NCBI GenBank assembly: GCA_045113315.1
Contig: JBGUIX010000014.1
Span: forward strand, 3,642 to 67,641
DNA: 64,000 nt
Direction of reading: 5' to 3'
Origin: Bacilli bacterium
GTDB taxonomy: Bacteria > Bacillota_I > Bacilli_A > RFN20 > CAG-826
Shown: positions 1 to 64,000 of the stretch, one piece after another
Layout of the letters: every line of letters begins with the position of its first letter
Position numbering within the stretch: position 1 is the first letter of the stretch
Notes under the pieces: generated by a model
What the model saw: the letters and a program-made list of their open reading frames with translations, nothing else
Database searches by the model: none
What the model was told of the DNA's origin: nothing
Position numbers and translations under genes: made by a program

Positions 1-886
1 TCATGAATGTTCCACCAAAAGTAATGCATAGAGGAATGGTCCTTTTTGCATCTCTTCCTGCAAGCAATCTAACAATATGAGGAATGACTAACCCAATCCA
101 AGAAATGGTTCCGCAGAAACATACGGATATGGCGGTCAATACTGTCGCAAGAACAATAATCAATCCGCGATAGAAATTGTAGTTGATACCCTTTGTTTGA
201 GCTTCAGCCTTTCCTTGATTAACGAGATTAATTGGATGAGAGATGAGTAATAAGACAACAACACATACAATCACCACTCCCATGAGGATGTAGTCGCGTT
301 TCATATCTGCGCTTTCAAATGAACCCATAAGCCAGTATGTAATGCTCGCCAATGTGGTTATGTCGCTTGAGAAGTATTTAATCATTGATAAGATAGCGGA
401 CATGAATCCACCAACAATGATTCCAGATAATAGCAATATGGTTGATGATCCGTTTCTAAATAGCTTGGATACCATCACTGTAACAAAGACAGTTAATAAA
501 CCCATCAAGAATGCAAATACACTAATCAAAGCAGATGATAATCCTAGAACTATTGCTAGAGCAGCACCAACAGAGGCACCAGTACTAACACCAAGCAAGT
601 CAGGAGACACCAGTTTGTTCCTGAATGTCTCTTGATATAACAAGCCTGATAAAGATAGTCCGATACCAACAAATGCTGCCATTATGGTTCTAGGAAATCT
701 TAGATTCACTATGATGCTTCTTTGAGTATCTAAAGCGCTATCACTAGTGAAGATAGCTTTAAAGAAATCGTCAATTGCGATTTTATATCTTCCTAGCATT
801 AATGCTAAAGCGAAGACAACAACGAAAACCGCTATCGATATTCCGAATGATATCCAAGTCCTTCTTTTTAAGACTTTCTCATTCAT
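1..886 (-). CDS. FecCD-family ABC transporter permease (iron-siderophore/B12 type), 3' end truncated by window edge
   Basis: Not in ORF track because it has no stop inside the window. My own minus-strand translation from ATG at 886..884 gives MNEKVLKRRTWISFGISIAVFVV... with many TM helices and FecCD-like motifs. The ATG overlaps the stop of the upstream binding-protein gene (TAATG). Confidence 0.7.
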   Translation of the reverse strand, partial: MNEKVLKRRTWISFGISIAVFVVVFALALMLGRYKIAIDDFFKAIFTSDSALDTQRSIIVNLRFPRTIMAAFVGIGLSLSGLLYQETFRNKLVSPDLLGVSTGASVGAALAIVLGLSSALISVFAFLMGLLTVFVTVMVSKLFRNGSSTILLLSGIIVGGFMSAILSMIKYFSSDITTLASITYWLMGSFESADMKRDYILMGVVIVCVVVLLLISHPINLVNQGKAEAQTKGINYNFYRGLIIVLATVLTAISVCFCGTISWIGLVIPHIVRLLAGRDAKRTIPLCITFGGTFM

Positions 887-1950
887 TAGTATAACGAGCC
901 ACCTTCTGGATTAAGTCCATTGAGCATATAAGAAACTTGATCATCAGTTACGTCAGTTCCAAAATACTCTTTAACGGTTGTTTTAACCATGCTTGAAATA
1001 TCATATGAGAAATACTCAGGGTAAATCTTATTAGCTTGGTCATAGAAGAATATTGGAGTCATAGCGGATAATTGTTCAAAAGCAGTAAATCCGATTGGGA
1101 TGTTATAGACTTTATTGTTTTTGACCGCATCTAAATTAACATAGGGTTCTTCTGTTTTGAGAGCATTGATGTTTTTGTTTTGATATTGACCACCACATAC
1201 AAAGATATCTGGGTTTTGAGATACGATTTCTTCTTTGGAAGGTTGATTTGTTGTTAAGGACGCGCCGATAAAATCAAATCCTAAAGATCTATATGCGTAT
1301 TCAGTGAAAGATCCTTGGGTGTCAGTATAACCAACACCTTTATCTTTATCTCCACGGACATAAAATACTTTCTTTTTGGTTATATCGTGCTTAGCTAGCT
1401 CAGTAGTTACTTCACTAATTGCGGTTGTGACTTTGTTTTCCCAAGCTGCTGCTTTTGCTTTGATATCATCGCCGTCCCAAATCTTAGTGACTAATTGAGA
1501 TAAGAACGTAACATAATTATCAAATGTTGGATTTCCATATAAGGAAACACATAAAGCAGGCACACCGTGTGCGTTTAAATCATCAGCAATGTACTTTTCG
1601 GGAGCGAATACTAAATCCACCCCTCTTGATAAGAAGAGCTCACTGCTATTCTGATACTCATATACATAATGATTTTTACTTTCTGGGTAAATAAGAGGTA
1701 CCCAATCATTATTTAATGTGCCCTTATAAGCTCCATCAATTTTATCTCCAAGACCATATGCTACTAATAAGTCATATGTTGTTCTTGAGACACAAGCTAC
1801 CTTTTTAGGGTTTTTGTTGATGGTTATGGTTGTGCCGACCATATCGGTTACAGATATTTGTTCTTGTTTTTCACCTTTATTAGAGCAACCTGTAATAGCT
1901 CCAATTGAGGCAAGTGCTACTAAGAGTGGCACGAATGTCTTTTTATACAT
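886..1950 (-). CDS. ABC transporter substrate-binding lipoprotein (iron-siderophore/cobalamin binding family)
   Basis: 354 aa; lipoprotein signal with lipobox (LVALASIGAITGC); periplasmic binding protein class III-like sequence; translationally coupled to the FecCD permease downstream. Confidence 0.75.
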   Translation of the reverse strand: MYKKTFVPLLVALASIGAITGCSNKGEKQEQISVTDMVGTTITINKNPKKVACVSRTTYDLLVAYGLGDKIDGAYKGTLNNDWVPLIYPESKNHYVYEYQNSSELFLSRGVDLVFAPEKYIADDLNAHGVPALCVSLYGNPTFDNYVTFLSQLVTKIWDGDDIKAKAAAWENKVTTAISEVTTELAKHDITKKKVFYVRGDKDKGVGYTDTQGSFTEYAYRSLGFDFIGASLTTNQPSKEEIVSQNPDIFVCGGQYQNKNINALKTEEPYVNLDAVKNNKVYNIPIGFTAFEQLSAMTPIFFYDQANKIYPEYFSYDISSMVKTTVKEYFGTDVTDDQVSYMLNGLNPEGGSLY

Positions 1951-1968
1951 AAAAGAGTCCCTTTCTGG

Positions 1969-2068
1969 CGATTAATAATTCAATAACCTTATGGCCGGTA
2001 GATACGGTACCGAGACAAATAACGTATCTAGTCGTTTCAATTAATTATTAATCTACCGATATTATATC
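1969..2068 (-). promoter_or_regulatory. Promoter (extended -10 TGaTATAAT at 2060..2068, minus) plus two 15-nt GATTAATAATT(A/C)AAT operator-like palindromes (2038..2052 and 1969..1983)
   Basis: Minus strand reads ttgatgTGaTATAATatcggtaGATTAATAATTAATTgaaac. The 7-1-7 palindrome GATTAAT-A-ATTAATT sits at about +1..+15. A second copy lies ~55 bp downstream in inverted orientation, and both are in the 5' UTR of the iron ABC operon. Confidence 0.4.
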
Positions 2069-2209
2069 ACATCAATTGATGTATCTCGTTAAGTAATAAG
2101 GCTTGGCACCCACCCTAACGCCGCTATTAGGATGGAATGCCGGGGTGTAAAAGAAAGGAGGTGTAAATTTTCAGAAAGGAGGAACGAATATACAACGCGG
2201 CTCTAGTAG

Positions 2210-2386
2210 TTAATCTTTTCTAGGAAGACAAGCTACGATGATTAATCCAATAAGGCCTAAGAATAAGCCTCCGAAGAACCATCCCACTACGCTTCTGTTT
2301 TTATATCCAGCGATAATTGGACAAGCGATCATGCTGATGACTGTGTTAATAATTCCTAATACTGTGATTACTGGTGAAATTTCCAT
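2210..2386 (-). CDS. GlsB/YeaQ/YmgE-family small membrane protein (transglycosylase-associated protein family)
   Basis: G-rich TM motif GWFFGGLFLGLIGLIIVACL. Probable start is the internal ATG at 2386..2384, giving 58 aa; this ATG overlaps the HicB-like stop (TAATG). Confidence 0.5.
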   Translation of the reverse strand: MEISPVITVLGIINTVISMIACPIIAGYKNRSVVGWFFGGLFLGLIGLIIVACLPRKD

Positions 2387-2754
2387 TAGCAATAAGCTCC
2401 TTCTTGCATTAAGTGAATGCATAAATATCCGTTATCATCTTCTTCTAGGATGTATCTAGAACCACCAAATGCATCTTTAACTTCGTATTCAGGGTTTTCT
2501 TCAAGATATTCATCGATCAATTTGGATGATTGTTTTGTGGCATTATCGATTGACTCTAATTTGTAATCCCCAATGCCTATCACTGTTTTTTCAATCAATG
2601 GGAGATGAACCACACATTCATATATCCCTTTCTTGTTTAATGTTGGTTCAAGGACTGATTGGCCATCTTCATCGGCTTGAGCAATCCAATTCAATGTTTT
2701 AATGACTTCTTTTGCTTCAATTTGTTTCATTTTGTTTTCTGCTTTCTGCCTCAT
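2386..2754 (-). CDS. HicB-like / UPF0150 family protein (RNase-H-like fold antitoxin-type domain), no HicA partner seen
   Basis: Start moved to the internal ATG (MRQKAENKMKQIEAK...). The sequence AQADEDGQSV...Y.C.VHLPLIEK...ESIDNATKQSSKLIDEYLEE fits the HicB N-terminal pattern (xEDGxY...PxLP....ExxxNAxxxxxExLE). The C-terminus carries a second EEDDNGYLC repeat. Confidence 0.45.
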   Translation of the reverse strand: MRQKAENKMKQIEAKEVIKTLNWIAQADEDGQSVLEPTLNKKGIYECVVHLPLIEKTVIGIGDYKLESIDNATKQSSKLIDEYLEENPEYEVKDAFGGSRYILEEDDNGYLCIHLMQEGAYC

Positions 2755-2774
2755 GGCTCCTATATAGTAAATTG

Positions 2775-2816
2775 AAAAAAATCGACAAAATGAAAATGTC
2801 CCAAAAAACGGGACAT
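2775..2816 (-). terminator. Rho-independent terminator of the HTH/ATPase cassette
   Basis: Hairpin atgtccc-aaaaaac-gggacat at 2796..2816, followed on the minus strand by a U-rich run (plus strand 2771..2795 is A-rich). Confidence 0.5.
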
Positions 2817-2842
2817 ATAAAAAGTGGCAACCGCCACCGATG

Positions 2843-3064
2843 TTACTCGATAACGATTGCCTTAATTCCGAGTTTCTTGCATAAGTAGACAAGGATATCC
2901 ATGTCAACAAATTTGTTGTGCTCGTTGATTATGCGACTAAATGCCTTACGGCTGATGCCGATTTCTTCAGCAAGCTTGGAAACGGATAGCCTATTATCTT
3001 TAATAAGCTCTCGGATTTCTTCCATAACATTAGTGGAAGAGCATGTGCCAGTATTGAAGCCCAT
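2843..3064 (-). CDS. XRE-family helix-turn-helix transcriptional regulator (73 aa)
   Basis: Start at ATG 3064, preceded by GGAGGAGG 8 nt upstream. HTH segment LSVSKLAEEIGISRKAFSRIINE. Has its own extended -10 (TGaTATAAT, minus 3133..3125) in the 66-nt gap after the ATPase gene. Confidence 0.7.
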   Translation of the reverse strand: MGFNTGTCSSTNVMEEIRELIKDNRLSVSKLAEEIGISRKAFSRIINEHNKFVDMDILVYLCKKLGIKAIVIE

Positions 3065-3088
3065 ATAGCAGTACCTCCTCCACACGTT

Positions 3089-3133
3089 TATTTCTAAACA
3101 AAGGAAATACCCACTGGCTCACATATTATATCA
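3089..3133 (-). promoter_or_regulatory. Promoter (extended -10) and 6-bp inverted repeat TATTTC-N9-GAAATA in the HTH gene leader
   Basis: Minus strand reads gagTGaTATAATatgtgagccagtgggTATTTCctttgtttaGAAATAaacgtgtGGAGGAGG. The inverted repeat lies between -10 and RBS, a typical autoregulatory operator position. Confidence 0.35.
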
Positions 3134-4300
3134 CTCATCTACTTTTGATTTAATTACAGTTCTTAAAAACTCTATTGATTTAACAACCTCTTCTTCTGTT
3201 GGTGCCACTCCATCTTTTGGATGATGGAAGTAGTTTCTTATATAAACAGGTAATGTGCGATACGTATTAACTTTATATTTAGTAGCTCCAACCCAAACCT
3301 TTCCATATTCTTGCTTTGTGTAAAGCGGATGGGTTCTTACAGTTTTATCTATATCGGATATAGCCTCAACTTCATACAAATCAGCCATTCTGGTTAATAA
3401 TTGGTCATGATAATCCATTGATGGAATATGGAAGACTACATAATCTAACTCAGCAAATGTTGGAGTAGGTAAACGTAGGTCCATTTCATTAATTGCTTCA
3501 GTTTTTATTTCTCCATCCTTTTTGGATAATCTAACAATCAATACATCATCTCTAGCAATTAATGACTCAAGCACTTTTTCAGAGTGTGTAGCCAAGAAGA
3601 TTTGCGGAACATTGCCATCGACATCAGTAAGCATTAGTTTAATAAGATTAACGATTTCTTTTTGCCATCTTGGATGAAGTGATGTTTCTGGCTCATCCAA
3701 AAGAACACAATCGGTGCCAGATGCCATTTTTCTGATATCTTTTATTTTTAATAAAATTTCTTGTTGCCCCGATGAATAGTTGGTGATGTTATAACCGTGA
3801 TCTTTTCCATCAATCTTTTTGGTGACTTCTCCACTACACCATACTTCATCTATGTGGTTTTCTTTAAAGATTTGAGTGATTTCGTCATCACCAAGTTTTT
3901 CTAAAAGTTTAATGCCTTCATTAATACGATTAACTGCATTATTGCTTCTTAAACCAAATGGGTTTGCTCCACCAGTATAGGTGGCACTATTCGTTGGATA
4001 CATGTCTTGGCCATCAATCAGCTTTCTGACTTCTTTCATGGCGTTTCTATGAAGACTTCCTTGTCTAAGATAAAGAGCATCAAATGGCTTAGGAACTATT
4101 GTATAAGGCGTTTGTTTATCAACGATAAAATCAGACTTTTCATAGTTAAAAATCTCATTCAATATAGTTGTTTTGCCACATCCGTTTTCACCAACAAAAG
4201 CCACCACTGCATATGGTTCATTTGTTTTAGGATTGATTAAATCTAATTCAAGGTTCTTTAATATTGGATGATTCTTAATTTTTAAATGAGATAAATACAT
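3131..4300 (-). CDS. AAA_21/AAA_15-type (OLD/AbiEii/ABC-like) ATPase with unassigned ~130-aa C-terminal domain
   Basis: 389 aa. N-terminus MYLSHLKIKNHPILKNLELDL is typical of defence-type SMC/RecF-like ATPases. Walker A GENGCGKTT, signature SSGQQ, Walker B/D-loop VLLDEPETSLHP, H-loop LATHS. RBS AGAGGAG, 11 nt after the upstream gene. Confidence 0.8.
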   Translation of the reverse strand: MYLSHLKIKNHPILKNLELDLINPKTNEPYAVVAFVGENGCGKTTILNEIFNYEKSDFIVDKQTPYTIVPKPFDALYLRQGSLHRNAMKEVRKLIDGQDMYPTNSATYTGGANPFGLRSNNAVNRINEGIKLLEKLGDDEITQIFKENHIDEVWCSGEVTKKIDGKDHGYNITNYSSGQQEILLKIKDIRKMASGTDCVLLDEPETSLHPRWQKEIVNLIKLMLTDVDGNVPQIFLATHSEKVLESLIARDDVLIVRLSKKDGEIKTEAINEMDLRLPTPTFAELDYVVFHIPSMDYHDQLLTRMADLYEVEAISDIDKTVRTHPLYTKQEYGKVWVGATKYKVNTYRTLPVYIRNYFHHPKDGVAPTEEEVVKSIEFLRTVIKSKVDE

Positions 4301-4311
4301 ACACGTCTCCT

Positions 4312-5157
4312 CTATTCATAGAAGAAAGGCATCTTCTTTTTAAATTCTTCTTCTGGCATTAGTTGTTTTGCACCAGGAGGTAATACAAGCACCACTTTTT
4401 CTTTCGTGGTTAAATTGTGTCCTTCAACCCAAATGATTGAATATTGAGCATAAAGATTGAGATTCATAAAGAATGCAAAGATAATCGCACCCAAGAACGC
4501 TGTCTCCATAACTGTTGCTAAGATTTGGTTACTTTTACCCAAGCCGGCCCAAATACAAATGATATTGCATGGTACCGATATAATGGCTAGCCATTTAAAG
4601 ATTCTAAATACTATCTTTTCTTTTCTCGGGAATTTCATTCCTAATTTATCAGTTTCATATTTATAAGATGAATTAGAAGCTAATACATTCACCTCATAAG
4701 TTAATTGGGCTTTGCAGGCATAAACGAGATAGATAATGCCAAATACCATCCATGCATTTTCGAAGAATGTAAATGTGCTGTACATCTTAAAACAGATTGT
4801 TGAGATGATGGATGTGACGAGTCCTACTATTAATAGTATTAATAAAGATATAATAGCTAGCGTTTTCCACTTACTAAATTCTGATCTGGTTCCAAACCAT
4901 CTCCAGCTCTTTTTAGACTGCTTTAAAAATGTTTGAAGAATATCGTTTTGAGTTGGTTTAGGTTGAGTGGCATTGGGAGCAACTGTTTTAGGTTGAGCTG
5001 ATTGCCTTTTTAAATTTTGTATTTCTTTTTCTAATTCAGTAATTCTATCATCTGAATCACTTACTTGGGTTTTAACGCCGGTGATCTCGTTTAAAAGCTC
5101 AGCCTGATTAGCTGAAATATCGTCTAGCATCCCAAATAGATTTCTCTCGTCTGACAT
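4312..5157 (-). CDS. Hypothetical membrane protein: N-terminal cytoplasmic coiled-coil (~95 aa, Pro/Gln linker) plus 4 TM helices
   Basis: 281 aa; heptad-like segment ITELEKEIQNLKRQ; four hydrophobic segments; no recognisable catalytic motif; first gene of the ATPase cassette. Confidence 0.55.
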   Translation of the reverse strand: MSDERNLFGMLDDISANQAELLNEITGVKTQVSDSDDRITELEKEIQNLKRQSAQPKTVAPNATQPKPTQNDILQTFLKQSKKSWRWFGTRSEFSKWKTLAIISLLILLIVGLVTSIISTICFKMYSTFTFFENAWMVFGIIYLVYACKAQLTYEVNVLASNSSYKYETDKLGMKFPRKEKIVFRIFKWLAIISVPCNIICIWAGLGKSNQILATVMETAFLGAIIFAFFMNLNLYAQYSIIWVEGHNLTTKEKVVLVLPPGAKQLMPEEEFKKKMPFFYE

Positions 5158-5253
5158 ATTTACTATTTTATCTTATTAGATATTTCTCTTAAATGATATT
5201 AAAAACACATGTTACCACTAACAACCCTAGATATAGGCTATCAATAGGCATAA

Positions 5254-5280
5254 TTACTTAATACTGTTAGTATTAAGTAA
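5254..5280. promoter_or_regulatory. Perfect 12-bp inverted repeat TTACTTAATACT-GTT-AGTATTAAGTAA upstream of the cassette (candidate operator)
   Basis: Read directly from the sequence; lies between the rlmD 3' end and the cassette start; no U-run follows, so unlikely to be a terminator. Confidence 0.35.
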
Positions 5281-5345
5281 AAGTGGCATTCATGGGTCAT
5301 GTCTTTATTCAAAAATATAGATTTTTTATTATAAATAAACAGGTT

Positions 5346-6683
5346 TTATTTCCTTAAAATCAAGCCAACGATTGTCTCCACGTGTGCGGTCATCGGAAAC
5401 ATATCTACAGGTTGAATATAATTAACATCATAATACGGTGAAAGATATTTTAAATCTCTGGCCAATGTTTCTGGATCGCAAGAAATATAGATTACTTTTT
5501 TAATCTTTTTATTAATTAGTGTTGATAGAAATTTATTATCGCTACCCTTACGTGGAGGATCCATGATGACCACATCAATATCTCCTTCATAGCTAGCGAT
5601 ATATTCTCCAGAATCTCCACAAAAGAAACTAATGTTTTTAACATTATTTCTCTTCGCATTTTCAATAGCGTTTTTATGAGCGCCTTTCACTATTTCTATA
5701 GAAAGAACTTTCTTCGCTTTTTTTGAGGCGATTAAACCGATAGTCCCCACTCCTGAATAAGCGTCTAAAACAATTTGATTTTTGTCATTATCTAGTAACT
5801 CTAAAGCAGTGTTATATAAAACTTCAACTTGCTCAGGATTAACTTGGAAGAAGCTGGACGCGGATATTTCAAAAGTTAATCCACATATATCATCTTTGAT
5901 GAATCCTGGACCATATAATATCTTTTCTTTATTACCCAAAATAACATTCGTGTGTCTAGAATTAACATTCTCCACGATTGTCGTGATTTCAGGATGTAAT
6001 TTAATTAATGAATCAATAAAATTTCTTTGATTTGGGAAATTCATTATAGAGGTCACAAGGACCACCATTAGTTCATCGTAATGATAACTTGTTCTGATAA
6101 GAACATATCTTAAGATACCTTTCCCAGAATCTTCGTTATAAATAGGTATATTAAATTCTTTTAATAAACCTTTGATATCCCATAAGATAGGCGCAGCTTT
6201 TTTATTTTCAATCGCGCATTCTTTTGTGGGAATAATCTCATGACTATTTTCTTTATAAAATCCATAAACAATATTACCTTTCTTGTCTTTAGCAAAAGGA
6301 ACTTGGATTTTATTACGGTAATTATATGGGTGCTTTGCGCCGATACATTTTTCAACTTTTGTCTCTAATCCGGCGATACGTTTTATAGCTTGTTTGACAC
6401 GATTAGTTTTATATTCGATTTGCTTATTATAATTAATCTGTTGATATTGACATCCCCCACACGCGGTACAAATCTTACATTTTGGTTGTATTCTATCTTT
6501 AGATAGAACATGTAACTTTCTCACTTTGCCAAAATAGACTCCCGCACGATGATAAAGTATTTCAATATCAGCTTCCTCATTAACAAATAATCCATCGACA
6601 AAAACGATGTCTTTTCCGTATTTAACAACGCCTTTACCTTCGGATGATATATCGACACAACGACCTTTAAAAATCTTGCCCAT
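5346..6683 (-). CDS. rlmD: 23S rRNA (uracil-5-)-methyltransferase RlmD/RumA family (TRAM domain + 4Fe-4S + SAM MTase)
   Basis: 445 aa. TRAM-like N-terminus, Cys cluster CKICTACGGCQYQ, methyltransferase motifs (DAYSGVGTIGL, MDPPRKG). Confidence 0.8.
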   Translation of the reverse strand: MGKIFKGRCVDISSEGKGVVKYGKDIVFVDGLFVNEEADIEILYHRAGVYFGKVRKLHVLSKDRIQPKCKICTACGGCQYQQINYNKQIEYKTNRVKQAIKRIAGLETKVEKCIGAKHPYNYRNKIQVPFAKDKKGNIVYGFYKENSHEIIPTKECAIENKKAAPILWDIKGLLKEFNIPIYNEDSGKGILRYVLIRTSYHYDELMVVLVTSIMNFPNQRNFIDSLIKLHPEITTIVENVNSRHTNVILGNKEKILYGPGFIKDDICGLTFEISASSFFQVNPEQVEVLYNTALELLDNDKNQIVLDAYSGVGTIGLIASKKAKKVLSIEIVKGAHKNAIENAKRNNVKNISFFCGDSGEYIASYEGDIDVVIMDPPRKGSDNKFLSTLINKKIKKVIYISCDPETLARDLKYLSPYYDVNYIQPVDMFPMTAHVETIVGLILRK

Positions 6684-6727
6684 ATTTTTTCTATTACATT
6701 ATAATGTAGACACAAAATACTTACATT

Positions 6728-8545
6728 ATGAAAAAGACATTTTTAAAATTAATTCCTTTATTAGCTATCCTTTTAGGTGGCTGCACACCAAAAATTGATA
6801 ACAGTCATTATTCTTCTAATAACACTAGCAGTGAAAACACTAGTAGTAATCCTTCTTCTAGTGAGACCCATTCTTCTAGTGAAGAACAAGGTTCGTCATC
6901 TGAGGATCAAGGTTCATCATCCGAGGAACAAGGTTCATCTAGCGAAGAACAACAATCTTCTGAAGAAGGTGGGGATAAAGATCCGATTAATATCGATATC
7001 TGGGCCACGAATGATATACACGGTCAATTTAGAGATAGTAATGAAGATACTACTCATGCTGGTATCGATCATTTATTTACCTATTTAAAAGGTAAAAGAG
7101 AAAATCCAAATACCTTATTATTAGACCAAGGTGATACTTGGCAAGGTAGCATCTATTCTAACTATAACTATGGTAACCTCATCAATGATTGTATGAATTA
7201 TATTCATTATGATGCTAGAACAGTTGGCAATCATGACTTTGACTGGGGTGCAGAAAAATTAGCGGCTAATACCGCAAGAGGATATAACGGCTACACAATG
7301 CCCGTATTATCCGGAAATGTTTATAACTATAATTTTGATACTAAAACTATGGGTACTACTTTCCTATCTGATTTAGGAAGAAAAAGTGTTACATATACGT
7401 TAGATAATGGTTTAAAAGTCGGTATCTTAGGAGGAATTGGTGAAGATCAAATTACTTCTATTTGTACTGAATATGTGAGAGATATCGGTTTTAAAAACCA
7501 TGTGGAATTTATCAAAGAAGAAGCCACTCATTTAAGAAATGATGAAAAATGTGACGTGATTATTGCTTCCATCCACGCTCCTCAAAACTTAATTTATGGT
7601 TATAACTTAGATAACTATGTCGATTTAGTACTTTGTGGCCACAGTCATAACCAAGAAACTTATATTGAAAATGATCGATTGCTATATTCTCAAGGCCTAG
7701 CTTATACCGAATCAGTCGCTCATATTGTTATGACTTATGATCCAAATGTTAAAAAAGTGACTGGTAGTACAGCTAACTTTATCCAAGCTAATGAAATAAT
7801 TAATGAAACACCCACTATCGATCCAACCATCCAAAGTTTAATAACTTCATATGGTCAAGAATGCGATACAGCCGCTAACCAAGTGCTGGCTAATAATGTT
7901 TCAGGTTCATTCTATACATCAAATTTAGCCAATTTAGTGACTAAAGCTATGTATAGCCAATGCGTCAAAGAAGGATATGGAGATATTCTCTGTGCCGTAG
8001 CAAACTCCGCAAGAAGCGAAATTGCTAGCAAATCAACTTGGACATTTAAAGACATCTATAAATCTTTCCCGTTTGATAATGTTGTTTATATCGCAGAAAT
8101 AACTGGTCGCGAATTTAGATATAACATCATAACTGGATATAACTACATTACTCGTAATCCGAATTTAAAAGTTTCTTGTCCATCTTGTGGAGAAGAAATT
8201 GCTTTTAACGAATTAACATCTGGAGAGGTAATTACATGTCCTCACTGTCATGAAGACCAAAAAAAAGATGCTTTAGTATCTCTCGCTAGTCAAATCGATT
8301 TAAATAAAAAATATAAAATCGCTGTTCTTGATTATGTGTATTTACATTGCAATTCAAGTAGATCATATGATAAGTTCACCGAAACAGGCGGTACTTCCAC
8401 AATAAAACTTTCTAAAAACTATCGTGAAATAGCTCGTGATTGGTTAATCGCGGAAGGTTACAACACAGGAAAAGCACTTCGTTATCAAGATTTTGCTGCA
8501 TCACTTTGGCAGCACAATAAAAGTGGTTATACAGTAATAAGCTAA
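6728..8545 (+). CDS. Surface lipoprotein 5'-nucleotidase / 2',3'-cyclic-nucleotide phosphodiesterase family (metallophosphoesterase N-domain + 5'-nucleotidase C-domain)
   Basis: 605 aa. Lipobox LLGGC; metallophosphatase motifs DIWATNDIHGQ, GNHDFD, GHSH; Ser/Glu-rich repetitive linker; C-terminal domain carries a CPSCG...CPHCH zinc-ribbon-like insertion. Confidence 0.8.
   Translation: MKKTFLKLIPLLAILLGGCTPKIDNSHYSSNNTSSENTSSNPSSSETHSSSEEQGSSSEDQGSSSEEQGSSSEEQQSSEEGGDKDPINIDIWATNDIHGQFRDSNEDTTHAGIDHLFTYLKGKRENPNTLLLDQGDTWQGSIYSNYNYGNLINDCMNYIHYDARTVGNHDFDWGAEKLAANTARGYNGYTMPVLSGNVYNYNFDTKTMGTTFLSDLGRKSVTYTLDNGLKVGILGGIGEDQITSICTEYVRDIGFKNHVEFIKEEATHLRNDEKCDVIIASIHAPQNLIYGYNLDNYVDLVLCGHSHNQETYIENDRLLYSQGLAYTESVAHIVMTYDPNVKKVTGSTANFIQANEIINETPTIDPTIQSLITSYGQECDTAANQVLANNVSGSFYTSNLANLVTKAMYSQCVKEGYGDILCAVANSARSEIASKSTWTFKDIYKSFPFDNVVYIAEITGREFRYNIITGYNYITRNPNLKVSCPSCGEEIAFNELTSGEVITCPHCHEDQKKDALVSLASQIDLNKKYKIAVLDYVYLHCNSSRSYDKFTETGGTSTIKLSKNYREIARDWLIAEGYNTGKALRYQDFAASLWQHNKSGYTVIS
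6881..6961 (+). repeat. 21-nt tandem repeat (~4 copies) encoding the GSSSE(E/D)Q linker in the nucleotidase lipoprotein
   Basis: Units gaagaacaaggttcgtcatct / gaggatcaaggttcatcatcc / gaggaacaaggttcatctagc / gaagaacaacaatcttct. Confidence 0.6.
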
Positions 8546-9693
8546 TTTAATTTACCAACGAATAATTGAAGCCTCTTGCAGGCTTCTTTTATATTATCTA
8601 AAGAAGTAGCAATATTGATTCTAATAAATGAATCTCCACCCTTACCGAATTGATTACCATTAGAAACATATAAACCAGTCTCTTCTCTTAATCTATTAGC
8701 GAACTCTTTACCATCCATCTTGTAATAAGAGATGTTTAACCAAAGTAAATAAGTCGCATCGTTATCGATTAAATGTAGATGTGGTAAATACTTCTTAAGA
8801 TATTCTTGGATATATTTTTTGTTATTAAAGATATATTCGTTTAATTCATCAACATACTTTTCTCCATATGTATACGCGGCAATCGTCGCGAAAGGAGAAA
8901 AATAATTCGGTTCACCAATATCATCTTGACCGACCGCGGTTTCAATTTTTTCTTTTAATTTTTGATCTTTAACAAATATACAAGCGGCTTGTAAACCCGC
9001 CATATTGAAGGTCTTAGATGGGCTCACTAACGCCACTGCTTTATCGCTAACTTTTAAAATAGAAACATAATCTTTTCCGGGTTTAACAATATCCCCGTGA
9101 ATCTCATCAGAAATGATAAAAACGCCGTAATTCTCGCATATTTTTGCGATTTTTGCTAATTCTTCACTAGAAAACAGTCTTCCTATTGGATTATGAGGAT
9201 TACATAATAACAATGCTTTTACTTCATCTTTTTTGGCTAAACTTTCTAGTCCTTCAAAATCAATTTCGTACTTGCCATCTTGATAGATAAACTCATTATC
9301 AAACTGTTTTAATCCGTTATTCTTAATGCAGTTATAAAAGATGTGATAAACAGGTGTCATCACTATTACACCATCACCTTCATGAAGGAGGTGTTTAAAG
9401 ATGGAATCAATCCCAGCAACTACACCAGAAACATAAACCATCTCATCTTCTTTAATATCTAAACCGTGTCTATTTTTATACCAATATCTATAAGAAGAAA
9501 AATAATCTTTTGGGATATCAATATAACCATAGGAATCTAATTCGCTTCTCTTTTTAATCGCGTCTTTAATTTCAGGAAGCACTTTAAAATCCATATCTGC
9601 GACCCACATGGGTAATTCATTGTCTTTTACATCCCATTTCACAGAATTAGTATTTCTACGATTATTTATTTCATCAAAATTATATTTATTCAT
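8542..9693 (-). CDS. PLP-dependent C-S lyase / aminotransferase of the MalY/PatB family
   Basis: 383 aa; class I/II aminotransferase fold with PLP-lysine region SPSKTFNMAGLQAA; 3' end overlaps the nucleotidase stop by 4 nt (convergent). Confidence 0.75.
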   Translation of the reverse strand: MNKYNFDEINNRRNTNSVKWDVKDNELPMWVADMDFKVLPEIKDAIKKRSELDSYGYIDIPKDYFSSYRYWYKNRHGLDIKEDEMVYVSGVVAGIDSIFKHLLHEGDGVIVMTPVYHIFYNCIKNNGLKQFDNEFIYQDGKYEIDFEGLESLAKKDEVKALLLCNPHNPIGRLFSSEELAKIAKICENYGVFIISDEIHGDIVKPGKDYVSILKVSDKAVALVSPSKTFNMAGLQAACIFVKDQKLKEKIETAVGQDDIGEPNYFSPFATIAAYTYGEKYVDELNEYIFNNKKYIQEYLKKYLPHLHLIDNDATYLLWLNISYYKMDGKEFANRLREETGLYVSNGNQFGKGGDSFIRINIATSLDNIKEACKRLQLFVGKLN

Positions 9694-10546
9694 TAACGTC
9701 CACTTTTATGTCGGTTTTACTTTTATCGATGAATTGATCTTCCAAGATTAATTCTTTGATTTTATAAGCGTGGATCTTACCACTTATAGGATTCTTCACT
9801 GAATCAATTTCGGTGGTTACTTCAATATCTAAATCAGAGCAATATTCAAAGCATAAATCGGTATTTATTAATCGACAGTTAATCATCTTTAGATTTTCCA
9901 TATAACAAAATCCTTGATGGGATTCCACTGTACAGTTTACTAAAGTAATATTTTTAGAATTCCATCCGAAATATTCACCGATAATTGTGCAGTTAATTAA
10001 AGTAACATTTTCTGAATTCCAGAATGCATCTTTCGTGGTTAATGTAGAATTTCTGATTTTAATATTCTTTCCACCATCAAATGCGTAATTTCCTAATAAA
10101 GTTAAATTATCAATTTCAACATCTTCACTATTAAAACCGAAATAATCACCATTCGCGATTACTTTATTTAATCTAATACCGTTACATTTCCAAAATGTCT
10201 CATCTGCGTGAGGCATATCAACACTATTTAAAGTCACTTTTTCACTTCTTCTAAATGTTTTAGGAGCTTCAATAAGAGAATTATTGATTGTGATATTTTT
10301 GGTGTACCAAATGCCGCTTCTACCGGTATAAGTAATTTTACAGTCGTGGACTTCAACATCGTTACAATACCAAAGAGGATATTTCCAGTTAAATGTACTT
10401 CTAAAGATTTTTAATCTTTTAGATTCCTTAAGTGGAGATTCTCCATCTTCAAATAAACAGTCGAAGAACGTCAAATCTTCTGACGCAAACAAGGCTCTTT
10501 CACCAGTAAATCTTTCATTTCTATATTCCATATTATTTCCCACCAT
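9686..10546 (-). CDS. DUF3737-family protein (right-handed beta-helix repeats)
   Basis: 286 aa; repetitive N-x-T-hydrophobic-x-N-C beta-helix pattern; position downstream of metG is typical for DUF3737 in Firmicutes; alternative start at ATG 10531. Confidence 0.65.
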   Translation of the reverse strand: MVGNNMEYRNERFTGERALFASEDLTFFDCLFEDGESPLKESKRLKIFRSTFNWKYPLWYCNDVEVHDCKITYTGRSGIWYTKNITINNSLIEAPKTFRRSEKVTLNSVDMPHADETFWKCNGIRLNKVIANGDYFGFNSEDVEIDNLTLLGNYAFDGGKNIKIRNSTLTTKDAFWNSENVTLINCTIIGEYFGWNSKNITLVNCTVESHQGFCYMENLKMINCRLINTDLCFEYCSDLDIEVTTEIDSVKNPISGKIHAYKIKELILEDQFIDKSKTDIKVDVNE

Positions 10547-12128
10547 TCATCATGTTTTGGATGAATTCCACTTCTTTTTCCACTTCAAGTCTTGGGAATA
10601 ATTGGTCACCCTTATTTACTTTGACGTTACTAACACAACCAAAGTTATAAACATTTTGATATTTTAATAAATCGCCTTCGACGCCTAATTGAGCAAATAA
10701 TTTATCACTAGCTCTAGTTAATACTGGTTTTAATAGCATACCAGAAATATAAATAGCGTTGGCTAAATGATTCATCACACTAGCGAGTTCTTCTTTTTTA
10801 GATTCATCTTTGGCTAACGCCCAAGGTGTCGTCTCATCGATATATTTATTCGCTCTATTGACGAGTTCATTTACAGAAGCTATAGCTTCAGTAATCTTTA
10901 AATCATCCATTAGTGATTCATATTGTTTAACTACTTCTTTCGCAACACTTTCTAAATTACCATCGAAGTCTGTTACAACGCCTTTATAAGCGGGAACAAC
11001 ACCATCGAAGTATTTATTAATCATAGAAACTGTTCTATTTAATAGATTTCCTAAAGAATTAGCTAAATCACTATTTACTCTTTCGACAAATTGTTCAGGT
11101 GAGAAACTACCATCTTGCCCAAAAGTTATTTCTCTGGCTAAATAATATCTCACCGCGTCTAATCCAAAATGTTCCACAAGTGGATATGGATCAACAACAT
11201 TACCTTTAGATTTACTCATCTTACTATCTTTCATCATGAGTAAACCATGGATAAATTCACGATCTGGTTTTCTTAAACCTAAGCTTTCTAAAAACATCGG
11301 CCAATAAATCGCGTGGAATCTAGTGATATCCGCACCTAAAATATGAATGATTTCTGATTCTTCATCTTGCCAGAACTTATTAAATAATTCTGGATGATCA
11401 GAATCATAACCTAACGCAGTTATATAGTTAGTTAAAGCATCTAACCAAACATAAATAACATGTTTTTTATTTTCTCTAATTGGAATACCCCAAGAAAAAC
11501 TAGTTCTAGAAACGCATAGATCATCTAATCCTGGTTTAATAAAAGTATTAATCATTTCATTCTTACGAGATTCAGGAGTTAAGAACTTCGGGTTTTCGTC
11601 GTAGAACTTTAATAAAGCATCAACGTATTTCTTGGTTTTGAAGAAATAAGCTTCTTCTTCAGCGACTTGAACTGGTCTACCACAGTCTGGGCAAATATGA
11701 TCAGGACCCACTTGAGTATCAGTCCAGAAAGATTCACAAGGTGTACAATACCAACCTTTATATTTGCCTAAATAGATATCTCCTTTATTTAGCATTTTGG
11801 TGAAGATATCTTGAACCACTTTTGTGTGTCTTTCTTGTGTGGTTCTAATAAAATCATTATTTGAAATATCTAATAATTTCCATAACTTATGGAAACCTTC
11901 AACAATTTCATCCACAAACTCCTGAGGAGTTTTACCCGCTAAAGCGGCGTTCTTTTCAATTTTTTGTCCGTGTTCATCGGCTCCAGTTAAAAAGTAACAC
12001 TCAAAACCTCTGAGCCTTTTATAACGAGCAAAAATATCAGTTAAGACTGTGCAATAAGCATGACCGATATGTAGTTTCGCACTCGGATAATAAATCGGAG
12101 TGGTAATATAGAATCTTTTCTTTTCCAT
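10533..12128 (-). CDS. metG: Methionine--tRNA ligase (short form, no C-terminal tRNA-binding domain)
   Basis: 531 aa; HIGH motif (SAKLHIGHAY); KMSKS motif (KMSKSKGN); zinc knuckle CPDCG. Confidence 0.93.
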   Translation of the reverse strand: MEKKRFYITTPIYYPSAKLHIGHAYCTVLTDIFARYKRLRGFECYFLTGADEHGQKIEKNAALAGKTPQEFVDEIVEGFHKLWKLLDISNNDFIRTTQERHTKVVQDIFTKMLNKGDIYLGKYKGWYCTPCESFWTDTQVGPDHICPDCGRPVQVAEEEAYFFKTKKYVDALLKFYDENPKFLTPESRKNEMINTFIKPGLDDLCVSRTSFSWGIPIRENKKHVIYVWLDALTNYITALGYDSDHPELFNKFWQDEESEIIHILGADITRFHAIYWPMFLESLGLRKPDREFIHGLLMMKDSKMSKSKGNVVDPYPLVEHFGLDAVRYYLAREITFGQDGSFSPEQFVERVNSDLANSLGNLLNRTVSMINKYFDGVVPAYKGVVTDFDGNLESVAKEVVKQYESLMDDLKITEAIASVNELVNRANKYIDETTPWALAKDESKKEELASVMNHLANAIYISGMLLKPVLTRASDKLFAQLGVEGDLLKYQNVYNFGCVSNVKVNKGDQLFPRLEVEKEVEFIQNMMNGGK

Positions 12129-12159
12129 GGCAAATGAGCCTCCTTAAGCAAAAACTATT

Positions 12160-12184
12160 ATATAAGAAAACCGCATTAAGCGGT
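12160..12184 (-). terminator. Rho-independent terminator after the P-II-like gene
   Basis: Hairpin accgc-attaa-gcggt followed by a U-run on the minus strand. The 76-nt gap before metG holds only this element plus an RBS, so no T-box leader. Confidence 0.45.
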
Positions 12185-12204
12185 AATCTTATCACTTTTC
12201 ATAT

Positions 12205-12519
12205 TTAATTAAATTTCAATCCAACGACATCTTCCACAGGCAAAGTAAAAGCAATGCCTTGGCCATCAGTTCCTAATCCAGCAGCTTTATAAATCGCGGA
12301 TAAAACTTTTTCTTTGATAGCTTGATTGACTAAAATCATAATCATTTCTTTATCAGGAGTGATGATGATGTTATATTTCTTTTCCATTTCAGCGGTACCT
12401 GTTCCACGAGCGTGAACGATGGTTCCACCTCTAGCGCCTTCTTCTCTAGCCGCGTTCATGACTAAATCAGAAAAGCCAGAGTTCACAAATGCGATAATTA
12501 CTTCAAATTTTTCTTCCAT
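12205..12519 (-). CDS. P-II-like nitrogen-regulatory-protein family protein
   Basis: 104 aa; P-II fold-like sequence; member of the conserved DUF1538 membrane protein + two P-II-like gene trio. Confidence 0.55.
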   Translation of the reverse strand: MEEKFEVIIAFVNSGFSDLVMNAAREEGARGGTIVHARGTGTAEMEKKYNIIITPDKEMIMILVNQAIKEKVLSAIYKAAGLGTDGQGIAFTLPVEDVVGLKFN

Positions 12520-12531
12520 ATAATCACCCTC

Positions 12532-12927
12532 CTATAATGAGTTAGATAGGAATTGGTATACTTTAACACCAATCATGCTTGTCATTGGAATAGAAAACCC
12601 AATGCCCTTGTTATATTTACTTGCGCTGAAAAAAGCCAACAAATCGGGCTTAATTTCTTCAATTTTATCTTTTTTAATAATGGAAACAACGATATCTTTG
12701 CCAGTATCTTCAATACCTAAAATATCTCTAATTTGTCTAGTAGCGGTGCCTTCACCTCTTTGGACAAATTGAGCGGAAACCCCAAAGTTTTGGAAAAGTT
12801 TAATAACGGGATCCGCTATACCGTGATTAACAATCGTCACGAAAATAGACAACTTTTCGTAATTAACTTGTTGTTGAACTTGTTGCTTAGGAACTTCATC
12901 AGTTTTTTTCTTTTTAAATAGTGGCAT
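12532..12927 (-). CDS. P-II-like family protein (second copy, with N-terminal extension)
   Basis: 131 aa; partner of the preceding P-II-like and DUF1538 genes. Confidence 0.5.
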   Translation of the reverse strand: MPLFKKKKTDEVPKQQVQQQVNYEKLSIFVTIVNHGIADPVIKLFQNFGVSAQFVQRGEGTATRQIRDILGIEDTGKDIVVSIIKKDKIEEIKPDLLAFFSASKYNKGIGFSIPMTSMIGVKVYQFLSNSL

Positions 12928-12935
12928 ATGTCCTC

Positions 12936-14507
12936 CTAGTTGAAGTTAATAATTTGCGCATCATCACTAGAGTAAACGTGGGTACGCATTTTGTAATTAG
13001 CTCTGACTGTTTTAAAGTTACTAATAACACCAAGAATTTGTATAGCAATAACAGGCGTTAACGCAATCAAAGCAATAACACCAAATGATTGTTCATAATA
13101 ATCTGGTTGAACACCATTTTTGCTTCCTAATGCCACTGTAACACCCACTACCATTGGTAAGACAAAAGAAGATGACATAGGACCAGAAGCAGTACCGCCA
13201 GAGTCAAATGCCATAGCGGTGTAAATATTTGGACAAATAAACATCAAAACAATAGAAATGATATATCCTGGAACCATGTAATACATGATGGAGAAATTAT
13301 AAATGGTTCTAATCATCGCTAAAGCAATAGCGACACCAACACCTAAAGAAAGGGTTAATAAAACGCTGATTTTCTTCGTTCTTCCATCAGAAATATCTTC
13401 GATTTGCTGGGTTAAAACATGAACAGCAGGTTCACAAACAATAGTCACTAAACCGATAACAAAAGCGATAACAATGATAATCCAAGAAGATTGACTTCCT
13501 AATTTAGAACCAACATAAAAACCAATAGGTGTCATAGCGGCGCTTGTGCCAGTTAAGAATATTGATAAACCAATATACGTAAATAAGAAGCCAACTAAAA
13601 GCTTTAAAATCTTTTGTTTTGGTAAACGAATATAAAGTAATTCATAAACCATAAAAATAATTAAAGTTGGAGCTAAAGCAATTAAGACATCAAGCAAAGT
13701 TCCATTATGACCTACTCCAGTAGGAATTAATGCATCTAAAAACATTTTCCAAACTGGTTCTTCTCCTAAAGTTATATATGTAGTAGTAGGATCAAAATCA
13801 CCAGAAATTGGACTAACTAAAAGCATAACAGCAACGGTCATAATTGGACCAATAGAGGCAATACCCACTAAACCAAAGCTATCATTTCTTGCGTTTTTTC
13901 CGCCTCTAACCATAGCAATACCAGCGCCAAGAGAAAGAATAAATGGCACTGTTGCGGAACCAGTTGTAACTCCTCCACTATCGAAAATAAATGGTAAGAA
14001 GTGACGTTTATTTGGATCCATTACCACAAATATCATGAGCATGAAGGTAAGGAAATAGAATAATAAATACCAAATTTTTAATGGTCTATGGAAAATAATT
14101 CTAAGAACACCAAAAACAACAAATAATCCTACTCCAACCGCGATTCCGCCAATTAATAAGTAAGGATTAATATTTACTTGTTTAGAAACAATGAGAATAC
14201 TTGGTTCTGCTACAGTGATTAATGTTCCTAAGGCAAAAGCAAATAAACAAACGATGAATAAACTCTTTTGTTTAGAAAGAGAAGCGCCCATATATTCACC
14301 AACTTTAGTCAAACTAGAATTAGCGCCTATTTGGAAAATAGATAAACCGATGATCAGAATAACCATGCCAATAAGTAGCAAAGCATAATCACCACGTCTT
14401 GCGTCTAATGGAGCAAGTTTACTAAAAGACAAGATCAAAACAATGGCAATCATTGGTACGATTGATAATAAACTTGTAACTAACGCTTTAATCCATCTGT
14501 TTTGCAT
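12936..14507 (-). CDS. DUF1538-family polytopic membrane protein (tandem duplicated domain)
   Basis: 523 aa; >12 TM segments; two homologous halves; conserved genomic association with P-II-like genes. Confidence 0.6.
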   Translation of the reverse strand: MQNRWIKALVTSLLSIVPMIAIVLILSFSKLAPLDARRGDYALLLIGMVILIIGLSIFQIGANSSLTKVGEYMGASLSKQKSLFIVCLFAFALGTLITVAEPSILIVSKQVNINPYLLIGGIAVGVGLFVVFGVLRIIFHRPLKIWYLLFYFLTFMLMIFVVMDPNKRHFLPFIFDSGGVTTGSATVPFILSLGAGIAMVRGGKNARNDSFGLVGIASIGPIMTVAVMLLVSPISGDFDPTTTYITLGEEPVWKMFLDALIPTGVGHNGTLLDVLIALAPTLIIFMVYELLYIRLPKQKILKLLVGFLFTYIGLSIFLTGTSAAMTPIGFYVGSKLGSQSSWIIIVIAFVIGLVTIVCEPAVHVLTQQIEDISDGRTKKISVLLTLSLGVGVAIALAMIRTIYNFSIMYYMVPGYIISIVLMFICPNIYTAMAFDSGGTASGPMSSSFVLPMVVGVTVALGSKNGVQPDYYEQSFGVIALIALTPVIAIQILGVISNFKTVRANYKMRTHVYSSDDAQIINFN

Positions 14508-14728
14508 AACTGTTAATTATTCTATTCCATACCCACAAAAAAAGAAACAAAGTTTCCTTTTTCAGAAAATATTCTCAAAATACCTATTTTGCAATGATGT
14601 TGAAAAACAAGAGGAACCAAATAAAAATATCAGCTCTTAGTTAAAACAAATAGACATCAAATATTCTTGTGCTGGATTGAATCAAAGAGAGTGAAAACGC
14701 TCTTTTTTTATCGAATTTTAAGCAAATA

Positions 14729-15517
14729 TTAGTGATTTGCGGCTTTTTTTGCTTTTCTTTTCTCAAAATAGGTCTTGATTCCAATAACTGAGAAATGGGT
14801 GATGAAAGCGGTACTAACATAAACGAACACCACGATTAATGTCCAAACAATGTTAGGTACATTTGAAGATATAAAGCCAAAGACTGGGAACGTGCTTCCA
14901 TCGTAGAAAAAGAAATAATCACATTTAGTAATGGCGTCGAATATATAGATAGAAATAGCCAATATTCCAAATACCGCTAAGCCGTAATAAATATCGTTCT
15001 TTTTAATGTCGTAATAACCTGTTACCAACATGATTAAAGGGATGATGACATCTAGTGCATGGTAGATTAAGGTGTGTTGACCAAAATATGACAAAGCAGA
15101 ATTGCCACCAGGGCAACCAACGAATAAAGTAATAAAGCCCATAATCATATTAACGATAACTAAATAGCTGGAAGCGCTTCTTTTGATAACTTCGTTTTTA
15201 CTAAATATCGCAAACGGAAAAATATAGACAGGCATCAAACAGGTATGTAAAGGTAACATTTTTTTCATATCAAATGGATATTCAGTTGGATTATTCGCGC
15301 TTCTAATATATAAAGAGATTAAATAGAAAGCTTCTGCCGCAATAAAAAGGATCCATAAACATATGAGAACTATAGTAATAGTTTTTCTACTTTTCTTTCT
15401 TAAATAGAAAGCGAGTAAGATTCCTAAAGAAATGTAAATAAAGATAAAAAGAAAATGATCCCATGTGAAGGCATAGGGTGGTTCTCTATTTAGCCAGTCA
15501 TCTACATAAACATTCAT
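14729..15517 (-). CDS. Integral membrane protein, YwaF/TIGR02206-like
   Basis: 262 aa; ~7 TM segments; PLHTC motif; start overlaps the stop of the upstream small ORF (ATGA-type coupling). Confidence 0.4.
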   Translation of the reverse strand: MNVYVDDWLNREPPYAFTWDHFLFIFIYISLGILLAFYLRKKSRKTITIVLICLWILFIAAEAFYLISLYIRSANNPTEYPFDMKKMLPLHTCLMPVYIFPFAIFSKNEVIKRSASSYLVIVNMIMGFITLFVGCPGGNSALSYFGQHTLIYHALDVIIPLIMLVTGYYDIKKNDIYYGLAVFGILAISIYIFDAITKCDYFFFYDGSTFPVFGFISSNVPNIVWTLIVVFVYVSTAFITHFSVIGIKTYFEKRKAKKAANH

Positions 15518-15792
15518 TTCTTATTTATTATATTCTCAATTTCTTCTTGATGAGTTTTATTATATTCCTCCCACCCATCAATTGTTTCTTCTTGTTCTTG
15601 TTCTATTTCGTAGGGTGGAATCTCACTATATATCTTTTTCATAAAGAAAAATTTCTTTCTTACTAATGTATATATTCCTAAGTCAGTCATTCTTTTGGCA
15701 AGGTGATCTGCAAATTCCACAGTTCTTGCGTAAAAAACAAATTTTAATTTCGATCTTTTGTCATAATAACGAAATTCATAAAACGTAAACAT
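15514..15792 (-). CDS. Small hypothetical protein (93 aa, acidic C-terminus)
   Basis: Internal ATG preceded by GAGGAGG at optimal spacing (the ORF track begins earlier at a TTG); non-repetitive protein-like composition; translationally coupled to the YwaF-like gene. Confidence 0.4.
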   Translation of the reverse strand: MFTFYEFRYYDKRSKLKFVFYARTVEFADHLAKRMTDLGIYTLVRKKFFFMKKIYSEIPPYEIEQEQEETIDGWEEYNKTHQEEIENIINKK

Positions 15793-15821
15793 CACTTTTA
15801 CCTCCTCAATTTTCCATAAAG

Positions 15822-15877
15822 AGATAAAAAATACTCCCATCGCTACGACGGGAGCAAATAAAAAGGTCCCATCGTAC
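15822..15877 (-). terminator. Strong intrinsic terminator (9-bp stem CTCCCGTCG/CGATGGGAG + U7) immediately upstream of the small gene's RBS, with an upstream near-copy of the 3' arm (attenuator-like)
   Basis: Minus strand reads gtaCGATGGGACcttttt atttg CTCCCGTCG tag CGATGGGAG tattttttatc. The upstream copy CGATGGGAC can pair with TCCCGTCG, an alternative antiterminator. No room for a promoter between terminator and RBS. Confidence 0.45.
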
Positions 15878-15994
15878 AAGCTTTGGCACCCAACATTACT
15901 TGGGTTGTCGGTGGGTCATAGGGCTTGTCCCTCGCCACACTCTTTATGGATGTATAAATTCTAACTTTATATTCCAAAATTAGCAATGCATTCA

Positions 15995-16747
15995 TCAGAA
16001 TATTTCATCCGGTAAATACCTCGTTTCTTGTACCATTAGTTTCCATTTGTTGTTTAACTTAGAATCACCAGCATGGCATTCGAAATAGACGATTGTTTTA
16101 CTAGAATGTTTTAAACAAAACTTGTAAAAATCGTTTGGTATTTCTTTCCCGAAATGTTTTTCAAATAAATATCCAATTTTTTGATAAAGCGTTTTCTTGT
16201 TATATCTTTCAAGTAAATACTTGATATCTTCTAAATTGAGTTTAGGGCAATGATCTAAAGCAAGCTCCACTTCTTCTAATCCACCGGCTAGAGAAGGTTC
16301 ATTTATACAATCTATAATTGCTCTTTCTAAAGATACAACGCGGATACCTTCTTCCATCATTCTGTCACGGACAAATAAATCGCATGTCGATTTTTTAGCT
16401 ATATATGTGACATCATCAAAATCAAAGTCACGTCGATGTGATTTGGTTAGGTAACTGAATGTGGAAACAAAAGATTGGGTTGCTAAGCCATAATATTCTA
16501 ACGCTTCATGGTATGAAAAATATGAATCTTCAAATAATCTGCTCGCAATTTGAAATTTAGAAGCGAAAATAAAACCAGTAGATGGATTTACTAAAGCATA
16601 CAAACCCTTTTTTATCTGTTTAATGTCGCCTTTTTTCATAGCGCGGTAAACAAATAGAGAAAAAGCGGATGGTGTTTTATACTCATCTTTTAAATCATTA
16701 TATGAGAAGAGTTTAGGCAATCTTTTCATATATAAGATTTTATCCAT
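15995..16747 (-). CDS. AbiEi-like antitoxin-family winged-HTH protein (type IV TA / abortive infection AbiEi N-domain-like)
   Basis: N-terminal LFSYNDLKDEYKTPSAFSLFVYRAMKKGDIKQIKKGLYALV fits the AbiEi_4 pattern (F..DL....LxRLxxxGxLxRxxRGVY). Start taken at the ATG for MDKILY; the ORF track extends to 16837. No AbiEii nucleotidyltransferase gene adjacent. Confidence 0.5.
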   Translation of the reverse strand: MDKILYMKRLPKLFSYNDLKDEYKTPSAFSLFVYRAMKKGDIKQIKKGLYALVNPSTGFIFASKFQIASRLFEDSYFSYHEALEYYGLATQSFVSTFSYLTKSHRRDFDFDDVTYIAKKSTCDLFVRDRMMEEGIRVVSLERAIIDCINEPSLAGGLEEVELALDHCPKLNLEDIKYLLERYNKKTLYQKIGYLFEKHFGKEIPNDFYKFCLKHSSKTIVYFECHAGDSKLNNKWKLMVQETRYLPDEIF

Positions 16748-16803
16748 ATTATTTCGTTTTTGCAATATTATGGTATTTTTTTGATATATGTTTATTTGCG
16801 TCA

Positions 16804-17466
16804 TCATATTATTTGTATAATGTTTTGAAATAAGCATGTTTTATTATTATCTATCTTCCGATCGAAATGATAATGACCACAAAACCAGTGTTTATAAGAA
16901 ACAACTTTATCTATAAACATTAACTGATCTGTACAAATATCTCGTCTAAAACCAAATGCTTTGATCACTGTTTTAGTATCAATACAATGGGTAAGCACAT
17001 AATCCACTTTATCATCAAATTTAGCTAGATTATTTAAAGCATTATCAATATCGTGTTGATTTATTTCCTCTTCTGGCCACCAAGAGACATAAGGTATGCG
17101 ATATAGCTTATCAATAGAAGTTGCTCCACCAATACATAAAAACTTTTTATTTTCTAATATTAATATCTCTCCTCTTAATATATGAAAGATGTGCTCATCG
17201 ATTTGATGCATCAATGCATTTTTAAATTCGACCAAGGGAAACGTGTTTAATAATTCAAAGTTTTCATGATTACCATCAATATACAAAATTGTACAGCCTA
17301 TACTTCTATAAAGGTTTTTATAATACTCTAATTCTCCAACGGACCATACAATTGCGGCGTCACCTAAAATGATTAAATAATCTTCAAAGCTAAGATTCAT
17401 TTCCTTTAACGCTTGAAGCTTTTTAAAATCAACATGACCATGTGTATCTCCAGTGATAAAAATCAT
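16804..17466 (-). CDS. Calcineurin-like metallophosphoesterase
   Basis: 220 aa; motifs GDTHG, GD, GNHE, H..H (FCGHYHFD). Confidence 0.8.
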   Translation of the reverse strand: MIFITGDTHGHVDFKKLQALKEMNLSFEDYLIILGDAAIVWSVGELEYYKNLYRSIGCTILYIDGNHENFELLNTFPLVEFKNALMHQIDEHIFHILRGEILILENKKFLCIGGATSIDKLYRIPYVSWWPEEEINQHDIDNALNNLAKFDDKVDYVLTHCIDTKTVIKAFGFRRDICTDQLMFIDKVVSYKHWFCGHYHFDRKIDNNKTCLFQNIIQII

Positions 17467-17638
17467 TTATACCAATGCCGTGTTCTTTTTCCTTTCTAAG
17501 CACATATTTTCATAATAAAAATAGGTCGTCAATAGACCACCTAAAGTTACCTTATAATAATTATATTAACTACCCTATATTATATATAAAACCTGTAATT
17601 ATAATTATATATAAGGTAATTTTTTTATTTTTTAACGA

Positions 17639-18352
17639 TTAGATAATAAAGAATAAAGACACCGCGATCATGAATTGAGCGATGTAATATAAAAGATGGT
17701 TAGTGATGATAAATACTGGTCCAGAAAACCCGGGAGCAAAATAAGTATTATTTAAAATCAGATCAGAGGCCATAAATAAGATAAAGGCAATCGCCATTAA
17801 AGTAATTGTCACAACCTGGAAATGAGTTTGTATCGCTACTGACATATAGATGGAAGTGGTAAAGAATAAGAATAATCCATAGATTAAAACAAACGGTTTC
17901 ATCTTCTGATATCTAACTTTAGATACCTTTTCCATTAATAATGTCGCGACTGTTAAAAGAATAGTGACAATAATAGGAATAATTAAATATAAAATATTTG
18001 AATTAAAATCGTAATAATTAAGGAATAATCCTAAAGTAAAAAATAGATGTCCAAAAGCAAAAGAGAAGAAACCTAATATTGTATAAAACATCTCTTTAGA
18101 TAAAACGATATATTTTAAATCTAGGAAAATATCTCCTAATAAACCGAAGAATAATCCCACTAAAACAAATATTCCAAAATTAGATTGAGGGTTTTTAGAA
18201 GTTAAATAGGCCACTAACCCAGTCACAATAAAGGAAAAAGAAACAAGTCCTTTAATAATGACTGCAACCACTCTTTTTTCTTTACTACGGAAATAAAGAA
18301 ATGGTAAAAGAGTGATAACTCCTAATATTAATGGAATGAGAAAAAATAACAT
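17639..18352 (-). CDS. Polytopic membrane protein (8 TM), possibly YhhN/lysoplasmalogenase-like
   Basis: 237 aa, highly hydrophobic; family assignment tentative. Confidence 0.35.
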   Translation of the reverse strand: MLFFLIPLILGVITLLPFLYFRSKEKRVVAVIIKGLVSFSFIVTGLVAYLTSKNPQSNFGIFVLVGLFFGLLGDIFLDLKYIVLSKEMFYTILGFFSFAFGHLFFTLGLFLNYYDFNSNILYLIIPIIVTILLTVATLLMEKVSKVRYQKMKPFVLIYGLFLFFTTSIYMSVAIQTHFQVVTITLMAIAFILFMASDLILNNTYFAPGFSGPVFIITNHLLYYIAQFMIAVSLFFII

Positions 18353-18373
18353 ATTATCTACCTCTATTATAAA

Positions 18374-19573
18374 CTAGGCCATTAATGAACGAATGACTTT
18401 TTCACATTCTTTCTTGTTCATAATCTTTGGAACTGGGTATCCTGGGTTACCTTCTTTAAGCGCTCTTTTGACTAATAAAGGTACATCTTCTTCTTTAATG
18501 AAGTCAAACTTCTCAGGGATATTCATCGCCTTATTCATTCTTTCAATTTCATTAATGAATTTATTAGCTTTTTCTTCATCAGTCATTTCAGATTTACTAA
18601 TACCGATAATATCCGCTAATTTTGCTAATTTCTTATGTGCGCTTTTACCATACCATCTAAGGACTTTTGGAAGGATAACTGCGTTAGCTAGTCCATGAGG
18701 GGTGTTATACATACCTCCAAGGTTATGAGCTATCGCATGAACATAGCCCACAAAAGCCCTTGTAAAGGCATTCCCGGCATAAAAGGATCCTTTAAGCATA
18801 TTATTTCTAGCTTCGATGTTTTTGCCGTCTAAATAGGCTTTTTCTAAATTATCATAGATAAGCTTTGTTGCTTCTTCGGCATATTTAATTGTGGATTTCA
18901 CATTGCTTTTACCAATATAAGCCTCAACAGCATGAGTTAAAGCGTCCATCCCGGTTGTGGAAGTAATATGTGGAGGTAAACCAATTGTTAACATTGGGTC
19001 AAGAACTGCATACTTCGGTCTTAAACAAGGATCGGCGATGGCATTCTTTTCATGTGTTAGTGGATCAGTCACCACCGCGGCTAAAGTGGTTTCAGAACCA
19101 GTACCCGCGGTTGTGGGTACCGCAAATAAGGGAGGTAATTTTTTATGAACTTTTAAATATCCTCTCATCTTTCTTATCGATTGTTTAGGTTTCACCACTC
19201 TTGCAGCAGCGGCTTTCGCACAATCCATGGGAGAGCCACCACCAAAGGCGATTACACCTTCACATTTATTATTTATATAAATATCCTTACATTCTTCGAT
19301 ATTAGATATCGTCGGGTTAGGTTGTACTCCATCATAAATGACATAATCTAAATTAGATTTTTTCATCTCTAGTAACAAAGGATCTAAAATATGTAAATTC
19401 ATTAATCCTTTATCAGTCACAATTAAGACTTTATTAATTCCTTTATTTTTAATAACCGCTGGTAATTTAATAACTGCGTCTTTACCCTCTAATAATTCGG
19501 GTTCAGACCAATCCATAAAACACATCGCAAATTTCAAAACTTTTTGACTGATACGATAGAATAGTTTTCTCAT
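18374..19573 (-). CDS. Iron-containing (group III) alcohol dehydrogenase
   Basis: 399 aa; GGGSPMDCAKA motif; His-rich iron-binding region. Confidence 0.85.
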   Translation of the reverse strand: MRKLFYRISQKVLKFAMCFMDWSEPELLEGKDAVIKLPAVIKNKGINKVLIVTDKGLMNLHILDPLLLEMKKSNLDYVIYDGVQPNPTISNIEECKDIYINNKCEGVIAFGGGSPMDCAKAAAARVVKPKQSIRKMRGYLKVHKKLPPLFAVPTTAGTGSETTLAAVVTDPLTHEKNAIADPCLRPKYAVLDPMLTIGLPPHITSTTGMDALTHAVEAYIGKSNVKSTIKYAEEATKLIYDNLEKAYLDGKNIEARNNMLKGSFYAGNAFTRAFVGYVHAIAHNLGGMYNTPHGLANAVILPKVLRWYGKSAHKKLAKLADIIGISKSEMTDEEKANKFINEIERMNKAMNIPEKFDFIKEEDVPLLVKRALKEGNPGYPVPKIMNKKECEKVIRSLMA

Positions 19574-19586
19574 ATATAAATCTCCA

Positions 19587-20063
19587 TTAGATACTTCTAA
19601 CTTCTAATTTCTCAATATCATATATCATCGCCATAAACTTATCTTGGTGATTATTAAACTTATCTTTTAAATATAAAACTTCTTTTTTGGCGTTTAATTC
19701 ACTAGCTTTAGTTTCATTCATTTCACCAGAGATATTTTTATAAATTCTATTTAATATCACATCCATGTATTTACTTTTCTCTTGATGGATAGAAGCGTGA
19801 ACCGCTCCACAATGCGTATGAGCTAAAACTATCACTTCTTTGACTTTTAAATGTTCTAAAGCATATTCAATTGAAGCTAATTCGCCTTCATTAATCACAT
19901 TACCCGCCGTTCTTATCACAAATAATTCCCCAAATGTTTTATCAAATATCTTTTCAGGGATGACTCTAGAATCACTACAGCAAATAACACAAGTTAAAGG
20001 ATGCTGTCCTTTCACTAATTCTTTTAATAAAGATTGTTCTTTATTTGAATAGTTACATTTCAT
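19587..20063 (-). CDS. Beta-class carbonic anhydrase
   Basis: 158 aa; CSDSR ... HTHCGAV zinc-ligand motifs. Confidence 0.8.
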   Translation of the reverse strand: MKCNYSNKEQSLLKELVKGQHPLTCVICCSDSRVIPEKIFDKTFGELFVIRTAGNVINEGELASIEYALEHLKVKEVIVLAHTHCGAVHASIHQEKSKYMDVILNRIYKNISGEMNETKASELNAKKEVLYLKDKFNNHQDKFMAMIYDIEKLEVRSI

Positions 20064-20089
20064 ATTTTATTTCCTACATTTAATGTAAT

Positions 20090-20114
20090 AACAAAAAACC
20101 ACTTTTTCAAGTGG
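20090..20114 (-). terminator. Rho-independent terminator of rpmE
   Basis: Hairpin ccactt-tttc-aagtgg followed by a U-run on the minus strand. Confidence 0.5.
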
Positions 20115-20137
20115 TCTTCTATAATCTTAATAATTTA

Positions 20138-20350
20138 TTATTTTTTCTCGTCGATACCGTATTTACGATTGAATTTCGCGACACGACCATCAGATTGAAC
20201 GAATCTTTGTTTGCCAGTGTAGAATGGGTGGCAGTTGCTGCAGGTATCAACTTTAATTTCTTTTAAGGTTGAACCAGATTCGAATGTCGCACCACAAGAG
20301 ATACATGTAACTGTGCAACGTTGATAGTTTGGATGAATTCCTTTTTTCAT
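20138..20350 (-). CDS. rpmE: 50S ribosomal protein L31 (zinc-ribbon type A)
   Basis: 70 aa; MKKGIHPNY...CISCG...[10 protein letters not shown], four Cys retained. Confidence 0.9.
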
Positions 20351-20462
20351 AAATTTTCTCTCCTTCCGCCTTGAACAGTACTTCGTTCAAAGAAAGTTTG
20401 CTGATAAATAATAACAAATTATATTGTTAATAGTAAAGTTAATTCTTTAAAAGATTATATAA

Positions 20463-23414
20463 CTAGGCATTTGCCTTTTTGGTAAATGTGTATTGTGTTA
20501 CAACACCAGTACCTGAGGTAACTAATCCATAGGAAACACTTCCATTAGTGTTATAAGTCCCGTATGGATTATAGCAACCAGTTGAGTTTTTATCGAATAA
20601 GCGATAGCCATTAGTAAAATCTGTACAATCACCACTTACATAATCAACTCTTATAGAATTACCAGTTTTAGTCCAAGTAAATGTCGTTGTGTCACCATTT
20701 TTCTTATAACCTTCGCTATTTTTAGTATAACGTTCATATGTTCCTGTACCATCGCTGTTGAAGGTAATAATATATTCGTTAAATAAATTTAAGTTAGTCA
20801 TTGGGACAATAAGGTTATATGAACCCGCGAAGACGGTTTTATCTGTGGCTTCATTAACCATTAACGAATAGGTTGCGGTAACTGTGTTATCTTGACCATC
20901 AGTATAACTGACGGTAACTGTATAAATACCAGCTTGGGTCATATCATAACCACTAAATGTGGCAAATGAAGTAACTTCTTTTGAACTATTATCAGAGAAT
21001 TTCGCAGTCACTGTTCCACCAAAGCTAAATGTATCACCAACACATAAGAGCATGGTTGGATTAGCTAAAGTAATTGATTTCACAGTTACAACTGGTCTTT
21101 CTACAATATCCACTGTGAAAGATGTGGTTTTTTCAATCTTATCTGTGTATCTAACAGTGATGACTTGACCAGTAACTGCAGCGGAAGAATCAAATCCAGA
21201 GAACGTTGCCTCATCTGTGACATCCACGTCAGGTCCACTTTGATAATGAGCGGTAACAGTTGGTTTCACAAATGTATCACCGACATAATATGATGTTTTA
21301 GCGTTACTAACTTCGATTGATGTTAAAACATCGCTGCTATCTTTCACTACTGCAGTTAAAGTTGCATCGAAATCAGGCATCACAAATTGATAAACATGTT
21401 CTGACATTAATGTTTTTTCAACTGAGTAAGCTGGATCTTCTTCTAGATATACTTTTACAATTTCATATCCAGAAGCAGGAACCACACTAACACCAACACT
21501 TGTATCTTTAGTAACAAATCCTTCTGTCACTGGAGAGACATAAGTAATTGTGACGTGATCAGCTTGTTTGATCTTGAAGTAGTTGGTGTGTTCACCAATG
21601 TTTGGAATTAAGATAATTTCTTCTAAATCATCTTTAGATGGTTTAACTGACCATCTATCATTTGTATGATCATAACTAATGGTAGCGTCATTATCGCCTT
21701 GTAATGATAAACCAGTAACGTTATATCCTTGTTCAGAAGTGAAATAGGTATAGAATGTACCATCTCCAACAGAAGAATCATATTCGGTAATGCTCTTACC
21801 GGTAGAGTCTTCAAAATGATAACTAGAAATATGATCAGCGCTACTTAATGAAATAAGAGGATAAGTTGGTTGATCGCCTTTAGGTTCATAAATCTTAAAT
21901 GAAATTTCAAAGAAACCTTGATAACTATTTTCGCTAATATCATCAGCGTCACTCATAAAGACTTGTGAATCTGTAATAAAGTCATCTGCATTCACATATG
22001 CTCTTGTACCAAATAAATGATAACTTGGATCTTTATGGAATCCCGCTTCTTCTAATAAAGCGGCATATTGTGTAATCGCAGCTTTCGCAACTGCGTAATT
22101 AGCAATATGGATTCTCACATAATCCTTGGTACGGAAATAATAATCTGTACCAGTTTTATCTTCGAAATTACTAATCTTAGTAACTTCTTCACCAAATGGT
22201 AATAATGGGATAAATCTCGAATAACCATTAGCGGTTAAATAAGAGTTAAATGTAGCGACACTATTAACGGTGTTATTAACGGTTTTGCAAGTTGTTTGTA
22301 ATTGGAATAAACCCTTTGGATAATAATATCCACATGGGAATCTTCTACCAATATCTGCATCAGATCCTAAATAAACCATCTCAATTGTGTAAGTTGTGGT
22401 CTTTTGATGAGCGGTATCAACATCCACTCTTTTATATGTTGGATGAGAAGCATCTAAAACTTTGCTAAATCCATCGTTATTAACTAATTTATTTCCGTAG
22501 GAAGTAGTTAAATCACCTGACGCCATATCAGTAATTAAGATATGGGTACCTAAATAATCGTCTCTGGTATCAATATCGATAGAATATGAAGAGTCAGTTA
22601 AAAATGATGGAACTAAGCCATTGAAATAAGAATTAAATAATAAAACATCACCAGCATCCCAATTTGTTTTTGGTTCAAAGACATGGGTTGGATTATTAAC
22701 ATAAGCTTCTAATGGAGCATTAGTGGTGCTGCCAATATTTTCAAATGTTAAAGAACAATATCCATGGTAGATTTGTTGTTCACCTTCGTTAATGATATAC
22801 ATATCAAAATTCACATCAAACACTAAAGTGTCATTAACGACATTAACATATAATCTTTCAGGGGCCACAAACCATGTGGAGCCATTAAATCCAGTAAAGT
22901 TAGATGCGACGGCAATAGAATCAAAATCTTCAGTATAAAATCTAGAATCATTGTCGCCATCTTGAACATATTCACCTAAGAATAAGTTCTCACCCACTAA
23001 ATCGTATAAAGAGGAAATACCAGCGTCTTTATTCGTTGAATAGAATTCTTTATAAATAAAGTTATTACCAGCATAAACAAAGTTTATATAACCTTGATCT
23101 TTTTGATAAATCTTACCAGAGATACCAGAATAATAATTGTTGTAATAAATCTTATCGTTAATATTAACGAAAACATCATCATAAACATCTTCAGTATATT
23201 CTAAACAATAAGAATGAACTTTCATCGTATAGTTGTGTTCTGAAAGAATCTTATTTTTAATAACATCTAATTTAGTCGCGGGTTTTGGATCTTCGCTACT
23301 ACTAGAAGAATCAGTGGATTCACCGCCACTAGAAGTAGATGGTTTTCTAGGCGTACAAGCGGATAATGTTAAACCCGCAAGTAAGAATGAAAGTAATAAT
23401 GCTTTATATTTCAT
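20463..23414 (-). CDS. Large surface lipoprotein with C-terminal bacterial Ig-like (Big_3-type) domains
   Basis: 983 aa; lipobox LSAC; Ser-rich linker; repeated Y.VGD.F...VTA.YSDGS...VT..A.FSGYD....G.QTVTVSYT domain signature. Confidence 0.65.
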   Translation of the reverse strand: MKYKALLLSFLLAGLTLSACTPRKPSTSSGGESTDSSSSSEDPKPATKLDVIKNKILSEHNYTMKVHSYCLEYTEDVYDDVFVNINDKIYYNNYYSGISGKIYQKDQGYINFVYAGNNFIYKEFYSTNKDAGISSLYDLVGENLFLGEYVQDGDNDSRFYTEDFDSIAVASNFTGFNGSTWFVAPERLYVNVVNDTLVFDVNFDMYIINEGEQQIYHGYCSLTFENIGSTTNAPLEAYVNNPTHVFEPKTNWDAGDVLLFNSYFNGLVPSFLTDSSYSIDIDTRDDYLGTHILITDMASGDLTTSYGNKLVNNDGFSKVLDASHPTYKRVDVDTAHQKTTTYTIEMVYLGSDADIGRRFPCGYYYPKGLFQLQTTCKTVNNTVNSVATFNSYLTANGYSRFIPLLPFGEEVTKISNFEDKTGTDYYFRTKDYVRIHIANYAVAKAAITQYAALLEEAGFHKDPSYHLFGTRAYVNADDFITDSQVFMSDADDISENSYQGFFEISFKIYEPKGDQPTYPLISLSSADHISSYHFEDSTGKSITEYDSSVGDGTFYTYFTSEQGYNVTGLSLQGDNDATISYDHTNDRWSVKPSKDDLEEIILIPNIGEHTNYFKIKQADHVTITYVSPVTEGFVTKDTSVGVSVVPASGYEIVKVYLEEDPAYSVEKTLMSEHVYQFVMPDFDATLTAVVKDSSDVLTSIEVSNAKTSYYVGDTFVKPTVTAHYQSGPDVDVTDEATFSGFDSSAAVTGQVITVRYTDKIEKTTSFTVDIVERPVVTVKSITLANPTMLLCVGDTFSFGGTVTAKFSDNSSKEVTSFATFSGYDMTQAGIYTVTVSYTDGQDNTVTATYSLMVNEATDKTVFAGSYNLIVPMTNLNLFNEYIITFNSDGTGTYERYTKNSEGYKKNGDTTTFTWTKTGNSIRVDYVSGDCTDFTNGYRLFDKNSTGCYNPYGTYNTNGSVSYGLVTSGTGVVTQYTFTKKANA

Positions 23415-23426
23415 ACATGAACCCCT

Positions 23427-24587
23427 TTATTTTGTAAATGTTACCGTTGTAGAAGAAATTGAGCCAAAACTCCTGTACATTAAAACGCTAAAATTATCAG
23501 AGCTATTAATAGTACAAACTTTTGAAGCAGTGTAATTGACTGAACTATCCCAGAAAGGTGCATATTTTCTGTTATTTACATTTTCTATTGTAGACTCTGC
23601 GTCAAAAGTGAATTCTAGACCGTTTGCGCTTTCTTCCCAATTAAAACCAATCATGTTGTAATAGTCAGATTCTCCGAAAGTTCCTCTTCCGTTTTCATTC
23701 AATACAATTTTGTAATTTCCGCTTGTATAAGTTCCAGGACTAATTAAATCACTCTCTCCACCTAATACAGTTATTCCATAATTAGTTGTTTTTGTAATAC
23801 CATTTTCTGAATAACTAACATTAACGGTTTGATTCCCAGGAGTTGATAAATCATAACCAGTGAACGATGCAAAATTTGTTACTGTTTTGGAAGTATCATC
23901 TTCATAAGTGGCTACAACTTTAGGTGCAACAAATTCTCCTCCTTCAGCATATTCAGTAATAGGGTCAACAACCGATATAGTTTTTAAGGCATCACCCGAA
24001 TAAGAAGTTGAACAATTATAACCTAAAACGATTTTTGTAACTTCTATATAGTCATATGCTGAATTATTACTAACTTTAATTCTCAAATATCTAAGTCCAC
24101 TAACATTAAAAGTTTTAGATGTAAAATATCCGCTTGTTGACTGCTCAACAGTAAAAGTTTCTCCGTCAGTTGATTTAGCAATTTCGACATTCTTCAAGGA
24201 ATATTCTAATGTAGTAATGGTTATTGAATTAACACCCTGAAATTTAAAATGTTTTAATTCAGTATTCGATTCTGAAAAATATATGTACCCATAAGTTTGG
24301 CAAGTATTTGCAATCGTGCTAGATGTAATGTTCGTAAGACTATTATCAACAGCATATGAATATAATTGAAAACCACCAGTTGTTCTTCCGGAAGTGGTTA
24401 TAACTTTATTTCCAGGTAAAGTACGAGTTCCAGCAGTTGTGCTAAATTCAATGCTTCCAGAAACATCGTCCGCTTGAACTTTATTAAGTAAATTTGTGTT
24501 TGGATTCATAGCAAAGAACATTGATGCCGCTACCACGACAGGTAATGCCAATGTTCCAAATCCTAGTAATTTTTTATTAATTCTCAT
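23427..24587 (-). CDS. Secreted protein with Big_3-type Ig-like domain
   Basis: 386 aa; signal peptide; C-terminal Big_3-like repeat; 12-nt gap to the next gene, so likely one operon. Confidence 0.6.
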   Translation of the reverse strand: MRINKKLLGFGTLALPVVVAASMFFAMNPNTNLLNKVQADDVSGSIEFSTTAGTRTLPGNKVITTSGRTTGGFQLYSYAVDNSLTNITSSTIANTCQTYGYIYFSESNTELKHFKFQGVNSITITTLEYSLKNVEIAKSTDGETFTVEQSTSGYFTSKTFNVSGLRYLRIKVSNNSAYDYIEVTKIVLGYNCSTSYSGDALKTISVVDPITEYAEGGEFVAPKVVATYEDDTSKTVTNFASFTGYDLSTPGNQTVNVSYSENGITKTTNYGITVLGGESDLISPGTYTSGNYKIVLNENGRGTFGESDYYNMIGFNWEESANGLEFTFDAESTIENVNNRKYAPFWDSSVNYTASKVCTINSSDNFSVLMYRSFGSISSTTVTFTK

Positions 24588-24628
24588 AAGGGTACCTCCA
24601 ATTCGCTACAGTTATAAAAATTGTAAAA

Positions 24629-24657
24629 ATATTACTAAATAAATAATTTAGTGTCAA
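24629..24657 (-). promoter_or_regulatory. Sigma-A-type promoter: TTGACA - 17 nt - TAATAT, upstream of the surface-protein operon
   Basis: Minus strand TTGACActaaattatttatttagTAATAT, about 40 nt upstream of the GGAGG RBS. Confidence 0.5.
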
Positions 24658-24724
24658 ATGTTAATTACGCATTTTGAGACAAAAAAGGGGCAATTAGCAC
24701 TAAAAGTTTTATTTTTTTATTTTC

Positions 24725-24762
24725 AAATCAAAAGAAAAAGGTTACCCGTATTTGGATAACCT
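24725..24762 (-). terminator. Terminator downstream of the carbamoyltransferase gene (end of the purinolytic operon)
   Basis: Imperfect hairpin aggttaccc/ggataacct followed on the minus strand by TTTTTCTTTTGATTT. Confidence 0.4.
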
Positions 24763-24784
24763 CTTAACTTAGATTTTCGGATAA

Positions 24785-25795
24785 TTATCTACGATCAGAT
24801 GGTAATTTATCGTGGACGAATAAAGCCATGACTGCTTTAGCAGTGTGGATTCTATTTTCCGCTTCTTCATAAACCACTGATTGTGGACCATCGATAACTT
24901 CATCAACGACTTCGTTAACTCTATCAGCTGGTAAAGCGTGCATATATCTACAAGTTGGTTTAGCAAGTTTCATCATTTCTGGTGTACACTTCCAAGCTTT
25001 TAAGGCTAATAAAGCATCATCAACAACAGTTGTGGATTGATTTGTAACCCATGAACCCCAGTTCTTTGGGAAGACGACATCAGCGTCTCTATAAGCCGCT
25101 TCCATATCGTGAGTAATGGTTAATGAACCACCGTTTTCAGCAGCGTTCTTTTTGGCTTTTTCAATAACCCAATCTGGTAAATCATATCCTTCTGGATAAG
25201 CTAATGTCACATCGATTCCATAACGTGGGAATAATAAGACTTGGCTGACTGGAACAGAAATTGGTTTTTTATGAGTTGTAGCCATCGCCCAAATAACAGA
25301 AACTTTTAAATTCTTGGTGTGACCGAATTCATCTTCAATAGTCATTAAGTCCGCTAAGGCTTGCATTGGGTGATATAAGTCACATTGTAAGTTGATAATT
25401 GGGACTGTGGACCATTTGGCCATTTCTCTAATATATTTGTTACCTAAACCCCAGTTACAATAACGGCAAGCGATCATATGACCGAATGAGGATAAGATAA
25501 CCGCGGTATCTTTTGCACTTTCACCATGAGCGATTTGCATCATGGAGGTGTCTAAGAATGTCGCGTGGCCACCGAGTTGAGCCATACCACTTTCAAATGA
25601 GTTTCTGGTTCTGGTGGATTGTTCAAAGAACATTAAGAAACCGGTTTTACCAGTTAACCATTGGGTTTCTTCATTAGCATAGAAAGCATCTTTTAAATCA
25701 CGAGACACTTTGAGCATGTAATCGATTTCTTCTTTGGTAAAATCTTCAAGTGTGATGAGATGTCTACCAGCAAATCTTGGTTCAATTTTTTTCAT
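24785..25795 (-). CDS. Carbamoyltransferase (OTCase/ATCase superfamily, YgeW-like context)
   Basis: 336 aa; STRTR carbamoyl-phosphate motif; HPMQ and HALP motifs; sits in the purinolytic cluster with carbamate kinase. Confidence 0.8.
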   Translation of the reverse strand: MKKIEPRFAGRHLITLEDFTKEEIDYMLKVSRDLKDAFYANEETQWLTGKTGFLMFFEQSTRTRNSFESGMAQLGGHATFLDTSMMQIAHGESAKDTAVILSSFGHMIACRYCNWGLGNKYIREMAKWSTVPIINLQCDLYHPMQALADLMTIEDEFGHTKNLKVSVIWAMATTHKKPISVPVSQVLLFPRYGIDVTLAYPEGYDLPDWVIEKAKKNAAENGGSLTITHDMEAAYRDADVVFPKNWGSWVTNQSTTVVDDALLALKAWKCTPEMMKLAKPTCRYMHALPADRVNEVVDEVIDGPQSVVYEEAENRIHTAKAVMALFVHDKLPSDRR

Positions 25796-25823
25796 AAAAC
25801 TTTGTAAAACTCCCTTATTTTTA

Positions 25824-27062
25824 CTATTTTTTCGCTAAATTAGCTAAATATAACTTTGGTAAAACCGCATACATCGCCGCGCAGATAACGAGGTCTTGTT
25901 TACGGGTCTTTTCATTTGGAGCGTGAGCTTCTTTTTCATCTCCAGGTCCAAATCCGATACATGGAATACCATATCTACCCATGATAGCAACGCCGTTCGT
26001 GGAGAAGGTCCATTTATCGATGATTGGTTCTTTATCGAATAATCCTTCATATCCTTGTTTCATAGATTGGACAAAGATACTTTCTTCTGGAATAACCCAG
26101 GTTGGGAAGTAACATTCGATTGGATAATTTAAACCAGTGTAGCTTGGTCTTTCATATTGATACATAAAGACTTCCGCATTCGCGGCTTTACAGGCTGGTA
26201 AATTTTTAATTTCGTTAATAGAGGTAACATCGTTTTCGCCAACTGTTAATCTTCTATCAAGAGAAATCCAACATCCATCTGCGACTGCGCATCTAGATGG
26301 TGATTTATGGAAGATTTGAGAAATGGTGACTGTGCCTTTTCCTAAGAATGGATCATAAGCTAAGCCACCTTCTTCTGGTTTCTTCTCATTTAATTCTTTA
26401 ATTTGTTCGATGATTGGCGCCATCTTATAGATTGCGTTATCGCCTCTTTCAGGTGCGGAACCATGGCAAGAAATACCTCTCACATTAACACAGATTTCCA
26501 TTCTTCCACGGTGTCCACGATAGATACGACAGCTGGTTGGTTCGGTAGAAACAACAAATTCTGGTCTGACTTTATCTTCGCAGATGATATATTTCCAGCA
26601 TAAACCATCACAGTCTTCTTCTTGGACTGTACCAGTAATCACTAAAGTGTAATCATCTTCTAAATGTAATTCTTTGATAATCTTAGCGGCATAAACCATA
26701 GAGGCCATACCACCTTCTTGGTCACTTGTACCACGACCACCGATATGAACATCATCTTCAAATCCTTTATATGGATCAAAGGTCCAGTTTTTAATCTCAC
26801 CGATACCAACGGTATCAATATGAGCGTCCATACCGATTAAATGACTACCATGACCGATATAACCTAAGATGTTTCCCATTGGATCGATTTCCACTTTATC
26901 AAATCCAACTTTTTCCATCTCTTGTTTAATTCTTAAGACGACTTCTCTTTCTTCACACGATTCACTTGGAATAGCGACCATGTCTCTTAAGAATTTAACC
27001 ATGTCTGGTTTGTATTTTTCCGCTAAAGCGAGTACTTTTTTGAAATCAACAACATTACTCAT
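25824..27062 (-). CDS. M20-family peptidase/hydrolase, YgeY-like
   Basis: 412 aa; M20 metal-binding His/Asp/Glu motifs; conserved partner of xdh/ssnA clusters. Confidence 0.7.
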
Positions 27063-28440
27063 ATTTAATGGTTTTTCCTCTCATCTTTTTAATCTTAGCG
27101 TCGTATTCTTTAACTTTCGCATATTCTTTATCCCAGAAGGACATCTTCTTCATGGAATCTAAATATTCTTTAGTATAACCAAACTTTAACCAGTCTCTTT
27201 CTTTTTGATCGAAGAGTGCTTGTTTAGCTTTTTTACCACGTGTATCTAAGATATATTTGGTATCCGCACTCATAAAGACGTCATTGAACCAACGATCTAA
27301 GACGTGATCGGTAACTTCTAATTCTCTTTCATGTAAGTTCTGTATAACAGAATCGTATCTATCAAAGCTATCGGTAGCGATGGTCACCACGTTATCATCA
27401 GGACCGAGTTTTAAATATTTAGCCATCTTAATCGCGCCTAAAATATTACATAAACCAGAGACACCGAATAAATCGACCATCTTCTTAGCTTCACTACGTT
27501 TAATACCATGTTTCACTAAGACATCTGTGCCTTCATGAATAACCGCTAAACCACGGACGCAATCTTCATCAACGATTTGAGTGATAAAGTCAGTAGTTAA
27601 AACGTTATGGATTAATGTACACATCTTATCGCCGATACCTTCAATACGGTGTTGGCCTAAACCACCATTAGTTAATGTGGAACATTCATGTGGTTCTAAA
27701 GCGACGATTTTACATTCTGGGAATTTCTTTTTAATTTGATCGCCAGCGGCTAATGTACCCGCACTACCTGGTGCGCTACAGAAAGCAGCAATACGACCAT
27801 TACCGATGCCTTTAACAGCTTCGATACAAGAATTACCAGTGACGTGTCTATGGAAACGATAGTTTGGTAATAATTCAAATTGCGCTAATGTGGCGTTCTT
27901 TGGATCTTTTTTAAGTTCATAAGTTCTTTCTAAAGTTAAGATAACGTCAGATTCACTACCTGGAGTTAAATCGAGTTTAGCGCCATATTTTTGAATTCTT
28001 TCATATCTTTCTTTAGACATGTTGTCTGGCATGATAACAATCGCATCATATTTCATCAAGTTAGTTATATAACTAACACCGATACCGAAGTTACCGGTTG
28101 ATGGACCTAAGATGGTATGTTTACCAGGGATAATTGTGCCATCGACACAACCTTCCATAAGTGTGGAATAAGCAGGTCCAACTTTATGGGATCCAGATGG
28201 GAAGTATTTACCTAATAAAACAACGATATTAGCGTCTACTCCTGTTAAAGCCTTTGGTAAGACGATTTTATTAACGACACCGTCTTTATTATTTTTCCAG
28301 CTGATATTAAAGAGGTTGATTGGATCAAGTTCATCTTCTTTTAAGGCTTTCTCAGCTAACTTTCTCACTTTTGGATCTTGGTGAGAAGGGTTCAACATTT
28401 CATCATATGTTGGACCAAATGGGATTTTTGCTTTTGCCAT
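27055..28440 (-). CDS. PLP-dependent enzyme, tryptophan-synthase-beta-like superfamily (fold type II), specific function unknown
   Basis: 461 aa; GSHKVGPAY resembles the TrpB PLP-lysine motif (G.HK.N); Gly-rich PLP phosphate loop [17 protein letters not shown]. Confidence 0.45.
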
Positions 28441-28441
28441 T

Positions 28442-29695
28442 TTAAATAATCTCCTTTTCTTTTAAATATTTATCTAGAATAGCTAGATCGGGTTTCATTA
28501 CTTCGGGTTGGGTAATTGCCTTTTGTGCATTTGCCGGGTCTTTAAGTCCGTTTCCTGTGACTATGAAGGTCACGGATTCATCTTTTCTTATGATTCCTAG
28601 TTTAATGGCCTTCATTAATCCGGCAAGCGAGGCAACTCCCGCTGGTTCCCCGAAGATACCTTCAGTTCGACCTAGCAAGGCTTCTACCTCAAGAATGTCA
28701 CTGTCTGGGACCGATATCCAGACACCATTACTGTTCTTAACCGCATTAATAGCCTTAATCGGATTACGTGGAATGCCAACAGCGATACTATCAGCAATCG
28801 TATTCTCTTCTGCTTCTTTTAATGGTTCGTTATTATGATCCGCGATAACGAACGGTTCACAGCCTGTACTTTGTACAGCTAGAATACGTGGGATCCTTTC
28901 TATTAACCCTAGTTCCTTAAGATCATGAAATCCTTTATAAACACCACCAACTGTGCATCCATCTCCGACAGAAACACATACCCAGTCAGTAGGTTTAAAC
29001 TTTAATTGTTCCGCTATCTCTAAAGAGACAGTCTTCTTTCCTTCCACCATCCATGGATTGATGGCGGCATTACGATTGTACCAACCGTATTTATTAATTG
29101 CGGCTTTAGATAATTGGAAAGCAGCTTTATAATCGCCATCCACTTTCACTAATGTCGCTCCATATAAACAAATCTGTGTTGTTTTACCAATTGGTGCTCT
29201 TTTTGGAACAAAGATAACCGCTGGTAAACCCATATGAGCAGCATGACAAGCACAACTACTTGCCGCATTACCAGTTGAAGAACAAGAAATAACTTTTGCT
29301 CCTGCTTCAATGGCTTTTAAAACTGCGACACCTGAGGCTCTATCCTTACTAGAACCAGAAGGATTAAGTCCATCATCTTTGATATATAGTTCTTTTAATC
29401 CTAAATATTTAGCTAAGTTATATGATCTCACTAATGGAGTCCAACCAATTCTAAGCATCTCAGAAATATGCTCTTCGCTGATACCCATTAAAGGCGCATA
29501 TCTCCACATCGAATAATCTTGATTTTTAGCAAAATATTCACGATTTAAGACTTTTTTGAGCTTTTCATAATCAAATTCGACATCTAAAATACCTTTTTCT
29601 CCACACTCAGGACAGGTGAGAGAAACTTCATCTTTTTGATAGAATTTGTGGCATAACGTGCAACGATAACCAAGGACGTAATCTATATTAGCCAT
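28442..29695 (-). CDS. Threonine-synthase-family PLP enzyme with N-terminal zinc ribbon
   Basis: 417 aa; CTLCHK..CPECG ribbon; NPSGSSKDRAS matches the ThrC PLP-lysine motif (NPTGSFKDRG); STGNAASS; NPWMVEGKKT; C-terminal TGNGLKD. Confidence 0.6.
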   Translation of the reverse strand: MANIDYVLGYRCTLCHKFYQKDEVSLTCPECGEKGILDVEFDYEKLKKVLNREYFAKNQDYSMWRYAPLMGISEEHISEMLRIGWTPLVRSYNLAKYLGLKELYIKDDGLNPSGSSKDRASGVAVLKAIEAGAKVISCSSTGNAASSCACHAAHMGLPAVIFVPKRAPIGKTTQICLYGATLVKVDGDYKAAFQLSKAAINKYGWYNRNAAINPWMVEGKKTVSLEIAEQLKFKPTDWVCVSVGDGCTVGGVYKGFHDLKELGLIERIPRILAVQSTGCEPFVIADHNNEPLKEAEENTIADSIAVGIPRNPIKAINAVKNSNGVWISVPDSDILEVEALLGRTEGIFGEPAGVASLAGLMKAIKLGIIRKDESVTFIVTGNGLKDPANAQKAITQPEVMKPDLAILDKYLKEKEII

Positions 29696-29703
29696 AACCC
29701 CTC

Positions 29704-30552
29704 CTATTCAATTGATAATAAGAAATCTTTCAAAATGTTTTTCGACACTCTTAATCGATATTCTTTTGTACTTCTTTGATCGGTAATCGGTGTGATGAAT
29801 TTTTCCATGTCAGCGACGATCTCATCCGCTTTATCATGAATCTCATCAATTGTTAAACCGATATATTTCTTTTCAACTTCTCTATCTCTCGCCACAGTAA
29901 TAGAAACACTACCAAAAGCCATTCTTAAATCAGTGACTTTATCGCCATCTAATTCATATCCACCAGCGAACGTGACTTTAGATATTGATTCCGCGGCACG
30001 AGAACCGACTTTTCTCCAGTAAGTATTTAAATCATCGTGATGAGGAATAAATATTTCTTTAATTAATTCATTCTTATGACGATGAATCTTTCTGACACCA
30101 AAGATAAAGTCTTCAATAGGCACTATACGAGAACCATGAACATTGACTAGTTCTAATTTAGCGTCTAATAAATATAATCCAACGATTGAATCACCCGCTG
30201 GAGATGCGTTAGCAACGTTACCCGCTAAAGTGGCCATATTACGAATGTTTGGTGAAGCAAGTTCATCAATTATTTGCTTTAGCAAATCAGGAACTAAATC
30301 ATTCTCTTGAATGTCGATATATTTAGTGCCCGCACCGATATGAACACCTTTTTCATCTTCATAAATATATTGAAGTTCTTTTAAATTTGAAATGTAGCAA
30401 ACATCTTTATCAAAGTTAGGTAATAAACCACTTCTTTGATGTTTGACCACCATTAAATCGGTGCCACCAGCCATGATATAACAATCATGTGTGTCTAATA
30501 TTTTTAAAGCTTCTTTTAAATTAGAAGGAATATGATGATTAACCATTACCAT
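29704..30552 (-). CDS. Xanthine dehydrogenase family FAD-binding subunit (CoxM/XdhB-like)
   Basis: 282 aa; FAD_binding_5 motif AGGTDL. Confidence 0.75.
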   Translation of the reverse strand: MVMVNHHIPSNLKEALKILDTHDCYIMAGGTDLMVVKHQRSGLLPNFDKDVCYISNLKELQYIYEDEKGVHIGAGTKYIDIQENDLVPDLLKQIIDELASPNIRNMATLAGNVANASPAGDSIVGLYLLDAKLELVNVHGSRIVPIEDFIFGVRKIHRHKNELIKEIFIPHHDDLNTYWRKVGSRAAESISKVTFAGGYELDGDKVTDLRMAFGSVSITVARDREVEKKYIGLTIDEIHDKADEIVADMEKFITPITDQRSTKEYRLRVSKNILKDFLLSIE

Positions 30553-31022
30553 TCTCCTCCTTTTTCAGCGACTTCAAGTACCGCTTTAACAATCGCATTA
30601 TAACCAGTACATCTACAAAGATTACCAGATAAAGCAATTCTTACTTCCTCTTCACTTGGATGAGGATTTTTCTTTAATAAGGCATAAGTATTTAGAATCA
30701 TACCTGGAGTGCAGAAACCACACTGGCTCGCTCCAAAGTCTGCAAACGCATCAGCGATACGACGATATTGTTTTGTGTTTCTAAATCCTTCAATGGTAAC
30801 GACATGTTTTCCGATAATATTAGCAACAGGTGTTAAGCATGAATCGTAGCAAACACCATCCACTAAAACGGAACAAGCACCACAAGCGCCTTCCCCACAT
30901 CCTTCTTTGACTCCTGTCATATGAAGGTGAATTCTTAATAAATCTAATAACCTCATTGAAGGGTCAACTTTAACAACAACTGGTTTATTATTGAGGTGAA
31001 ATTTAATGATCTTCATTTTCAA
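30546..31022 (-). CDS. Xanthine dehydrogenase family [2Fe-2S] subunit
   Basis: 158 aa; CGEGACGACSV plus C..C...CGFCTPG. Confidence 0.85.
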   Translation of the reverse strand: MKMKIIKFHLNNKPVVVKVDPSMRLLDLLRIHLHMTGVKEGCGEGACGACSVLVDGVCYDSCLTPVANIIGKHVVTIEGFRNTKQYRRIADAFADFGASQCGFCTPGMILNTYALLKKNPHPSEEEVRIALSGNLCRCTGYNAIVKAVLEVAEKGGEW

Positions 31023-33096
31023 TTACCTCCATCAAATATTCAGGATTTGCAGGAATTTTATAGATATTTTTATTAATTGCCATCTCAATTGCGTGTCCTA
31101 ATGCCGGAGCGCCACCGACGAATGTGAGTTCGCCACATCCTTTCGCGCCACTGGCACCATAAGCAAATAAGTTATCAATTAATTCCGTTTCCATCATTGG
31201 TAAGTCAACCGCGGTTGGAATGATATAATCAGATAATGTTTTCTGTCTAAATCTACCTTCGGCAACTTCCATATTTTCTAAATAACCATATCCAATAGCT
31301 TGAGCTAATCCACCATCAGCTTGACCGACGACAATTCTATCATCGATCGCATGGCCAACATCATATGTGGACCAGCATCCTTCAACTTTAACTTGATAAG
31401 TAACTGGGTCAAAGCTCACTTCTACCACGTTAACACCCCAAGCATAGCCTGGATAAGCATCACCTTGCATAGTGTCTTCATCCCAATGGATGTAATCAGG
31501 ACCGACATATGGTTCAATCCATTCTTGTTCGACACCTGGTTTCCAGATTTCTTTTAGGTGTTTTGCCGCTTTTTCACATAGATAACCAACAATAATGATT
31601 GTTCTACTAGCAGCGGTTGGACCAGTTGATAAAGTATGGTCAGTATCTGGGGCTTCATGAGTAACTTGTTCTTCTGGTATACCTAAGGTATTAGAAACAA
31701 TCTTCTTTAAGGTCGTTCTATTACCTTGTCCAAAATCAACTTGGGAAGTATATAGATGAACAATATCATTTTTATCTTTTGTTAATTTAAGTTGAGCATT
31801 AATAATTGTGGATTCACCACTTCCAGTAAAGCCACATCCATGTAAGAAACAGGAGAATCCAATACCACGATTACTTCCTGGTTTATTATATAAAGCATAT
31901 TTATGCTTAAAATCACTCATCTCCATGGCTTTTTCCACAAGTTCTGGTAAGATTATCGGATCGTGGAATTTGCCGTTAACAGCGGTCACTTCACCTTGTT
32001 TCACTAAATGTTTTAATTTAAATTCCACAGGATCTAAGCCCGCTACTTTAGCGATATGTTCAATAAACATTTCAAAAGCGAAAATAGTTTGTGGTGAACC
32101 AAATCCTCTAAAGGCCGCGGTTGGCATAGTGTTAGTGATATAAACATCGCCTTCGATTTCTAGATTTGGAATGCTATAACAATCGACGACTGCGATTAAG
32201 GCTCTAGCAAGAACAACACCTGAGCAACCTTTATAAGCTCCACCATTAAGTTGAATATGAGCTTTAACGCCCACTAATTTTCCATTCTTTACATAACCGG
32301 TATATGTGGTTTTGGATGGATGTCTTTTTGTGGTATACATCAAATCTTCATCTCTATCGAAGATCATCTTTAATGGTTTCTTGATTTTCACAATTGCAGT
32401 TGCCATTTGTGCTGCCATCATAGATGGATAATGTTCTTTACCACCAAAAGCACCACCGACAGCGGGTTGAATAACTCTCACTTTACTTGGATCACATCCT
32501 AAAGTTCTGACGACTGCGTTTTTAATATAATAAGGACACTGCATACTGGCTTTGATGGTGATTTTATCTCCATCTAACCACATGATCATGCCTTGAGTTT
32601 CTAAATAAACTTGTTCTTGATAACCAGTTTCAAAAGTTTCAGTCAGTGTGTAGTCATAATCTTTACTAACACTTTCTAAATCACCTTTTTTAAATTCTTT
32701 ATGAATACCACTTTTTTTAAGTTTGAAATTAGGTACTTCTTCGTCATAGTTAACTTGTGTCATTCTAGCAAGTTCTTCTAATTTCTGTTTATCAGGACCA
32801 ATTAATAAAGCGATGGTTTCACCATAATAATTGACTCTTCTATCAGCGAAGACTGGCCAGTCAGAAAAGATAATATTAACGACATTTTCTTTAACAATAT
32901 CTTTCGCATCAACGTAGTAATAACCTTTTGGAAGTTTTGGAACATTAACACTTCTTATTCTTCCACTTGGAATATTGCTACGCAAAGGACGGCACCAAAG
33001 AAAATCTTTTGCTGGTAAGTCATCAGTAAATAAGGCTAGACCAGCCATCTTCTCTTCATTGTCGATTTTGACTGTGGAGTTTTTAAAATGCGACAT
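31003..33096 (-). CDS. Xanthine dehydrogenase family molybdopterin-binding subunit (enzyme 1)
   Basis: 697 aa; aldehyde oxidase/xanthine DH a/b hammerhead and MoCo-binding domains (GGAFGGK). Confidence 0.8.
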   Translation of the reverse strand: MSHFKNSTVKIDNEEKMAGLALFTDDLPAKDFLWCRPLRSNIPSGRIRSVNVPKLPKGYYYVDAKDIVKENVVNIIFSDWPVFADRRVNYYGETIALLIGPDKQKLEELARMTQVNYDEEVPNFKLKKSGIHKEFKKGDLESVSKDYDYTLTETFETGYQEQVYLETQGMIMWLDGDKITIKASMQCPYYIKNAVVRTLGCDPSKVRVIQPAVGGAFGGKEHYPSMMAAQMATAIVKIKKPLKMIFDRDEDLMYTTKRHPSKTTYTGYVKNGKLVGVKAHIQLNGGAYKGCSGVVLARALIAVVDCYSIPNLEIEGDVYITNTMPTAAFRGFGSPQTIFAFEMFIEHIAKVAGLDPVEFKLKHLVKQGEVTAVNGKFHDPIILPELVEKAMEMSDFKHKYALYNKPGSNRGIGFSCFLHGCGFTGSGESTIINAQLKLTKDKNDIVHLYTSQVDFGQGNRTTLKKIVSNTLGIPEEQVTHEAPDTDHTLSTGPTAASRTIIIVGYLCEKAAKHLKEIWKPGVEQEWIEPYVGPDYIHWDEDTMQGDAYPGYAWGVNVVEVSFDPVTYQVKVEGCWSTYDVGHAIDDRIVVGQADGGLAQAIGYGYLENMEVAEGRFRQKTLSDYIIPTAVDLPMMETELIDNLFAYGASGAKGCGELTFVGGAPALGHAIEMAINKNIYKIPANPEYLMEVIENEDH

Positions 33097-33116
33097 GACA
33101 TTTTCCCCTTTCTAAA

Positions 33117-34235
33117 TTAATGTTTAAATTCAATAGCTTTCACTGGGCATCTAGATGCACATAATCCACATCTAAAACATTTTTCAGAATTAAATGTTGG
33201 GACTTTATTTTCATTCATTTCTATTGCGAAATATGGACAGTTTTTCATACATAAACCACAGTGAGAACATTTCTCCGCTTCAACGGACGGAAGTTCGGCT
33301 TCATATGTGGTCTCTTTCTTTAAACCAGTCTTGATAACATCTTCCACCGATTTAAATCCATATTTTTCTAATTCTTTTGGTAAATCATCGATAATCTTTT
33401 TATATAATTCTTTGCCTCTCAGCATTGGAGCGGATAACATTCCTACCGCAGAAGCTCCGGCTAATAAAAATTCAATGACATCTTTGGCGCTTGATACACC
33501 ACCAACACCGATAACAGTTAATGATGGTTCTGCTTGTTTAATGGTATAAACTGTGGCTAAAGCTAAAGGTTTAATAACTGGACCAGACATCCAAACAAAA
33601 CCTTTATCATTATTAGCTAACATTTTTCTTTTTTCGACATCGATAACCATGGATGGTCCTAATGAGTTAATAGCAACAACGCCATTAGCCCCATTTTCTT
33701 TAATCACTTTCGCAAATCCAGCAGGATCTGGAATGTGTGGAGATATCTTCATATAGAAAGGTTTTTTGGTGTGTTTTCTAATGGTTCGTACAACTTCTGC
33801 AAGCTTTTCGCGGTCTGTACCAACATAGTGACAGCTCACTTCAAAGGCATCCGCAAACTTATCTAATAGGGGGATTAAAACCTCCATATCTTCCTTTGTG
33901 TAACCAACAGAAATGATTAATGGAGTATCACCTTTTTTACTAACATATTCTGGTAAAAATTCTTCAATCCATTTCTCTTTGCTATATTCAGTCCAAAGTT
34001 CGCAGTTATAAATTGCATTATTATCACCGACGATGCATGGATGAGGAATATGCGCCATTTGGGTAGAGATAGTTTTAGCAACAATCGCACCACATCCAGC
34101 GACGTGATTGAGCCAGAGCATCTTCTCAGCGTCACCAACCAGTGGTCCAGCCGCAGGCATTAAAGGGTTTTTTAAATATAAACCGTCAAATTTGGTAGAT
34201 AGATCCATGATTAATCCTCCTTGATTCTTCTCCAA
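33117..34235 (-). CDS. Dihydroorotate/dihydropyrimidine dehydrogenase-like flavoprotein with two C-terminal 4Fe-4S ferredoxin motifs (PreA-like)
   Basis: 372 aa; DHOD TIM-barrel motifs; CSHCGLCMKNCP and CFRCGLCASRCP. Confidence 0.7.
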   Translation of the reverse strand: MEKNQGGLIMDLSTKFDGLYLKNPLMPAAGPLVGDAEKMLWLNHVAGCGAIVAKTISTQMAHIPHPCIVGDNNAIYNCELWTEYSKEKWIEEFLPEYVSKKGDTPLIISVGYTKEDMEVLIPLLDKFADAFEVSCHYVGTDREKLAEVVRTIRKHTKKPFYMKISPHIPDPAGFAKVIKENGANGVVAINSLGPSMVIDVEKRKMLANNDKGFVWMSGPVIKPLALATVYTIKQAEPSLTVIGVGGVSSAKDVIEFLLAGASAVGMLSAPMLRGKELYKKIIDDLPKELEKYGFKSVEDVIKTGLKKETTYEAELPSVEAEKCSHCGLCMKNCPYFAIEMNENKVPTFNSEKCFRCGLCASRCPVKAIEFKH

Positions 34236-35509
34236 AGGTCTTTACTAACTTCATTTGCTTCATCGAACAAACGATTAACTTTACGTGAAACAATTTTTCT
34301 ATTTTTTAATAACAATTTACCAGAAGCATAAACATCATTTGGTCTAAAGGATGGATATAATCCATAAAACACATGACCAAAAGCGTTACCACTATTCATT
34401 TCGGTAAACGGTTTATAAGGCACTAATAAGAAATCAGATTCATAATCTTTTTCTATTTTGCCTAGTTTAATCCCAAGCATCTTACTAACATAGTCATAGG
34501 AATTATTAATCATTTCTAAAACTTCACCTAATCCTAAGCCTAAAGGTGTCTTGTTATATAAGTGTGTCGTATATAAAACATTTAAATATTCAGTGGCCAT
34601 ATTGGATGATAAGCCATCATTACCCACTAAGACTTTAATGTTATGTTCTAAATAATTTCTGACATTTGGTATACCAACAGCGTTATTCATGTTACTTGTG
34701 GTGTTAACAACCATATAAGCACTATTCTTATGAACAATATCTAGTTCTTTATCGGAGATAGAAACACCATGAACGATTAAACTATTTGGATTTACTAAAC
34801 CAAATTTATCTAATCTTTCCATAATTGACATATGGTATTTAACGAAAGAATCATTCTCATCCATCTCGCTTTCCGCGACATGAATATGAATTGGATTATC
34901 GCCAAGTTTTCTAGCGACCGATTTTAGGGTTTTATCACTAAGAGTCATAGAGGCGTGCATACCAAATAAGCCTCTGACATGATCACTTTTAAATTTATCC
35001 ATGAAAGAGATGTTTTCTTTAATACATTTATCAACTGGATAACGATCACTAGTTTCAAAACATAACAAGGCTCTTAAACCTAAATCATCCACTAATGATT
35101 TTTTTAACATAGTTAATGACTTAATGATATCTGTTCCAGAAGCGTGGTGATCAATAATCGTTGTCACACCATTTTCGATAAACTCTTTACCGGCGCATAT
35201 ACCTGAATAATATGTGGTCTTGTTATCAATCTTGGCATCCATCTTCCACCACATCTGTTCAAGTATTTCTAGGAAGTTATGAGGATTAAATGGTAAGGCT
35301 AAGCCTCTAGCGAAAATGGAATAGATATGTGCGTGGTTACAAACAAAGTTCGGTAATAATAATTGACCGTTACCATCGATTACTTCATAACCATCATTTT
35401 TAAAGTCAGACATCTTGCCAACTTTTCTAATCTTTTCATCAAAAATGACAAAACCGTTTTCGATATAGTTCTTATAGTCATAAATACGGACATTGATAAT
35501 CGCTTTCAT
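34211..35509 (-). CDS. Amidohydrolase-superfamily aminohydrolase, SsnA-like
   Basis: 432 aa; metal-binding NHAHIYS (H.H) motif; typical SDMH-cluster partner. Confidence 0.6.
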   Translation of the reverse strand: MKAIINVRIYDYKNYIENGFVIFDEKIRKVGKMSDFKNDGYEVIDGNGQLLLPNFVCNHAHIYSIFARGLALPFNPHNFLEILEQMWWKMDAKIDNKTTYYSGICAGKEFIENGVTTIIDHHASGTDIIKSLTMLKKSLVDDLGLRALLCFETSDRYPVDKCIKENISFMDKFKSDHVRGLFGMHASMTLSDKTLKSVARKLGDNPIHIHVAESEMDENDSFVKYHMSIMERLDKFGLVNPNSLIVHGVSISDKELDIVHKNSAYMVVNTTSNMNNAVGIPNVRNYLEHNIKVLVGNDGLSSNMATEYLNVLYTTHLYNKTPLGLGLGEVLEMINNSYDYVSKMLGIKLGKIEKDYESDFLLVPYKPFTEMNSGNAFGHVFYGLYPSFRPNDVYASGKLLLKNRKIVSRKVNRLFDEANEVSKDLWRRIKED

Positions 35510-36822
35510 TAGAATTTGACCTCCTTGTCACAGTTAATTAATTCACCTTTACCACCTAAGAAAACTTCATCTTTTAAAATGAATTTTCCACGTAACATCG
35601 TATGAACAATTTTCTCTTTAACTTTGATACCTTCATAAACACTGTAGTCACATTTTCCATGTGGTTTACCAATTGGATATTCGTCTACTTCTTTGATAAA
35701 AGCTAAGTCAGCGTCTTTACCAACCGCTATACTTCCTTTTTTCGAAAAACCATTTAAAAGTGCGATATTTTTACTCATTTTGTCGATAATTTGATCTCCA
35801 AATTGTTTATGAAGGATTACAAATGAAGATTCAATACCACCGATACCTAATGGGTGTCCCACTAAAGAAGGATGATTCTTTTTATCGCTCGACATAAAGG
35901 AACAATGGTCAGTTCCAATCGTATTTACATAACTAATATTTTTAATTAATAATTCTTGTTCTTCCTTACTTCTAAGTGGAGGAGCAAATGTATATAAATA
36001 GCCTTTGTCCGTATTCAAAACTTCTTTATTAAATGTGAAGTATTGAGGGCAACTTTCCACAAAGAAATGTTTTCCTAAAATATCACCATATTGATTAATT
36101 AATCTTTGTAATGTTTCACCTGATGAACAGTGGACCATATATAAATAACCTTGAGTGTCTTTAGCAAAACCTGCGAGTTTAAGAGCTTCGCTGTATTCAC
36201 ATTCACTTCCTCTAGCTTCAGATATATATGTACATGCGTATTCAGGTTTTAAAGAAACGAGTTCATCGTTTTCAATATGCGCGGTAACTAGAAAATTATA
36301 TTTCTTTGTTAATTCTAATAATTTGATGATGTCAGGATCATAAGTACGACGTCTAGTTTCAGAATAAGTTGTAAATAGCTTAATTGTATTCATCCCTAAT
36401 TTCTTCATCATTAAAACATATTGTTCTAAATCACCATCAGGTTCTTTAATACAAGCGTGAAAATGATAATCAACATGTGAGTCTTTAGCGAGCTGTAAAC
36501 GGTCATAAAATGATCTTTCTAATTTTCTCGCATTTCTAGTTGGATCTAAAAAATCAATAATTGTGGTAATACCACCATAAGCGGCACATCTACTACCAGC
36601 CTCAAAATCATCAACAGATGTGATAGTGCCACAATAAAGAGCGAAATGAACATGTGGATCGATTAATCCTGGAATAATCTTTAAACCAGTCGCATCGATT
36701 ATTTCATCCGCAGTCTTTTCTTCTTTTCCGATATAAGCAAAATGTTCATCCTCTATAAGGATATTGACGTCTTGCCATTTATTATCGATATAGACTTTTC
36801 CGTTTTTGACTAATTTAGTCAT
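35509..36822 (-). CDS. Cyclic amidohydrolase (D-hydantoinase/dihydropyrimidinase/allantoinase family)
   Basis: 437 aa; DPHVHF metal-binding motif. Confidence 0.75.
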   Translation of the reverse strand: MTKLVKNGKVYIDNKWQDVNILIEDEHFAYIGKEEKTADEIIDATGLKIIPGLIDPHVHFALYCGTITSVDDFEAGSRCAAYGGITTIIDFLDPTRNARKLERSFYDRLQLAKDSHVDYHFHACIKEPDGDLEQYVLMMKKLGMNTIKLFTTYSETRRRTYDPDIIKLLELTKKYNFLVTAHIENDELVSLKPEYACTYISEARGSECEYSEALKLAGFAKDTQGYLYMVHCSSGETLQRLINQYGDILGKHFFVESCPQYFTFNKEVLNTDKGYLYTFAPPLRSKEEQELLIKNISYVNTIGTDHCSFMSSDKKNHPSLVGHPLGIGGIESSFVILHKQFGDQIIDKMSKNIALLNGFSKKGSIAVGKDADLAFIKEVDEYPIGKPHGKCDYSVYEGIKVKEKIVHTMLRGKFILKDEVFLGGKGELINCDKEVKF

Positions 36823-39140
36823 TATTTCCCCTCTTTTTCTTTCATCGCTTTAAGAATCTTTTCTGGTGTGATTGGTAAGGAATTAATTCTGACTCCAACA
36901 GCGTTATAGATCGCGTTACATAAAACCGCGGGAGGAGTATCGATACCAATTTCACCGACAGATTTCGCACCAAATGGACCAGTTGGTTCATAAGAATCAG
37001 CGAATTCAGTTGTTAAATGTTTAATAGTTTTACATGTTGGAACATGGTAATAGAGGAAACTATTTGTTAATAGCTGTCCTTTTGAGTTATAGATAACTTC
37101 TTCCGTAGAAGCCATACCAAAGCCTTGGGTAATACCACCTTCGACTTGGCCTTTAGCTAACATTGGATTAATGGTGGTACCACAATCCACTACTGAGACA
37201 TAATCTAACACTTCATATTCACCTGTTTCTGTATCAACTTCCACTTCTGCATAAGCAGCCATAAATGGAGGTGGAGAAACATGTCCAATATATGATTCAG
37301 TAACCGCTACTTGATGTTGTGGAGCGGAATATATTAATTTATTTGATAAATCAAATAATGAAATTTCTTTATTACCAGCTTTAAAGGTTTTACCATCAAA
37401 GATAATATCTTTTTCTTTTACTTCTAACATGGTAGCCGCTTCACTAATGAGTCTTTCTCTCATCTTAATCGCCGTCTTCCATGCCGCATTACCAGAGATA
37501 TATGTTGTGGAAGAAGCATAAGCACCAACATCGAATGGAGCTAAGTCAGTATCAGAAGAATAGATAATTACTTTATCCACTGTGGTCATTAATTCTTCAG
37601 CAACAATTTGGCTGATTAAAGTATCAGAACCTTGTCCGATATCTGTCGCACCACATCTCACCATATAGAAGCCACCATCTTGTAAGGTAATCGCACAACT
37701 ACCCATATCAGAGAATGGAATACCACTACCTTGCATAGCAATCGCGCATCCTACGGATCTCACTTTGTGAGGCCCAACTTGTTTTCTTGGATATTTCTCT
37801 TTCCAACCGATTAGTTCTGCACCTCTATCAATACAATATGGAAGTTTACAAGATTCCATAATCATCGCTGTACCTTTGGTACCTTCGCCCATGATTTCAA
37901 AGATTGGGGAAGTTTCTTTTTCTTTCATGGAATTCTTTTTACGAAGTTCCACTGGATCCATATGTAACTTTTCAGCGAGCATATCGATCGCAGATTCTAA
38001 AACATAGTTACCTTGAATCGCACCATAACCTCTATAGGCACCCGCAGGTACGTGATTAGTGTATAAAACTCTACCACCAAATCTCACCGCTTTAACTTTG
38101 TTATATAAAGGTAAAACTTTGCTACCCACAATCATAAAGACTGTTAAAGCGTGTTCACCATAAGCACCTGTATCACTTAATGCGTGACAATCAATAGCTC
38201 TAATCGTGCCATCTTTATCCGCACCAATTTTCATAGAGATATACATCGGGTGACGTGTATATGAAGAAGCAAACACTTCTTCTCTGGTATAAATCATCGA
38301 TGATGGTAATCCAGTTCTTAATGTCACTAAAGCGACAAACATTTCACCATGGAATTGTTGTTTACCACCAAAGCCACCGCCAACACGTGGTTTAACGATT
38401 CTAATTTGTGATAATGGCATACCTAAGGTTTGAGCCATAATTCTTCTCACATGGAATGGAGTTTGAGTGGATGAATAAATGACTAAACGATTGTGTTCAT
38501 CAAGTCTTGCGTTACATGTATGTGGTTCAAGCATCGCATGCGCTTGGGCTTGTGTTTCCGCAGCGTGTTCAATAACGACATCACATTTTGCTAATTCTTT
38601 TTCAACATCGCCAACTTCCATTTCATAACTAGCGGCGACATTATCTTTTGGTCTAAAGCCCATTTCAAAGGCTTGAGAAATGCCTTCTTCTGGGTGAATA
38701 ACATTCTTACTCTTATATGCTGTTTTATAATCTAAAACTGGCTCTAATACTTCGTATTCCACTTCAATTAATTTCAAAGCATCTTCTGCGATTTGTTCAT
38801 TAATTGCCGCAACGCATGCCACTTCATCACCGACAAATCTCACATATTCATCTAAAATGAATTTATCAATTGGAGATGGTTGTGGAGCACCTTGTCCAGC
38901 ACGAGAGAAGGCCACATGTGGAACGTTTTTATATGTTAAAACGCATTTCACACCATTAAGGGCTTCCGCTTTCGAAGTATCAATTTTTTTGATTCTAGCA
39001 AAAGCATGTGGAGAACGTAACATCTTTAAGACTAATGAACCTGGGACTTCATAATCTTGGGTGTAGACCGCTCTACCCATCATCTCAGCTTGTCCACAAA
39101 CGGAATGGGTTTTGTTATTAACAACTTTAAATTTTTTCAT
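36822..39140 (-). CDS. Xanthine dehydrogenase family molybdopterin-binding subunit (enzyme 2)
   Basis: 772 aa; MoCo-binding domains (GGGFGGK). Confidence 0.85.
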   Translation of the reverse strand: MKKFKVVNNKTHSVCGQAEMMGRAVYTQDYEVPGSLVLKMLRSPHAFARIKKIDTSKAEALNGVKCVLTYKNVPHVAFSRAGQGAPQPSPIDKFILDEYVRFVGDEVACVAAINEQIAEDALKLIEVEYEVLEPVLDYKTAYKSKNVIHPEEGISQAFEMGFRPKDNVAASYEMEVGDVEKELAKCDVVIEHAAETQAQAHAMLEPHTCNARLDEHNRLVIYSSTQTPFHVRRIMAQTLGMPLSQIRIVKPRVGGGFGGKQQFHGEMFVALVTLRTGLPSSMIYTREEVFASSYTRHPMYISMKIGADKDGTIRAIDCHALSDTGAYGEHALTVFMIVGSKVLPLYNKVKAVRFGGRVLYTNHVPAGAYRGYGAIQGNYVLESAIDMLAEKLHMDPVELRKKNSMKEKETSPIFEIMGEGTKGTAMIMESCKLPYCIDRGAELIGWKEKYPRKQVGPHKVRSVGCAIAMQGSGIPFSDMGSCAITLQDGGFYMVRCGATDIGQGSDTLISQIVAEELMTTVDKVIIYSSDTDLAPFDVGAYASSTTYISGNAAWKTAIKMRERLISEAATMLEVKEKDIIFDGKTFKAGNKEISLFDLSNKLIYSAPQHQVAVTESYIGHVSPPPFMAAYAEVEVDTETGEYEVLDYVSVVDCGTTINPMLAKGQVEGGITQGFGMASTEEVIYNSKGQLLTNSFLYYHVPTCKTIKHLTTEFADSYEPTGPFGAKSVGEIGIDTPPAVLCNAIYNAVGVRINSLPITPEKILKAMKEKEGK

Positions 39141-39141
39141 A

Positions 39142-39594
39142 TTATTTACCCTCCGCTAAATAGGCTTTAATAGCCTTGAACTGAGAATGATATCCAGTAC
39201 ATCTACAAATATTACCCACCATAAAGTCTCTTATTTGTTCATCAGTGGGGTTTTTATATTCTTTCTTTAAAGCATGGATAATAATGGCCATACCAGAACC
39301 ACAGTAGGAGCATTGATTAGCGCCTTCTTCACCGAAGAAATGAGAAATTCTCGCCACTTCTTCTTGAATTCCTTCAACTGTAGTGACATGTTTACCGTTA
39401 ACACTAATTGCTAAAACGGAGCAGGAAAGGACTGGCTTTTCATCCACTAAAACTGTACAGCTTCCACAGATAGACTCATCGCATCCCACTCTAATTGAAA
39501 AGATGCCATGTCTTCTAAGAGCGTTAGAGAGATATTCGTCTGGTCTTACATCCCAAACGACTTCAGTACCATTTAAGAAAAATTGTAATTTCAT
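39142..39594 (-). CDS. Xanthine dehydrogenase family [2Fe-2S] subunit (enzyme 2)
   Basis: 150 aa; two 2Fe-2S Cys clusters. Confidence 0.85.
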   Translation of the reverse strand: MKLQFFLNGTEVVWDVRPDEYLSNALRRHGIFSIRVGCDESICGSCTVLVDEKPVLSCSVLAISVNGKHVTTVEGIQEEVARISHFFGEEGANQCSYCGSGMAIIIHALKKEYKNPTDEQIRDFMVGNICRCTGYHSQFKAIKAYLAEGK

Positions 39595-40376
39595 TATTTA
39601 TTAACCTCCTCTAAGCCTCTTAAAACATAGACTTTAACTAAGTCTTGTCTATATGCTTTGCTAATATTGTTACTATCTAAATAAGATAATTCTTCCGAAG
39701 CTAATTTCGCGGCTTCTTTAAATTCGCCTTTATCTGCCTCTTCCATCGCTTTTCTGGCTAAGGAGGCGACTAATGGACGAGAGCCAACGGCAATATAATG
39801 TTTATTATTTCTTTTAGAAATAGAGATGTTAACCATTGGAAAATCTAAAGAAGTGGCTTTCACTTTATGGAAATATCCTTTGCCTTCTTCTTTTTTGATA
39901 ACGATTTCCGTTAAGATACCATCAACCTTGCCTTTGATATTTAAGAATTCTTCTAAAGAATAAGATTGTTCTGGATATAATTTCACAGTGACATCAAGCG
40001 GTAATAAGCTAGCGATAACATCGGAGAAAGGGAATCTACCAAAGATAGAACCACCTATTGTCGCGGTGTTTCTAAAAGCAGGACCCACTACTTCACTAAC
40101 ACCAAATGAAGTTGCTCCTCCATTTAGTTTCTTGGTTTCTGGATTAGTTTCAAAATCTCTTAGTGTCACTAATGCGCCAACATGGATTTCATCTTTACTG
40201 ACTTTAATTTCATCAAGATGAAGTTCACTTAAATCAATTAGTGTTTCATAAGATAATCCAGTTTTCTTCATCCATAATCCACCAGCGATAATCGCGTTTT
40301 TAGGATTATCTTTTAGTTTTTGGTAAGCATCATCTAATGACGTTGCTTTGTAATAGTTGTTTACTCTTAGACTCAT
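39594..40376 (-). CDS. Xanthine dehydrogenase family FAD-binding subunit (enzyme 2)
   Basis: 260 aa; CO-DH flavoprotein-like AIIAGG motif. Confidence 0.75.
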   Translation of the reverse strand: MSLRVNNYYKATSLDDAYQKLKDNPKNAIIAGGLWMKKTGLSYETLIDLSELHLDEIKVSKDEIHVGALVTLRDFETNPETKKLNGGATSFGVSEVVGPAFRNTATIGGSIFGRFPFSDVIASLLPLDVTVKLYPEQSYSLEEFLNIKGKVDGILTEIVIKKEEGKGYFHKVKATSLDFPMVNISISKRNNKHYIAVGSRPLVASLARKAMEEADKGEFKEAAKLASEELSYLDSNNISKAYRQDLVKVYVLRGLEEVNK

Positions 40377-40378
40377 AA

Positions 40379-40939
40379 CTATTTCCTTTCTTCTTTTATT
40401 TTTAGATACTCACTTAATGTATCGATATCTCTTAAGATGTTTTCATCATCCACTTCAATGGATTCTTTGTCTTGTTTATCCCGAAAGATTTTTAAGTTAG
40501 ATTCCTTATCTTCTTTTAGAAGAGATTCTTTTAAATCTTTAGATATAAATAAGGGATGGCCATCTTTTCCTTTATAAGTGGGGTATCTCACTTTTTTAGA
40601 ACCATTTAATAGAGCCATAAATGTTTCTTTTTTTATAAAAGGGATATCACCTGGAAGAATGAAAAAATCTTCCTTTACTTCCTTTACTCCTTTTAAGACA
40701 CTAGAAAACATCCCATCGGGATAGTTCTCATTAAAAACGATTTTGATAGTAGCGTCTTCATTTAAAAAGGATCTGATATCCTGATCATAGTGACCAGTCA
40801 CTACGATAATCTTACTAACGAAAGGTTTGATTGAATCGATTGTTTTTAGTAGTAGCGGTTTATCTTTGATAATTAGATGCATTTTATTTTCACGCATCCT
40901 TGATGAAAAACCTCCTGCTAGAACAATCGCTTCCGCCAT
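40379..40939 (-). CDS. MobA-like nucleotidyltransferase; likely molybdenum cofactor cytidylyltransferase (MocA-like)
   Basis: 186 aa; LAGGFSSRM nucleotide-binding motif; adjacent to the MCD-dependent molybdoenzymes. Confidence 0.65.
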   Translation of the reverse strand: MAEAIVLAGGFSSRMRENKMHLIIKDKPLLLKTIDSIKPFVSKIIVVTGHYDQDIRSFLNEDATIKIVFNENYPDGMFSSVLKGVKEVKEDFFILPGDIPFIKKETFMALLNGSKKVRYPTYKGKDGHPLFISKDLKESLLKEDKESNLKIFRDKQDKESIEVDDENILRDIDTLSEYLKIKEERK

Positions 40940-41076
40940 TAAGATCTCCGAGTTTATATGTTTATTTTATTAAAAATATTACGTGCTCGCAAGCAAATGC
41001 ACGCACACAAAATAAGAAATTTCATGTAGTTGTTAATGATTAAGAAAAAAAGTAAACTTAATTTGGTGATTAAAAA

Positions 41077-42099
41077 ATGAAAGTACTTCTCTATTTTGAA
41101 AAAGAAGAAAAAATTAAAAAGTCAGGTATCGGAAGAGCTCTTAGACATCAAATTGCCGCGTTAACTTCCGCAGGTATTGAGTATACCCTAGATCCAAAAG
41201 ATACCTATGATATCGCTCATGTGAATACATATTTTCCAGCGAGCAAAAGATTAGTTAAAAAATTAAAGAAAAAACACATCCCTGTTATCGTCCATGGTCA
41301 TAGCACAAAAGAAGATTTCATGAATTCTTTTAGATTATGGAAATTAATGAAACTTTGGTTTTATCCAAATTTGATGTGGTTTTATAAAAACGCTGATTTC
41401 ATCATTACTCCTACTTTATATTCCAAGAATTTAATTGATTCTTATAATTTAGGAACTGAAGTAATTTATGTTTCTAATGGTATATCACCAGAAGAATATG
41501 CTTATGATGAAAAAAAGATTAATGAATTTAAAGAATTCTTCCACATTAAAGAGGGAGAAAAAGTAGTCATTGGTATTGGCTTCCCATTCAATAGAAAAGG
41601 AATTAAAGATTTCTTCGCTGTCGCTAAAGAAAGACCAAATGTCAAATTCATCTGGTTTGGTTTCTTACAAAGAATATTAACTCAACCAAATGTTTTAAAA
41701 GCGATTAAGAATAGACCAAATAATGTCATCATGCCTGGATATATTGATAACGCCATTATTAAAGGGGCATTAAGATACGCTGAATGTTTATTCTTCCCAA
41801 GTTATGAAGAAACAGAAGGCATTGTTGTTTTAGAAGCCCTAGCTAGTAACTGCCCAGTCTTAATTAGAGACATTGGCGTGTACGCTGATTGGTTAGAAGA
41901 TGGCCGTGATTGTTATAAGGGAAAGAACAATGAAGAGTTCCTAGAAAAACTAGATAAAATCATGACTTCCGATAATTCAAAAATGGTCGCAAATGGTTAT
42001 AAGTTAGTGGAAGAAAGAACACTAGAAAAAGTGGGTCAAGAACTCAAAGTGGCTTATACCAATTTATTAGAAAAATTTAACAAAAAACCTGCAAAATAG
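41077..42099 (+). CDS. GT4-family glycosyltransferase
   Basis: 340 aa; EETEGIVVLEALA (E-x7-E) motif. Confidence 0.8.
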   Translation: MKVLLYFEKEEKIKKSGIGRALRHQIAALTSAGIEYTLDPKDTYDIAHVNTYFPASKRLVKKLKKKHIPVIVHGHSTKEDFMNSFRLWKLMKLWFYPNLMWFYKNADFIITPTLYSKNLIDSYNLGTEVIYVSNGISPEEYAYDEKKINEFKEFFHIKEGEKVVIGIGFPFNRKGIKDFFAVAKERPNVKFIWFGFLQRILTQPNVLKAIKNRPNNVIMPGYIDNAIIKGALRYAECLFFPSYEETEGIVVLEALASNCPVLIRDIGVYADWLEDGRDCYKGKNNEEFLEKLDKIMTSDNSKMVANGYKLVEERTLEKVGQELKVAYTNLLEKFNKKPAK

Positions 42100-42140
42100 G
42101 GTTATTTTGATAGAAAATTAACAAAAAGTGAGGATTTTTT

Positions 42141-43061
42141 ATGGCAAGATATGTTGTCTCATTAGGTGGCAATGCATTAGGCAATAATGCGGAAGAACAA
42201 AAAGAATTATTAAAAGGTGTTGCTAAGCCAATCGTGGAATTAATTAAACATGGACATGAAGTTATTATTGTCCACGGAAATGGTCCCCAAGTTGGCATGA
42301 TTAATCTCGCATTCACCGATGCAAAAAGTGTCCCAGATATGCCTTTCCCTGAATGTGGTGCGATGAGCCAAGGTTATATTGGTTTCCACATTCAAAACGC
42401 CATTGATAATGAATTAAAGAAACAAAATGTTCAAAGAAATGTTGTCACAGTTGTTTCGCAAGTACTAGTGGATAAAAACGATCCATTATTCCAATCCCCA
42501 AGTAAACCAGTCGGCGCTTTCTATAGCGAACAAGAAGCTAAAGAAATCGCTTCTAAGATGGGATATACCATGAAAGAAGATGCTGGTAGAGGATATAGAA
42601 GAGTAGTTGCTAGTCCATTACCAATCGATATCATTGAAAAAGACTCAATCTCTGAATTAGTTAGTAAAGGTCATGTCGTTATCTGCGCAGGCGGAGGCGG
42701 TATCCCTGTTATTAGAAATGAAGACGGCTCTATTGAAGGTATTGCTGCAGTTATCGATAAAGACTATGCTTCCGCAAAAGTCGCAGCTTTAGTAGATGCT
42801 GATTACTTAGTAATCTTAACAGCGGTTGATAACGTTTATATCGATTTCAAAAAGCCAACAGAAAGAAAATTAGAAAAAGTTTCTGTTAATGAAATGAAAG
42901 AATATATGAAAGGCGATTATTTCGCTAAAGGAAGCATGTATCCAAAAGTGAATGCCTGTGTAAAATTCTTAAGCGAAAAGCCAGGTAAGGTCGCAATTAT
43001 CTCTTCTTTAGTGGCTGCTAAAGACGCCTTCTTAGAAAAGGCTGGAACAATCATTAAATAA
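42141..43061 (+). CDS. arcC: Carbamate kinase
   Basis: 306 aa; VVSLGGNAL and HGNGPQVG motifs. Confidence 0.85.
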   Translation: MARYVVSLGGNALGNNAEEQKELLKGVAKPIVELIKHGHEVIIVHGNGPQVGMINLAFTDAKSVPDMPFPECGAMSQGYIGFHIQNAIDNELKKQNVQRNVVTVVSQVLVDKNDPLFQSPSKPVGAFYSEQEAKEIASKMGYTMKEDAGRGYRRVVASPLPIDIIEKDSISELVSKGHVVICAGGGGIPVIRNEDGSIEGIAAVIDKDYASAKVAALVDADYLVILTAVDNVYIDFKKPTERKLEKVSVNEMKEYMKGDYFAKGSMYPKVNACVKFLSEKPGKVAIISSLVAAKDAFLEKAGTIIK

Positions 43062-43088
43062 ACTTATCAAAGCAATTTAAAAAAGTAA

Positions 43089-43541
43089 TTATTCCAATGA
43101 TTCAATCTTCTTAATTGCTTCTTCTGCCCGAGAGTGGAACATCAATGTTTTGAATGCTTCAATAATCTTTGTAGCCCATCCACCTGCGGTGTATCCTTTA
43201 TCCCATACTTTAGCAACAACTTGGGCTAAAATATAATCCGGTCCTTCATTAGAATGAATATAGATATAAGGGAACTCGTTTTTCTTTGTATTGAAACGTT
43301 CTTTGAAGTCATTGAAACTATATTTGTTTGCAAGATTAACGGGGTAAGCGAATGCGACTTCAATATTCTCTTCATCAGGAATGTAAGCAGCAAAGAAATA
43401 CTCTTGAGAATATTTTTTTCCAATTCCTTCAATCATTACTCCATTAGCTGTTTCCCTTTTTGTAAAATTGCCTTGGAAAGCGCTATTCATTTCTTCTAAC
43501 GCCTTTTCGCCTATTTCATAAATTGAAACACTCATATTCAT
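43089..43541 (-). CDS. Hypothetical cytoplasmic protein (150 aa), possibly YbjN-like
   Basis: No diagnostic motif; family guess only. Confidence 0.3.
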   Translation of the reverse strand: MNMSVSIYEIGEKALEEMNSAFQGNFTKRETANGVMIEGIGKKYSQEYFFAAYIPDEENIEVAFAYPVNLANKYSFNDFKERFNTKKNEFPYIYIHSNEGPDYILAQVVAKVWDKGYTAGGWATKIIEAFKTLMFHSRAEEAIKKIESLE

Positions 43542-43607
43542 TCCCTCCAGTTAATAATGTTATTTTAACATAATTAAGAAACAACAATAAACAGTAAAAA
43601 AGAGTAG

Positions 43608-43647
43608 AAAAGAAAAACCGACAACGTGAAGTGAAGTCGGTTTTTTT
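43608..43647. terminator. Bidirectional-looking terminator (hairpin aaccgac...gtcggtt flanked by A- and T-runs) after serA
   Basis: aaaaaccgacaacgtgaagtgaagtcggttttttt. Confidence 0.5.
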
Positions 43648-43660
43648 AATTTCAGAGAAA

Positions 43661-44827
43661 TTAATGAATTGCTCTTACTCTGATAACACCAGGTAATTTA
43701 CCCACTGCTTCTTTCGCACATTTTTCCACACCATCTTTATGTGTGAATTCAATGACTGTTGCAGCTTTTTCACCTTTGACACCAGTAGCAGACTTAACAA
43801 TTTCTTTACATTCACCAACGACTTTCAATATTTCGTTAGCAGATAAGCTCGCTTGATGAAGAACTACTAATCTTCTATGGCCTTCTTCTTTTTCACCCAT
43901 ATCAATTCTTGGGTAATTAACAGAATTAATGATGTTGCCTTTTTCGATAAATTCAACGATTTCTTTAGCCGCCATAGCAGCACAGTTATCTTCAGCTTCT
44001 TCTGTAGAAGCGCCTAAGTGAGAAATAGCGACAACGCCTTCCATATTCGCAGTCTTATAATTTGGGAAATCAGTCACATAACGACGGACTTTCTTGTTTT
44101 CTAAAGCTACTTTCATATCGTCATCATTAACTAAAGCATCTCTAGCGGCGTTAATAATAATTACACCATCTTTAGCCTTAGCTAATAAGCTAGCGTTAAT
44201 CATGCCTTTAGTGGCGTCCATTAATGGAACGTGAACAGAAATATAGTCGGCTTCTTTAAGCATTTCATCCATTGAAACAATCTTTGTGCCTTTTAATAAT
44301 TCTTTATTACGTTCAATAGTGGCTTCGCTTGGTTCAACACCTAAAACTCTCATTCCCAATTTATGAGCGGCATCAGCCACTAAAGCGCCGATCGCGCCAC
44401 AACCAATAACACCTAATGTCTTACCTAATATTTCTGTACCTGCATAAGCACCTTTGGCTTTTTCCATGGATTTATTAATGAGTTCATCGCCTTTATTAGC
44501 TTTCACCCATTCCATGGAGCTTTGAATATCTCTAGCTGCTAAAAGCATCATAGCGATTGTTAATTCCTTAACAGCATTTGCGTTAGCGCCTGGTGTATTA
44601 AACACCACGACACCTTCATCCGCAAATCTATCTAATGGAATATTATTAACACCTGCACCTGCTCTAGCGACACATAAAACTGATTCTGGTAAAGTCATTT
44701 CATGCATTGCTGCACTTCTTACCATGACCGCAGAAGCGCCATCAATACTTTCTGTGGATACTTCGTATTCTTTTGGTAAAACTTTTAATCCAACAGGTGA
44801 AATTTTATTTAAACAAAATACTTTCAT
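43661..44827 (-). CDS. serA: D-3-phosphoglycerate dehydrogenase
   Basis: 388 aa; 2-hydroxyacid DH NAD motif GVIGCGAIG; C-terminal ACT-like domain. Confidence 0.85.
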   Translation of the reverse strand: MKVFCLNKISPVGLKVLPKEYEVSTESIDGASAVMVRSAAMHEMTLPESVLCVARAGAGVNNIPLDRFADEGVVVFNTPGANANAVKELTIAMMLLAARDIQSSMEWVKANKGDELINKSMEKAKGAYAGTEILGKTLGVIGCGAIGALVADAAHKLGMRVLGVEPSEATIERNKELLKGTKIVSMDEMLKEADYISVHVPLMDATKGMINASLLAKAKDGVIIINAARDALVNDDDMKVALENKKVRRYVTDFPNYKTANMEGVVAISHLGASTEEAEDNCAAMAAKEIVEFIEKGNIINSVNYPRIDMGEKEEGHRRLVVLHQASLSANEILKVVGECKEIVKSATGVKGEKAATVIEFTHKDGVEKCAKEAVGKLPGVIRVRAIH

Positions 44828-44835
44828 AAACTTAC

Positions 44836-45939
44836 CTATTTAATCCAAGCATCTTTATGCTCATCTTCAAATTCTTTCATATATTTTACAAGAGCTTTAA
44901 CACCATCAATTGGCATAGCATTATAAATAGAAGCTCTTAAGCCACCTGTAGATCTATGACCTTTTAAGTTTGTGAAGCGATATTTCTTCGCACCTTCTAA
45001 GAATGCGGCGTCGAGTTCTTCACTTGGTGTTCTAAAGGTAACGTTCATTAATGAACGAGAATCTTTATCAACATATGGAATGAATAGATGAGAACTATCT
45101 AAAGCATCATATAAAATTTTGGCTTTTTCTTCATTGACTTTCTTACGTTCTTCTAGTCCACCATTCTTTAATAGCCATTTGAAGACTAAACCACAGACAT
45201 AAATACCGAATGTTGGTGGGGTATTATACATAGAACCGTTTTCAGCATGAATTATATAATCTAAATAAGCTGGAAGTGGCACTCTTGGGGCACGCGCTAA
45301 TAAATCTTCTCTAATAATTACTATAGTAACACCTGCAGGTCCCACATTCTTTTGTGCACCAGCATAGATTAAACCAAACTTTCTAACATCAACTGGTTCA
45401 CTTAAGAAACAAGATGACATATCAGCCACTAATGGGATATTTCCGGTTTCTGGATATTCTTTATATTTAGAACCATAGATTGTGTTGTTATCACAGATAT
45501 AAACATAATCAGCGTCTTCTCTAAATTTTAAACCTTTAACATCTGGGATCTTTTTAAATCCGTTTTCTTCACCAGAAGCAACGATGTTAACATCTGCATA
45601 TAATTTGGTATCTTTAATAACTTTCTTGGTCCATACACCAGTATGGATAATATCTACTTTTCCATTAGTGGCAAAGTTCATTGGAATCATGGAGAACGCT
45701 AAAGTCGCGCCACCTTGCAAGAATAAAACTTTGTAGTTTTCTGGAATGTTTAATAACTTTCTTAAATCAGCTTCCGCAGTATCAATAATATTTTGATAAA
45801 CTTTGGAACGGTGACTCATTTCCATGACCGACATGCCTGATCCATCTTTATCAAGCATTTCTGCTGCGATTGTTTCTAAAACTTCTTCAGGCAACATCGC
45901 TGGTCCAGCAGAGAAATTGTAAATTCTGTTTCCCTTCAT
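44836..45939 (-). CDS. serC: Phosphoserine aminotransferase
   Basis: 367 aa; NFSAGPAMLP N-terminus; class V aminotransferase. Confidence 0.9.
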   Translation of the reverse strand: MKGNRIYNFSAGPAMLPEEVLETIAAEMLDKDGSGMSVMEMSHRSKVYQNIIDTAEADLRKLLNIPENYKVLFLQGGATLAFSMIPMNFATNGKVDIIHTGVWTKKVIKDTKLYADVNIVASGEENGFKKIPDVKGLKFREDADYVYICDNNTIYGSKYKEYPETGNIPLVADMSSCFLSEPVDVRKFGLIYAGAQKNVGPAGVTIVIIREDLLARAPRVPLPAYLDYIIHAENGSMYNTPPTFGIYVCGLVFKWLLKNGGLEERKKVNEEKAKILYDALDSSHLFIPYVDKDSRSLMNVTFRTPSEELDAAFLEGAKKYRFTNLKGHRSTGGLRASIYNAMPIDGVKALVKYMKEFEDEHKDAWIK

Positions 45940-45969
45940 ATCACAAAACTCCTTTTTCTTTATATTTCT

Positions 45970-47190
45970 CTAAGCAATTTTCTTAGCTTCGAGATAATAA
46001 CGTTTTTCACTGGCGTGACCCATCGAGAAACTCTTTCTAGGTAACACCATATCTTTGGCGACAAATTCAAAAATGTCACCCTTACCTAACGCTGGCATAT
46101 TGATTGCCATACTACTAGGATTCTTGTTCGCTACATCTAATAAACTTGATTCATCATGAATAAAATCAACCTTTGATTCAGGATGAGATTTTAGATAAGA
46201 ATCGATGTAATTTTGCACAATTTGATAAGTTTCTGCTGCGTTTTTCGGTGTTTTTAATGGTTTTTTGCCATCTTTCTTACTATAGACATAAACGCCTTGT
46301 TCTTTTCCTTTACAGGTAGAAACTAATCCATCAGCAAAATCTTTATCTGCGTTAAATATCACACGATGAATAGGCTCAAAAATAATACCTTCATCATAGA
46401 TATTATTCGCTTCCACTAAAGCAAATCTTGCTGGGTGATTTTCTCTTTCTTTTTCACTCAAATTGGCTTTGATATTTTCCCAGTGTGCTTTTGCGGTAGC
46501 TAAAGAATGATTCCCATCACCCACTACAAACATCAAACCGTTGTTATTCTTTTTAAATAGTTCATTAAATTGATCAATAACCCTTTTTGTGTCCTTAACA
46601 ATATAGCCTTTGATATGACCACCTTTTTGATTGAGTTCAAAATCATAAGCCACAGGCAAAGATTCTCTATTTTTATATAGAGATTCCACTATTTGTCTTT
46701 CTTTATCATCAAAGAGAACTAAAGTATGTGGCAATTCAATAGGTGCATCTTTTCTAATCTTTAGACGAGGAGGAATTCTTTCTACGATTGTAGCTTCGCT
46801 AGCTTTAACCGTACATGGAACTCCACGTTTATAAGAATATTCTTCTAGATCGATTGAGATAATTAATCCTAATCTTCTAACACCATAATCAGTTACTCTT
46901 TCTACCAATATGAAAGATTCACCGATATCCACTAAAGAATTATCATTTAAATAACGTTTGATATTTTTATTAATTTGTTCAATATATTTTTCCTGATCCG
47001 TATTTTCTAAATACGCTTCTGGATAAATCATATGAAACGTTGATAATTTATCGCCCACCATATCTCTTAAATCGTTCCAATACTCGATTTGAGAAGTGAA
47101 TTGATCACACGCTATGACAGCATAGCTTGTCATATCCGTACCTTTTCTAGGTAACAATATATGGGGAGCAACAACTATTTGTTTAGGCAT
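45970..47190 (-). CDS. DUF1015-family protein
   Basis: 406 aa; DGNHS motif; conserved linkage to serA/serC. Confidence 0.7.
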   Translation of the reverse strand: MPKQIVVAPHILLPRKGTDMTSYAVIACDQFTSQIEYWNDLRDMVGDKLSTFHMIYPEAYLENTDQEKYIEQINKNIKRYLNDNSLVDIGESFILVERVTDYGVRRLGLIISIDLEEYSYKRGVPCTVKASEATIVERIPPRLKIRKDAPIELPHTLVLFDDKERQIVESLYKNRESLPVAYDFELNQKGGHIKGYIVKDTKRVIDQFNELFKKNNNGLMFVVGDGNHSLATAKAHWENIKANLSEKERENHPARFALVEANNIYDEGIIFEPIHRVIFNADKDFADGLVSTCKGKEQGVYVYSKKDGKKPLKTPKNAAETYQIVQNYIDSYLKSHPESKVDFIHDESSLLDVANKNPSSMAINMPALGKGDIFEFVAKDMVLPRKSFSMGHASEKRYYLEAKKIA

Positions 47191-47192
47191 TA

Positions 47193-48539
47193 TTAGCAGA
47201 CACCTTGTGCGAGCATCGCATCATATACTTTTAAGAATCCAGCAATGTTAGCGCCTAAAGCTAAGTTTCTGGGTTGACCGAATTTCACAGCGGTCTCATG
47301 ACATTGTTTGAAGATATTTTTCATAATACCTTTAAGTTTTTCATCAACTTCTTCGAAGGTCCATGATAAGTGCATGGCGTTTTGACTCATCTCTAAGCCA
47401 GAGACAGCCACACCACCTGCGTTAGAGGCTTTACCAGGTGAGAACAAGACTTCGTTTTCATTAAAGAATCTAATAGCCTCTAAATCACATGGCATATTCG
47501 CACCTTCGGCAAGCATATAGCAACCATTCTTTTTAAGTTGTTTGGCGTTTTCTAAATTAATTTCACCTTGTGTCGCACATGGCATAGCGATGTCACATGG
47601 GACATTCCATAAGTCTCTTGAACAATCACTATGTTTAACACCTGGGTGTTTAGCGACATAATCTTTAGTAAATTCACCTTTAGCTTTAGCTAAGGCAATA
47701 ATTTCTTCAGCGTCCAATCCATTTGGATCAGCAACATAACCATTGATATCAGACATGCCAACAACTTTAGCGCCTAATTCAACGACTTTCTTTAAGGCCA
47801 TAGAGCCAACTTTTCCAGAACCGGAAATAATAACTTTCTTGCCTTTGAAGTCTGTCTTGAAATATGTTCTTAGCATTTCTTCAGCGAAGTAACAGAGACC
47901 ATACCCTGTCGCTTCTGGTCTACCTAATGAACCACCATAAGAGAAGTTTTTACCAGTAAAAACACCAGACCATTCATCAACTATTCTCTTATATTGGCCA
48001 AACATATAGCCAATTTCTCTAGCACCAAAACCTAAATCGCCTGCGGGTACGTCAGTGTTAGGTCCGATGTGACGATAGAATTCAGTCATAAATGACTGAC
48101 AGAATCTCATGACTTCACCATCGCTCTTTCCACGAGGATTGAAATCACTACCACCTTTACCGCCTCCCATTGGAAGACCAGTTAAGCTGTTTTTAAAGGT
48201 TTGTTCAAAACCTAAGAATTTAAGAATTGATAAATTAACACTCTTATCAAATCTCATTCCACCTTTATAAGGTCCAATCGCGGAGTTAAATTGGACACGA
48301 TAGCCAGTATTAACTTGGATTTTGCCAGTGTCATCAACCCATGGAACACGGAATTGAATAATTCTTTCTGGCACGACTAATCTTTCTAAGATTGAGTACT
48401 GTTCAATTTTTGGATCTTTTTCAACTAAAAAATCCATAGAATCTAAGAATTCTTCAACAGCAGCTAAAAATTCAGGTTCATTTGAATATCTAGCTTTGAC
48501 ATCACTTAGAAGGTTGTTTAGGTAATTACTTTTGTACAT
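47193..48539 (-). CDS. gdhA: NADP-specific glutamate dehydrogenase
   Basis: GGGKGG motif and Glu/Leu/Phe/Val dehydrogenase fold; start moved to the internal ATG (MYKSNYL) preceded by AGGAGG. Confidence 0.9.
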   Translation of the reverse strand: MYKSNYLNNLLSDVKARYSNEPEFLAAVEEFLDSMDFLVEKDPKIEQYSILERLVVPERIIQFRVPWVDDTGKIQVNTGYRVQFNSAIGPYKGGMRFDKSVNLSILKFLGFEQTFKNSLTGLPMGGGKGGSDFNPRGKSDGEVMRFCQSFMTEFYRHIGPNTDVPAGDLGFGAREIGYMFGQYKRIVDEWSGVFTGKNFSYGGSLGRPEATGYGLCYFAEEMLRTYFKTDFKGKKVIISGSGKVGSMALKKVVELGAKVVGMSDINGYVADPNGLDAEEIIALAKAKGEFTKDYVAKHPGVKHSDCSRDLWNVPCDIAMPCATQGEINLENAKQLKKNGCYMLAEGANMPCDLEAIRFFNENEVLFSPGKASNAGGVAVSGLEMSQNAMHLSWTFEEVDEKLKGIMKNIFKQCHETAVKFGQPRNLALGANIAGFLKVYDAMLAQGVC

Positions 48540-48692
48540 GTTGACCTCCTTCTTCTCTAAGGGAAAGCAAAAAATTTCCCCCATAGAGAAATCACTTTAG
48601 ACAAATATAGTAATAAGCCATAGTTCATTATTAAATTAACATTTAATGGCTATAAATTCAATTATTAACAAAAACAAGTAGATTTAATCTAC

Positions 48693-49211
48693 CTATTTTT
48701 CTTCTTTAACTTCTATTAAATTTTGATCATCAATAACATCTTTTTTCTTTCTGTTATCAATGACTTTTTTAACACCAATTGTGGTCACGGTTGTGGCTAA
48801 ACCTAGACCTGCCGCAACGATCATTGCCCCAGTTAAAACTTGTTCACTTTTTGCTTCTCCATCATAACAATATCTCGCAAAATGCTCGCAGTTATTGGTA
48901 ATGAAATTGTATGGTTTTCCACGAAATAATAGGGAATTTACATAGTTTTTTGCTCTTTTGACCACTTCATCACGAGAAAATTTAGAAGAGAATGGTTCTA
49001 GTATTTCTGGTACATCATTTAAAGCAAATCTATCAAAGGAAGTCTCGATAATTTTTAAATCTTTCTTGTCGTTAGATAAGTCGCCTTGACTAGCGGTAAA
49101 ATGGATAACTCTTGATTCACTAACAGCTATACCAAAATGATAGTAACCCGCTTTTCGTTTTACTCTTAATAAATCACCTTTTTGAGGAACGATCTTTTTA
49201 ACAAATTCCAT
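48693..49211 (-). CDS. LRAT/NlpC-P60-superfamily protein with C-terminal TM anchor
   Basis: 172 aa; H-box (HFGIAV) and NCEHFA Cys motif; hydrophobic segment near the C-terminus. Confidence 0.5.
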   Translation of the reverse strand: MEFVKKIVPQKGDLLRVKRKAGYYHFGIAVSESRVIHFTASQGDLSNDKKDLKIIETSFDRFALNDVPEILEPFSSKFSRDEVVKRAKNYVNSLLFRGKPYNFITNNCEHFARYCYDGEAKSEQVLTGAMIVAAGLGLATTVTTIGVKKVIDNRKKKDVIDDQNLIEVKEEK

Positions 49212-49256
49212 GCGTCTATTTTATAAAAGAAAACTGGATTTCTCCAGTCATCTTTA

Positions 49257-49712
49257 TTAATAGAGTGTATGTTTTAAACTCATGTATTCCCCATAAAGTT
49301 TTAAGCAAGCTTTACGATCGAGTTCAATCACTAATTTTTCTCTTTCTCCAGGTTGTTGCATTTGATAGAACTTAGCATCTCTAAATCCAATTTCTTCTGT
49401 ATCAATTATATTACATCCGTAATATACTTTTTCAATATTTGCCCATAAAATTGCGGACATACACATTGGACATGGTTCACCAGTGGTATATAACTCACAA
49501 CCACTTAAATCAAAAGTTCCTAATTTCTTACAAGCTTTATGAATCGCCATCATTTCACCATGGCATGTTGGATCGTTATTTTTTAAAACTTGGTTATGGC
49601 CTTTACCGATAACTTCGCCATCTTTAACAATGACCGCACCAAAAGGTCCACCATGACCTGCTCTAATACCTTTTCTGGCTTCACTGATTGCCATTCTCAT
49701 ATATTTGTTCAT
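49257..49712 (-). CDS. CDA-fold nucleoside/nucleotide deaminase (TadA/guanine-deaminase-like)
   Basis: 151 aa; HGEMMAI and PCPMC zinc motifs. Confidence 0.75.
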   Translation of the reverse strand: MNKYMRMAISEARKGIRAGHGGPFGAVIVKDGEVIGKGHNQVLKNNDPTCHGEMMAIHKACKKLGTFDLSGCELYTTGEPCPMCMSAILWANIEKVYYGCNIIDTEEIGFRDAKFYQMQQPGEREKLVIELDRKACLKLYGEYMSLKHTLY

Positions 49713-49810
49713 TTGTAATACCTCGTTTTTAATTATACAAAAGTTTTTCCTTTTATATTGATAATTAATTAATTGGCTTATGTGTATAACAATACAAATT
49801 TATTTGTTTA

Positions 49811-49819
49811 TGTTATAAT
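49811..49819 (+). promoter_or_regulatory. Extended -10 promoter element TGtTATAAT upstream of tldD
   Basis: ttgtttaTGtTATAATtcaaagg, ~20 nt upstream of the AGGAGG RBS. Confidence 0.4.
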
Positions 49820-49847
49820 TCAAAGGCAAAAAAGAAGGAGGACAGTT

Positions 49848-51248
49848 ATGGTTAGTAAGAAATTAGCTATTGATGTTCTAAACGCCGCTTTAGAAACTGG
49901 AGCTGATTATGCTGAAATCTTTTATGAGGATTCACGTAGTTATAGCTTAAGTATTGAAAACGGCAAAGTTCAAACATCTTCATCAAATGTTATGAATGGT
50001 GTTGGTTTGAGATTATTAAAAGAAAATCAAACTGTATATGGATATACAAATGATTTAACAAGAAAAGGATTACTCGCTTTAGCGGAGTCATTACGTTCAT
50101 CTTTTAAAGGTAAAAGAATTATCACTGTTACCAAACTCGATATGATTCGCGCTAAAAATAGAAACCCAGTTAAAAATAGTTATGAAAATATCTCTAGAGA
50201 AGAAAAAATTGCCTTAGTTAAAGAAGGTATCGAAGAGATTGAAAAATTAAAAGATCCTAGAATCGTGAGATATATCGGAAGTTTTGCTGATAATCATCGT
50301 TTTGTGGCTGTTTTTAATTCAAAAGGAATATGGTTCAAACGTGATTCTGAATTCGGAAGATTAGCCTATAGCATTATTGCCGCTGATCAAAATGGTTTTG
50401 AAACAGCATTCGAAGGTCCAGGTGCTCAACAAGATATTTCCTACTTCAGATCAGTCGTAAATGTGAGAGAAGTAGCGAAAAAGGCTGCAAAAACCGCCTT
50501 ATTAATGCTAGAAGCGAAAGAATGCCCAAGTGGAAAAATGCCAGTTGTTATCGGTAACGGTTGGGGGGGCGTTTTGTTCCATGAAGCTTGTGGACACCCT
50601 TTAGAAGCTAGCGCTATTTCTAGAGGTTTATCTTGCTTTAATGGTAAAGAAGGCGACTATATTGCTTCTCCACTTGTCAGCGCTGTCGATGATAGCACCA
50701 TCCCACAAGGTTGGGGCTCTATTGATATCGATGATGAAGGTAACTTAGGTACCAAACGTTTATTAATTAAAGATGGTAAATTAGTCAATTACATGATTGA
50801 TGACTTTAACGGTAGAAGAATGAACCGTGAAGGTAATGGTGCTTGCCGTAGACAAAACTATAAATATTGTCCTACATCTCGTATGTCTAACACATACATT
50901 TGTAATGGTAAAAGTACACCGGAAGAAATTATCGCTGCTACAAAATTAGGTTTATATGCGGTTGGTTTCTCAGGCGGAAGTGTTGACCCCACTACCGGCG
51001 AATTTAACTTTGGTTGTTCAGAAGCTTATATCATCCGTGATGGTAAGATCTGTGAACCAGTTAAAGGTGCGACATTAATTGGCCATGGAGATGAAATCTT
51101 AAAACATATCGATATGGTTGGTAATGATTTAGCTTTAGGCCAAGGTATGTGTGGTGCTGCATCTGGTTCAATTAGAACTAATGTTGGTCAACCAACTTTA
51201 AGAATTAGCGAAATCACTGTTGGTGGTCACGGAGGAGAACTTAAATAA
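49848..51248 (+). CDS. tldD: TldD-family metalloprotease
   Basis: HEACGH motif; start set at ATG 49848 behind AGGAGG (the ORF track starts earlier). Confidence 0.85.
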   Translation: MVSKKLAIDVLNAALETGADYAEIFYEDSRSYSLSIENGKVQTSSSNVMNGVGLRLLKENQTVYGYTNDLTRKGLLALAESLRSSFKGKRIITVTKLDMIRAKNRNPVKNSYENISREEKIALVKEGIEEIEKLKDPRIVRYIGSFADNHRFVAVFNSKGIWFKRDSEFGRLAYSIIAADQNGFETAFEGPGAQQDISYFRSVVNVREVAKKAAKTALLMLEAKECPSGKMPVVIGNGWGGVLFHEACGHPLEASAISRGLSCFNGKEGDYIASPLVSAVDDSTIPQGWGSIDIDDEGNLGTKRLLIKDGKLVNYMIDDFNGRRMNREGNGACRRQNYKYCPTSRMSNTYICNGKSTPEEIIAATKLGLYAVGFSGGSVDPTTGEFNFGCSEAYIIRDGKICEPVKGATLIGHGDEILKHIDMVGNDLALGQGMCGAASGSIRTNVGQPTLRISEITVGGHGGELK

Positions 51249-52570
51249 TGAAATACGATAAGTTTTTTGCCCTCGCTAAAGAAGCGGGAATTGAAGAAGC
51301 AGAATTATATATTGGTGAAAGTTATTCATTATCTTTCTCTTTGTTCCATTCTGAAGTTGATAATTATTCCTCTAATAAATCGATGACTATTTTAGCTAGA
51401 GGTATTGTTAACGGTAAATTCGGTACCGCTAGCTGTGACTCTTGGAGTGTTGCTCATGCTAAATTTTTAGTGGATTCAATTGTCGCTAATGCGAAAGTCA
51501 TTGAAAATGAAGACCCTGCTTTTATATTTGAAGGCAGTAAAAAATATAAAAAGATTAATACATTTAATAAAGAATTAGAAAAGATTTCTATCGATGAAAA
51601 AATGAAGAAACTTTTCGAACTTGAAAAAGCCATCAAAGAAGGCGATAAAAGAGTCGTTGAAGTTGGTGGGGTGGAATATAGTGAAGATGCAGAAAGCGTC
51701 ACTATCTTAAATTCCAAAGGATTAAAACTAACACAAAAATCTAACTACTTTGTTTATGTTGGACAAGCTGTTGCTAAAGAAGGAAAACAAACCAAATCAG
51801 GTTACGAATTATTCTTAGATAACGACTTCTCAAAATTTGATGTTAAAAAATTAGCGAAAGAAGTTGTTGATAACACAGTTAGTCAATTAGGTGGGGAAGC
51901 TTGTGAATCTAATACATATAAAGCAATCTTATCACCTGATGTTGTGAAATCTTTCTTAGGCTTTTATATTGGAAACGCTGATGCGGAAGATGTCCAAAAG
52001 AAATCTTCTTTATTCATCGGTAAATTAAATCAAAAAGTGGCTTCTAGAAAGATCACCGTTGAAGATAAACCATTAAAAAGAAACGTCTTCTCACGTTGGT
52101 TTGATGACGAAGGTGTCGCAACCTACAATAAAGCAATCATTAAGAATGGTATTTTAATGACTTATCTCTATAATTTAACTACCGCTAGTAAAGATGGTGT
52201 GGAATCAACTGGTAATGCTTCTAGAGGTGGAAGTAAGATGGGAACATCCACTTTCTATTTAGAACTTAAACCAGGTAAAAAATCTCAAGAAGAATTATTT
52301 AAAGAGGTCCAAGATGGTGTTTATATCACTGAAGTACAAGGATTACATGCAGGACTTAATCCACAATCTGGTAATTTCTCACTTCAATCATCAGGTTTCT
52401 TAATTAAGAATGGTAAAAAAGATAGAGCGTTAGATGTTGTTACTGTTTCTGGTAACTTAATCGATGTCTTCAAAGATGTTTTAGAGGTCGGAAATGACCA
52501 AAGAGTATTCCCAAGTGGAATTGCATGCTCATCTTTATTAATTAAAAAGATTATTGTCTCTGGTAAATAA
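51248..52570 (+). CDS. TldE/PmbA-family protein (TldD partner)
   Basis: 440 aa; PmbA_TldD fold without HExxxH; start overlaps the tldD stop. Confidence 0.8.
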   Translation: MKYDKFFALAKEAGIEEAELYIGESYSLSFSLFHSEVDNYSSNKSMTILARGIVNGKFGTASCDSWSVAHAKFLVDSIVANAKVIENEDPAFIFEGSKKYKKINTFNKELEKISIDEKMKKLFELEKAIKEGDKRVVEVGGVEYSEDAESVTILNSKGLKLTQKSNYFVYVGQAVAKEGKQTKSGYELFLDNDFSKFDVKKLAKEVVDNTVSQLGGEACESNTYKAILSPDVVKSFLGFYIGNADAEDVQKKSSLFIGKLNQKVASRKITVEDKPLKRNVFSRWFDDEGVATYNKAIIKNGILMTYLYNLTTASKDGVESTGNASRGGSKMGTSTFYLELKPGKKSQEELFKEVQDGVYITEVQGLHAGLNPQSGNFSLQSSGFLIKNGKKDRALDVVTVSGNLIDVFKDVLEVGNDQRVFPSGIACSSLLIKKIIVSGK

Positions 52571-52572
52571 AC

Positions 52573-53850
52573 ATGAGAAAGATATTTAAAAACATTGTTT
52601 TATTATCAGGATTAATGGCTTTATCAGTTGCAGGCGCCTCTGCTTTAGCTATTAAAAGTCTAAATAATGAAGCTTTTGTGGCGGAAGCCGCTCAACACAA
52701 AGAAGCTTTCGACCCTTATGTTTATACAGGTTCATATTATGCGGATGGCAATATTACAGTTGATGATACTGGTGATTCTTTACGTAGTAAATTGACCAGT
52801 TATATTAACCCTCCAAAAGTTCCTGAATATAGTGGTAAAGGTTCTGGTTCTTTAGCGGAATACTGTCAACAAGCTGATGAAGATCCTACTAATAAATCCA
52901 ACATGATTTATCTATATACTAGAAATTCATTAGCGAAGAATCCTGCTAATTCATGGAATAGAGAACACGTTTGGCCAAAATCATTATCTAATGGTAACTG
53001 GGGCGAAGGACGTGCAGGTGCGGACTTATTGCATTTAAGACCGACATATCCAGCCACCAATAGTACAAGAAGCAATATTCCTTTTGGTAATGTCACAAAT
53101 GGTACCGAAAGAACTTATGAAGGAATGACATATGCTTGGACAGGCGGTGGATACTTTATGCCACTACCATCAGTTAGAGGTGATGTCGCTAGAATTATCA
53201 TGTATGTTTGGACAGCTTATTATGATGAATATGCATCAAGAAGGCCGCAAATCCTCTCTGTTTTCCAAAGTTATGACACTTTAATGCAGTGGCACATTGA
53301 AGATCAACCAGATGAAATGGAAGGCCATAGAAACGATATTGCGCAAGGCACATTCCAGAAGAATAGAAACCCATTTGTCGACCATCCAGATATAGCGTGG
53401 AAGATTTTTGGTAATCAATGCTCGAGCACAATGTTATCAAGAGCAATGTCAACTTACCCTGCTGATTGGAATCAATCTCCAGTCGCTAAAAAGATTTATC
53501 TAAGCGCCAATGAATTAACAGTGAATGTTGGTCAAGTTAGTAAATTACTCGCCAACGTACCTGCTACTTGGTCAATAAGTAAGAAGGCAAACGCCACATT
53601 AGAAGTTTCTAATGATAAAACCGCTATTAATATTACTGGTAAAAGAATCGGAGAAACCACTATTACAGCCAAAGATGAAAATGGTAATACCGCCACTTGT
53701 AAATTAACAGTTATCCCAGGAAGAAATGGCGAAACTGGTGAAGATGAAAATCTTAAGTGGATTATCCCTTTAGCAATTATCGTTGGTGTATTCATAATTG
53801 CGGGTGTAGTAGTTACTATTGTCTTAGTTTCAAAAAGAAAGAAAAAATAA
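52573..53850 (+). CDS. Extracellular Endonuclease-I-family nuclease with C-terminal Ig-like domain and TM anchor (paralog 1)
   Basis: 425 aa; signal peptide; Endonuclease I motifs NREHVWPKS and NRNPFVDHP; Big_3-like segment; C-terminal hydrophobic anchor followed by KRKKK. Confidence 0.8.
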   Translation: MRKIFKNIVLLSGLMALSVAGASALAIKSLNNEAFVAEAAQHKEAFDPYVYTGSYYADGNITVDDTGDSLRSKLTSYINPPKVPEYSGKGSGSLAEYCQQADEDPTNKSNMIYLYTRNSLAKNPANSWNREHVWPKSLSNGNWGEGRAGADLLHLRPTYPATNSTRSNIPFGNVTNGTERTYEGMTYAWTGGGYFMPLPSVRGDVARIIMYVWTAYYDEYASRRPQILSVFQSYDTLMQWHIEDQPDEMEGHRNDIAQGTFQKNRNPFVDHPDIAWKIFGNQCSSTMLSRAMSTYPADWNQSPVAKKIYLSANELTVNVGQVSKLLANVPATWSISKKANATLEVSNDKTAINITGKRIGETTITAKDENGNTATCKLTVIPGRNGETGEDENLKWIIPLAIIVGVFIIAGVVVTIVLVSKRKKK

Positions 53851-53950
53851 TTGTTTGATTCAATCGATATTTTTTAATCAGTGATTATATTTTATATAAT
53901 ATAGGTATACAATAAACTCTCGAGTTTAATAACTTGAAGTTGGTACTTAT

Positions 53951-56900
53951 ATGAATCCTAAAAACAAACACCGTATTATTCTAGCAGCAGGACTTGCTGC
54001 CACAGCTCTTTCTTTATGTGCTTTATCTTCATTACATAAAGAATACAAACAAGTTAAAGCAGTTGATATTAACGACTATACAGAATGTGATAAAAAGCAC
54101 CAGGCTAATAATGCCTCTGGCTTAATGGAAGAATTAGAAAAAATAACCGCACCAGGTTCATCTGGTTCTTATGATGAGTTATGGACCTCTTATGAAAAAG
54201 CTTATAAAAGGGCAGACGGAAAAATATTCGATTATTATTCAAGCATCACAAATTACACCCCTGCAAATCAGTGTGGAGGCTGTGATCATGAAGGTGCCTG
54301 TTATAACAGGGAACACTCGATTCCTAAATCTTGGTGGGGTGGATCAAAAAGTAACCAAGGATCGGATCCTTTTATTGTGGTTCCTACCGATGGTTATGTT
54401 AATAACGCAAGAAGCAACTTCCCGTTTGGTTATGTTGGATCCGTCTCGAAGCCCTTTTCTAATTCGAAACTCGGAACTGTGGCTTCTGGTTGGGGCATTA
54501 GTGGCACAGTATTTGAGCCTGACGATTCTTTAAAAGGTGATTTCGCAAGAATCTACTACTATACAACTGTTAAATATAATGTATCTAGTTGGACTAGTGG
54601 TGATGGATCGAAATGCTATTCCGGAAATGAAAGCACAAATTTCGGATTAACAAATTACTCAGTTAAACTATTTTCTGAATGGAGCGAACTAGATCCTGTT
54701 AGTGAATGGGAAGAGAGTGTTAATGATAAATTAGCTAGTATCCAAGGCAATAGAAATCCGTTTATCGATCATCCTGAGTACGCTAATACACTTTGGGGAA
54801 CGAATTCTAATTACACACAATATACACACGCTTCTTCATCTAATTGGGTGAAGATATCCTCTACATCAGAAAGTATGTCAGTAGGTGGCGTTACAACTCT
54901 TTCAGCAACTTCTAGTGACGGTTCAAATATTTCTTGGTCTAGCTCTAGTCCAACAATTGTTGAAATTGGTGCATCTCCCACAGCAAGCGGAACTCCTATT
55001 ACATTAACCGCTAAAGCGGCTGGTTCTGCTACTATTACAGCTTCCGCAACTATTGATGGAAGCACTTACTCCAAACAATGTTTAGTTGTTGTCACAAAAG
55101 CATTAAAATCATTAACTTATACAGGCACTCCTACTAAGACTACATATAATTCTGGTGATTCTTTTAATCCTAATGGATTAACAGTCACCGCTACATATAC
55201 TGATACGACATCTGAAAATGTCACAAGTCATGTGGTATGGACACCAAATCCATTAACTGCAAATATAACATCCGTCACAGGTACATATGGTGGACTAACT
55301 GTCACCGTTTCAGGATTAACAGTCAATCAAGCAAGTTCGATGTCGATTATTAATACTGATGTGCCTAATGGTAGTTATCCAAAAACACCAACAGATTTTA
55401 CAGCTGCTTCAGGTTTAAAATTTAAAGGCTATTATACCGGTAATTACGAAAGCTCAATTCAATTTAAATCCGGCCAAGGTTATCTCTATAATACCGAGGC
55501 TCTCCCTCTTTCTTCCCTCACAATAAATGTCAAATCAGGCAGTTTTACTGTTTACGGTGGTAAAGCCGAAAACCCATCCACTGTTATAACAGGAACTAAT
55601 AATACGTATAATCTAAACTCATATTCATATTTTAAAGTTGCTAATACAAGTAGCAGTGTTGCTAGAGCCAATTCAATTGAAGTTACCTTAGGAAGTTCTG
55701 AGGTATCTAAACTATCAAGCATCACTCTTAGCGATATACAAGAAGACTATTATGTTGGTGATTCCTTTGTTAAACCAATAGTCACCGCTCACTATGAAGA
55801 TGGCGGAAACGATGTAGTTACTTTAAAAGCCGAGTTCTCTGGCTATAATATGTCTTCAATCGGTGTTCAAACTGTCGAAGTTAGTTACACCGAAGGTGGC
55901 GTAACAGCTGAAGCTGATTTTGATATCGAAGTTAAAGCAAAACCAACTTTATCTTCACTAGAATTAACTGGCGATCCATTAACTACAACTTATTACCATG
56001 GTGATGTATTCTTAAGTGCTGGTTTAACTGTAACTGCTCATTATAGTGATAACACTAGCGATGACGTCACAAAAGATGTTGTCTGGACACCAAACCCATT
56101 AACATATGGCATTACTTCAGTCACAGGTACATATGAAGGTGAAACAGTTGTCGTTAATGGTTTAACTGTTAATAAATTATTACCAGTTTCTTTATCCACT
56201 ACCGGTCAAACCACTTCCTATACAGTGGGAGATTCATTCTCATATGACGGTACATGTAAAGTTACTTATAACAAAGGAACAACTAAAACTGTTACACCAA
56301 CAGTAGATTCTTCTTTAGTCAATATGTCTAAAGCGGGAACTTATAGTGTTTCTCTTTCATATACTGAAAACGAAACAACTGTTTCTACTTCTTATAACAT
56401 TACTGTTAGTGACAAACCATTTGTTAACACAATTAAAGAATGTTATAACAAATCTTCTGGAGCATCAGTAAGCCATGTGTATGGTTTATATGTTGGTTTA
56501 TTTAAGAATAATTCAAAAACCACAAGCACAATGATTATGAATGGCGAATATGGAATTATGCTTTATGGCTCAGTTCCTGATAATGCTTGGGTTGAAAATG
56601 AAACATATATCGATGTCACATCCGGAACTTTAGATATTTATAACAATCTATATCAAATTAAAAGTTGTGCTGTTAGCACTGAAGAGCAAGAAAAAATTAA
56701 ACCTAATGTGGCTCCGGTTAGTGTTTATACAGTAACAGGTGAAGAAAGCTCAGCTGATTTAACTGTGGCTAATAGATTAACTATCTTAAGTGGAACAATT
56801 ACAGTTAATAGTTGGACTGAAGGAAAAGATAGCAACATTACAGTTAATGGAACCACAATATTTATTAAAGGTGTTTCCGCTACTGCAGAATTAAAATCAA

Positions 56901-57424
56901 AATTAGATTCATATGGAACAACCAAACCAGCAACATTCAAATGTTTTACAGGTTTTTATAAGACAAACTTCCAAGTGCAATTTAAAGAATTAATGGAAGA
57001 AGATCCAGGTATTACCGCGGAATCATTCTCTTCTAAATTATTAGAATTAACTAATCCAATCTGTTCTTCTTCTGGAGAAAAAGAATCATCTTTATCTAGT
57101 GTTTGGATTAATTTACAAACTAATTATTGGGCAAAGATGAGTGATTCTCATAAACAGACATTAATTAATTCTGGTAAGAGTGAAACAGGTACTCCTATCG
57201 AAAAAGCGATGGCTAGATACGATAGAATATGTCAAAAATATAAATCCTGTACCAATTTTATTGGTAGACCAGGAGCGGAATACGCAAAAACGAATCTATT
57301 AATTAATATTAACACTAATGCGATGATGATCATTTTAATCTCCATCGGAGTGGCAGGTATTTCTGCATTAAGTTTATATATGTTTCTCACTCACAAGAAG
57401 AAAAAAACATCTAATGTAAAATAA
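53951..57424 (+). CDS. Large surface protein: N-terminal Endonuclease-I domain plus multiple Big_3 Ig-like domains plus C-terminal TM anchor (paralog 2)
   Basis: 1157 aa; NREHSIPKSWWGG and NRNPFIDHPEYA; at least four Big_3-type repeats; C-terminal TM followed by KKKK. Confidence 0.75.
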   Translation: MNPKNKHRIILAAGLAATALSLCALSSLHKEYKQVKAVDINDYTECDKKHQANNASGLMEELEKITAPGSSGSYDELWTSYEKAYKRADGKIFDYYSSITNYTPANQCGGCDHEGACYNREHSIPKSWWGGSKSNQGSDPFIVVPTDGYVNNARSNFPFGYVGSVSKPFSNSKLGTVASGWGISGTVFEPDDSLKGDFARIYYYTTVKYNVSSWTSGDGSKCYSGNESTNFGLTNYSVKLFSEWSELDPVSEWEESVNDKLASIQGNRNPFIDHPEYANTLWGTNSNYTQYTHASSSNWVKISSTSESMSVGGVTTLSATSSDGSNISWSSSSPTIVEIGASPTASGTPITLTAKAAGSATITASATIDGSTYSKQCLVVVTKALKSLTYTGTPTKTTYNSGDSFNPNGLTVTATYTDTTSENVTSHVVWTPNPLTANITSVTGTYGGLTVTVSGLTVNQASSMSIINTDVPNGSYPKTPTDFTAASGLKFKGYYTGNYESSIQFKSGQGYLYNTEALPLSSLTINVKSGSFTVYGGKAENPSTVITGTNNTYNLNSYSYFKVANTSSSVARANSIEVTLGSSEVSKLSSITLSDIQEDYYVGDSFVKPIVTAHYEDGGNDVVTLKAEFSGYNMSSIGVQTVEVSYTEGGVTAEADFDIEVKAKPTLSSLELTGDPLTTTYYHGDVFLSAGLTVTAHYSDNTSDDVTKDVVWTPNPLTYGITSVTGTYEGETVVVNGLTVNKLLPVSLSTTGQTTSYTVGDSFSYDGTCKVTYNKGTTKTVTPTVDSSLVNMSKAGTYSVSLSYTENETTVSTSYNITVSDKPFVNTIKECYNKSSGASVSHVYGLYVGLFKNNSKTTSTMIMNGEYGIMLYGSVPDNAWVENETYIDVTSGTLDIYNNLYQIKSCAVSTEEQEKIKPNVAPVSVYTVTGEESSADLTVANRLTILSGTITVNSWTEGKDSNITVNGTTIFIKGVSATAELKSKLDSYGTTKPATFKCFTGFYKTNFQVQFKELMEEDPGITAESFSSKLLELTNPICSSSGEKESSLSSVWINLQTNYWAKMSDSHKQTLINSGKSETGTPIEKAMARYDRICQKYKSCTNFIGRPGAEYAKTNLLININTNAMMIILISIGVAGISALSLYMFLTHKKKKTSNVK

Positions 57425-57469
57425 CATTAGAAGAAAAAACAAATATTTGATAAATTAAATCTGCACTCA

Positions 57470-60303
57470 ATGAAAAAATCATTAAGCTTAATTAAATTTT
57501 TAGGCGCCGGCTTCTTAAGCCTCGGCGCTATTTCCATATCTGCGGCAGCAATGAATCATACTTTTTCCAAAAACCAAAATGAAGTTGATGCAACAAGTGT
57601 GGACACTTATTATTCCACTGTTAGTGGTGATAAAAAAACAATCAACAAGGCACGTATAATTCTTTATTAGAAAGCATTAACACCAAAATAACTAATGGGA
57701 TTTCTTACACAGCTTATGACAATCTCAAAACCGCTTATGCAAAGACTTACGTTAGAAGTGATGGTTACACCTATGACATTTATTCCGATGTAACACAATA
57801 TACAGCTGGATCTGCTCATACAAGTTCAAGTAGTTATGTCGGTGGTGGTTACAATAAAGAACATACCATCCCACAATCATATTGGGGAAAAAGTACTAGC
57901 CAACAAGGGTGTGATTTATTTATTGTTCTTCCTTCAGATACATATGTGAACGGAAAGCGTTCAAATTATCCATACGGCATTACTTCTTCCGGAACATCAT
58001 ATCGTGGTTCTGGCGATCCAACAGGAAATAGATTGGGAACAACCACCAACACTAGTTATGTAAAAAGTGGCACTGTTTTCGAGCCTTTTGAATCAAGAAA
58101 GGGCGATCTTGCAAGAATATATTTCTACGCAGTAGCGATGTATTTAAAAAATGGGGCTCAAAATGGGGCCGTTAAAAACTGGACTGGCGGCGGAGAAGTT
58201 GATGGAAGCAAAACCATCTTCGGTTCCGGTACAGGATACAAAAGTTTTATCTATTCAAATTATTTAAATATGTTACTTGATTGGCATAAAAACGATCCTG
58301 TTTCTGCTGATGAGATTAAATTTAACAACGCTATTGAAGGCGTTCAAAAGAATAGAAATCCATTTATCGATCATCCATCATGGGTAGATATTATTTGGGG
58401 TGGAACATACGGCGCAAGCCAACAAAATGGTGAAGACACATCAAACGGTAATGCTGTTGTTGTGAACGGCCAAATTGAAGGTACAACACCATCTACAGAT
58501 CCAACAATTACAATTAATCCAACTTCTTTAACATTAACTGAAGGTGGAAGCACTGGAACAATTACTGCCACAGTTGCTAATGGTTCTGGAAATGTAACAT
58601 GGGAAAGCTCAGATACAGATGTTGTTACTGTTTCTAGTAGTGGCACAAATCAAACTACATGTACAGTTACTCCTGTAGCAGCGGGAACCACTACTATTAC
58701 AGCATCTTATTCCACTGCCACACCTGTTACGTGCTCTGTTACCGTTAATTCTTCCGGTGGAGGTGGAGATGACCCTGAAGTTGAATCAGAAATATTAGAT
58801 TTCACTGCTCAAAGCTATTCCGACCAAGAAGTTGTAGAAAGTTTATCAGGAACATATAGTTCTGTATCTTTAGATAAAGGCACAGGGAACAATGACCCAA
58901 AGTATTTTTCAAACGGAACTTCTGTTCGTTGCTATGGAGGAAACACTTTCACCGTTTCTAGTTCCACAAAAACAATAAAAAAGATTGAATTAACATTTGG
59001 AAGTAGTGACGGATCAAACGCCATAACCACAGATGTTGGAACATATAGTAGCGGAACTTGGACAGGAAGCGCTTCTTCAATTACATTTACAATCGGTGGA
59101 ACTTCAGGAAATAGAAGAATCCAAAAAATAACTGTTTATTACGAATCATCAACACCAACTCCAACACCAGTCATATCATTAAATAAATCATCTGATGAAA
59201 TTTCTGTTGGAGACGATACCTCATTGACGGCCACAGCTTCAGGTGGAACAGGAAACATTACATGGTCTATTAGTGAAGGAGATGAAGGCGTTGTTTCTTT
59301 AAGCTCTACAACAGGTACAACAATCACTATAACTGGTGAAAGCGAAGGTACGGCCACAATTACAGCCACTTATAGTGGAGTTTCAGCAACTTGTGAAATA
59401 ACAGTATCATCATCTGTTGATCCAGTAGTTTCGGGCGATTACACAATGACATTAGATTCAAGCGTGAGCGGCCAAAAAAATGTTCACTGGACATCAGCAT
59501 CTCAAGCATCTCTAGAATACGATAATGTTACATGGTCAACTTCTATAACTGGTACCACTTCAATCACTACTCAAACAGAATATGCTCAAATTGGATCAAA
59601 AAACAACCCAGCAACGAAAATTACTATTTCTACTACTGCATTTGCAGGTATGAAAATTACTAGCGCCTCATTAACTGGCTATTGTATGAGTAATACCGGC
59701 CCAACTATAACTATTACAGCTGGATCGACAACGATGCTAAATGCGCAAAGTCTAGTTAAGAACGAATCAACAGTTTATGAAACAACATCAGATCCAGTAA
59801 TTTTACCAGCTAACGGTGTGTTAACATTTACTATTAATTCTTCAGCTAAAGCTGGAATAGCAATTAGTGAAATAGTTGTCAATTACGTCGATATTCAAGA
59901 CGTTGCGGAAAAATATGCTAAATCATTTATGGAGTCTGGCATATGCGGTACTAACGACAAAACACCGGCCAGCGCTTCAATTTGGAATAGCATGAACCAA
60001 GCTTTCCAAGATATTGATGAAGACGCTCAAGATATTTTAACAGAGGGTATTGCTAATCCTTCTGACACCAAATACTTAGGCAAATGTTTGGCTAGATATG
60101 ATCGAATTCTTTATTTACATGGTAAAGATACAACTCACTTCCCAGACTTCATGCATCGTAATGATGAAAACGGAGCAAACCAAGTTCGTGGATTGATAAC
60201 AAACAAATCTAACACTACATTAATATTAATAATGATTAGCATCACATCCACGATGATCGGATTCATATTCGTTGGTTATTATTTAAAGAAGAAAGAGAGA
60301 TAA
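57470..60303 (+). pseudogene. Endonuclease-I + Ig-like surface protein paralog 3, interrupted by a -1/+2 frameshift at an A7 tract (57632..57638)
   Basis: Signal peptide ORF 57470..57670 ends YYSTVSGDKKTINKARIILY*. The frame from 57634 continues NNQQGTYNSLLESINTK...NKEHTIPQSYWGK...NRNPFIDHP... through to 60303. One extra A (A8) would give a continuous EndA-like N-terminus (…GDKKNNQQGTYNSLLESI…). Confidence 0.6.
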
Positions 60304-60404
60304 GTTAATAAGCTTATCTTTTTTTCAAAAAACTCTAATAATTAGTATCCTTATTATTTATAATATATACGTTCCTTTTGAAGGTTGGACACTTAAGGAG
60401 AAGT

Positions 60405-60875
60405 ATGAAAACATTAATTATGCTTAGTGCTGTCCCAGCAGCCGGTAAAACAACCTGGGCTAAAAAATATCAAGCTGAACATCAAAATGTCTACATCATC
60501 AATAGTGATGAAGTAAGACTAGAAATAACTCATGGAGATTATCAGGATCATTCCCATCAAAAAGAAGTTTGGGAATTATTTGAAAGACGCATTCATGAAT
60601 ACGCGAATAAAGGTGATGATGTCACCGTTATATTAGATGCTTTAAATGATGTTAATGAGGTGAGATATAAATATTTAAGCACCACTCCTGAATACGATAA
60701 AAAGATATTAGTCTTATTCCCGACATCATTAGAAAAATCATTACATTATAATGGTGAAAGGGTGTGGCCTAATAAAGTACCGGATGATATCCTTGTGGGG
60801 TTAGTTCATAAATTTGAACAACCAAATGAAAAAGTTCTATCACTTGTAGATGAAGTTATTACTATTAAATGGTAA
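60405..60875 (+). CDS. P-loop kinase-like ATP-binding protein (AAA_33 / polynucleotide-kinase or zeta-toxin-like fold)
   Basis: Walker A SAVPAAGKTTWA; start set at ATG 60405 behind AAGGAGA. Confidence 0.5.
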   Translation: MKTLIMLSAVPAAGKTTWAKKYQAEHQNVYIINSDEVRLEITHGDYQDHSHQKEVWELFERRIHEYANKGDDVTVILDALNDVNEVRYKYLSTTPEYDKKILVLFPTSLEKSLHYNGERVWPNKVPDDILVGLVHKFEQPNEKVLSLVDEVITIKW

Positions 60876-60928
60876 TAATTTTTTATTTTGTTATTATTAT
60901 ATTAACTACGTATACATAGGAGTAAATT

Positions 60929-63900
60929 ATGTTATCGATTAAAAACCTAACAAAGATTTACAAAACAAAAGGTGGAGAAGACACTAGAGCGTTAGATAAT
61001 GTCTCTTTAGATTTTCCTGAAAAAGGAATGATCTTCTTACTTGGTAAATCTGGAAGTGGTAAATCCACATTATTAAACCTCATCGGTGGTTTAGATTTCC
61101 CAACCTCTGGTGAAATCATTTTAAAAGGAAGAAGTAGTAAAGATTTCTCTCAATCCGATTTTGATAGCTATCGTAATACTTACGTTGGTTTCGTCTTTCA
61201 AGAATACAATATTCTTAACGAATTTAACGTTGAACAAAATCTTGCTTTAGCGATTGAATTACAAAACAAAAAAGTTAAAAAAGAAGATGTTGATCGTCTA
61301 TTAAAAGAGGTCGATTTAGAAAACTTTGCGAAAAGAAAACCAAATACCTTATCCGGTGGTCAAAAACAAAGAATCGCGATTGCTAGAGCCCTTATTAAAG
61401 CTCCTAACATCATTATGGCGGATGAACCAACAGGCGCTTTAGATAGTAAAACCGGCGAACAAGTTTTTGAAACATTAAAGAAATTATCTTCTGATAAATT
61501 AGTTATCGTTGTTTCTCATGATCGAGATTTCGCAGAAAGATTTGGTGATCGTATCATCGAACTTAAAGATGGAAAAGTGTTAAGCGATGAAACAAAAGAA
61601 TATAAACAACCAGAAAGAATCTCTGATAACGTCGCGATCATCAATACTCATGCGATTAAGATTGAAGATGCGAAGAAATTAACGAAAGCAGATTTTGAAA
61701 AATTATATGATGCGATTAAACAAGGCGATGGAAAAGTCTTCATCTCCAGTGGCGAAAACGCGACTAAATCCATGAAGGTCGCTCGTATCCAAGAAGATGG
61801 CACTAGCGATGAATTTGCTAAGACTAAAGAAGTTAAAGTCAAAGAATATGACGCTAGTAAAACTAAATTTATCAAATCCAGAATGCCGTTAGGTAAATCC
61901 ATTAAGATGGGTTTATCTTCCTTAAAAACTAAACCAGTGAGATTAGTATTTACTATGCTTTTATCCGTGATTAGTTTCTCCCTATTTGGTGTAGCGGCTG
62001 GCTTAATGTTATATAACGATTCACATACTTATAGTGAAACATTAAAGAAAACTGACTATTTAGCGGAACCATTACAAAAGATTTCCAAAGGTAAACAAGT
62101 TTATCAAGAAATCAGTGATGGTAAAGTGGTTAGAGAAAATAAATATGATTCCACGCGTGAAGAATTATTTGGTGTTAATGAAGTCAAACAATTAAATGAA
62201 AATAGCCATGGCTTAGTCTATGTTGGTGTTGGAGGATCTAATAATTACGGTTCCTCTAATTTCCCATTCATGGGATTAGGCATGAAAAAGAACGCCAAAT
62301 TCTATAGCACTTATTATGGAATTAATTATTATTCTGATCTTGGAGAAGAAGCGATTAAAAAGCTCGGTTATCAAATTGAAGGTAATTATCCAACAAATAA
62401 AGAAGAGATTCTTTTACCAAAAATATTTGGTGAAATGCTCATTGATTCCGAAGCCACCACTAAAAAATCAATCAATGAATTAATTGGTGAAGAATTTAAT
62501 TTTTCCTTTGGAAACAGCACTAAACCAATAATTCTTTCTGGTTTCTATGACGCAGGCGCTATTCCAGAAAAATATAAACAATTAGCAAACGAAGAAAGCA
62601 AATTATCCTCTAAAGAAAAAGATGATTTATCTAATGATTTCTATGCCTTTATGGGTGATAGCTTCAACTGCGTAGCTTTCGTTACTTCTGATCTATATGA
62701 CACAGTTGTTCAAAAGAATTCTTCCTCTGTTTATATTCCTCTTTACTATCGTAATGGTATTAGACTTAGCGAATACGAAATTAAAGAAGATATCACACCA
62801 GACTTTGGTCAAGCTTTCTATACAGAAACTACTTATAACACAAACAAAGCTTATATTAAGCTCTACGATAGAAACGGTAATCCAGTTACTGATATTTCAT
62901 CATTAGGCGATAAACAAGCTTATGTTGGTGAGAGTATGTTCTATGGTAACTCACAAAGTGTTGTCACTAATTTCTATCTAGATTTCTTAAATTCTTATAA
63001 TAGGAGTGAACTTTCAAAATTCATGCCCACATATAGCATATATGCACAAAGCGCTAGTGATCAAATTCAAGAGCTTATTTCAAATATTGGTGCCCCTGAA
63101 TCTTTAGAGCAAGCCGCGATGATATATGAAACATTTGGGGATGAATTTGAAGTTGCTTATAAAATCCAAAAATTCTTTGGTGAGTTTAGAGGTTCTCCAT
63201 CTTATTCCACTCTTCCTCAAACGGACAGAACAAAAATAGATGAAATTTATAATTCTGAATATAACGAAACTAGCGATGTTGAATTCTTATATAACATCAT
63301 GGTCGAACATTTTGATGAATTTGTTCCAAACTATTTACCATATTATTATTTAAGCCTAGCTTATAACTATCGTGACACCCAATATCAAGAAATCTTTGAT
63401 AACAACCCAGACATGGTCGCTTTGGCTGAAAAGAATAGAGAAGAATGGACCTCTCAAGACGTGACAAAAGTCACCGCATTCCTTGAAGATAATTTCTCAA
63501 GAAGTCTCTCCCCATATTCGTCTGAATGGTATTCTCGCTTAGCGGGTTATACATTTGTTAATTATAAAGCCCCTGCGGATAGTGTCTTTAATCCAGCTGG
63601 TATTTCTAAATTGAATTATAAAAACTACAATGGCGAAACAGGTAAAATCGATGTTGTCGGTTATTTCACCGTTGATGCTGAATCTTATGGTGGAGATATG
63701 ATCTTAATGAAACAATCATATATCGATTCCATCACCTTAGAAAGTAAGGGTGGCGGTAGTCAAAGCATTTACTTCTACGAAACTAATTATGTCGCTCCAG
63801 AAGACGCTAGATATACACGAGCGATGGTTCAAACCAATTATTCCTTTGGCGAAGTTGAATTCATGCGTAAGAGTAACGATAAAACTTTCACTTATAACTT

Positions 63901-64000
63901 AACTAGCCCTGCTTATCAAAAAGCCAATTTTGTTGTCGCTATGATCATCATCTTAAAAAATGTGTTCTTATGGGTTGGTGTTGGTTTCGGTATCTTCGCC
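60929..64000 (+). CDS. Fused ABC transporter ATP-binding domain + large extracytoplasmic domain + FtsX-like permease (MacB-like), 3' end beyond window
   Basis: Not in ORF track (no stop in window). My own translation gives MLSIKNLTKIYKTKGGEDTRALDNVSLDFPEKGMIFLLGKSGSGKSTLLN...LSGGQKQRIAIARAL...IMADEPTGALD, then TM segments and a long extracellular region. RBS ataGGAGtaaattATG. Confidence 0.75.
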   Translation, partial: MLSIKNLTKIYKTKGGEDTRALDNVSLDFPEKGMIFLLGKSGSGKSTLLNLIGGLDFPTSGEIILKGRSSKDFSQSDFDSYRNTYVGFVFQEYNILNEFNVEQNLALAIELQNKKVKKEDVDRLLKEVDLENFAKRKPNTLSGGQKQRIAIARALIKAPNIIMADEPTGALDSKTGEQVFETLKKLSSDKLVIVVSHDRDFAERFGDRIIELKDGKVLSDETKEYKQPERISDNVAIINTHAIKIEDAKKLTKADFEKLYDAIKQGDGKVFISSGENATKSMKVARIQEDGTSDEFAKTKEVKVKEYDASKTKFIKSRMPLGKSIKMGLSSLKTKPVRLVFTMLLSVISFSLFGVAAGLMLYNDSHTYSETLKKTDYLAEPLQKISKGKQVYQEISDGKVVRENKYDSTREELFGVNEVKQLNENSHGLVYVGVGGSNNYGSSNFPFMGLGMKKNAKFYSTYYGINYYSDLGEEAIKKLGYQIEGNYPTNKEEILLPKIFGEMLIDSEATTKKSINELIGEEFNFSFGNSTKPIILSGFYDAGAIPEKYKQLANEESKLSSKEKDDLSNDFYAFMGDSFNCVAFVTSDLYDTVVQKNSSSVYIPLYYRNGIRLSEYEIKEDITPDFGQAFYTETTYNTNKAYIKLYDRNGNPVTDISSLGDKQAYVGESMFYGNSQSVVTNFYLDFLNSYNRSELSKFMPTYSIYAQSASDQIQELISNIGAPESLEQAAMIYETFGDEFEVAYKIQKFFGEFRGSPSYSTLPQTDRTKIDEIYNSEYNETSDVEFLYNIMVEHFDEFVPNYLPYYYLSLAYNYRDTQYQEIFDNNPDMVALAEKNREEWTSQDVTKVTAFLEDNFSRSLSPYSSEWYSRLAGYTFVNYKAPADSVFNPAGISKLNYKNYNGETGKIDVVGYFTVDAESYGGDMILMKQSYIDSITLESKGGGSQSIYFYETNYVAPEDARYTRAMVQTNYSFGEVEFMRKSNDKTFTYNLTSPAYQKANFVVAMIIILKNVFLWVGVGFGIFA

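Follow-up and report, generated by a model that had tools for sequence, protein, structure and literature searches.

A variably present OLD/PtuA-type ATPase cassette with a predicted HEPN-like domain and a membrane partner in a defence-gene hotspot of uncultured gut Bacilli

P2 Old, Gabija, PARIS and Septu use a fused or partner nuclease, a Toprim or HNH DNase or tRNase, whereas the ATPase described here has an RNxxxH domain in the C-terminal slot. Kiwa consists of a 4-TM protein, KwaA, and the cytoplasmic KwaB. PrrC and RloC combine an N-terminal ABC-type NTPase and a C-terminal helical R..H domain of ~110 aa in a single polypeptide, an architecture that our ATPase (about 390 aa) resembles. 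The published definition of HEPN domains (PMC3710099) includes a conserved Rx4-6H motif whose arginine is followed by a polar residue (N, D or H); the same work lists HEPN families that are joined to ABC ATPases and frequently sit in restriction-modification operons.

We analyzed a cassette in a 64,000-nucleotide stretch of DNA (the window, by which we mean the whole stretch). The cassette is variably present among uncultured gut Bacilli, where it occupies a defence-gene hotspot. The reading we prefer, at roughly even confidence, is that of a variable abortive-infection anti-phage module, PrrC-like in design, in which an OLD/PtuA-type ABC ATPase carries a HEPN-like RNase and works with a membrane partner. 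The HEPN fold, the RNase activity, the role of the membrane protein and the defence phenotype are the parts of this reading that we infer.

Gene order and DNA signals

All three cassette ORFs are on the minus strand. They encode a 281-aa TM partner protein (4312..5157), a 389-aa ATPase (3131..4300) and a 73-aa XRE/Cro-type HTH protein (2843..3064, from an ATG at 3064; HTH_26 match at 9e-9). An earlier note, made from the sequence, described a compact minus-strand unit of three genes with associated signals, and all of these elements are in place. The 11-nt spacer between the TM and ATPase genes (4301..4311, minus strand) contains, as that note said, a ribosome-binding site, AGGAG within AGGAGACGTGT, which suggests that the two genes are translated from one transcript; the gap is 8–22 nt in relatives. 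A promoter-like TTAAGA-16-TAAAAT for the TM-ATPase transcription unit lies at 5165..5192 (minus strand). The extended -10 proposed for the HTH gene, TGATATAAT, is present at 3133..3125 (minus strand) and shares nucleotides with the ATPase stop codon. Two terminator-like hairpins with T-runs follow immediately on the HTH stop, both on the minus strand: one at 2838..2823 and one at 2816..2796, the latter being the terminator already reported.

The flanking genes encode an RlmD-type methyltransferase (PF05958) and a Peripla_BP_2 binding protein, in agreement with the rlmD and iron-uptake flanks named before. A 121-aa protein encoded at 2386..2751 (minus strand) is a possible fourth cassette member: its presence or absence tracks the cassette. 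It had been labelled HicB-like, but it has zero matches in Pfam, NCBIfam, PADLOC and PHROGs. Since a fourth gene of about 113–150 aa usually accompanies the cassette in relatives, and since the partner slot and the HTH gene vary or are missing there, its description as a self-contained three-gene cassette is not supported. A search for foreign base composition in the cassette found no anomaly.

The perfect 12-bp palindrome reported upstream is also present (5254..5280, minus strand), as an inverted repeat with a 3-nt loop, TTACTTAATACT-AAC-AGTATTAAGTAA. It follows the rlmD stop by 66 nt and precedes the promoter-like site by about 60 nt. When the intergenic region was dinucleotide-shuffled 5000 times, only 4 shuffles produced a perfect arm of 12 bp. 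As RNA, it would form a hairpin of -11.5 kcal/mol (z = -4.0); as a candidate rlmD terminator, this hairpin is stable but is not followed by a U-tract. The repeat is identical in L019 and agrees at 26 of 27 positions in L006 and L007. We rejected it as the operator of the HTH protein: it precedes cassettes whose HTH is only 63% identical (L006, L019), and it is missing or shortened in L003, L013 and L015 despite an HTH that is 90–99% identical. Because the palindrome does not track the HTH allele, an operator role for the HTH protein is not shown.

ATPase and C-terminal domain

Residues 1–275 (3476..4300, minus strand) form an ABC ATPase domain of the OLD/PtuA/AriA type. Pfam assigns AAA_15 at 74.3 bits (cut-off 32.1) and AAA_21 at 64.0 bits (cut-off 27), the PADLOC profiles for PtuA and AriA match at 1e-25 and 2e-24, and the nearest solved structures are retron/Septu PtuA ATPases. 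These matches support the view that the protein is a defence-type ATPase and not a transporter subunit. Invariant across 37 homologues are Walker A (G37-ENGCGKT44, 4169..4192), the Q-loop (R79-Q80), the signature SSGQQ (176–180), the Walker B/D-loop LLDEPE (D202-E203-P-E) and the H-loop ATHS (H239); all but the Q-loop had been pointed out in the earlier note. The NCBIfam PtuA model reaches 42.9 bits against a cut-off of 500, and Pfam AAA_13 (PrrC/RloC family) is not among the ATPase matches at E <= 0.1. With Pfam and PADLOC, we found no HNH or Toprim (DUF4435) nuclease and no GajB helicase, fused or adjacent, in any cassette gene. Public names for the family are generic (‘AAA family ATPase’ or ‘ATP-dependent nuclease’).

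The remaining residues, 276–389 (3131..3475, minus strand), make up a C-terminal domain (CTD) that we predict, from its sequence motif and structure model, to be a HEPN-like RNase domain. The AlphaFold2 model (pLDDT above 90) is helical with one beta-hairpin: helices at 282–290 and 295–308 are followed by a variable insert, a helix at 350–359, a loop and a last helix at 369–388. No Toprim match was found. The candidate HEPN Rx4H active site, R355-N-Y-F-H-H360 (3221..3238, minus strand), is an instance of the family-invariant R-N-x3-H and ends the penultimate helix, ahead of the loop to the last one. Across 63 diverse CTDs, R355 and H360 never vary and N356 is kept in at least 90%, even where overall identity is 23–25%. 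The Rx4H lies within the last 75 residues in 148 of 150 representatives. The motif fits the HEPN definition (PMC3710099), as does the order of secondary structure, with a variable insert between helices 2 and 3, compared as an order and not by 3-D superposition. Neither single-sequence nor profile searches of the CTD (Pfam, PADLOC, NCBIfam, PDB sequences) gave anything significant, HEPN included. HEPN_Apea is the most recurrent of the weak Pfam matches (E = 0.015–0.019, 3 of 63 members), and a weak match to KEN (Ribonuc_2-5A, E = 0.088) falls on the motif.

Far from matching nothing, as first thought, the CTD is a widespread domain. At least 577 protein clusters contain it, and in nearly all cases it forms the C terminus of a Walker-A ATPase of 380–500 aa. 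The earlier note had also seen no nuclease and had named the membrane protein as the only partner. Against this speak the invariant RNxxxH that the CTD of the ATPase itself carries at the HEPN-defining position, and the long-form relatives, which occupy the position of PrrC in restriction-modification operons or stand alone on mobile elements. An effector role for the TM protein is therefore not required.

The ATPase of the window is a short form, without about 75–100 residues of ATPase inserts present in the long forms, and its cassette has no restriction-modification genes. L058 has the order HsdS-ATPase-HsdR with gaps of 4 and 0 nt, and the long-form ATPase adjoins HsdR in L049 and a type ISP enzyme in L070; embedding among restriction-modification genes is probable also for L066, L067, L074 and L077. 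Solo long forms are found on Weissella, Lactobacillus and Klebsiella plasmids, beside IS elements or recombinases, and a relative in E. coli adjoins an integrase in a prophage-like element. The ATPase half of the long forms matches the P2 Old profile at 1e-40 to 1e-56, with this CTD replacing the Toprim nuclease. A phage-borne origin was considered and rejected: IMG/VR viral contigs yielded only one distant relative, on a contig that looks like an integrative mobilisable element, and the phage database one weak match.

Between helices 2 and 3, the CTD contains a hypervariable insert (residues about 299–349; 3254..3406, minus strand). Four discrete types of about 50 residues exist, and the window carries type T1. 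Identity in the N-domain is unrelated to identity in the insert (Spearman = -0.003), and the insert type differs for 24 of 37 nearest ATPase-domain neighbours. The window and P0028, for example, are 94% identical in the N-domain and 15% in the insert. Judged from such sequence comparisons, insert types are shuffled independently of the ATPase domain and show no correlation with its phylogeny. The insert was also considered as an interface to the partner; we rejected this, as all four types occur alongside TM family A and two of them alongside family B.

Partner slot, regulator and hotspot

For the TM protein, AlphaFold2 predicts four TM helices (91–123, 128–148, 182–206 and 211–237) and a small cytoplasmic beta-sheet formed from residues 82–87, 153–180 and 239–259; the N-terminal coiled-coil region is modelled with low confidence. 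The N-terminus has a conserved LFxxLDDI motif and a variable coiled-coil/Pro-Gln linker (residues 1–70), and the polar residues E133, N198 and E218 are invariant inside the TM helices. Profile searches (Pfam, PADLOC, NCBIfam, PHROGs) and fold comparison matched the protein to no known family, transporter included, which upholds its placement outside transporter families.

This 4-TM partner always adjoins the ATPase and is never seen without it. In other loci, the partner slot holds a second, unrelated 4-TM family (L006, L035) or a soluble protein (L010, L037), and L038 has no partner. We also considered a 1161-aa SIR2 protein, 64 nt upstream in L036, as another partner but rejected it: this is Dsr1, a defence gene that stands alone, and so more likely a neighbour. 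The HTH protein is likewise 73 aa in relatives. Its gene occurs in most ATPase-bearing loci (missing in L001, L036 and L116/L117) and is absent where the ATPase is absent. From its sequence and distribution, it is probably a transcriptional regulator of the cassette.

The cassette is absent in 4 of 10 informative reference genomes (L011, L014, L016, L018), in which the flanking binding protein is 84–94% identical. Its neighbours or replacements include DarT/Macro, TIR, NERD, SRA-McrA, Dsr1, an OLD-Toprim nuclease and IetA. The insertion hotspot suspected in the earlier note is thus borne out, and we found neither a fixed context in all relatives nor an assignment of the ATPase or the TM protein to a transporter. 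In nearly all loci, the cassette is directly upstream of an iron-type Peripla_BP_2/FecCD/ABC_tran operon, an exception being L115, which has the cassette without the iron operon. Because the same operon is beside it in nearly every relative, its distribution could largely reflect vertical inheritance. In L006, the binding protein is 100% identical to that of the window and the ATPase only 68%. The ATPase stop codon coincides exactly with a sharp recombination breakpoint, from which the two loci share 95.8% identity over a block that runs from the HTH gene to the Fe-ABC operon, though the rlmD genes are only 66% identical; this implies recent horizontal exchange. On the left, the variable segment has its edge at about 5201, where homology to L006 stops. 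The locus is also an example of gut Bacilli, uncultured and with reduced genomes, in which one hotspot is retained while defence systems come and go in it.

Possible mechanisms and comparison with known systems

In the reading we prefer, the ATPase would dimerise on ATP and keep the C-terminal RNase silent until a phage cue lifts this control. The R355/N356/H360 site would then cut cellular RNA, perhaps tRNA, and halt translation before phage replication completes. Specificity, whether for the trigger or the RNA target, may come from the swappable insert of 50 residues that immediately precedes the catalytic helix. With its conserved N-terminal motif and its cytoplasmic beta-domain, the co-translated 4-TM protein could bind the ATPase. 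We would guess that it acts as an anchor at the membrane, a sensor or a silencing partner and need not itself be what kills, in a role like that of EcoprrI for PrrC or of KwaA in Kiwa. The 73-aa HTH protein would set expression. Possible too, though we hold it only tentatively, is a membrane-coupled ABC-HEPN module in which the 4-helix protein reports an envelope event (a perturbed membrane or the injection of a phage genome, for example) to a PrrC-type RNase in the cytoplasm; the swappable insert would retarget sensing or cutting, and the coiled coil of the partner would replace the inserts lost from the short-form ATPase.

The earlier note proposed that the ATPase is a sensor and switch whose variable CTD recognises phage, and that the 4-TM coiled-coil protein is an effector that depolarises or permeabilises the membrane. 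We think this unlikely, though several observations agree with it: the tight coupling of the TM gene to the ATPase gene (11-nt gap, never without the ATPase), invariant polar residues in the TM helices that are compatible with a channel, a second unrelated 4-TM family in the same slot, an insert shuffled like a recognition module, and a predicted HEPN fold with no significant profile or PDB match. However, the same R-N-x3-H CTD is found in hundreds of ATPases without a TM partner, and a pure sensor domain is not expected to keep a catalytic-looking triad at about 23% identity. Soluble proteins or none at all in the slot of some loci, and a TM fold that resembles no known pore or effector, point the same way.

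We give a still lower probability to a conflict or addiction system, either a toxin-antitoxin-like stabiliser of the island or an inter-element weapon, with the HTH protein, the 121-aa protein or both as antidote or regulator. The HTH protein weakly resembles HigA/PezA-type antitoxins, AAA_21 is the ‘AbiEii toxin’ family of Pfam, relatives are found on plasmids and integrative elements, and the HTH-to-Fe-ABC block was recently exchanged. But the loci of many relatives lie among recognised anti-phage genes, the HTH is dispensable in several loci, and the solo long forms have no conserved small antitoxin beside them. Very improbable, and already largely refuted, is a housekeeping or accessory ABC transport or regulatory pair serving the adjacent iron-siderophore-type importer. 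The position upstream of the iron operon would suit such a pair, as would an ABC_tran match (5.7e-6) and the IMG name of the ATPase, ‘ABC-type multidrug transport system ATPase subunit’. Yet OLD/PtuA/AriA models score far better than transporter models, the iron operon encodes its own ATPase, and the TM protein, with only four helices, falls in no transporter family. The cassette-free genomes keep the iron operon, L115 has the cassette without it, and soluble proteins replace the partner in some loci.

Among described systems, the preferred reading is closest to PrrC. Like prrC, the genes of long-form relatives are flanked by hsdS and hsdR in type I operons, and in both cases a partner protein may hold the nuclease silent. 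The differences are that the ATPase of the window is of the AAA_15/AAA_21 (OLD/PtuA) type, with no match to AAA_13, the family of PrrC and RloC, and that its partner is a 4-TM protein with an HTH protein and not a restriction enzyme. The likeness of the CTD to the PrrC nuclease domain is one of architecture and motif. By profile and structure, the ATPase is of the same ABC class as P2 Old, GajA, AriA and Septu/retron PtuA, and mobile elements and defence islands are the habitat that it shares with the OLD family. Kiwa offers an analogy in its small four-helix membrane protein, encoded directly upstream of, and apparently co-transcribed with, a cytoplasmic defence protein; PADLOC gave no KwaA or KwaB match for the TM protein or the ATPase. 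The HEPN families ERFG_01251 and APECO1_4465, ‘fused to ABC-ATPase’ (Anantharaman et al., 2013), are similar, as compared by description only, in architecture, in restriction-modification and prophage contexts and in Rx4-6H. The E. coli homologue next to a prophage integrase parallels their prophage context, and if the CTD belongs to one of these families, it has already been catalogued computationally.

If the preferred reading is true, a family of at least 577 clusters, ranging over prophage-like elements of Enterobacteriaceae, plasmids of lactic acid bacteria and restriction-modification operons, would form a branch of the PrrC design, that of a HEPN RNase under the control of an ATPase, with the ATPase being of the OLD type. 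The four insert types, being interchangeable, would be a natural swap set for specificity in HEPN effectors. To the PrrC design, the subfamily in the window would add a membrane partner, and the triggering of a suicide RNase by envelope events would become testable.

Gene layout and ATPase class

The three minus-strand ORFs described in the earlier note are present as claimed: a 281-aa transmembrane (TM) protein (4312..5157), a 389-aa ATPase (3131..4300) and a 73-aa HTH protein (2843..3064, counted from the ATG at 3064; the length is the same in relatives). An 11-nt spacer containing AGGAG separates the first two. A promoter-like site lies at 5192..5165, an extended -10 (TGATATAAT, 3133..3125) overlaps the stop codon of the ATPase, and two terminator-like hairpins lie 3' of the HTH stop codon. 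The perfect 12-bp palindrome at 5254..5280 is unlikely to have a chance origin (reached in 4 of 5000 shuffles) and folds as RNA at -11.5 kcal/mol (z = -4). Genes for an RlmD-type methyltransferase and a Peripla_BP_2 binding protein flank the cassette. The 281-aa protein and the ATPase are real genes; exact matches of both are found on up to 11 public contigs, and their homologues number 491 and 133; all of these belong to gut and rumen genomes of uncultured 'Mollicutes/Bacilli/Erysipelotrichaceae/Enteromonas'.

The ATPase comfortably exceeds the Pfam cut-offs for AAA_15 and AAA_21, with a marginal match to ABC_tran. Its top PADLOC models are PtuA (1e-25) and AriA (2e-24); in NCBIfam, no model came near its own cut-off. 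All catalytic motifs are invariant across 37 homologues (54–98% identity). The structures nearest to an AlphaFold2 model (mean pLDDT 88) are the retron Ec83, Eco7 and I-A PtuA ATPases, Septu PtuA, the Eco8 OLD nuclease and AriA, with generic ABC and SMC heads scoring slightly below these. The earlier note was correct in assigning a defence-type ATPase.

The C-terminal domain and its wider family

The C-terminal domain (CTD) had been said to match nothing, which is not borne out. Searching 1.84 billion representatives with a profile of residues 276–389 alone found at least 577 clusters at E <= 1e-3, nearly all with the CTD at the C-terminus of a 380–500-aa protein beginning with a Walker A motif. 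Curated families and public names give this family generic labels only. Its consensus reads TLPTYIRNxIxHP; Rx4H occurs within the last 75 residues in 148 of 150 representatives. R355 and H360 are kept, and N356 is present in at least 90%, in members only 23–25% identical overall; such distant members include proteins from plasmids of Weissella, Lactobacillus helveticus and Klebsiella, from an IMG/VR contig and from an E. coli chromosome.

HEPN domains are recognized by an Rx4-6H motif in which the residue following R is 'mostly N, D or H' and by a variable insert separating helices 2 and 3; some HEPN families are 'fused to ABC-ATPase', frequently within restriction-modification operons (PMC3710099). 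In the CTD model (pLDDT > 90), helices at 282–290 and 295–308 are followed by an insert (309–349), a helix (350–359) ending in RNYFH, a loop and a helix at 369–388. In this predicted structure, both the motif and its placement agree with the HEPN description, and so does where the insert lies. HEPN_Apea was the most recurrent family in profile comparisons, matching weakly (E = 0.015–0.019) and in only 3 of 63 CTDs, and a weak KEN domain match (E = 0.088) falls on the CTD motif. PDB profile searches with the CTD found nothing, and whole-protein fold searches aligned the ATPase head alone. For these reasons we treat an HEPN-like RNase as a reading of the CTD rather than a finding: it is the most likely one, held with moderate confidence, and the fold is not demonstrated. 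Read as HEPN, the CTD insert is the helix-2/helix-3 insert and immediately precedes the putative catalytic helix.

Among long-form ATPases of 460–485 aa, the one at locus L058 comes after HsdS, with a 4-nt gap, and before HsdR, with a gap of 0 nt (flanking genes confirmed as Methylase_S and HSDR_N/SWI2_SNF2/T1RH-like_C). Others abut HsdR (L049) or a type ISP enzyme (L070), and four more loci (L066, L067, L074 and L077) show the same size-and-spacing pattern. In EcoprrI, prrC is placed as the long-form ATPases are in restriction-modification operons. Solo members of the CTD family occur on plasmids, beside IS elements or recombinases, and one sits after a large serine recombinase and a relaxase-like gene. 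A long-form E. coli member of 482 aa (TFIRNHIHHPEN; L118 4998..6446, strain SCU-316, NZ_CP054371.1), annotated as 'ATP-dependent nuclease', directly follows an integrase and precedes a major capsid gene, lying between rcnR and phage genes. It has a DNA-level match in 10 of 5426 complete E. coli genomes and would be a convenient experimental model. In these relatives, the ATPase half hits the P2 Old profile (1e-40 to 1e-56) over the ATPase part only; P2 Old has a Toprim nuclease, whereas the relatives carry the CTD in its place.

A variable locus with mosaic evolution

All relatives found via the ATPase or the TM protein share the order partner, ATPase, usually the 73-aa HTH gene, a gene of about 113–150 aa, a small two-TM protein and Peripla_BP_2/FecCD/ABC_tran, the exception being L115, which is without the iron operon. 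The upstream side is variable and rich in defence genes: across relatives we saw DarT with Macro, TIR-LRR, NERD with STAND, SRA-McrA/NUDIX with a DUF2726 helicase, HNH, NERD and TIR, and Dsr1. Within the window, a 605-aa lipoprotein (6728..8545, plus strand) has a Ser/Glu-rich low-complexity linker with repeated SSSEEQG after its lipobox, and four cysteines arranged as two CxxC pairs (CPSCGEE...CPHC), an insertion late in the protein.

We surveyed presence and absence by searching reference genomes with the binding protein as anchor. The cassette was found at five loci (L012, L013, L015, L019 and L020), and L017 has a divergent ATPase and no homologue of the TM protein. Four loci (L011, L014, L016 and L018) are without the cassette despite binding proteins 84–94% identical; the empty site holds an OLD-Toprim-type nuclease at L016 and an IetA-like ATPase with a DEDDh exonuclease at L011. 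The small two-TM gene stays with the iron operon even without the cassette (L014 and L018) and therefore belongs to the flank; in the window it encodes 70 aa (2210..2422, minus strand) and shares its first 37 nt with the end of the 121-aa gene. L018 (CAZDYJ010000027.1) is labelled an uncultured Gammaproteobacteria MAG, yet its iron operon is of the same Bacilli type and encodes a binding protein sharing 86% identity with that of the window; the public record probably contains a binning error. For two loci with the same ATPase (P0043), the HTH gene is called in L005 alone and not in L004; tblastn finds it intact in both at 90% identity, so this is likely a gene-calling difference, not a loss.

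Comparison with one relative, L006, gives 100% identity for the binding protein but only 68% for the ATPase. Starting at the ATPase stop codon (position 3133), DNA identity is 95.8% (window 1..3133 versus L006 10211..13347, spanning the HTH, 121-aa and 70-aa genes and running into the iron-type ABC operon), versus 74% in the ATPase domain and 66% in rlmD, with no match in the TM gene. Such a block in genomes with rlmD only 66% identical implies recent horizontal exchange of the stretch from the HTH gene to the iron operon. About 2 kb beyond this operon, L006 and L007 have a large serine recombinase and a D5_N primase.

ATPase residues ~299–349 fall into four discrete insert types. Mean pairwise identity is 63% in the ATPase domain, 65% in the CTD core and 31% in the insert. 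Insert identity does not correlate with ATPase-domain identity (Spearman -0.003), and for 24 of 37 proteins the nearest ATPase-domain neighbour carries a different type. One homologue (P0028) has 94% identity in the ATPase domain and 15% in the insert, another (P0077) 57% and 78%. A role for the insert as the partner contact surface is ruled out because the window's TM family pairs with all four types and an unrelated TM family with two. More likely, the insert contacts an external factor, which would be a trigger or an RNA target. Insert type T3 was seen only with a strongly divergent HTH allele, HTH3 (3 of 3 loci: L012, L017 and L037), which may reflect functional pairing or linkage, the latter possible since the two are ~66 nt apart. 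Weak paralogues of the 121-aa protein (35–38% identity; L012 13072..13260 and L017 14500..14823) lie downstream of the iron operon at loci whose cassette has HTH3, which suggests that members of this protein family occur more than once per island.

Membrane partner and relation to known systems

Searches of Pfam, NCBIfam, PADLOC and PHROGs gave the 281-aa protein no match other than coiled-coil noise. Its structure model, confident from residue 70 on, has four TM helices and a small sheet from residues 82–87, 153–180 and 239–259, segments that would all be cytoplasmic by the positive-inside rule. An N-terminal motif is conserved (F8, D12 and I14 nearly invariant), as are three polar residues located in the membrane, E133, N198 and E218. 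The protein is directly upstream of the ATPase wherever it is found. At other loci the partner slot holds an unrelated 238-aa four-TM protein that retains an N-terminal ERLDDIE motif (L006, L007 and L035), a 322-aa soluble protein (L010), a 526-aa protein with an 8-nt overlap with the ATPase start (L037) or no partner (L038). The main rival reading, proposed in the earlier note, makes the membrane protein the effector. We consider the ATPase's own tail, rather than the membrane protein, the likely killing activity; possible roles for the membrane protein are anchor, sensor, silencing partner and second effector.

Taken together, these observations support a role for the cassette in conflict or defence and speak against one in transport or housekeeping. 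Both ABC-HEPN fusions and defence systems in which an ABC ATPase has swappable partners have been described before (PMC3710099; bioRxiv 10.1101/2024.01.29.577857), and the most notable features here are the membrane coupling and the four-way shuffling of the insert. The resulting design would resemble that of PrrC/RloC, with an OLD-type ATPase as its base and, in this clade, a membrane partner and a small HTH regulator coupled to it.

Follow-up and report, generated by a model that had tools for sequence, protein, structure and literature searches.

A predicted SAM-I riboswitch without P4 probably shuts off an orphan reading frame and a YwaF-like gene when S-adenosylmethionine is plentiful

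On the minus strand of the 64,000-nucleotide stretch of DNA analysed here (the window), the short interval between an AbiEi-like gene and a small reading frame resembles an orphan transcription attenuator, which raises the question of what signal it senses and whether that signal turns the genes behind it on or off. The leader and the genes that it precedes are laid out as follows.

15995, minus strand: stop of the AbiEi-like gene
15986-15958, minus strand: promoter-like site TTGCTA-17-TAGAAT, inferred from a consensus scan (9/12 matches)
15986-15981, minus strand: -35 element of that site, TTGCTA
15963-15958, minus strand: -10 element of that site, TAGAAT
15832-15856, minus strand: intrinsic terminator hairpin of 11 bp (15856-15846 with 15842-15832, loop UAG), from a terminator scan
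15831-15826, minus strand: U6 tract of the terminator, also part of the anti-Shine-Dalgarno (anti-SD) strand
15801-15807, minus strand: Shine-Dalgarno (SD) sequence GAGGAGG, 8 nt 5' of the ATG at 15792
15514-15792, minus strand: orphan ORF of 92 amino acids (ATG at 15792), its stop overlapping the YwaF start (ATGA)
14729-15517, minus strand: YwaF/TMEM164-family membrane protein of 262 amino acids, the distal regulated gene (PF14808, E = 2.9e-14; homologues)

The 205-nt leader folds better than all 200 of its dinucleotide shuffles (z = -4.0). A preliminary description of the locus had reported a strong minus-strand terminator, and the terminator scan found it, with a stem that even reaches 11 bp (-17.1 kcal/mol) and a core in which CUCCCGUCG (15854-15846) pairs with CGAUGGGAG (15842-15834). 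Two of its measurements needed correction, as the U run is U6 (15831-15826) rather than U7, and 18 nt rather than about 5 separate its end from GAGGAGG. The same description saw no room for a promoter, which holds between the terminator and the ribosome-binding site (RBS) but not for the leader as a whole, as the promoter-like site at 15986-15958 lies just 5' of the aptamer described below. Between this site and the terminator hairpin lies a GC-rich stretch of about 90 nt.

This part of the leader matched the SAM-I family of Rfam (RF00162) on the minus strand at 15952-15834, along the whole of the model (1-108) and with an E-value of 4e-9 on the local region. At 45.8 bits the match is barely above the gathering score of 44.4 bits; it is the sole Rfam family match within the 64-kb window, and SAM-I was the best-scoring member of its clan, outscoring an overlapping clan member. 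Judged by its sequence, the leader is a member of the SAM-I (S-box) riboswitch class RF00162, and its ligand is almost certainly S-adenosylmethionine (SAM). The preliminary description had proposed a riboswitch or a protein-mediated attenuator of unknown ligand. The riboswitch-type leader stands and needs no protein, and the ligand class is no longer open because the SAM-I alignment, above the gathering score, accounts for the GC-rich element. T-box, protein-mediated and leader-peptide attenuation were considered and rejected, as the SAM-I match explains the conserved GC-rich core. The alignment resolves the following parts.

15946-15952, minus strand: P1 5' strand CAUCCAU (Rfam alignments and pair counts)
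15940-15945, minus strand: J1/2, AAAGAG (SAM-I consensus AAGAG; cmscan alignment)
15911-15938, minus strand: P2 with a K-turn motif, GUGG-CGA-GGG ... CCC-UAUGA-CCAC (cmscan alignment and direct reading)
15885-15909, minus strand: P3 (GACAACCCAA / UUGGGUGCC) with a bulged A and the pocket-lining A-U and C-G pairs (cmscan alignment)
15877-15884, minus strand: J3/4, AAAG, then the pseudoknot 3' strand CUUG at 15880-15877 (cmscan alignment)
15866-15876, minus strand: copy 1, UACGAUGGGAC, the P1 3' strand of a P4-less aptamer or the antiterminator 5' strand (cmscan of the truncated region; covariation)

The predicted start of transcription is a few nucleotides from the P1 5' strand, and two relatives described below have a -10-like element at an equal distance from P1 (TGcTATAAT in L038 and TAATAT in L033). 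P2 with its K-turn corresponds to GUGGCGAGGGA...CCCUAUGACCCAC in the Rfam alignment, and its GA/UGA motif agrees with the SAM-I consensus; P3 corresponds to GACAACCC...GGGUGCC. The P2 loop CAAG (15927-15924) is the 5' strand of a pseudoknot with CUUG (15880-15877), for which up to 6 bp are possible and which is kept in all relatives. The preliminary description had taken ACAAGC and GCTTGT for P1. Both elements are present and complementary (15928-15923 and 15881-15876), but they form the SAM-I pseudoknot between the P2 loop and J3/4, and P1 instead uses CAUCCAU (15952-15946). J1/2, which includes the conserved ligand-contacting G, is invariant in 20 of 20 family members. The positions that we take to be the pocket contacts of the established SAM-I crystal structures all agree with the consensus: this G, in P3 the bulged A together with the A-U and C-G pairs, and the uppermost A-U/U-A pairs of P1. 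The sole deviation near the pocket is an A.C mismatch at the second P3 pair (A15908, C15886), where the consensus has a conserved G-C, and it is common to the whole sub-family. An association with genes of methionine, cysteine or SAM metabolism or transport, typical of SAM-I though no structural requirement, was not found downstream here.

How P1 is closed bears directly on the direction of switching. Copy 1 and the terminator 3' arm both read CGAUGGGA. As either is complementary to both the terminator 5' arm and the P1 5' strand, two arrangements of the four strands are possible. In Fold X, copy 1 is the partner of the P1 5' strand and the terminator forms; in Fold Y, the 5' arm engages copy 1 and the 3' arm engages the P1 5' strand. 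The first leaves P1 with only 5 bp (AUGGG at 15872-15868 with UCCAU at 15950-15946) and a 3' strand only 3 nt from the pseudoknot strand, and in the window the pairing of P1 with the 3' arm extends past one mismatch. For the antiterminator, the preliminary description had proposed that a near-copy of the 3' arm, about 25 nt upstream, pairs with the 5' arm. The pairing holds, as UACGAUGGGA (15876-15867) forms a covarying 10-bp helix with the 5' arm (15853-15844) at -13.8 kcal/mol, but the starts of the near-copy and the 3' arm lie 32 nt apart. The terminator and the antiterminator are thus both present and covary, and copy 1 is shared by P1 and the antiterminator.

The Rfam alignment of the window corresponds to Fold Y, in which the antiterminator stands in for a long "P4" and the P1 3' strand is supplied by the terminator 3' arm. 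With the 3' arm removed, RF00162 still scored 41.2 bits over the full model length with P4 deleted, which is Fold X. P1, P2 and P3 are present either way, and P4 is deleted in one alignment and mimicked by the antiterminator in the other. For the window sequence, the Fold Y alignment is better by 4.6 bits and the nearest-neighbour energies are nearly equal (-32.1 against -30.4 to -33.5 kcal/mol); the covariance model cannot choose between the two folds for this sequence. The seven alleles of the locus (the window, L001 and L022-L026) are also too alike to tell the two P1 assignments apart.

A wider family was obtained with a degenerate pattern on the aptamer core, the P3 A.C mismatch (A43) included, which retrieved 17 metagenomic loci. 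Members of the sub-family lie in low-GC Bacilli/Erysipelotrichaceae-like genomes of rumen and gut, and the pattern had no match in a viral collection, so there is no evidence of phage origin. Fifteen of the 17 relatives scored 46-58 bits against RF00162 (52-58 bits for group 1, L035 and L036), the exceptions being L038 and L042, which fall below the gathering score. These two carry an aptamer 97.7% identical to that of the window, before an unrelated 84-amino-acid ORF and on contigs of equal GC content, which points to a recent duplication. The relatives' RF00162 matches are all 89-95 nt long, as the P4-less alignment gives, and in all four of the relatives' alignments listed P4 is deleted and copy 1 serves as the P1 3' strand. 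Wherever a locus reaches through the expression platform (L031 ends too early), its parts come in the same order: pseudoknot strand, 3 nt, copy 1, a variable insert (often a small hairpin), terminator 5' arm, a loop of 3-4 nt, 3' arm and U run.

Base pairs were counted between fixed segments in a gapless alignment of 20 distinct leaders, with 500 shuffles per helix; as the leaders are mutually related and the segments were hand-chosen, the following numbers lend support but are not rigorous.

Antiterminator: 84% of cells paired; 6 compensatory pairs; 0 of 500 shuffles reach the covariation score
Terminator: 90% of cells paired; 4 compensatory pairs; 0 of 500 shuffles
P1 with copy 1: 71% of cells paired; 1 compensatory pair, in a single cell; 360 of 500 shuffles
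P1 with the 3' arm: 86% of cells paired; 0 compensatory pairs; 500 of 500 shuffles
Long-range helix (described below): 84% of cells paired; 2 compensatory pairs; 1 of 500 shuffles

On the strength of these counts and their compensatory changes across the 20 leaders, we consider that the terminator and antiterminator helices are real. We also take to be right the earlier claim that the small ORF and the YwaF-like gene rely on read-through for their expression. Neither version of P1 is supported by compensatory change among the 20 leaders, that with copy 1 having its single cell only. The percentage paired was reached by 481 of 500 shuffles for P1 with copy 1 and by 7 of 500 for P1 with the 3' arm; in its five core pairs P1 is as good with one partner as with the other, and the 3' arm merely extends further. 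Two relatives pair copy 1 poorly with the P1 5' strand, L027 through a G-to-U change and L033 through a bulge.

A further set of pairings came from the region between the terminator and the start codon.

15813-15830, minus strand: anti-SD segment (complementarity, shuffles, conservation in relatives)

The anti-SD strand (15830-15817) can form 14 bp with the SD region (15808-15795), at -12.8 kcal/mol. When growing transcripts were folded, a competing pairing surfaced: UCCAUAAAGAG, which spans the P1 5' strand and J1/2 (15950-15940), is a perfect 11-nt complement of CUCUUUAUGGA (15823-15813). CAUCCAU accordingly has three possible partners: copy 1, the terminator 3' arm and, when joined by J1/2, the anti-SD segment. 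This long-range helix is the longest Watson-Crick complement in the leader, and one of at least 11 nt arose in only 10 of 2,000 dinucleotide shuffles. Among the 20 distinct leaders, 17 have 10-12 bp of it, and L036 and L037 have 6-7 bp; L035 and L038/L042 lack it. The window (CCAU/AUGG) and the main group of relatives (CUAU/AUAG) differ by a compensatory change in this helix. Because it consumes J1/2, it is incompatible with a ligand-bound aptamer, and because it also frees the SD, translation should go with the absence of ligand.

The reading that we prefer, with a probability of about two in three, is a P4-less SAM-I variant that acts as a classical terminator/antiterminator OFF switch with a second, translational layer; the small orphan gene and the YwaF-like gene would most likely be shut off when SAM is plentiful. 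Transcription would start a few nucleotides 5' of CAUCCAU, and P2 with its K-turn, P3 and the pseudoknot would fold first. With SAM, AUGGG (15872-15868) would close P1 with UCCAU (15950-15946) and the ligand would lock this helix, leaving the 5' arm free to pair with the 3' arm, and RNA polymerase would stop at U6 (15831-15826). We propose that CAUCCAU thereby acts as an anti-antiterminator. Without SAM, the 10-bp antiterminator (15876-15867 with 15853-15844) would displace the 5-bp P1 and could not be converted to the terminator in time, leaving the RNA in the read-through form. The P1 5' strand and J1/2 (15950-15940) of this RNA would then pair with CUCUUUAUGGA (15823-15813) and unmask the RBS, allowing translation of the 92-amino-acid ORF and, through the ATGA overlap, of the YwaF-like gene. 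In any full-length RNA occupied by SAM, the anti-SD strand (15830-15817) would mask GAGGAGG. Fold Y, with the antiterminator as P4, would be the read-through conformer and not the form in which SAM acts on termination.

Direct-path estimates of the barriers are consistent with this order of events, in an energy model that ignores the pseudoknot, tertiary contacts and the ligand. Passage from P1 with copy 1 to the antiterminator has to cross 6.0 kcal/mol, and passage from the antiterminator to the terminator 13.3 kcal/mol, or 16.2 kcal/mol when the 3' arm is also held by the P1 5' strand, so ligand-free RNA would be trapped in the read-through form. As the SD-masked form is favoured at equilibrium even without ligand, the OFF model depends on co-transcriptional kinetics. 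For transcription to agree in sign with translation, SAM must promote termination, as in Fold X. That fold is structurally credible, because natural SAM-I riboswitches with a very short or no P4 are reported to function and to respond to SAM, although affinity falls as P4 shortens (PMC12714719), and SAM-IV is also without a P4 in its junction (PMC6890682).

An opposite sign of control, in which the four-way Fold Y is the ligand-bound form and SAM dismantles the terminator to allow read-through, is unlikely in our judgement, although several features fit it. Fold Y is the optimal Rfam alignment of the window (45.8 bits), and the P1 5' strand is paired in more cells with the terminator 3' arm than with copy 1 (86% versus 71%), copy 1 being defective in L027 and L033. 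In the 3' arm, GAUGGG is preceded by a C in every case, including L033 and L038, where the terminator leaves that C unpaired, and this C could form the conserved pair with the G of AAAG; the helix of copy 1 with the 5' arm also ends in a variable distal hairpin, as expected of a structural P4. However, such an aptamer would be complete only once the 3' arm had emerged, with polymerase already on the U run, leaving no time window for sensing the ligand, and the pre-formed helix of copy 1 with the 5' arm would be a trap of 13-16 kcal/mol that makes read-through constitutive. A SAM-bound aptamer would moreover free the anti-SD strand to mask the SD, turning transcription on and translation off, whereas the conserved long-range helix makes sense only in a ligand-free read-through RNA. 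The P4 deletion, with copy 1 as the P1 3' strand, in four of four listed alignments of relatives also speaks against it. A literature search for SAM-I ON switches returned nothing relevant.

Among known systems, the leader is close to classical SAM-I riboswitches such as Bacillus subtilis yitJ and Thermoanaerobacter tengcongensis metF. These have the same P1, P2 K-turn, P3, pseudoknot, J1/2 AAGAG and pocket, and the same platform, where one strand serves both as the 3' side of P1 and as the 5' side of the antiterminator, ahead of an intrinsic terminator. Unlike them, the leader has, in the fold that we prefer, no P4 inside the junction, and it has the P3 A.C mismatch; it precedes an orphan ORF of 92 amino acids and a YwaF/TMEM164 gene rather than methionine, cysteine or SAM genes; and it would add a layer of SD masking with a long-range anti-anti-SD helix. 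A P4-less SAM-I group in Actinomycetota (PMC12714719), to which we liken it by published description, has the same P4 deletion and keeps the rest of the core, whereas the hosts here are low-GC Bacilli or Erysipelotrichaceae-like bacteria and control would be by transcription termination. Translational SAM-I riboswitches, such as SAM-I Xcc of Xanthomonas campestris (PMC7270179) and those with an SD in or near the P1 3' strand (PMC2258182), share the ligand-dependent masking of the SD, but here masking would be a second layer 3' of the terminator, relieved by the aptamer's own 5' strand. SAM-IV and SAM-I/IV, of the same Rfam clan (CL00012), have the same ligand-pocket architecture; they have no K-turn of the SAM-I type, their P1 is followed by a hairpin, and a second pseudoknot, PK-2, involves the P3 loop. 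Inspection of the leader found no downstream complement to its P3 loop GUAAUG, and membership in either family was rejected on the missing PK-2 complement, the K-turn and the best score going to SAM-I.

Little is familiar about the genes that the switch would control. The coupling of the small gene to a YwaF-like gene, part of the preliminary description, is supported by the ATGA overlap and the PF14808 match, and a literature search returned nothing relevant linking YwaF to riboswitches. The 92-amino-acid ORF had no match in Pfam, NCBIfam, PHROGs or PADLOC, and its homologues form a single 90%-identity cluster among 5.8 billion proteins. Differences among the seven alleles show an excess at third codon positions (7-9 of 15-16), the ORF is frameshifted in some strains, and its AlphaFold model (pLDDT 51) is too poor for a fold search. 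It has no similarity to the 84-amino-acid ORF behind the paralogous aptamer. Downstream of the relatives' aptamers we found an FGase-like protein (PF05013) and unknown proteins of 84-324 amino acids, the latter with no match at E <= 0.001 in Pfam, NCBIfam, PHROGs or PADLOC; behind the L033 aptamer no clear gene follows. Across the family, none of the downstream genes is one for methionine, cysteine or SAM metabolism. The idea that the downstream orphans are defence genes induced by a fall in SAM was unsupported, PADLOC having found no defence-family match. Several of the relatives' contigs also carry genes for XRE-type regulators.

Such company might suggest that the aptamer has altered its specificity and senses a relative of SAM, such as its by-product SAH, or another metabolite. 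All 17 relatives with the A43 pattern precede orphan or atypical genes and no methionine, cysteine or SAM gene, and the deviation from the conserved G-C pair adjoins the ligand pocket. We regard this as improbable, slightly more so than the ON switch, as all known SAM-I contact nucleotides are retained, and A43 was imposed by the search pattern, making its gene association partly circular.

To follow the history of the switch, we compared orthologous loci. The window itself derives from an uncultured "Bacilli bacterium" of the rumen. The closest genome contig, from the goat-omasum metagenome-assembled genome RGIG2675 (L001), is about 96% identical to the window. In this and four further loci (L022, L023, L024 and L025) the riboswitch directly follows yhhN; the window's Metallophos and AbiEi genes (17616-15974) represent an insertion that 96%-identical relatives lack while retaining the riboswitch, and L026 has an AbiEii-containing module at the same place. 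A terminator that merely ends the AbiEi-like transcript was rejected on these grounds. In L016, YwaF is 84% identical and the gene order the same, but the gap between yhhN and ywaF is only 50 nt, and the contig has neither the riboswitch nor the small ORF. No SAM element was found at 14 further YwaF loci (L002-L015, as listed), and a motif regex scan of YwaF loci matched only the window and L001. With no SAM match at these 14 loci and only a 50-nt spacer in L016, the riboswitch is not a general regulator of YwaF. The absence of both riboswitch and ORF from L016, and of a SAM element from the further loci, therefore indicates a lineage-specific insertion in which the two were acquired together, and recently.

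Among the seven alleles, 86-87 of the 87 aptamer nucleotides are identical, the sole internal variation being an A/G difference in the P3 loop, whereas the adjacent ORF differs at about 5.5% of positions; this higher conservation of the aptamer speaks for selection acting on the RNA. A decaying or non-regulatory relic, its hairpin only terminating upstream AbiEi/yhhN transcription, is the least probable reading, for although the Rfam score is marginal, the insertion recent and lineage-specific, the small ORF frameshifted in some strains and L033 without a clear downstream gene, the aptamer has 0-1 change per 87 nt against about 5.5% in neighbouring coding sequence, the riboswitch persists in relatives without the AbiEi insertion, the alternative helices covary across the family and a nearly identical copy is kept before another gene.

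These results assign a ligand and a candidate mechanism to an apparent orphan attenuator, and reveal a SAM-I riboswitch newly recruited, together with an orphan ORF, before a gene that an 84%-identical relative expresses without one. If the element is an ordinary OFF switch, its general significance is modest. Its less common features would be the missing P4, the combination of transcriptional and translational control through a long-range helix, and the recent recruitment to non-methionine genes. The sub-family is a convenient natural system for studying the minimal size of SAM-I and the spread of a riboswitch to new genes, and lets one ask what ties orphan proteins and YwaF/TMEM164 to SAM levels. 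A bolder and doubtful interpretation is that it is no ordinary methionine regulator but a recently duplicating sensor module placed before orphan accessory genes, which responds to a non-SAM ligand, reads a fall in SAM as a signal of stress or infection, or works as an ON switch. We also observed that the riboswitch adjoins an insertion hot spot carrying AbiE modules.

Two of the 17 metagenomic loci that we found with a degenerate pattern on the aptamer core, L038 and L042, carry an 86-nt aptamer that is 97.7% identical to that of the window and scores below the Rfam gathering threshold:

L038 725-777, minus strand, aptamer core
L042 5706-5758, minus strand, aptamer core

The gene behind both copies is an 84-aa orphan ORF unrelated to the one in the window, their contigs have the same GC content (0.35) and their expression platform differs. 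Together, these features of the sequences suggest a recent duplication of the aptamer. Across the 17 loci as a whole (L027-L043), nearly identical promoter-riboswitch-leader cassettes lie ahead of at least four unrelated orphan genes. Representative intervals, with coordinates in the orientation of each locus's riboswitch, are:

L029 1384-2199
L032 84-899
L036 198-1013

A conserved 271-aa XRE-type HTH protein is encoded on three of these contigs, and the overall layout is reminiscent of accessory genes that have been shuffled behind a single sensor.

We also analysed the genomic context of the riboswitch in the window, in which the following features are relevant:

10533-12128, minus strand, methionyl-tRNA synthetase
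14729-15517, YwaF (TMEM164-like)
15974-17616, minus strand, 1.6-kb Metallophos and AbiEi block (AbiEi 15995-16837; Metallophos 16804-17466)
17639-18352, YhhN (TMEM86-like)

The AbiEi protein has a PADLOC match with E = 2e-56, and no AbiEii partner adjoins it. Relatives that are 96% identical (L001 and L022) do not contain the block, and in a further relative, L026, the same site is taken by an AbiEii-containing module. On sequence comparison, the interval between yhhN and the riboswitch appears to be a hot spot for insertions. The adjacent YhhN and YwaF membrane-protein genes are syntenic in all close relatives (L016 and L022-L025). As the human counterparts of both proteins act on ether lipids, the two may have a shared, predicted lipid-related role. 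The methionyl-tRNA synthetase gene is on the same strand, approximately 2.6 kb past the end of the YwaF gene, and had no SAM or T-box match of its own in an Rfam scan of the window.

At L001, the small ORF ahead of YwaF has an allele with one extra A in an A-run (2870-2885; proteins P0122 and P0124), which leaves a truncated product of 55 or 71 aa. From its sequence, this allele would uncouple the small ORF from the YwaF start. It is present on seven contigs and is therefore probably real strain variation rather than a single assembly error.

In L003, from the uncultured Erysipelotrichaceae RUG13091, we observed three copies of the cow-rumen-1 RNA motif (Rfam RF02946; 70-83 bits), an RNA of unknown function:

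L003 2219-2279, cow-rumen-1
L003 2527-2587, cow-rumen-1
L003 2849-2908, cow-rumen-1

The approximately 900-nt stretch that holds them has no ORF above approximately 65 aa and lies directly upstream of a YwaF homologue (ATG at 2980). A gene of the YwaF family in another lineage therefore follows a different structured RNA.

Follow-up and report, generated by a model that had tools for sequence, protein, structure and literature searches.

The Endonuclease I family (Pfam Endonuclease_1, PF04231; His-Me finger group 9) includes E. coli EndA, Vibrio vulnificus Vvn, V. cholerae Dns and Dickeya NucM, exported and sequence-non-specific nucleases of about 230 aa that are soluble, periplasmic or secreted, and contain four disulfides. 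The corresponding eight cysteines are missing from the members in Bdellovibrio (PMC3593177). Bacillus subtilis Bsn, a Mg2+-activated extracellular RNase, also belongs to PF04231 (cited in PMC5714182), and Jablonska et al. 2017 (PMC5714182) described fusions of the Endonuclease_1 domain to fn3, LTD and Big_2 domains, among them T9SS-tailed proteins of Bacteroidota and dockerin-bearing ones of clostridia. Surface nucleases with OB-folds are represented by S. sanguinis SWAN, S. pyogenes SpnA, S. suis SsnA and B. subtilis YhcR (PMC4118848), and V. cholerae Xds is an extracellular nuclease with an OB-fold (PMC6746945). The membrane nucleases of Mycoplasma (MnuA, SNase-like lipoproteins) are thought to supply nucleotide precursors (PMC12115388, PMC3585158).

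We analysed a stretch of 64,000 nucleotides (the window) from a Bacilli bacterium, which is an uncultured, metagenome-only organism represented by a commensal-type MAG. Three adjacent nuclease genes lie on its + strand, as do all parts of them described below. The ORF of g1 (52573..53850) encodes a short protein of 425 aa (PF04231, E = 7e-27) and that of g2 (53951..57424) a long one of 1157 aa (PF04231, E = 1e-49; Big_3, E = 3.5e-14). The third gene, g3 (57470..60303), is disrupted in this strain and was characterised from its reading frames and its repaired translation (PF04231, E = 5.6e-48; Big_2, E = 7.5e-6). An earlier note, made from the sequence alone, described a tandem array of three paralogous surface nucleases, and this observation holds. 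The lengths it gave for g1 and g2 are correct, as is the spacing of 45 nt between g2 and g3, while its figure of about 930 aa for g3 becomes 944 aa after repair of one base. The genes tldD and pmbA (49773..52570, + strand) lie directly upstream, with synteny to the nuclease locus kept in related species, and the ATG of g1 follows the pmbA stop by 3 nt. No recognisable Shine-Dalgarno sequence precedes any of the three starts. All three proteins share a common plan, with an N-terminal hydrophobic signal, an Endonuclease I domain, one or more Ig-like domains and a C-terminal TM helix with a Lys-rich tail. Since the nuclease heads are only 29-39% identical to each other, the three genes are old paralogues.

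The Pfam Endonuclease_1 model matches g1, g2 and g3 with 95, 170 and 164 bits, so far over the cut-off of 25 bits that chance matches can be dismissed. Using alignments to homologues and to E. coli EndA together with the motif positions, we placed the domain of g1 at approximately residues 45-295 (52705..53457). In g2 the Pfam match covers residues 61-276 (54131..54778) and was complemented by alignments with homologues, Vvn and EndA. The catalytic motifs quoted in the earlier note were found in all three heads: NREH at position 129 of g1 and 119 of g2, with the variant NKEH at 129 of g3; N..RSN at 163, 151 and 161; and NRNPF[IV]DHP at 264, 267 and 295 (g1, g2 and g3, respectively). In an alignment of 13 diverse homologues, N119, E121, H122, P125, D139, N151, R154, S155, N267, N269, P270 and F271 (g2 numbering) are invariant. 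For Vvn we relied on the published roles of Glu79, His80, Asn127 and Arg99 (PMC5758888, PMC3593177). E121-H122 of g2 are the counterparts of Glu79-His80 and N151 that of Asn127; the Vvn segment ending in GEVNGDRSNF aligns with GYVNNARSNF of g2, and the equivalents of the metal-binding Asn are N163 in g1 and N161 in g3. The putative catalytic residues of g1 are E131-H132 and N163. In the alignment with EndA, EWEHVVP corresponds to NREHSIP and VNGDRGN to VNNARSN. Local alignments to Vvn and EndA by HMMER and hhalign stop short of the Glu-His motif, and the equivalence of Glu-His therefore rests on the MAFFT alignment. The earlier note named loss of the catalytic His/Asn or an intracellular location as grounds for rejecting its proposal; on alignment Glu-His and the metal-binding Asn are intact in all three heads, and export features are seen at the N-termini.

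The eight cysteines forming the four disulfides of Vvn and EndA were not found in the heads, which have 1-5 Cys that do not align with those of EndA. As the Bdellovibrio members lack them too, the eight cysteines mark a gamma/epsilon-proteobacterial subgroup and not the whole family. The EndA equivalog model (NCBIfam PRK15137, cut-off 372 bits) scored only 32 bits with g2 and 17 bits with g3 and did not match g1, so none of the three is an EndA orthologue. In the AlphaFold2 (AF2) model of full-length g2 the head is of low confidence (pLDDT 43-78). The heads are expected to act as nonspecific nucleases on DNA and probably RNA, either of which may be the preferred substrate.

Regarding localisation, a Kyte-Doolittle scan found exactly two hydrophobic segments per protein, at the N- and C-termini. 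The N-termini display basic n-regions, 20-residue hydrophobic cores and Ala-x-Ala-type sites, features that fit the N-terminal signal claimed previously, with export and a C-terminal membrane anchor. The scan and the endings KRKKK, KKKK and KKKER (g1, g2 and g3) likewise bear out the claim of a TM helix with a basic tail at each C-terminus. The final 60 residues of each protein contain no LPxT[GAN], the LPXTG sortase signal. We infer that the three proteins are exported out of the cytoplasm.

The protein g1 consists of the signal, the head, one Ig-like domain, a TM helix and the KRKKK tail, with hydrophobic segments at residues 4-28 and 392-423. Its single Ig-like domain (approximately residues 300-385, 53470..53727) was recognised by alignment to those of g2 and g3; residues 308-380 are 35% identical to residues 569-646 of g3, and residues 91-366 also align to residues 71-364 of g2. 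No Pfam Ig model exceeded its threshold in g1. The C-terminal TM helix (53746..53841, Kyte-Doolittle scan) is followed by KRKKK. The gene is the most conserved of the three, with a dN/dS of 0.09-0.13 against related strains, and its cluster at 90% has 16 members.

In g2 the signal and the head are followed by five Ig-like domains and one poorly modelled beta domain, and then by the membrane-proximal part with a tandem OB-fold, a four-helix bundle, a TM helix and the KKKK tail. The stalk (residues 298-820, 54842..56410) was delimited by AF2 secondary structure and pLDDT, Foldseek and Pfam. AF2 places the Ig-like domains at residues 298-382, 385-460, 588-662, 667-741 and 745-820, and the low-confidence beta domain at 461-587. 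Its Foldseek matches are strings of Ig domains, e.g. the S-layer proteins Sap and SbsC, GhpA and titin. Big_3 (PF07523) domains had been claimed for all three proteins; the model exceeds its gathering score only in g2 (53.2 against 21.2 bits, two stretches), while g3 matches Big_2 (PF02368; 26.2 bits, cut-off 22.8).

The tandem OB-fold of g2 (residues 843-909 and 943-1014, 56477..56992) was identified by AF2 and Foldseek. The model of residues 822-1105 has a pLDDT of 94.2 and a pTM of 0.90, and in the PDB its top Foldseek matches, among them every one of the 28 with E<=1e-3, are DNA-binding proteins with tandem OB-folds. They comprise RPA, Oxytricha TEBP, the HIN-200 proteins AIM2, IFI16, p202 and p204, Teb1, POT1 and SSB, with probabilities around 1.0, yet the TM-scores are low (0.2-0.44). 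Judging from the predicted fold, the module probably grips nucleic acid. In the four-helix bundle next to it (residues 1023-1096, 57017..57238; AF2 and alignment), one Cys, one Trp and one Tyr are invariant and an ARYD motif is nearly so. The bundle occurs in 108 of the 433 collected proteins, nearly always alongside the nuclease, and within this set the OB and helical modules appear almost only with PF04231. No Pfam model matches either module, and an OB module of the g2 type was not found in g1 or g3. The earlier note had missed both modules. The C-terminal TM helix (57296..57391; hydrophobicity scan and AF2) is followed by the tail HKKKKTSNVK. The dN/dS of g2 against related strains is 0.21-0.26 and, with values of 0.09-0.26 for the two genes, g1 and g2 are under purifying selection. 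Both are intact in every strain seen.

The repaired g3 protein contains the signal, the head, a Big_2 domain, a beta-sandwich module, a Big_2-like domain, a second beta-sandwich module, a helical module, a TM helix and the KKKER tail. The frameshift reported in the earlier note is real: the 5′ ORF stops at 57670 and reading resumes in another frame up to 60303. DNA comparison with two related loci (L009 and L010) traced it to a run of seven A (57632..57638) left after one C was lost; the intact alleles carry GATAAAAACAACAATC at this place, and restoring one base yields the 944-aa protein. Six contigs from independent assemblies share the run and are 100% identical in all other respects. The 1-nt deletion inactivates g3 in this strain, and the gene is intact in six other alleles (intact relatives include P0002, P0003 and P0005). 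Because the dN/dS of the head against the closest allele is 0.06, the frameshift is recent.

We searched six related loci (L007, L009, L010, L094, L095 and L096) against the window by blastn and compared the alleles. DNA homology in g3 ends just past the region coding for the signal peptide and returns at that coding for the TM anchor, which delimits a hypervariable ectodomain cassette (57562..60216). An island of approximately 300 bp encoding Big_2 (58476..58780) is the sole ectodomain stretch common to most alleles. Only the signal peptide and the anchor are common to all seven alleles, in the form of a nearly invariant 27-residue signal peptide and a 30-residue TM/tail; the TM helix (60211..60285) is near-identical across them. 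The heads found in this slot are 30-98% identical and form at least three to four subtypes; the beta-sandwich modules exchanged with them are unannotated. The whole g3 ectodomain is swapped among related strains, and the signal and TM/tail sequences would act as the recombination handles. This hypervariability, also overlooked in the earlier note, is a new finding. It is a sign that selection comes from phages, host immunity or binding targets and not from nutrition alone. That the third position is a dedicated slot for a variable surface protein, built around an enzyme and resembling antigenic or phase variation, with the A7 run as an on/off switch working through slippage, seems to us a doubtful reading.

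The general architecture is already catalogued and not new. A homologue search listed 1446 proteins, most of which are Endonuclease_1 proteins of 900-1400 aa with Big_2 or Big_3, many of them ending in a TM helix and KKKK, and the search with g1 gave 8187 cluster representatives. Two or three tandem copies of the nuclease were present in 14 of 80 loci from other genomes. In related species a single nuclease remains at the corresponding place. The architecture had been considered unusual, a view that does not survive homologues numbering from hundreds to thousands, frequent tandem arrays and the published Ig-like fusions (PMC5714182).

We favour, with some reserve, the explanation that g1, g2 and g3 degrade extracellular nucleic acids at the cell surface for nutrient scavenging. 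The proteins (g3 in its intact form) would be type-I membrane proteins, whose N-terminal part is exported by a Sec signal and which are retained by the C-terminal TM helix with its cytoplasmic Lys-rich tail. The exposed head would be a His-Me-finger (beta-beta-alpha-metal) nuclease cutting DNA and probably RNA regardless of sequence, with His132/122/132 as the general base and Mg2+ held by Glu131/121/131 and Asn163/151/161 (g1/g2/g3). The head of g1 would sit near the membrane on one Ig-like domain and that of g2 about five Ig domains out, with the tandem OB-fold close to the membrane. Recombination inside the conserved sequences for signal and anchor would exchange the g3 ectodomain between strains, and the 1-nt deletion has switched g3 off here. 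The resulting oligonucleotides would be converted to nucleotides and further to nucleosides and bases, to be imported and used either as precursors of nucleotides or for their purine, carbon, nitrogen and phosphate.

The two other components of this chain named in the earlier note were recovered in the window, a surface 5′-nucleotidase lipoprotein (6728..8545; Metallophos and 5_nucleotid_C with the lipobox LLGGC) and a purine-degradation-type cluster with xanthine dehydrogenase, YgeY, SsnA-like and carbamate kinase genes (24785..43061). The window also contains a gene of the dCMP/cytidine deaminase family (49257..49712). The nucleotidase and the purine cluster lie 10-45 kb from the array, mostly on the opposite strand, and no nucleoside or nucleotide transporter is adjacent to the array. 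A chain leading from nuclease to nucleotidase to purine catabolism is plausible. PADLOC defence models did not match g1, g2, g3, TldD or PmbA; a downstream kinase gave only a weak match to TRIP13.

Alternatively, the array could serve interaction with a host or community, with nucleases that remodel meshes of DNA or help the cell to escape from them, be they biofilm eDNA, mucus DNA or extracellular traps. The Ig-like and beta-sandwich modules would then work as adhesins, and the variable g3 would diversify binding or evade antibodies. Such roles are known for streptococcal surface-anchored nucleases and for the Endonuclease I-type Dns of Vibrio (PMC4118848, PMC6746945, PMC3593177), replacement of alleles as in the g3 slot is typical of surface antigens, and the Ig strings resemble S-layer and adhesin stalks. 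However, a pathogenic lifestyle is not known for the organism, purifying selection on the conserved g1 and g2 is of the ordinary kind, and the dedicated module of g2 is predicted to be a nucleic-acid-binding fold, unlike an adhesin. We regard this role, which is compatible with feeding and does not exclude it, as unlikely. Still less probable is a barrier destroying transforming, plasmid or phage DNA at the surface, as proposed for periplasmic EndA, Vvn and Dns. A lowering of transformation by foreign DNA has been attributed to the family (PMC5714182, group 9), and the hypervariable g3 could mirror an arms race in which phages exploit it as their receptor, but phage DNA is injected directly and would not be exposed at the tip of a stalk several Ig domains long (five in g2). 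The nucleases also lack any PADLOC match, and we found no restriction-modification or other defence genes adjacent to the array.

The position of the g1 head, one Ig domain off the membrane, and the strong conservation of this gene would suit a part in processing DNA for import, as in naturally competent Gram-positive bacteria. We find this very improbable, as no com or pilus genes were found in the neighbourhood of the array and, to our knowledge, competence nucleases belong to families other than Endonuclease_1. It is just as hard to believe that the array is a remnant in decay, whose loss of function first shows in the g3 frameshift. The break in this strain and the single nuclease in related species would agree with decay, but g1 and g2 are intact in all strains seen and under purifying selection, and the reading frames of the six other g3 alleles are unbroken.

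If the enzymes are active, they would show how extracellular DNA and RNA are dealt with by a group of low-GC Bacilli that is widespread but uncultured. This would bear on cross-feeding with nucleotides and purines in gut-type communities and on what becomes of free DNA in them. The g3 slot is a natural case of whole-ectodomain swapping between a fixed signal and anchor, and lends itself to work on how surfaces vary in bacteria other than pathogens. The tandem OB-fold and helical bundle of g2, which lack a family model, are a clonable candidate for a new surface nucleic-acid-binding unit and, if the prediction is true, would constitute a new membrane-proximal device for nucleic-acid capture. 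The known picture of Endonuclease I chemistry is left unchanged.

Compared with EndA, Vvn, Dns and NucM, the array proteins share the catalytic domain and can be aligned both at the active site, with its Glu-His and Asn, and in the C-terminal QxNxNP[FY] region. Unlike those enzymes, they lack the disulfide cysteines, have a shorter Omega-loop and carry the nuclease as the head of a membrane-anchored multidomain protein of 425-1157 aa. Bsn, likened here by its description, is a Gram-positive family member showing that the fold can prefer RNA, but this short secreted enzyme has neither a stalk nor an OB module nor an anchor. The Mycoplasma nucleases are similarly membrane-bound in low-GC, Bacilli-related bacteria, whereas their catalytic domains are unrelated and their anchors are those of lipoproteins. 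SWAN, SpnA, SsnA, YhcR and Xds resemble g2 as surface-retained or extracellular nucleases combining OB-folds with Ig-like or LTD domains. However, their catalytic folds are EEP/DNase I-like or SNase, where Pfam finds only Endonuclease_1 in g1, g2 and g3; the first four are anchored by LPXTG-sortase, a signal absent here; and their OB-folds are N-terminal, while that of g2 is membrane-proximal. Of the same general design are the fusions of Jablonska et al. (PMC5714182), with a nuclease head and Ig-like surface domains, and such fusion proteins are direct homologues in our searches. What sets the present proteins apart from them is the anchor, a C-terminal TM helix with a KKKK tail, together with the helical bundle preceding it and the tandem OB-fold of g2, both without a Pfam model.

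The array at 52573..60303 consists of three consecutive plus-strand genes for predicted Endonuclease I surface proteins, here g1, g2 and g3. The ATG of g1 (52573..53850, 425 aa) lies 3 nt past the stop of pmbA, which together with tldD is located upstream of the array. The second gene, g2, spans 53951..57424 (1157 aa), and g3 starts at 57470, 45 nt past g2, and runs for 66 residues to a stop at 57670, with another frame continuing to 60303. Pfam recovered the Endonuclease_1 domain (PF04231), hereafter the head, in all three (E = 7e-27 in g1, 1e-49 in g2 and 6e-48 in g3). Big_3 was above threshold in g2 only and Big_2 was found in g3. In g1, where Pfam gave no Ig match, residues 300-385 align with Ig domains of the other two proteins. 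All three contain exactly two hydrophobic stretches, an N-terminal one whose n-region is basic and whose end is rich in Ala, and a C-terminal one followed by KRKKK (g1), KKKK (g2) or KKKER (g3). No LPXTG motif is present in any of them. The sequence pattern is that of an exported type-I membrane protein, and we predict all three to be such. The array of nuclease heads, Ig-like domains and membrane anchors described in the earlier note was thus recovered, with the correction that Big_3 belongs to g2 and not to all three.

To characterise the active site, we aligned 13 diverse nuclease heads. Invariant positions (g2 numbering) were N119, E121, H122, P125, S127, D139, N151, R154 and S155, as well as G196, D197, A199, R200, N267, N269, P270 and F271. 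The nearest solved structures are Vibrio vulnificus Endonuclease I (Vvn) and other Vibrio endonucleases I. In Vvn, the metal is held by Glu79 and Asn127, His80 acts as general base and the transition state is stabilised by Arg99 (PMC5758888, PMC3593177). The g2 segment GYVNNARSNF matches GEVNGDRSNF of Vvn, which contains Asn127. With HMMER and hhalign, alignment of the head to Vvn and E. coli EndA covered only its C-terminal two-thirds and stopped short of the His motif, so the equivalence of that motif rests on a MAFFT alignment with EndA (from MG1655), in which EWEHVVP falls on NREHSIP. Searching PDB sequences with a short motif from the His region returned no match. From these alignments and the roles known in Vvn, equivalents of Glu79/His80/Asn127 are therefore present as E131/H132/N163 in g1, E121/H122/N151 in g2 and E131/H132/N161 in g3. 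The conserved catalytic His and Asn proposed previously are borne out, as Glu-His and Asn occur in all three heads and are invariant among the 13.

Unlike proteobacterial Endonuclease I, the three proteins lack the disulfide cysteines, which are likewise missing in Bdellovibrio homologues (PMC3593177). They also score far under the cut-off of the EndA equivalog model, so we regard them as members of the family and not as EndA orthologues. As the family also includes the Bacillus subtilis RNase Bsn (PMC5714182), membership does not fix their substrate.

The reading frame of g3 is interrupted in the run 57632..57638, where one added base gives a continuous protein of 944 aa. Intact relatives read ...SGDKNNNQQGTY... 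(P0002) and ...SGNKNNNQQGTY... (P0003) at this site, and the DNA is GATAAAAACAACAATC in related strains versus GATAAAAAAACAATC in the window, i.e. the loss of one C has fused A5 and A2 into A7. A sequencing error was considered and rejected because the same A7 is present in six independently assembled contigs of one sequencing project; these are 100% identical over 15 kb and hence represent one strain, so a systematic error might, in principle, still lie behind the A7. The 66-aa remnant product has no nuclease, and neither the signal peptide nor the catalytic His is encoded in the long downstream ORF. The dN/dS of the g3 head against its nearest allele is 0.06, which indicates that the inactivation is recent or reversible.

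The body of g2 was modelled by AF2 from a 28-sequence alignment (mean pLDDT 72.7). The model shows an N-terminal helix and a low-confidence nuclease head, followed by Ig-like domains at residues 298-382, 385-460, 588-662, 667-741 and 745-820; residues 461-587 form a beta domain that is poorly modelled. Two beta-barrels (843-909 and 943-1014) come next, then a bundle of four helices (1023-1096) and finally the TM helix. Foldseek with the full model returned generic Ig strings only (S-layer proteins, GhpA, titin). Residues 822-1105, comprising the OB and helical modules, were predicted alone at pLDDT 94.2 and pTM 0.90, and their top Foldseek matches in PDB, including all 28 at E<=1e-3, were tandem OB-fold nucleic-acid binders. 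These were RPA, the Oxytricha telomere-end-binding protein, Teb1, POT1 and SSB, together with the dsDNA-bound HIN-200 domains of AIM2/IFI16/p202/p204 (probability ~1.0, E 1e-5 to 1e-3, TM-scores just 0.2-0.44). With Pfam at E <= 10, no match was obtained for the OB or helical module, for g2 461-587 or for the two beta-sandwich modules of g3. Of the collected proteins, 44 carry the OB module and 108 the helical module, nearly always with the nuclease, an association biased by the collection of this set through homology to these same proteins. Only three fragments were recovered when the helical module was used for a profile search. This unannotated body, predicted to bind nucleic acids, is a lead worth keeping.

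The order tldD-pmbA-g1-g2-slot 3-kinase-ABC, where slot 3 is the position of g3, recurs in six other loci (L007, L009, L094, L096, L010 and L095) with flanks 91-97% identical to the window; the L010 contig begins inside g2 and L095 has N gaps in the g1-g2 region. Both g1 and g2 are conserved, with 16 and 11 members in their 90% clusters and dN/dS of 0.09-0.13 and 0.21-0.26, respectively (pmbA 0.07-0.08). In slot 3, DNA homology ends at ~57561, directly past the part coding for the signal peptide, and restarts at ~60217, at the TM anchor, and most alleles share a Big_2 island of ~300 bp. The seven alleles (919-1054 aa) have in common a near-identical 27-residue signal peptide and 30-residue TM/tail. 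Their heads are 98, 91, 37, 35, 30 and 30% identical to that of the window g3, and some are nearer to the g2 head. We searched the window for silent donor cassettes of g3 using tblastn, and discarded this source as just distant Big_3-like matches were obtained. In L009, g2 (5330..8827) has 79% protein identity and dS of 0.61 to the window g2, compared with 97-99% identity and dS of 0.10-0.15 for the genes flanking it, indicating that g2 also underwent allele exchange, less than slot 3.

In two more distant related species the synteny of tldD, pmbA and the nuclease is kept (L092 10001..13528 and L093 10001..13369), with one nuclease gene and without the kinase and ABC genes. One of these two nucleases has a g2-type head, and the other a g1-type head (49% identity, residues 1-397) on a g2-type body, from which we conclude that heads and bodies were reshuffled over evolutionary time. 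Within the window, the g1 head is 29-30% identical to those of g2 and g3, which are 39% identical to each other, and each has nearer relatives in other organisms. A recent tandem duplication was rejected on these grounds, and the three heads are old paralogues.

Downstream of g3 lie a small AAA_33/KTI12-type kinase gene (60378..60875, plus strand) and an ABC_tran+FtsX fusion gene (60926..>64000, plus strand, 1140 aa), which extends past the window end and whose product has an extracytoplasmic loop of very large size. Both always accompany slot 3 and are missing wherever it is missing. Shine-Dalgarno sequences were seen before the kinase (AAGGAG; 60380..60404) and the ABC gene (AGGAG; 60904..60928), and none was recognisable before the nuclease genes (52548..52572, 53926..53950 and 57445..57469), which suggests weaker or different translation initiation of the latter. 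Rfam gave no match near the nuclease locus, no tRNAs were found, and promoter and terminator scans yielded counts at or near those of shuffled sequence.

The best-supported reading of the array is that of predicted surface-tethered, non-specific nucleases. A role in feeding on nucleic acids, as the earlier note suggested, is plausible from the genomic context and from the precedent of mycoplasma membrane nucleases (PMC12115388). The window encodes a predicted surface 5'-nucleotidase-family lipoprotein (6728..8545, plus strand; Metallophos and 5_nucleotid_C, lipobox LLGGC, then a Ser-rich linker), which scores under the cut-off of every specific NCBIfam equivalog, and a cytidine/dCMP-deaminase-family gene adjoins tldD. 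A candidate purine/urate cluster (24785..40939, minus strand, and 42141..43061, plus strand) resembles the anaerobic degradation genes of gut bacteria (bioRxiv 10.1101/2025.05.19.654654, 10.1101/2022.07.24.501321). Its YgeY-family hydrolase (672 bits) and carbamate kinase are over their cut-offs, and it further contains SsnA-like and dihydropyrimidinase-like amidohydrolases and an OTCase/YgeW-like carbamoyltransferase. FAD and 2Fe-2S subunits accompany two XdhA-like molybdoenzymes, and a pair of PLP enzymes, one DPD-like Fe-S flavoprotein and one MobA-like gene are also part of the cluster. None of these context genes directly neighbours the array, so the feeding role is no more than plausible; the earlier interpretation is supported in part.

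The nucleases may also handle eDNA or biofilm. Selection by phages, immunity or differing ligands would account for the variability of slot 3 no less well than a feeding role, and this hypervariable slot is a second lead worth keeping. A polymorphic toxin or defence system was rejected, since the nuclease occupies the N-terminal part, after a signal peptide, no immunity gene is present and no defence-system model of PADLOC matches the nucleases.

Elsewhere in the window, a 983-aa predicted lipoprotein (LTLSAC; 20463..23414, minus strand) adjoins a 386-aa secreted protein (23427..24587, minus strand). Neither has a Pfam match at 1e-5, with weak Big_3-like tblastn matches only, and they are predicted to be further uncharacterised surface proteins. 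A SAM (S-box) riboswitch (15834..15952, minus strand; 45.8 bits, barely over the gathering score) overlaps the 5' end of an ORF of 121 aa (15514..15879 as listed), for which the TTG start given may lie too far upstream.

Regarding known proteins, a search with g3 found 1446 homologues, and most of the 120 listed are Endonuclease_1 proteins of 900-1400 aa with Big_2/Big_3. Among those listed, the C-termini are TM helices with basic tails in Bacilli-type MAGs, T9SS-type tails in Bacteroidota, and dockerins in others. An exhaustive g1 search gave 8187 cluster representatives (223 at E <= 1e-30), and the best named relative among the matches listed in a scan of genome contigs was an Anaeroplasmataceae MAG (53%). 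The same head is also found at the C-terminus of N-terminal lipoproteins with a Cys lipobox and a Ser-rich linker (L011 9275..10690, L090 9053..10708 and L040 369..1943) in other Bacilli, Erysipelotrichaceae and Anaeroplasmataceae-labelled MAGs, a second way to tether the nuclease. What seems new, as far as could be found, is the body of tandem OB domains, helical bundle and TM helix together with the allele-swapping slot. The architecture itself, which the earlier note took to be unusual, and the tandem arrangement are ordinary for the family, given the homologue counts, the two or three tandem Endonuclease_1 genes in 14/80 reference-genome loci and the occurrence of the family with fn3, LTD and Big_2 domains (Jablonska et al. 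2017, PMC5714182).

Follow-up and report, generated by a model that had tools for sequence, protein, structure and literature searches.

Three genes for Endonuclease_1 proteins lie in tandem in the stretch of Bacilli DNA analysed here (64,000 nucleotides; hereafter the window), and the third of them is broken between two reading frames at a run of seven adenines. The break raises the question of whether the third nuclease is switched on and off by changes in the length of this run, has been inactivated by mutation, is rescued during expression, or is intact and was only misread. The sequence-only reading had favoured slipped-strand phase variation as a candidate, with a pseudogene or a sequencing error as alternatives. 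The locus is built as follows.

52573..53850, + strand: paralog 1, intact, a 425-aa Endonuclease_1 protein.
53951..57424, + strand: paralog 2, intact, an 1157-aa Endonuclease_1 and Big_3 surface protein with a C-terminal transmembrane anchor.
57470..57670, + strand: 5′ fragment of nuclease gene 3, a 66-aa ORF with start codon ATG at 57470, a signal-peptide-like N-terminus and a premature TAA at 57668..57670.
57632..57638, + strand: the A7 run and site of the lesion, in codons 55-57 of gene 3 (window 57630..57639 reads ataaaaaaac).
57634..60303, + strand: 3′ reading frame of gene 3, 889 codons covering Endonuclease_1, Big_2, further β-rich modules, a C-terminal helical region and a transmembrane anchor.
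57946..60303, + strand: the sole 3′-frame ORF of gene 3 that has a start codon, a GTG; its product is 785 aa long (P0001).

Gene 3 begins 45 nt after the end of paralog 2. The positions of the run and of the two ORFs in different frames had been called correctly from the sequence. The 66-aa ORF starts with the signal-peptide-like segment MKKSLSLIKFLGAGFLSLGAISISAAA, which is followed by 28 native residues ending in ...YYSTVSGDKK; its translation reads MKKSLSLIKFLGAGFLSLGAISISAAAMNH...SGDKK and continues with 10 out-of-frame residues (TINKARIILY) up to the stop. At the lesion the window reads ...GTT AGT GGT GAT AAA AAA ACA ATC.... The 3′ frame runs one base behind the 5′ frame. It is closed by TGA TAA at 57628..57633 and is open from 57634 to the stop at 60303, where the transmembrane anchor ends in YYLKKKER, and no second stop or indel was found in the 889 downstream codons. 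Insertion of one A at the A7 yields an uninterrupted protein of 944 aa with the junction ...YYSTVSGDKKNNQQGTYNSLLESINTK..., exactly as had been noted; the peptide across the junction is ...VSGDKKNNQQGTYN..., and the junction peptide is also given as DKKNNQQ. Two further A7 runs lie nearby, at 57401..57407 in the 3′ end of paralog 2 and at 59474..59480 within gene 3, and both are in frame, as is a more distant A7 at 41510..41516.

The repaired 944-aa protein matched Pfam Endonuclease_1 (PF04231) over residues 68-303 with an E value of 5.6e-48 and a score of 164.2 bits (cut-off 25), covering profile positions 11-234 of 235; Big_2 was also matched. In a tblastn search, residues 31-413 of the repaired protein aligned to paralog 2 (54029..55045) with 37% identity, and a weaker match to paralog 1 was obtained over 52954..53745. 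The junction is located at residue 56, and the homology to paralog 2 therefore crosses it. These searches confirm three tandem Endonuclease_1 genes in the window, and the earlier assignment of gene 3 as a third nuclease paralog whose junction aligns with the intact copies holds. Judged by its profile match, the repaired product would be a member of the Endonuclease I family. It resembles the extracellular and surface nucleases of this family in matching the whole profile and in keeping the NKEHTIPQS motif region, but is far longer than a typical endonuclease I and differs also in its Ig-like modules, its C-terminal transmembrane anchor and its three tandem paralogs.

What the broken gene could still express is limited by the lack of start codons. 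No ATG, GTG or TTG occurs in the 104 codons past the junction in the 3′ frame, which rules out an internal start as a means of rescuing the enzyme. The earliest start, the GTG at 57946, falls downstream of both the signal peptide and the GGYNKEHTIPQS motif (~57841..57879), and the NKEHTIPQS motif likewise sits before it. No secreted active nuclease is therefore expected from the 3′ frame.

The ancestral state of the site was approached with the repaired protein as the query of a homology search, which retrieved the truncated 785-aa product (P0001, 100% identity) together with intact full-length relatives. The nearest of these are P0003 (98% identity, N-terminal 46%) and P0002 (88% over 48%). 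The DNA of the contigs coding for them, L004 and L005, respectively, was aligned to the window. Both read GGT GAT/AAT AAA AAC AAC AAT CAA at the site, encoding (D/N)KNNNQ, so that the adenines form A5-C-A2. The window reads GGT GAT AAA AA-A ACA ATC AA; the C that parts A5 from A2 is missing, and belongs between the bases corresponding to 57636 and 57637. The lost C is the only indel in the first 1290 nt of gene 3 when the three sequences are compared. Their identities over this region are as follows.

Window against L004, first 1290 nt of gene 3: 97.3% identity.
Window against L005, first 1290 nt of gene 3: 90.0% identity.
L004 against L005, first 1290 nt of gene 3: 89.4% identity.

The pairwise identities place L005 as an outgroup, and A5-C-A2 is therefore the ancestral, in-frame state. 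From this alignment, the A7 appears to have been made by the inactivating deletion of the C, which would have fused A5 and A2, and not to descend from an older A8 that slipped. The frameshift coincides with the A7 because deleting the interrupting C itself creates the A7. The homopolymer would then be a consequence of the lesion in gene 3, not its cause. A two-step route, in which a C>A change gave A8 and one A was then lost, is conceivable and needs an extra event and an unsampled intermediate.

Comparison with other isolates had been suggested as a check on phase variation. In none of the 15 loci sampled from other strains is gene 3 interrupted; its products have 919, 986, 1037, 1039 or 1054 aa, or the frame runs to the contig end, and no recurrent inactivation was seen in these 15 loci. 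In 13 of them (L008-L020) the gene has a different nuclease-domain allele, class B, that lacks an A run at the corresponding position, and the more distant relatives P0004 and P0006 have SGSSANSSSG at the lesion site. Wider searches added little to this sample. A pattern consisting of the exact flanks and a tract of any length found no match in the genome contig collection and none in the metagenome contig collection. Protein-guided scans returned only distant Endonuclease I genes (30-38% identity) from the genome contigs and only distant relatives from the metagenome contigs. A scan with the 157-aa N-terminus gave one distant match, and the word index gave 48 candidates only.

A sequencing or assembly error, by which the true gene would be intact and the missing base a homopolymer artefact, has to be weighed: the DNA comes from a metagenome-assembled genome, and no assembly artefact is commoner than a single-base error in a homopolymer. 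Three separately assembled Logan contigs (runs SRR25030129, SRR25030104 and SRR25030088) nevertheless match the window at 100% identity over 7.1-8.4 kb, all with A7. The 785-aa product is recorded on 11 contigs (12 were read in the contig look-up) and the frameshift-specific 66-aa product (P0121) on 11; these contigs may stem from related samples within one project and stand for a single clone. The 944-aa product was found in neither its A8-repaired nor its +C-repaired form among about 15 billion protein sequences. The absent base, moreover, is a C and not an A from a pre-existing run. An A7 is nothing unusual in the window, which contains 24 A/T runs of at least 7 bases; 17 of them are other sense-strand A7/A8 runs that lie in frame within intact ORFs (A8 at 8259 and 16 A7 runs), and no other split gene was found among its about 52 densely packed genes. 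This census of runs and the dense, unbroken gene packing rule out systematic homopolymer errors. The lesion thus appears real, an artefact being very improbable, and the agreement of independent assemblies disfavours the sequencing error that had been offered as an alternative. Equally improbable is programmed recoding, in which ribosomes slipping by −1 on A AAA AAA, or an A added by RNA polymerase, would yield the full-length nuclease. To pass from the 5′ to the 3′ frame, the ribosome would indeed have to shift by −1, or the mRNA to gain an A, precisely on an A run read by tRNA-Lys, and transcriptional slippage that rescues poly(A) frameshifts at a low level is documented in bacteria (PMC1088944). 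However, the orthologs are unshifted, so nothing is conserved that could be programmed, and no stimulatory RNA structure is present in the 82 nt downstream (MFE −6.5 kcal/mol, z −0.24, no better than shuffles). The missing downstream structure and the missing conservation are the grounds for rejecting −1 ribosomal frameshifting. A7 runs are also common in intact genes of the window, and the run, at 7, is shorter than the roughly 9 A/T at which many genomes begin to show selection against slippage (PMC1088944). At most, some trace leakiness may occur.

Slipped-strand phase variation, the stochastic toggling of the third surface nuclease between A7 (OFF) and A8 (ON), deserves closer attention. 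The A7 occupies codons 55-57, near the 5′ end of the coding sequence of a surface-protein gene; known switches such as vaa have exactly this configuration (PMC524362), which speaks against a simple pseudogene. One added A gives the 944-aa protein, and the downstream frame is wholly intact, so that a reversion would restore a working gene. The vaa gene of M. hominis is ON with A8 and OFF with A7 or A9, and it switches at 1e-3 to 1e-4 (PMC524362). Gene 3 resembles vaa in being a surface-protein gene with a short 5′ coding poly-A in which A8 is in frame and A7 out of frame, and in having a 3′ part made of mosaic modules, like the exchangeable mosaic cassettes of vaa (PMC524362). Tract lengths also drift in the lineage, some strains having T6 in place of the intergenic T7 at 60319. 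Against this, the vaa tract is conserved and switches, whereas the relatives of gene 3 have A5-C-A2 (L004 and L005) or no tract at all (class-B L008-L020, P0004 and P0006); the A7 is therefore not a conserved, selected feature. No ON form of the window allele has been sampled: 11 contigs were found for each of the two truncated products, and none for the A8 product. Only A7 was recorded and no variation in tract length was seen at the consensus level, at which a minority A8 would stay hidden. The 17 other A7/A8 runs of the window are all in frame, which also counts against a switch. The rates at the Bacilli benchmark, Listeria inlA, are mutation-like and not switch-like (PMC2831843). Finally, the stop codons of the window genes are TAA (32), TAG (13) and TGA (5); TGA is used as a stop, and the organism therefore follows code 11 and is no classical code-4 mycoplasma, a further point against the switch. 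Taken together, an A7/A8 switch at gene 3 is unlikely, though distinctly less so than recoding or an artefact, and the absence of an A8 state from the intact alleles and of length heterogeneity runs counter to the mechanism first proposed. A variant is that the deletion of the C gave birth to a slippage-prone A7 that now toggles between A7 and A8, if the lineage lacks mismatch repair like its wall-less relatives. This is still less probable than the switch in general; if true, the mosaic surface nuclease would be a vaa-like phase-variable antigen, and the locus a contingency locus caught at its origin.

Gene 3 is probably a recent, strain-specific frameshift pseudogene of a redundant mosaic surface nuclease, produced by the deletion of one base. 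A single C has been lost within ...GAT AAA AAC AAC AAT..., which merged A5 and A2 into A7 and shifted the frame. Translation from the ATG at 57470 would stop after 66 codons, and the remaining 889 codons would be left without a usable start before the catalytic region. This copy would supply no secreted nuclease, while both upstream paralogs stay intact. The pseudogene that had been named as an alternative is thus the reading that the one-base loss relative to intact orthologs and the lack of a rescuing start bear out. The comparisons show the lesion and its polarity, its confinement to this strain, its recent date and its agreement across assemblies. The protein of gene 3 is presumably not produced, and the loss may be tolerated through redundancy or may have been selected for, with a surface antigen or receptor as the target.

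The inactivation can be placed in time by codon comparison. Over the first 430 codons, the window and L004 differ at 28 codons synonymously and at 4 non-synonymously; together with the absence of a second lesion, this ratio indicates that the inactivation is recent. The gene appears, from these codon differences, to have been functional and under purifying selection until recently. For a fixed pseudogene, the sequence-only reading had expected uniform A7 together with further inactivating lesions downstream. At the consensus level, the three fetched contigs do have only A7; neither further lesions nor relaxed selection was detected in gene 3, which fits a very recent event, does not discriminate between the readings and gives no argument for switching. 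Reversion of the A7 to A8 is possible, although no sign of it was found.

Two known situations resemble that of gene 3. In Listeria monocytogenes inlA, also a surface-protein gene of the Bacilli, an interrupted A run in some lineages stands against a pure run in others (PMC2831843). The pure run mutates from A6 to A7 at about 5.5e-7 and from A7 to A6 at about 3.9e-8, and the interrupted A2GA4 at below 3e-10; lineages with the interrupted run are stable, and pure-run lineages occur naturally as frameshifted, truncated alleles (PMC2831843). As at gene 3, the outcome is a natural loss-of-function polymorphism and not rapid switching. The two genes differ in that the pure A7 of inlA is in frame and its A6 broken, whereas the pure A7 of gene 3 is the broken form and was born by deleting the interrupting base. 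The other parallel is with ordinary single-nucleotide-deletion pseudogenes (frame transitions by indel mutation), which gene 3 matches in being confined to one strain, in having intact orthologs and a redundant paralog family, and in carrying no recoding signal. It is set apart from them by its very young age: there is no second lesion, and past purifying selection is still visible. The strain-specific loss of one hypervariable, redundant surface-protein allele is ordinary gene-content turnover. For annotation, gene 3 is best entered as a frameshifted pseudogene in this strain, neither as a 785-aa protein nor as an assembly error to be 'corrected'. As a more general caution, finding a homopolymer at a frameshift is no proof of slippage, since deletion of an interrupting base manufactures a homopolymer.

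Different parts of the window allele of gene 3 have different closest relatives.

Residues 1-436: closest to the L004 allele, 98%.
Residues about 335-570: closest to the 919-aa allele of L008, about 90%.
Residues 631-944: closest to the C-terminal half of P0004, 63%.
Last 34 residues: the transmembrane anchor, conserved in L004, L009 and P0006 (65-88%).

The surroundings of the gene follow yet another pattern. The 5 kb upstream of gene 3 are 98.5% identical to L020, with no indels relative to this closest backbone, and only 84.8% identical to L004. The nuclease domain of the window, in contrast, is 98% identical to L004 at the amino-acid level, against about 46% for L020, which carries the other nuclease-domain class. 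That the backbone is closest to L020 and the nuclease domain to L004 implies that lineages have exchanged the nuclease-domain module. Gene 3 is thus a mosaic, hypervariable and fast-evolving surface-protein gene; its alleles range from 919 to 1054 aa and have different blocks in common. The metagenome contigs L013, L014, L015 and L017 (gene 3 at 10520.. or 7843..) stop 390-401 codons into the gene, where the alleles diverge; contig ends at this place are consistent with co-existing strains whose different 3′ modules break the assembly.

The immediate surroundings were also scanned for regulatory signals. Between 52400 and 61000, promoter-like sequences were counted at the level of shuffles, and 9 terminator-like sites were detected (about 4 expected), none bearing on gene 3. 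An AT-rich palindrome overlaps the stop codon of gene 3 and precedes the T7 at 60319..60325, which is T6 in L008 and L011, an ordinary homopolymer length polymorphism or drift. The next gene downstream, 60378..60875, encodes a KTI12/AAA_33-like kinase whose called length differs between near-identical assemblies, 165 aa (TTG start) against 156 aa; its start codon is therefore uncertain.

The wider locus, with three tandem surface nucleases of which the third is mosaic and exchanged, is of more interest than the frameshift as a view of nucleic-acid scavenging in uncultured gut Bacilli. A large cluster on the − strand (24785..40939) resembles anaerobic purine or ureide catabolism. It also contains PLP enzymes, and the following members.

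36822..39140 and 31003..33096, − strand: two xanthine-dehydrogenase-like molybdopterin subunits.
35509..36822, − strand: a hydantoinase/allantoinase-like amidohydrolase.
25824..27062, − strand: an M20 amidohydrolase.
24785..25795, − strand: a carbamoyltransferase.

Together, the purine- or ureide-like cluster and the nucleases suggest a nucleic-acid-degrading lifestyle. The gene at 6728..8545 (+ strand, 605 aa) has weak, below-cut-off similarity to the cell-surface 5′-nucleotidase and 2′,3′-cyclic phosphodiesterase families; going by this similarity, its product would act downstream of the surface nucleases. The gene at 20463..23414 (− strand) encodes a 983-aa protein that begins like a lipoprotein (...LAGLTLSAC) and matched nothing in Pfam or NCBIfam. 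A segment of this protein, SYYVGDTFVKPTVTAHY..., closely resembles an Ig-like module of nuclease paralog 2, DYYVGDSFVKPIVTAHY..., and surface proteins of this region therefore share modules. Elsewhere in the window, a G7 run at 50563..50569, unusual at 35% GC, is in frame within a TldD-like gene (49773..51248), where it encodes part of ...GNGWGGVLFHEACGH....
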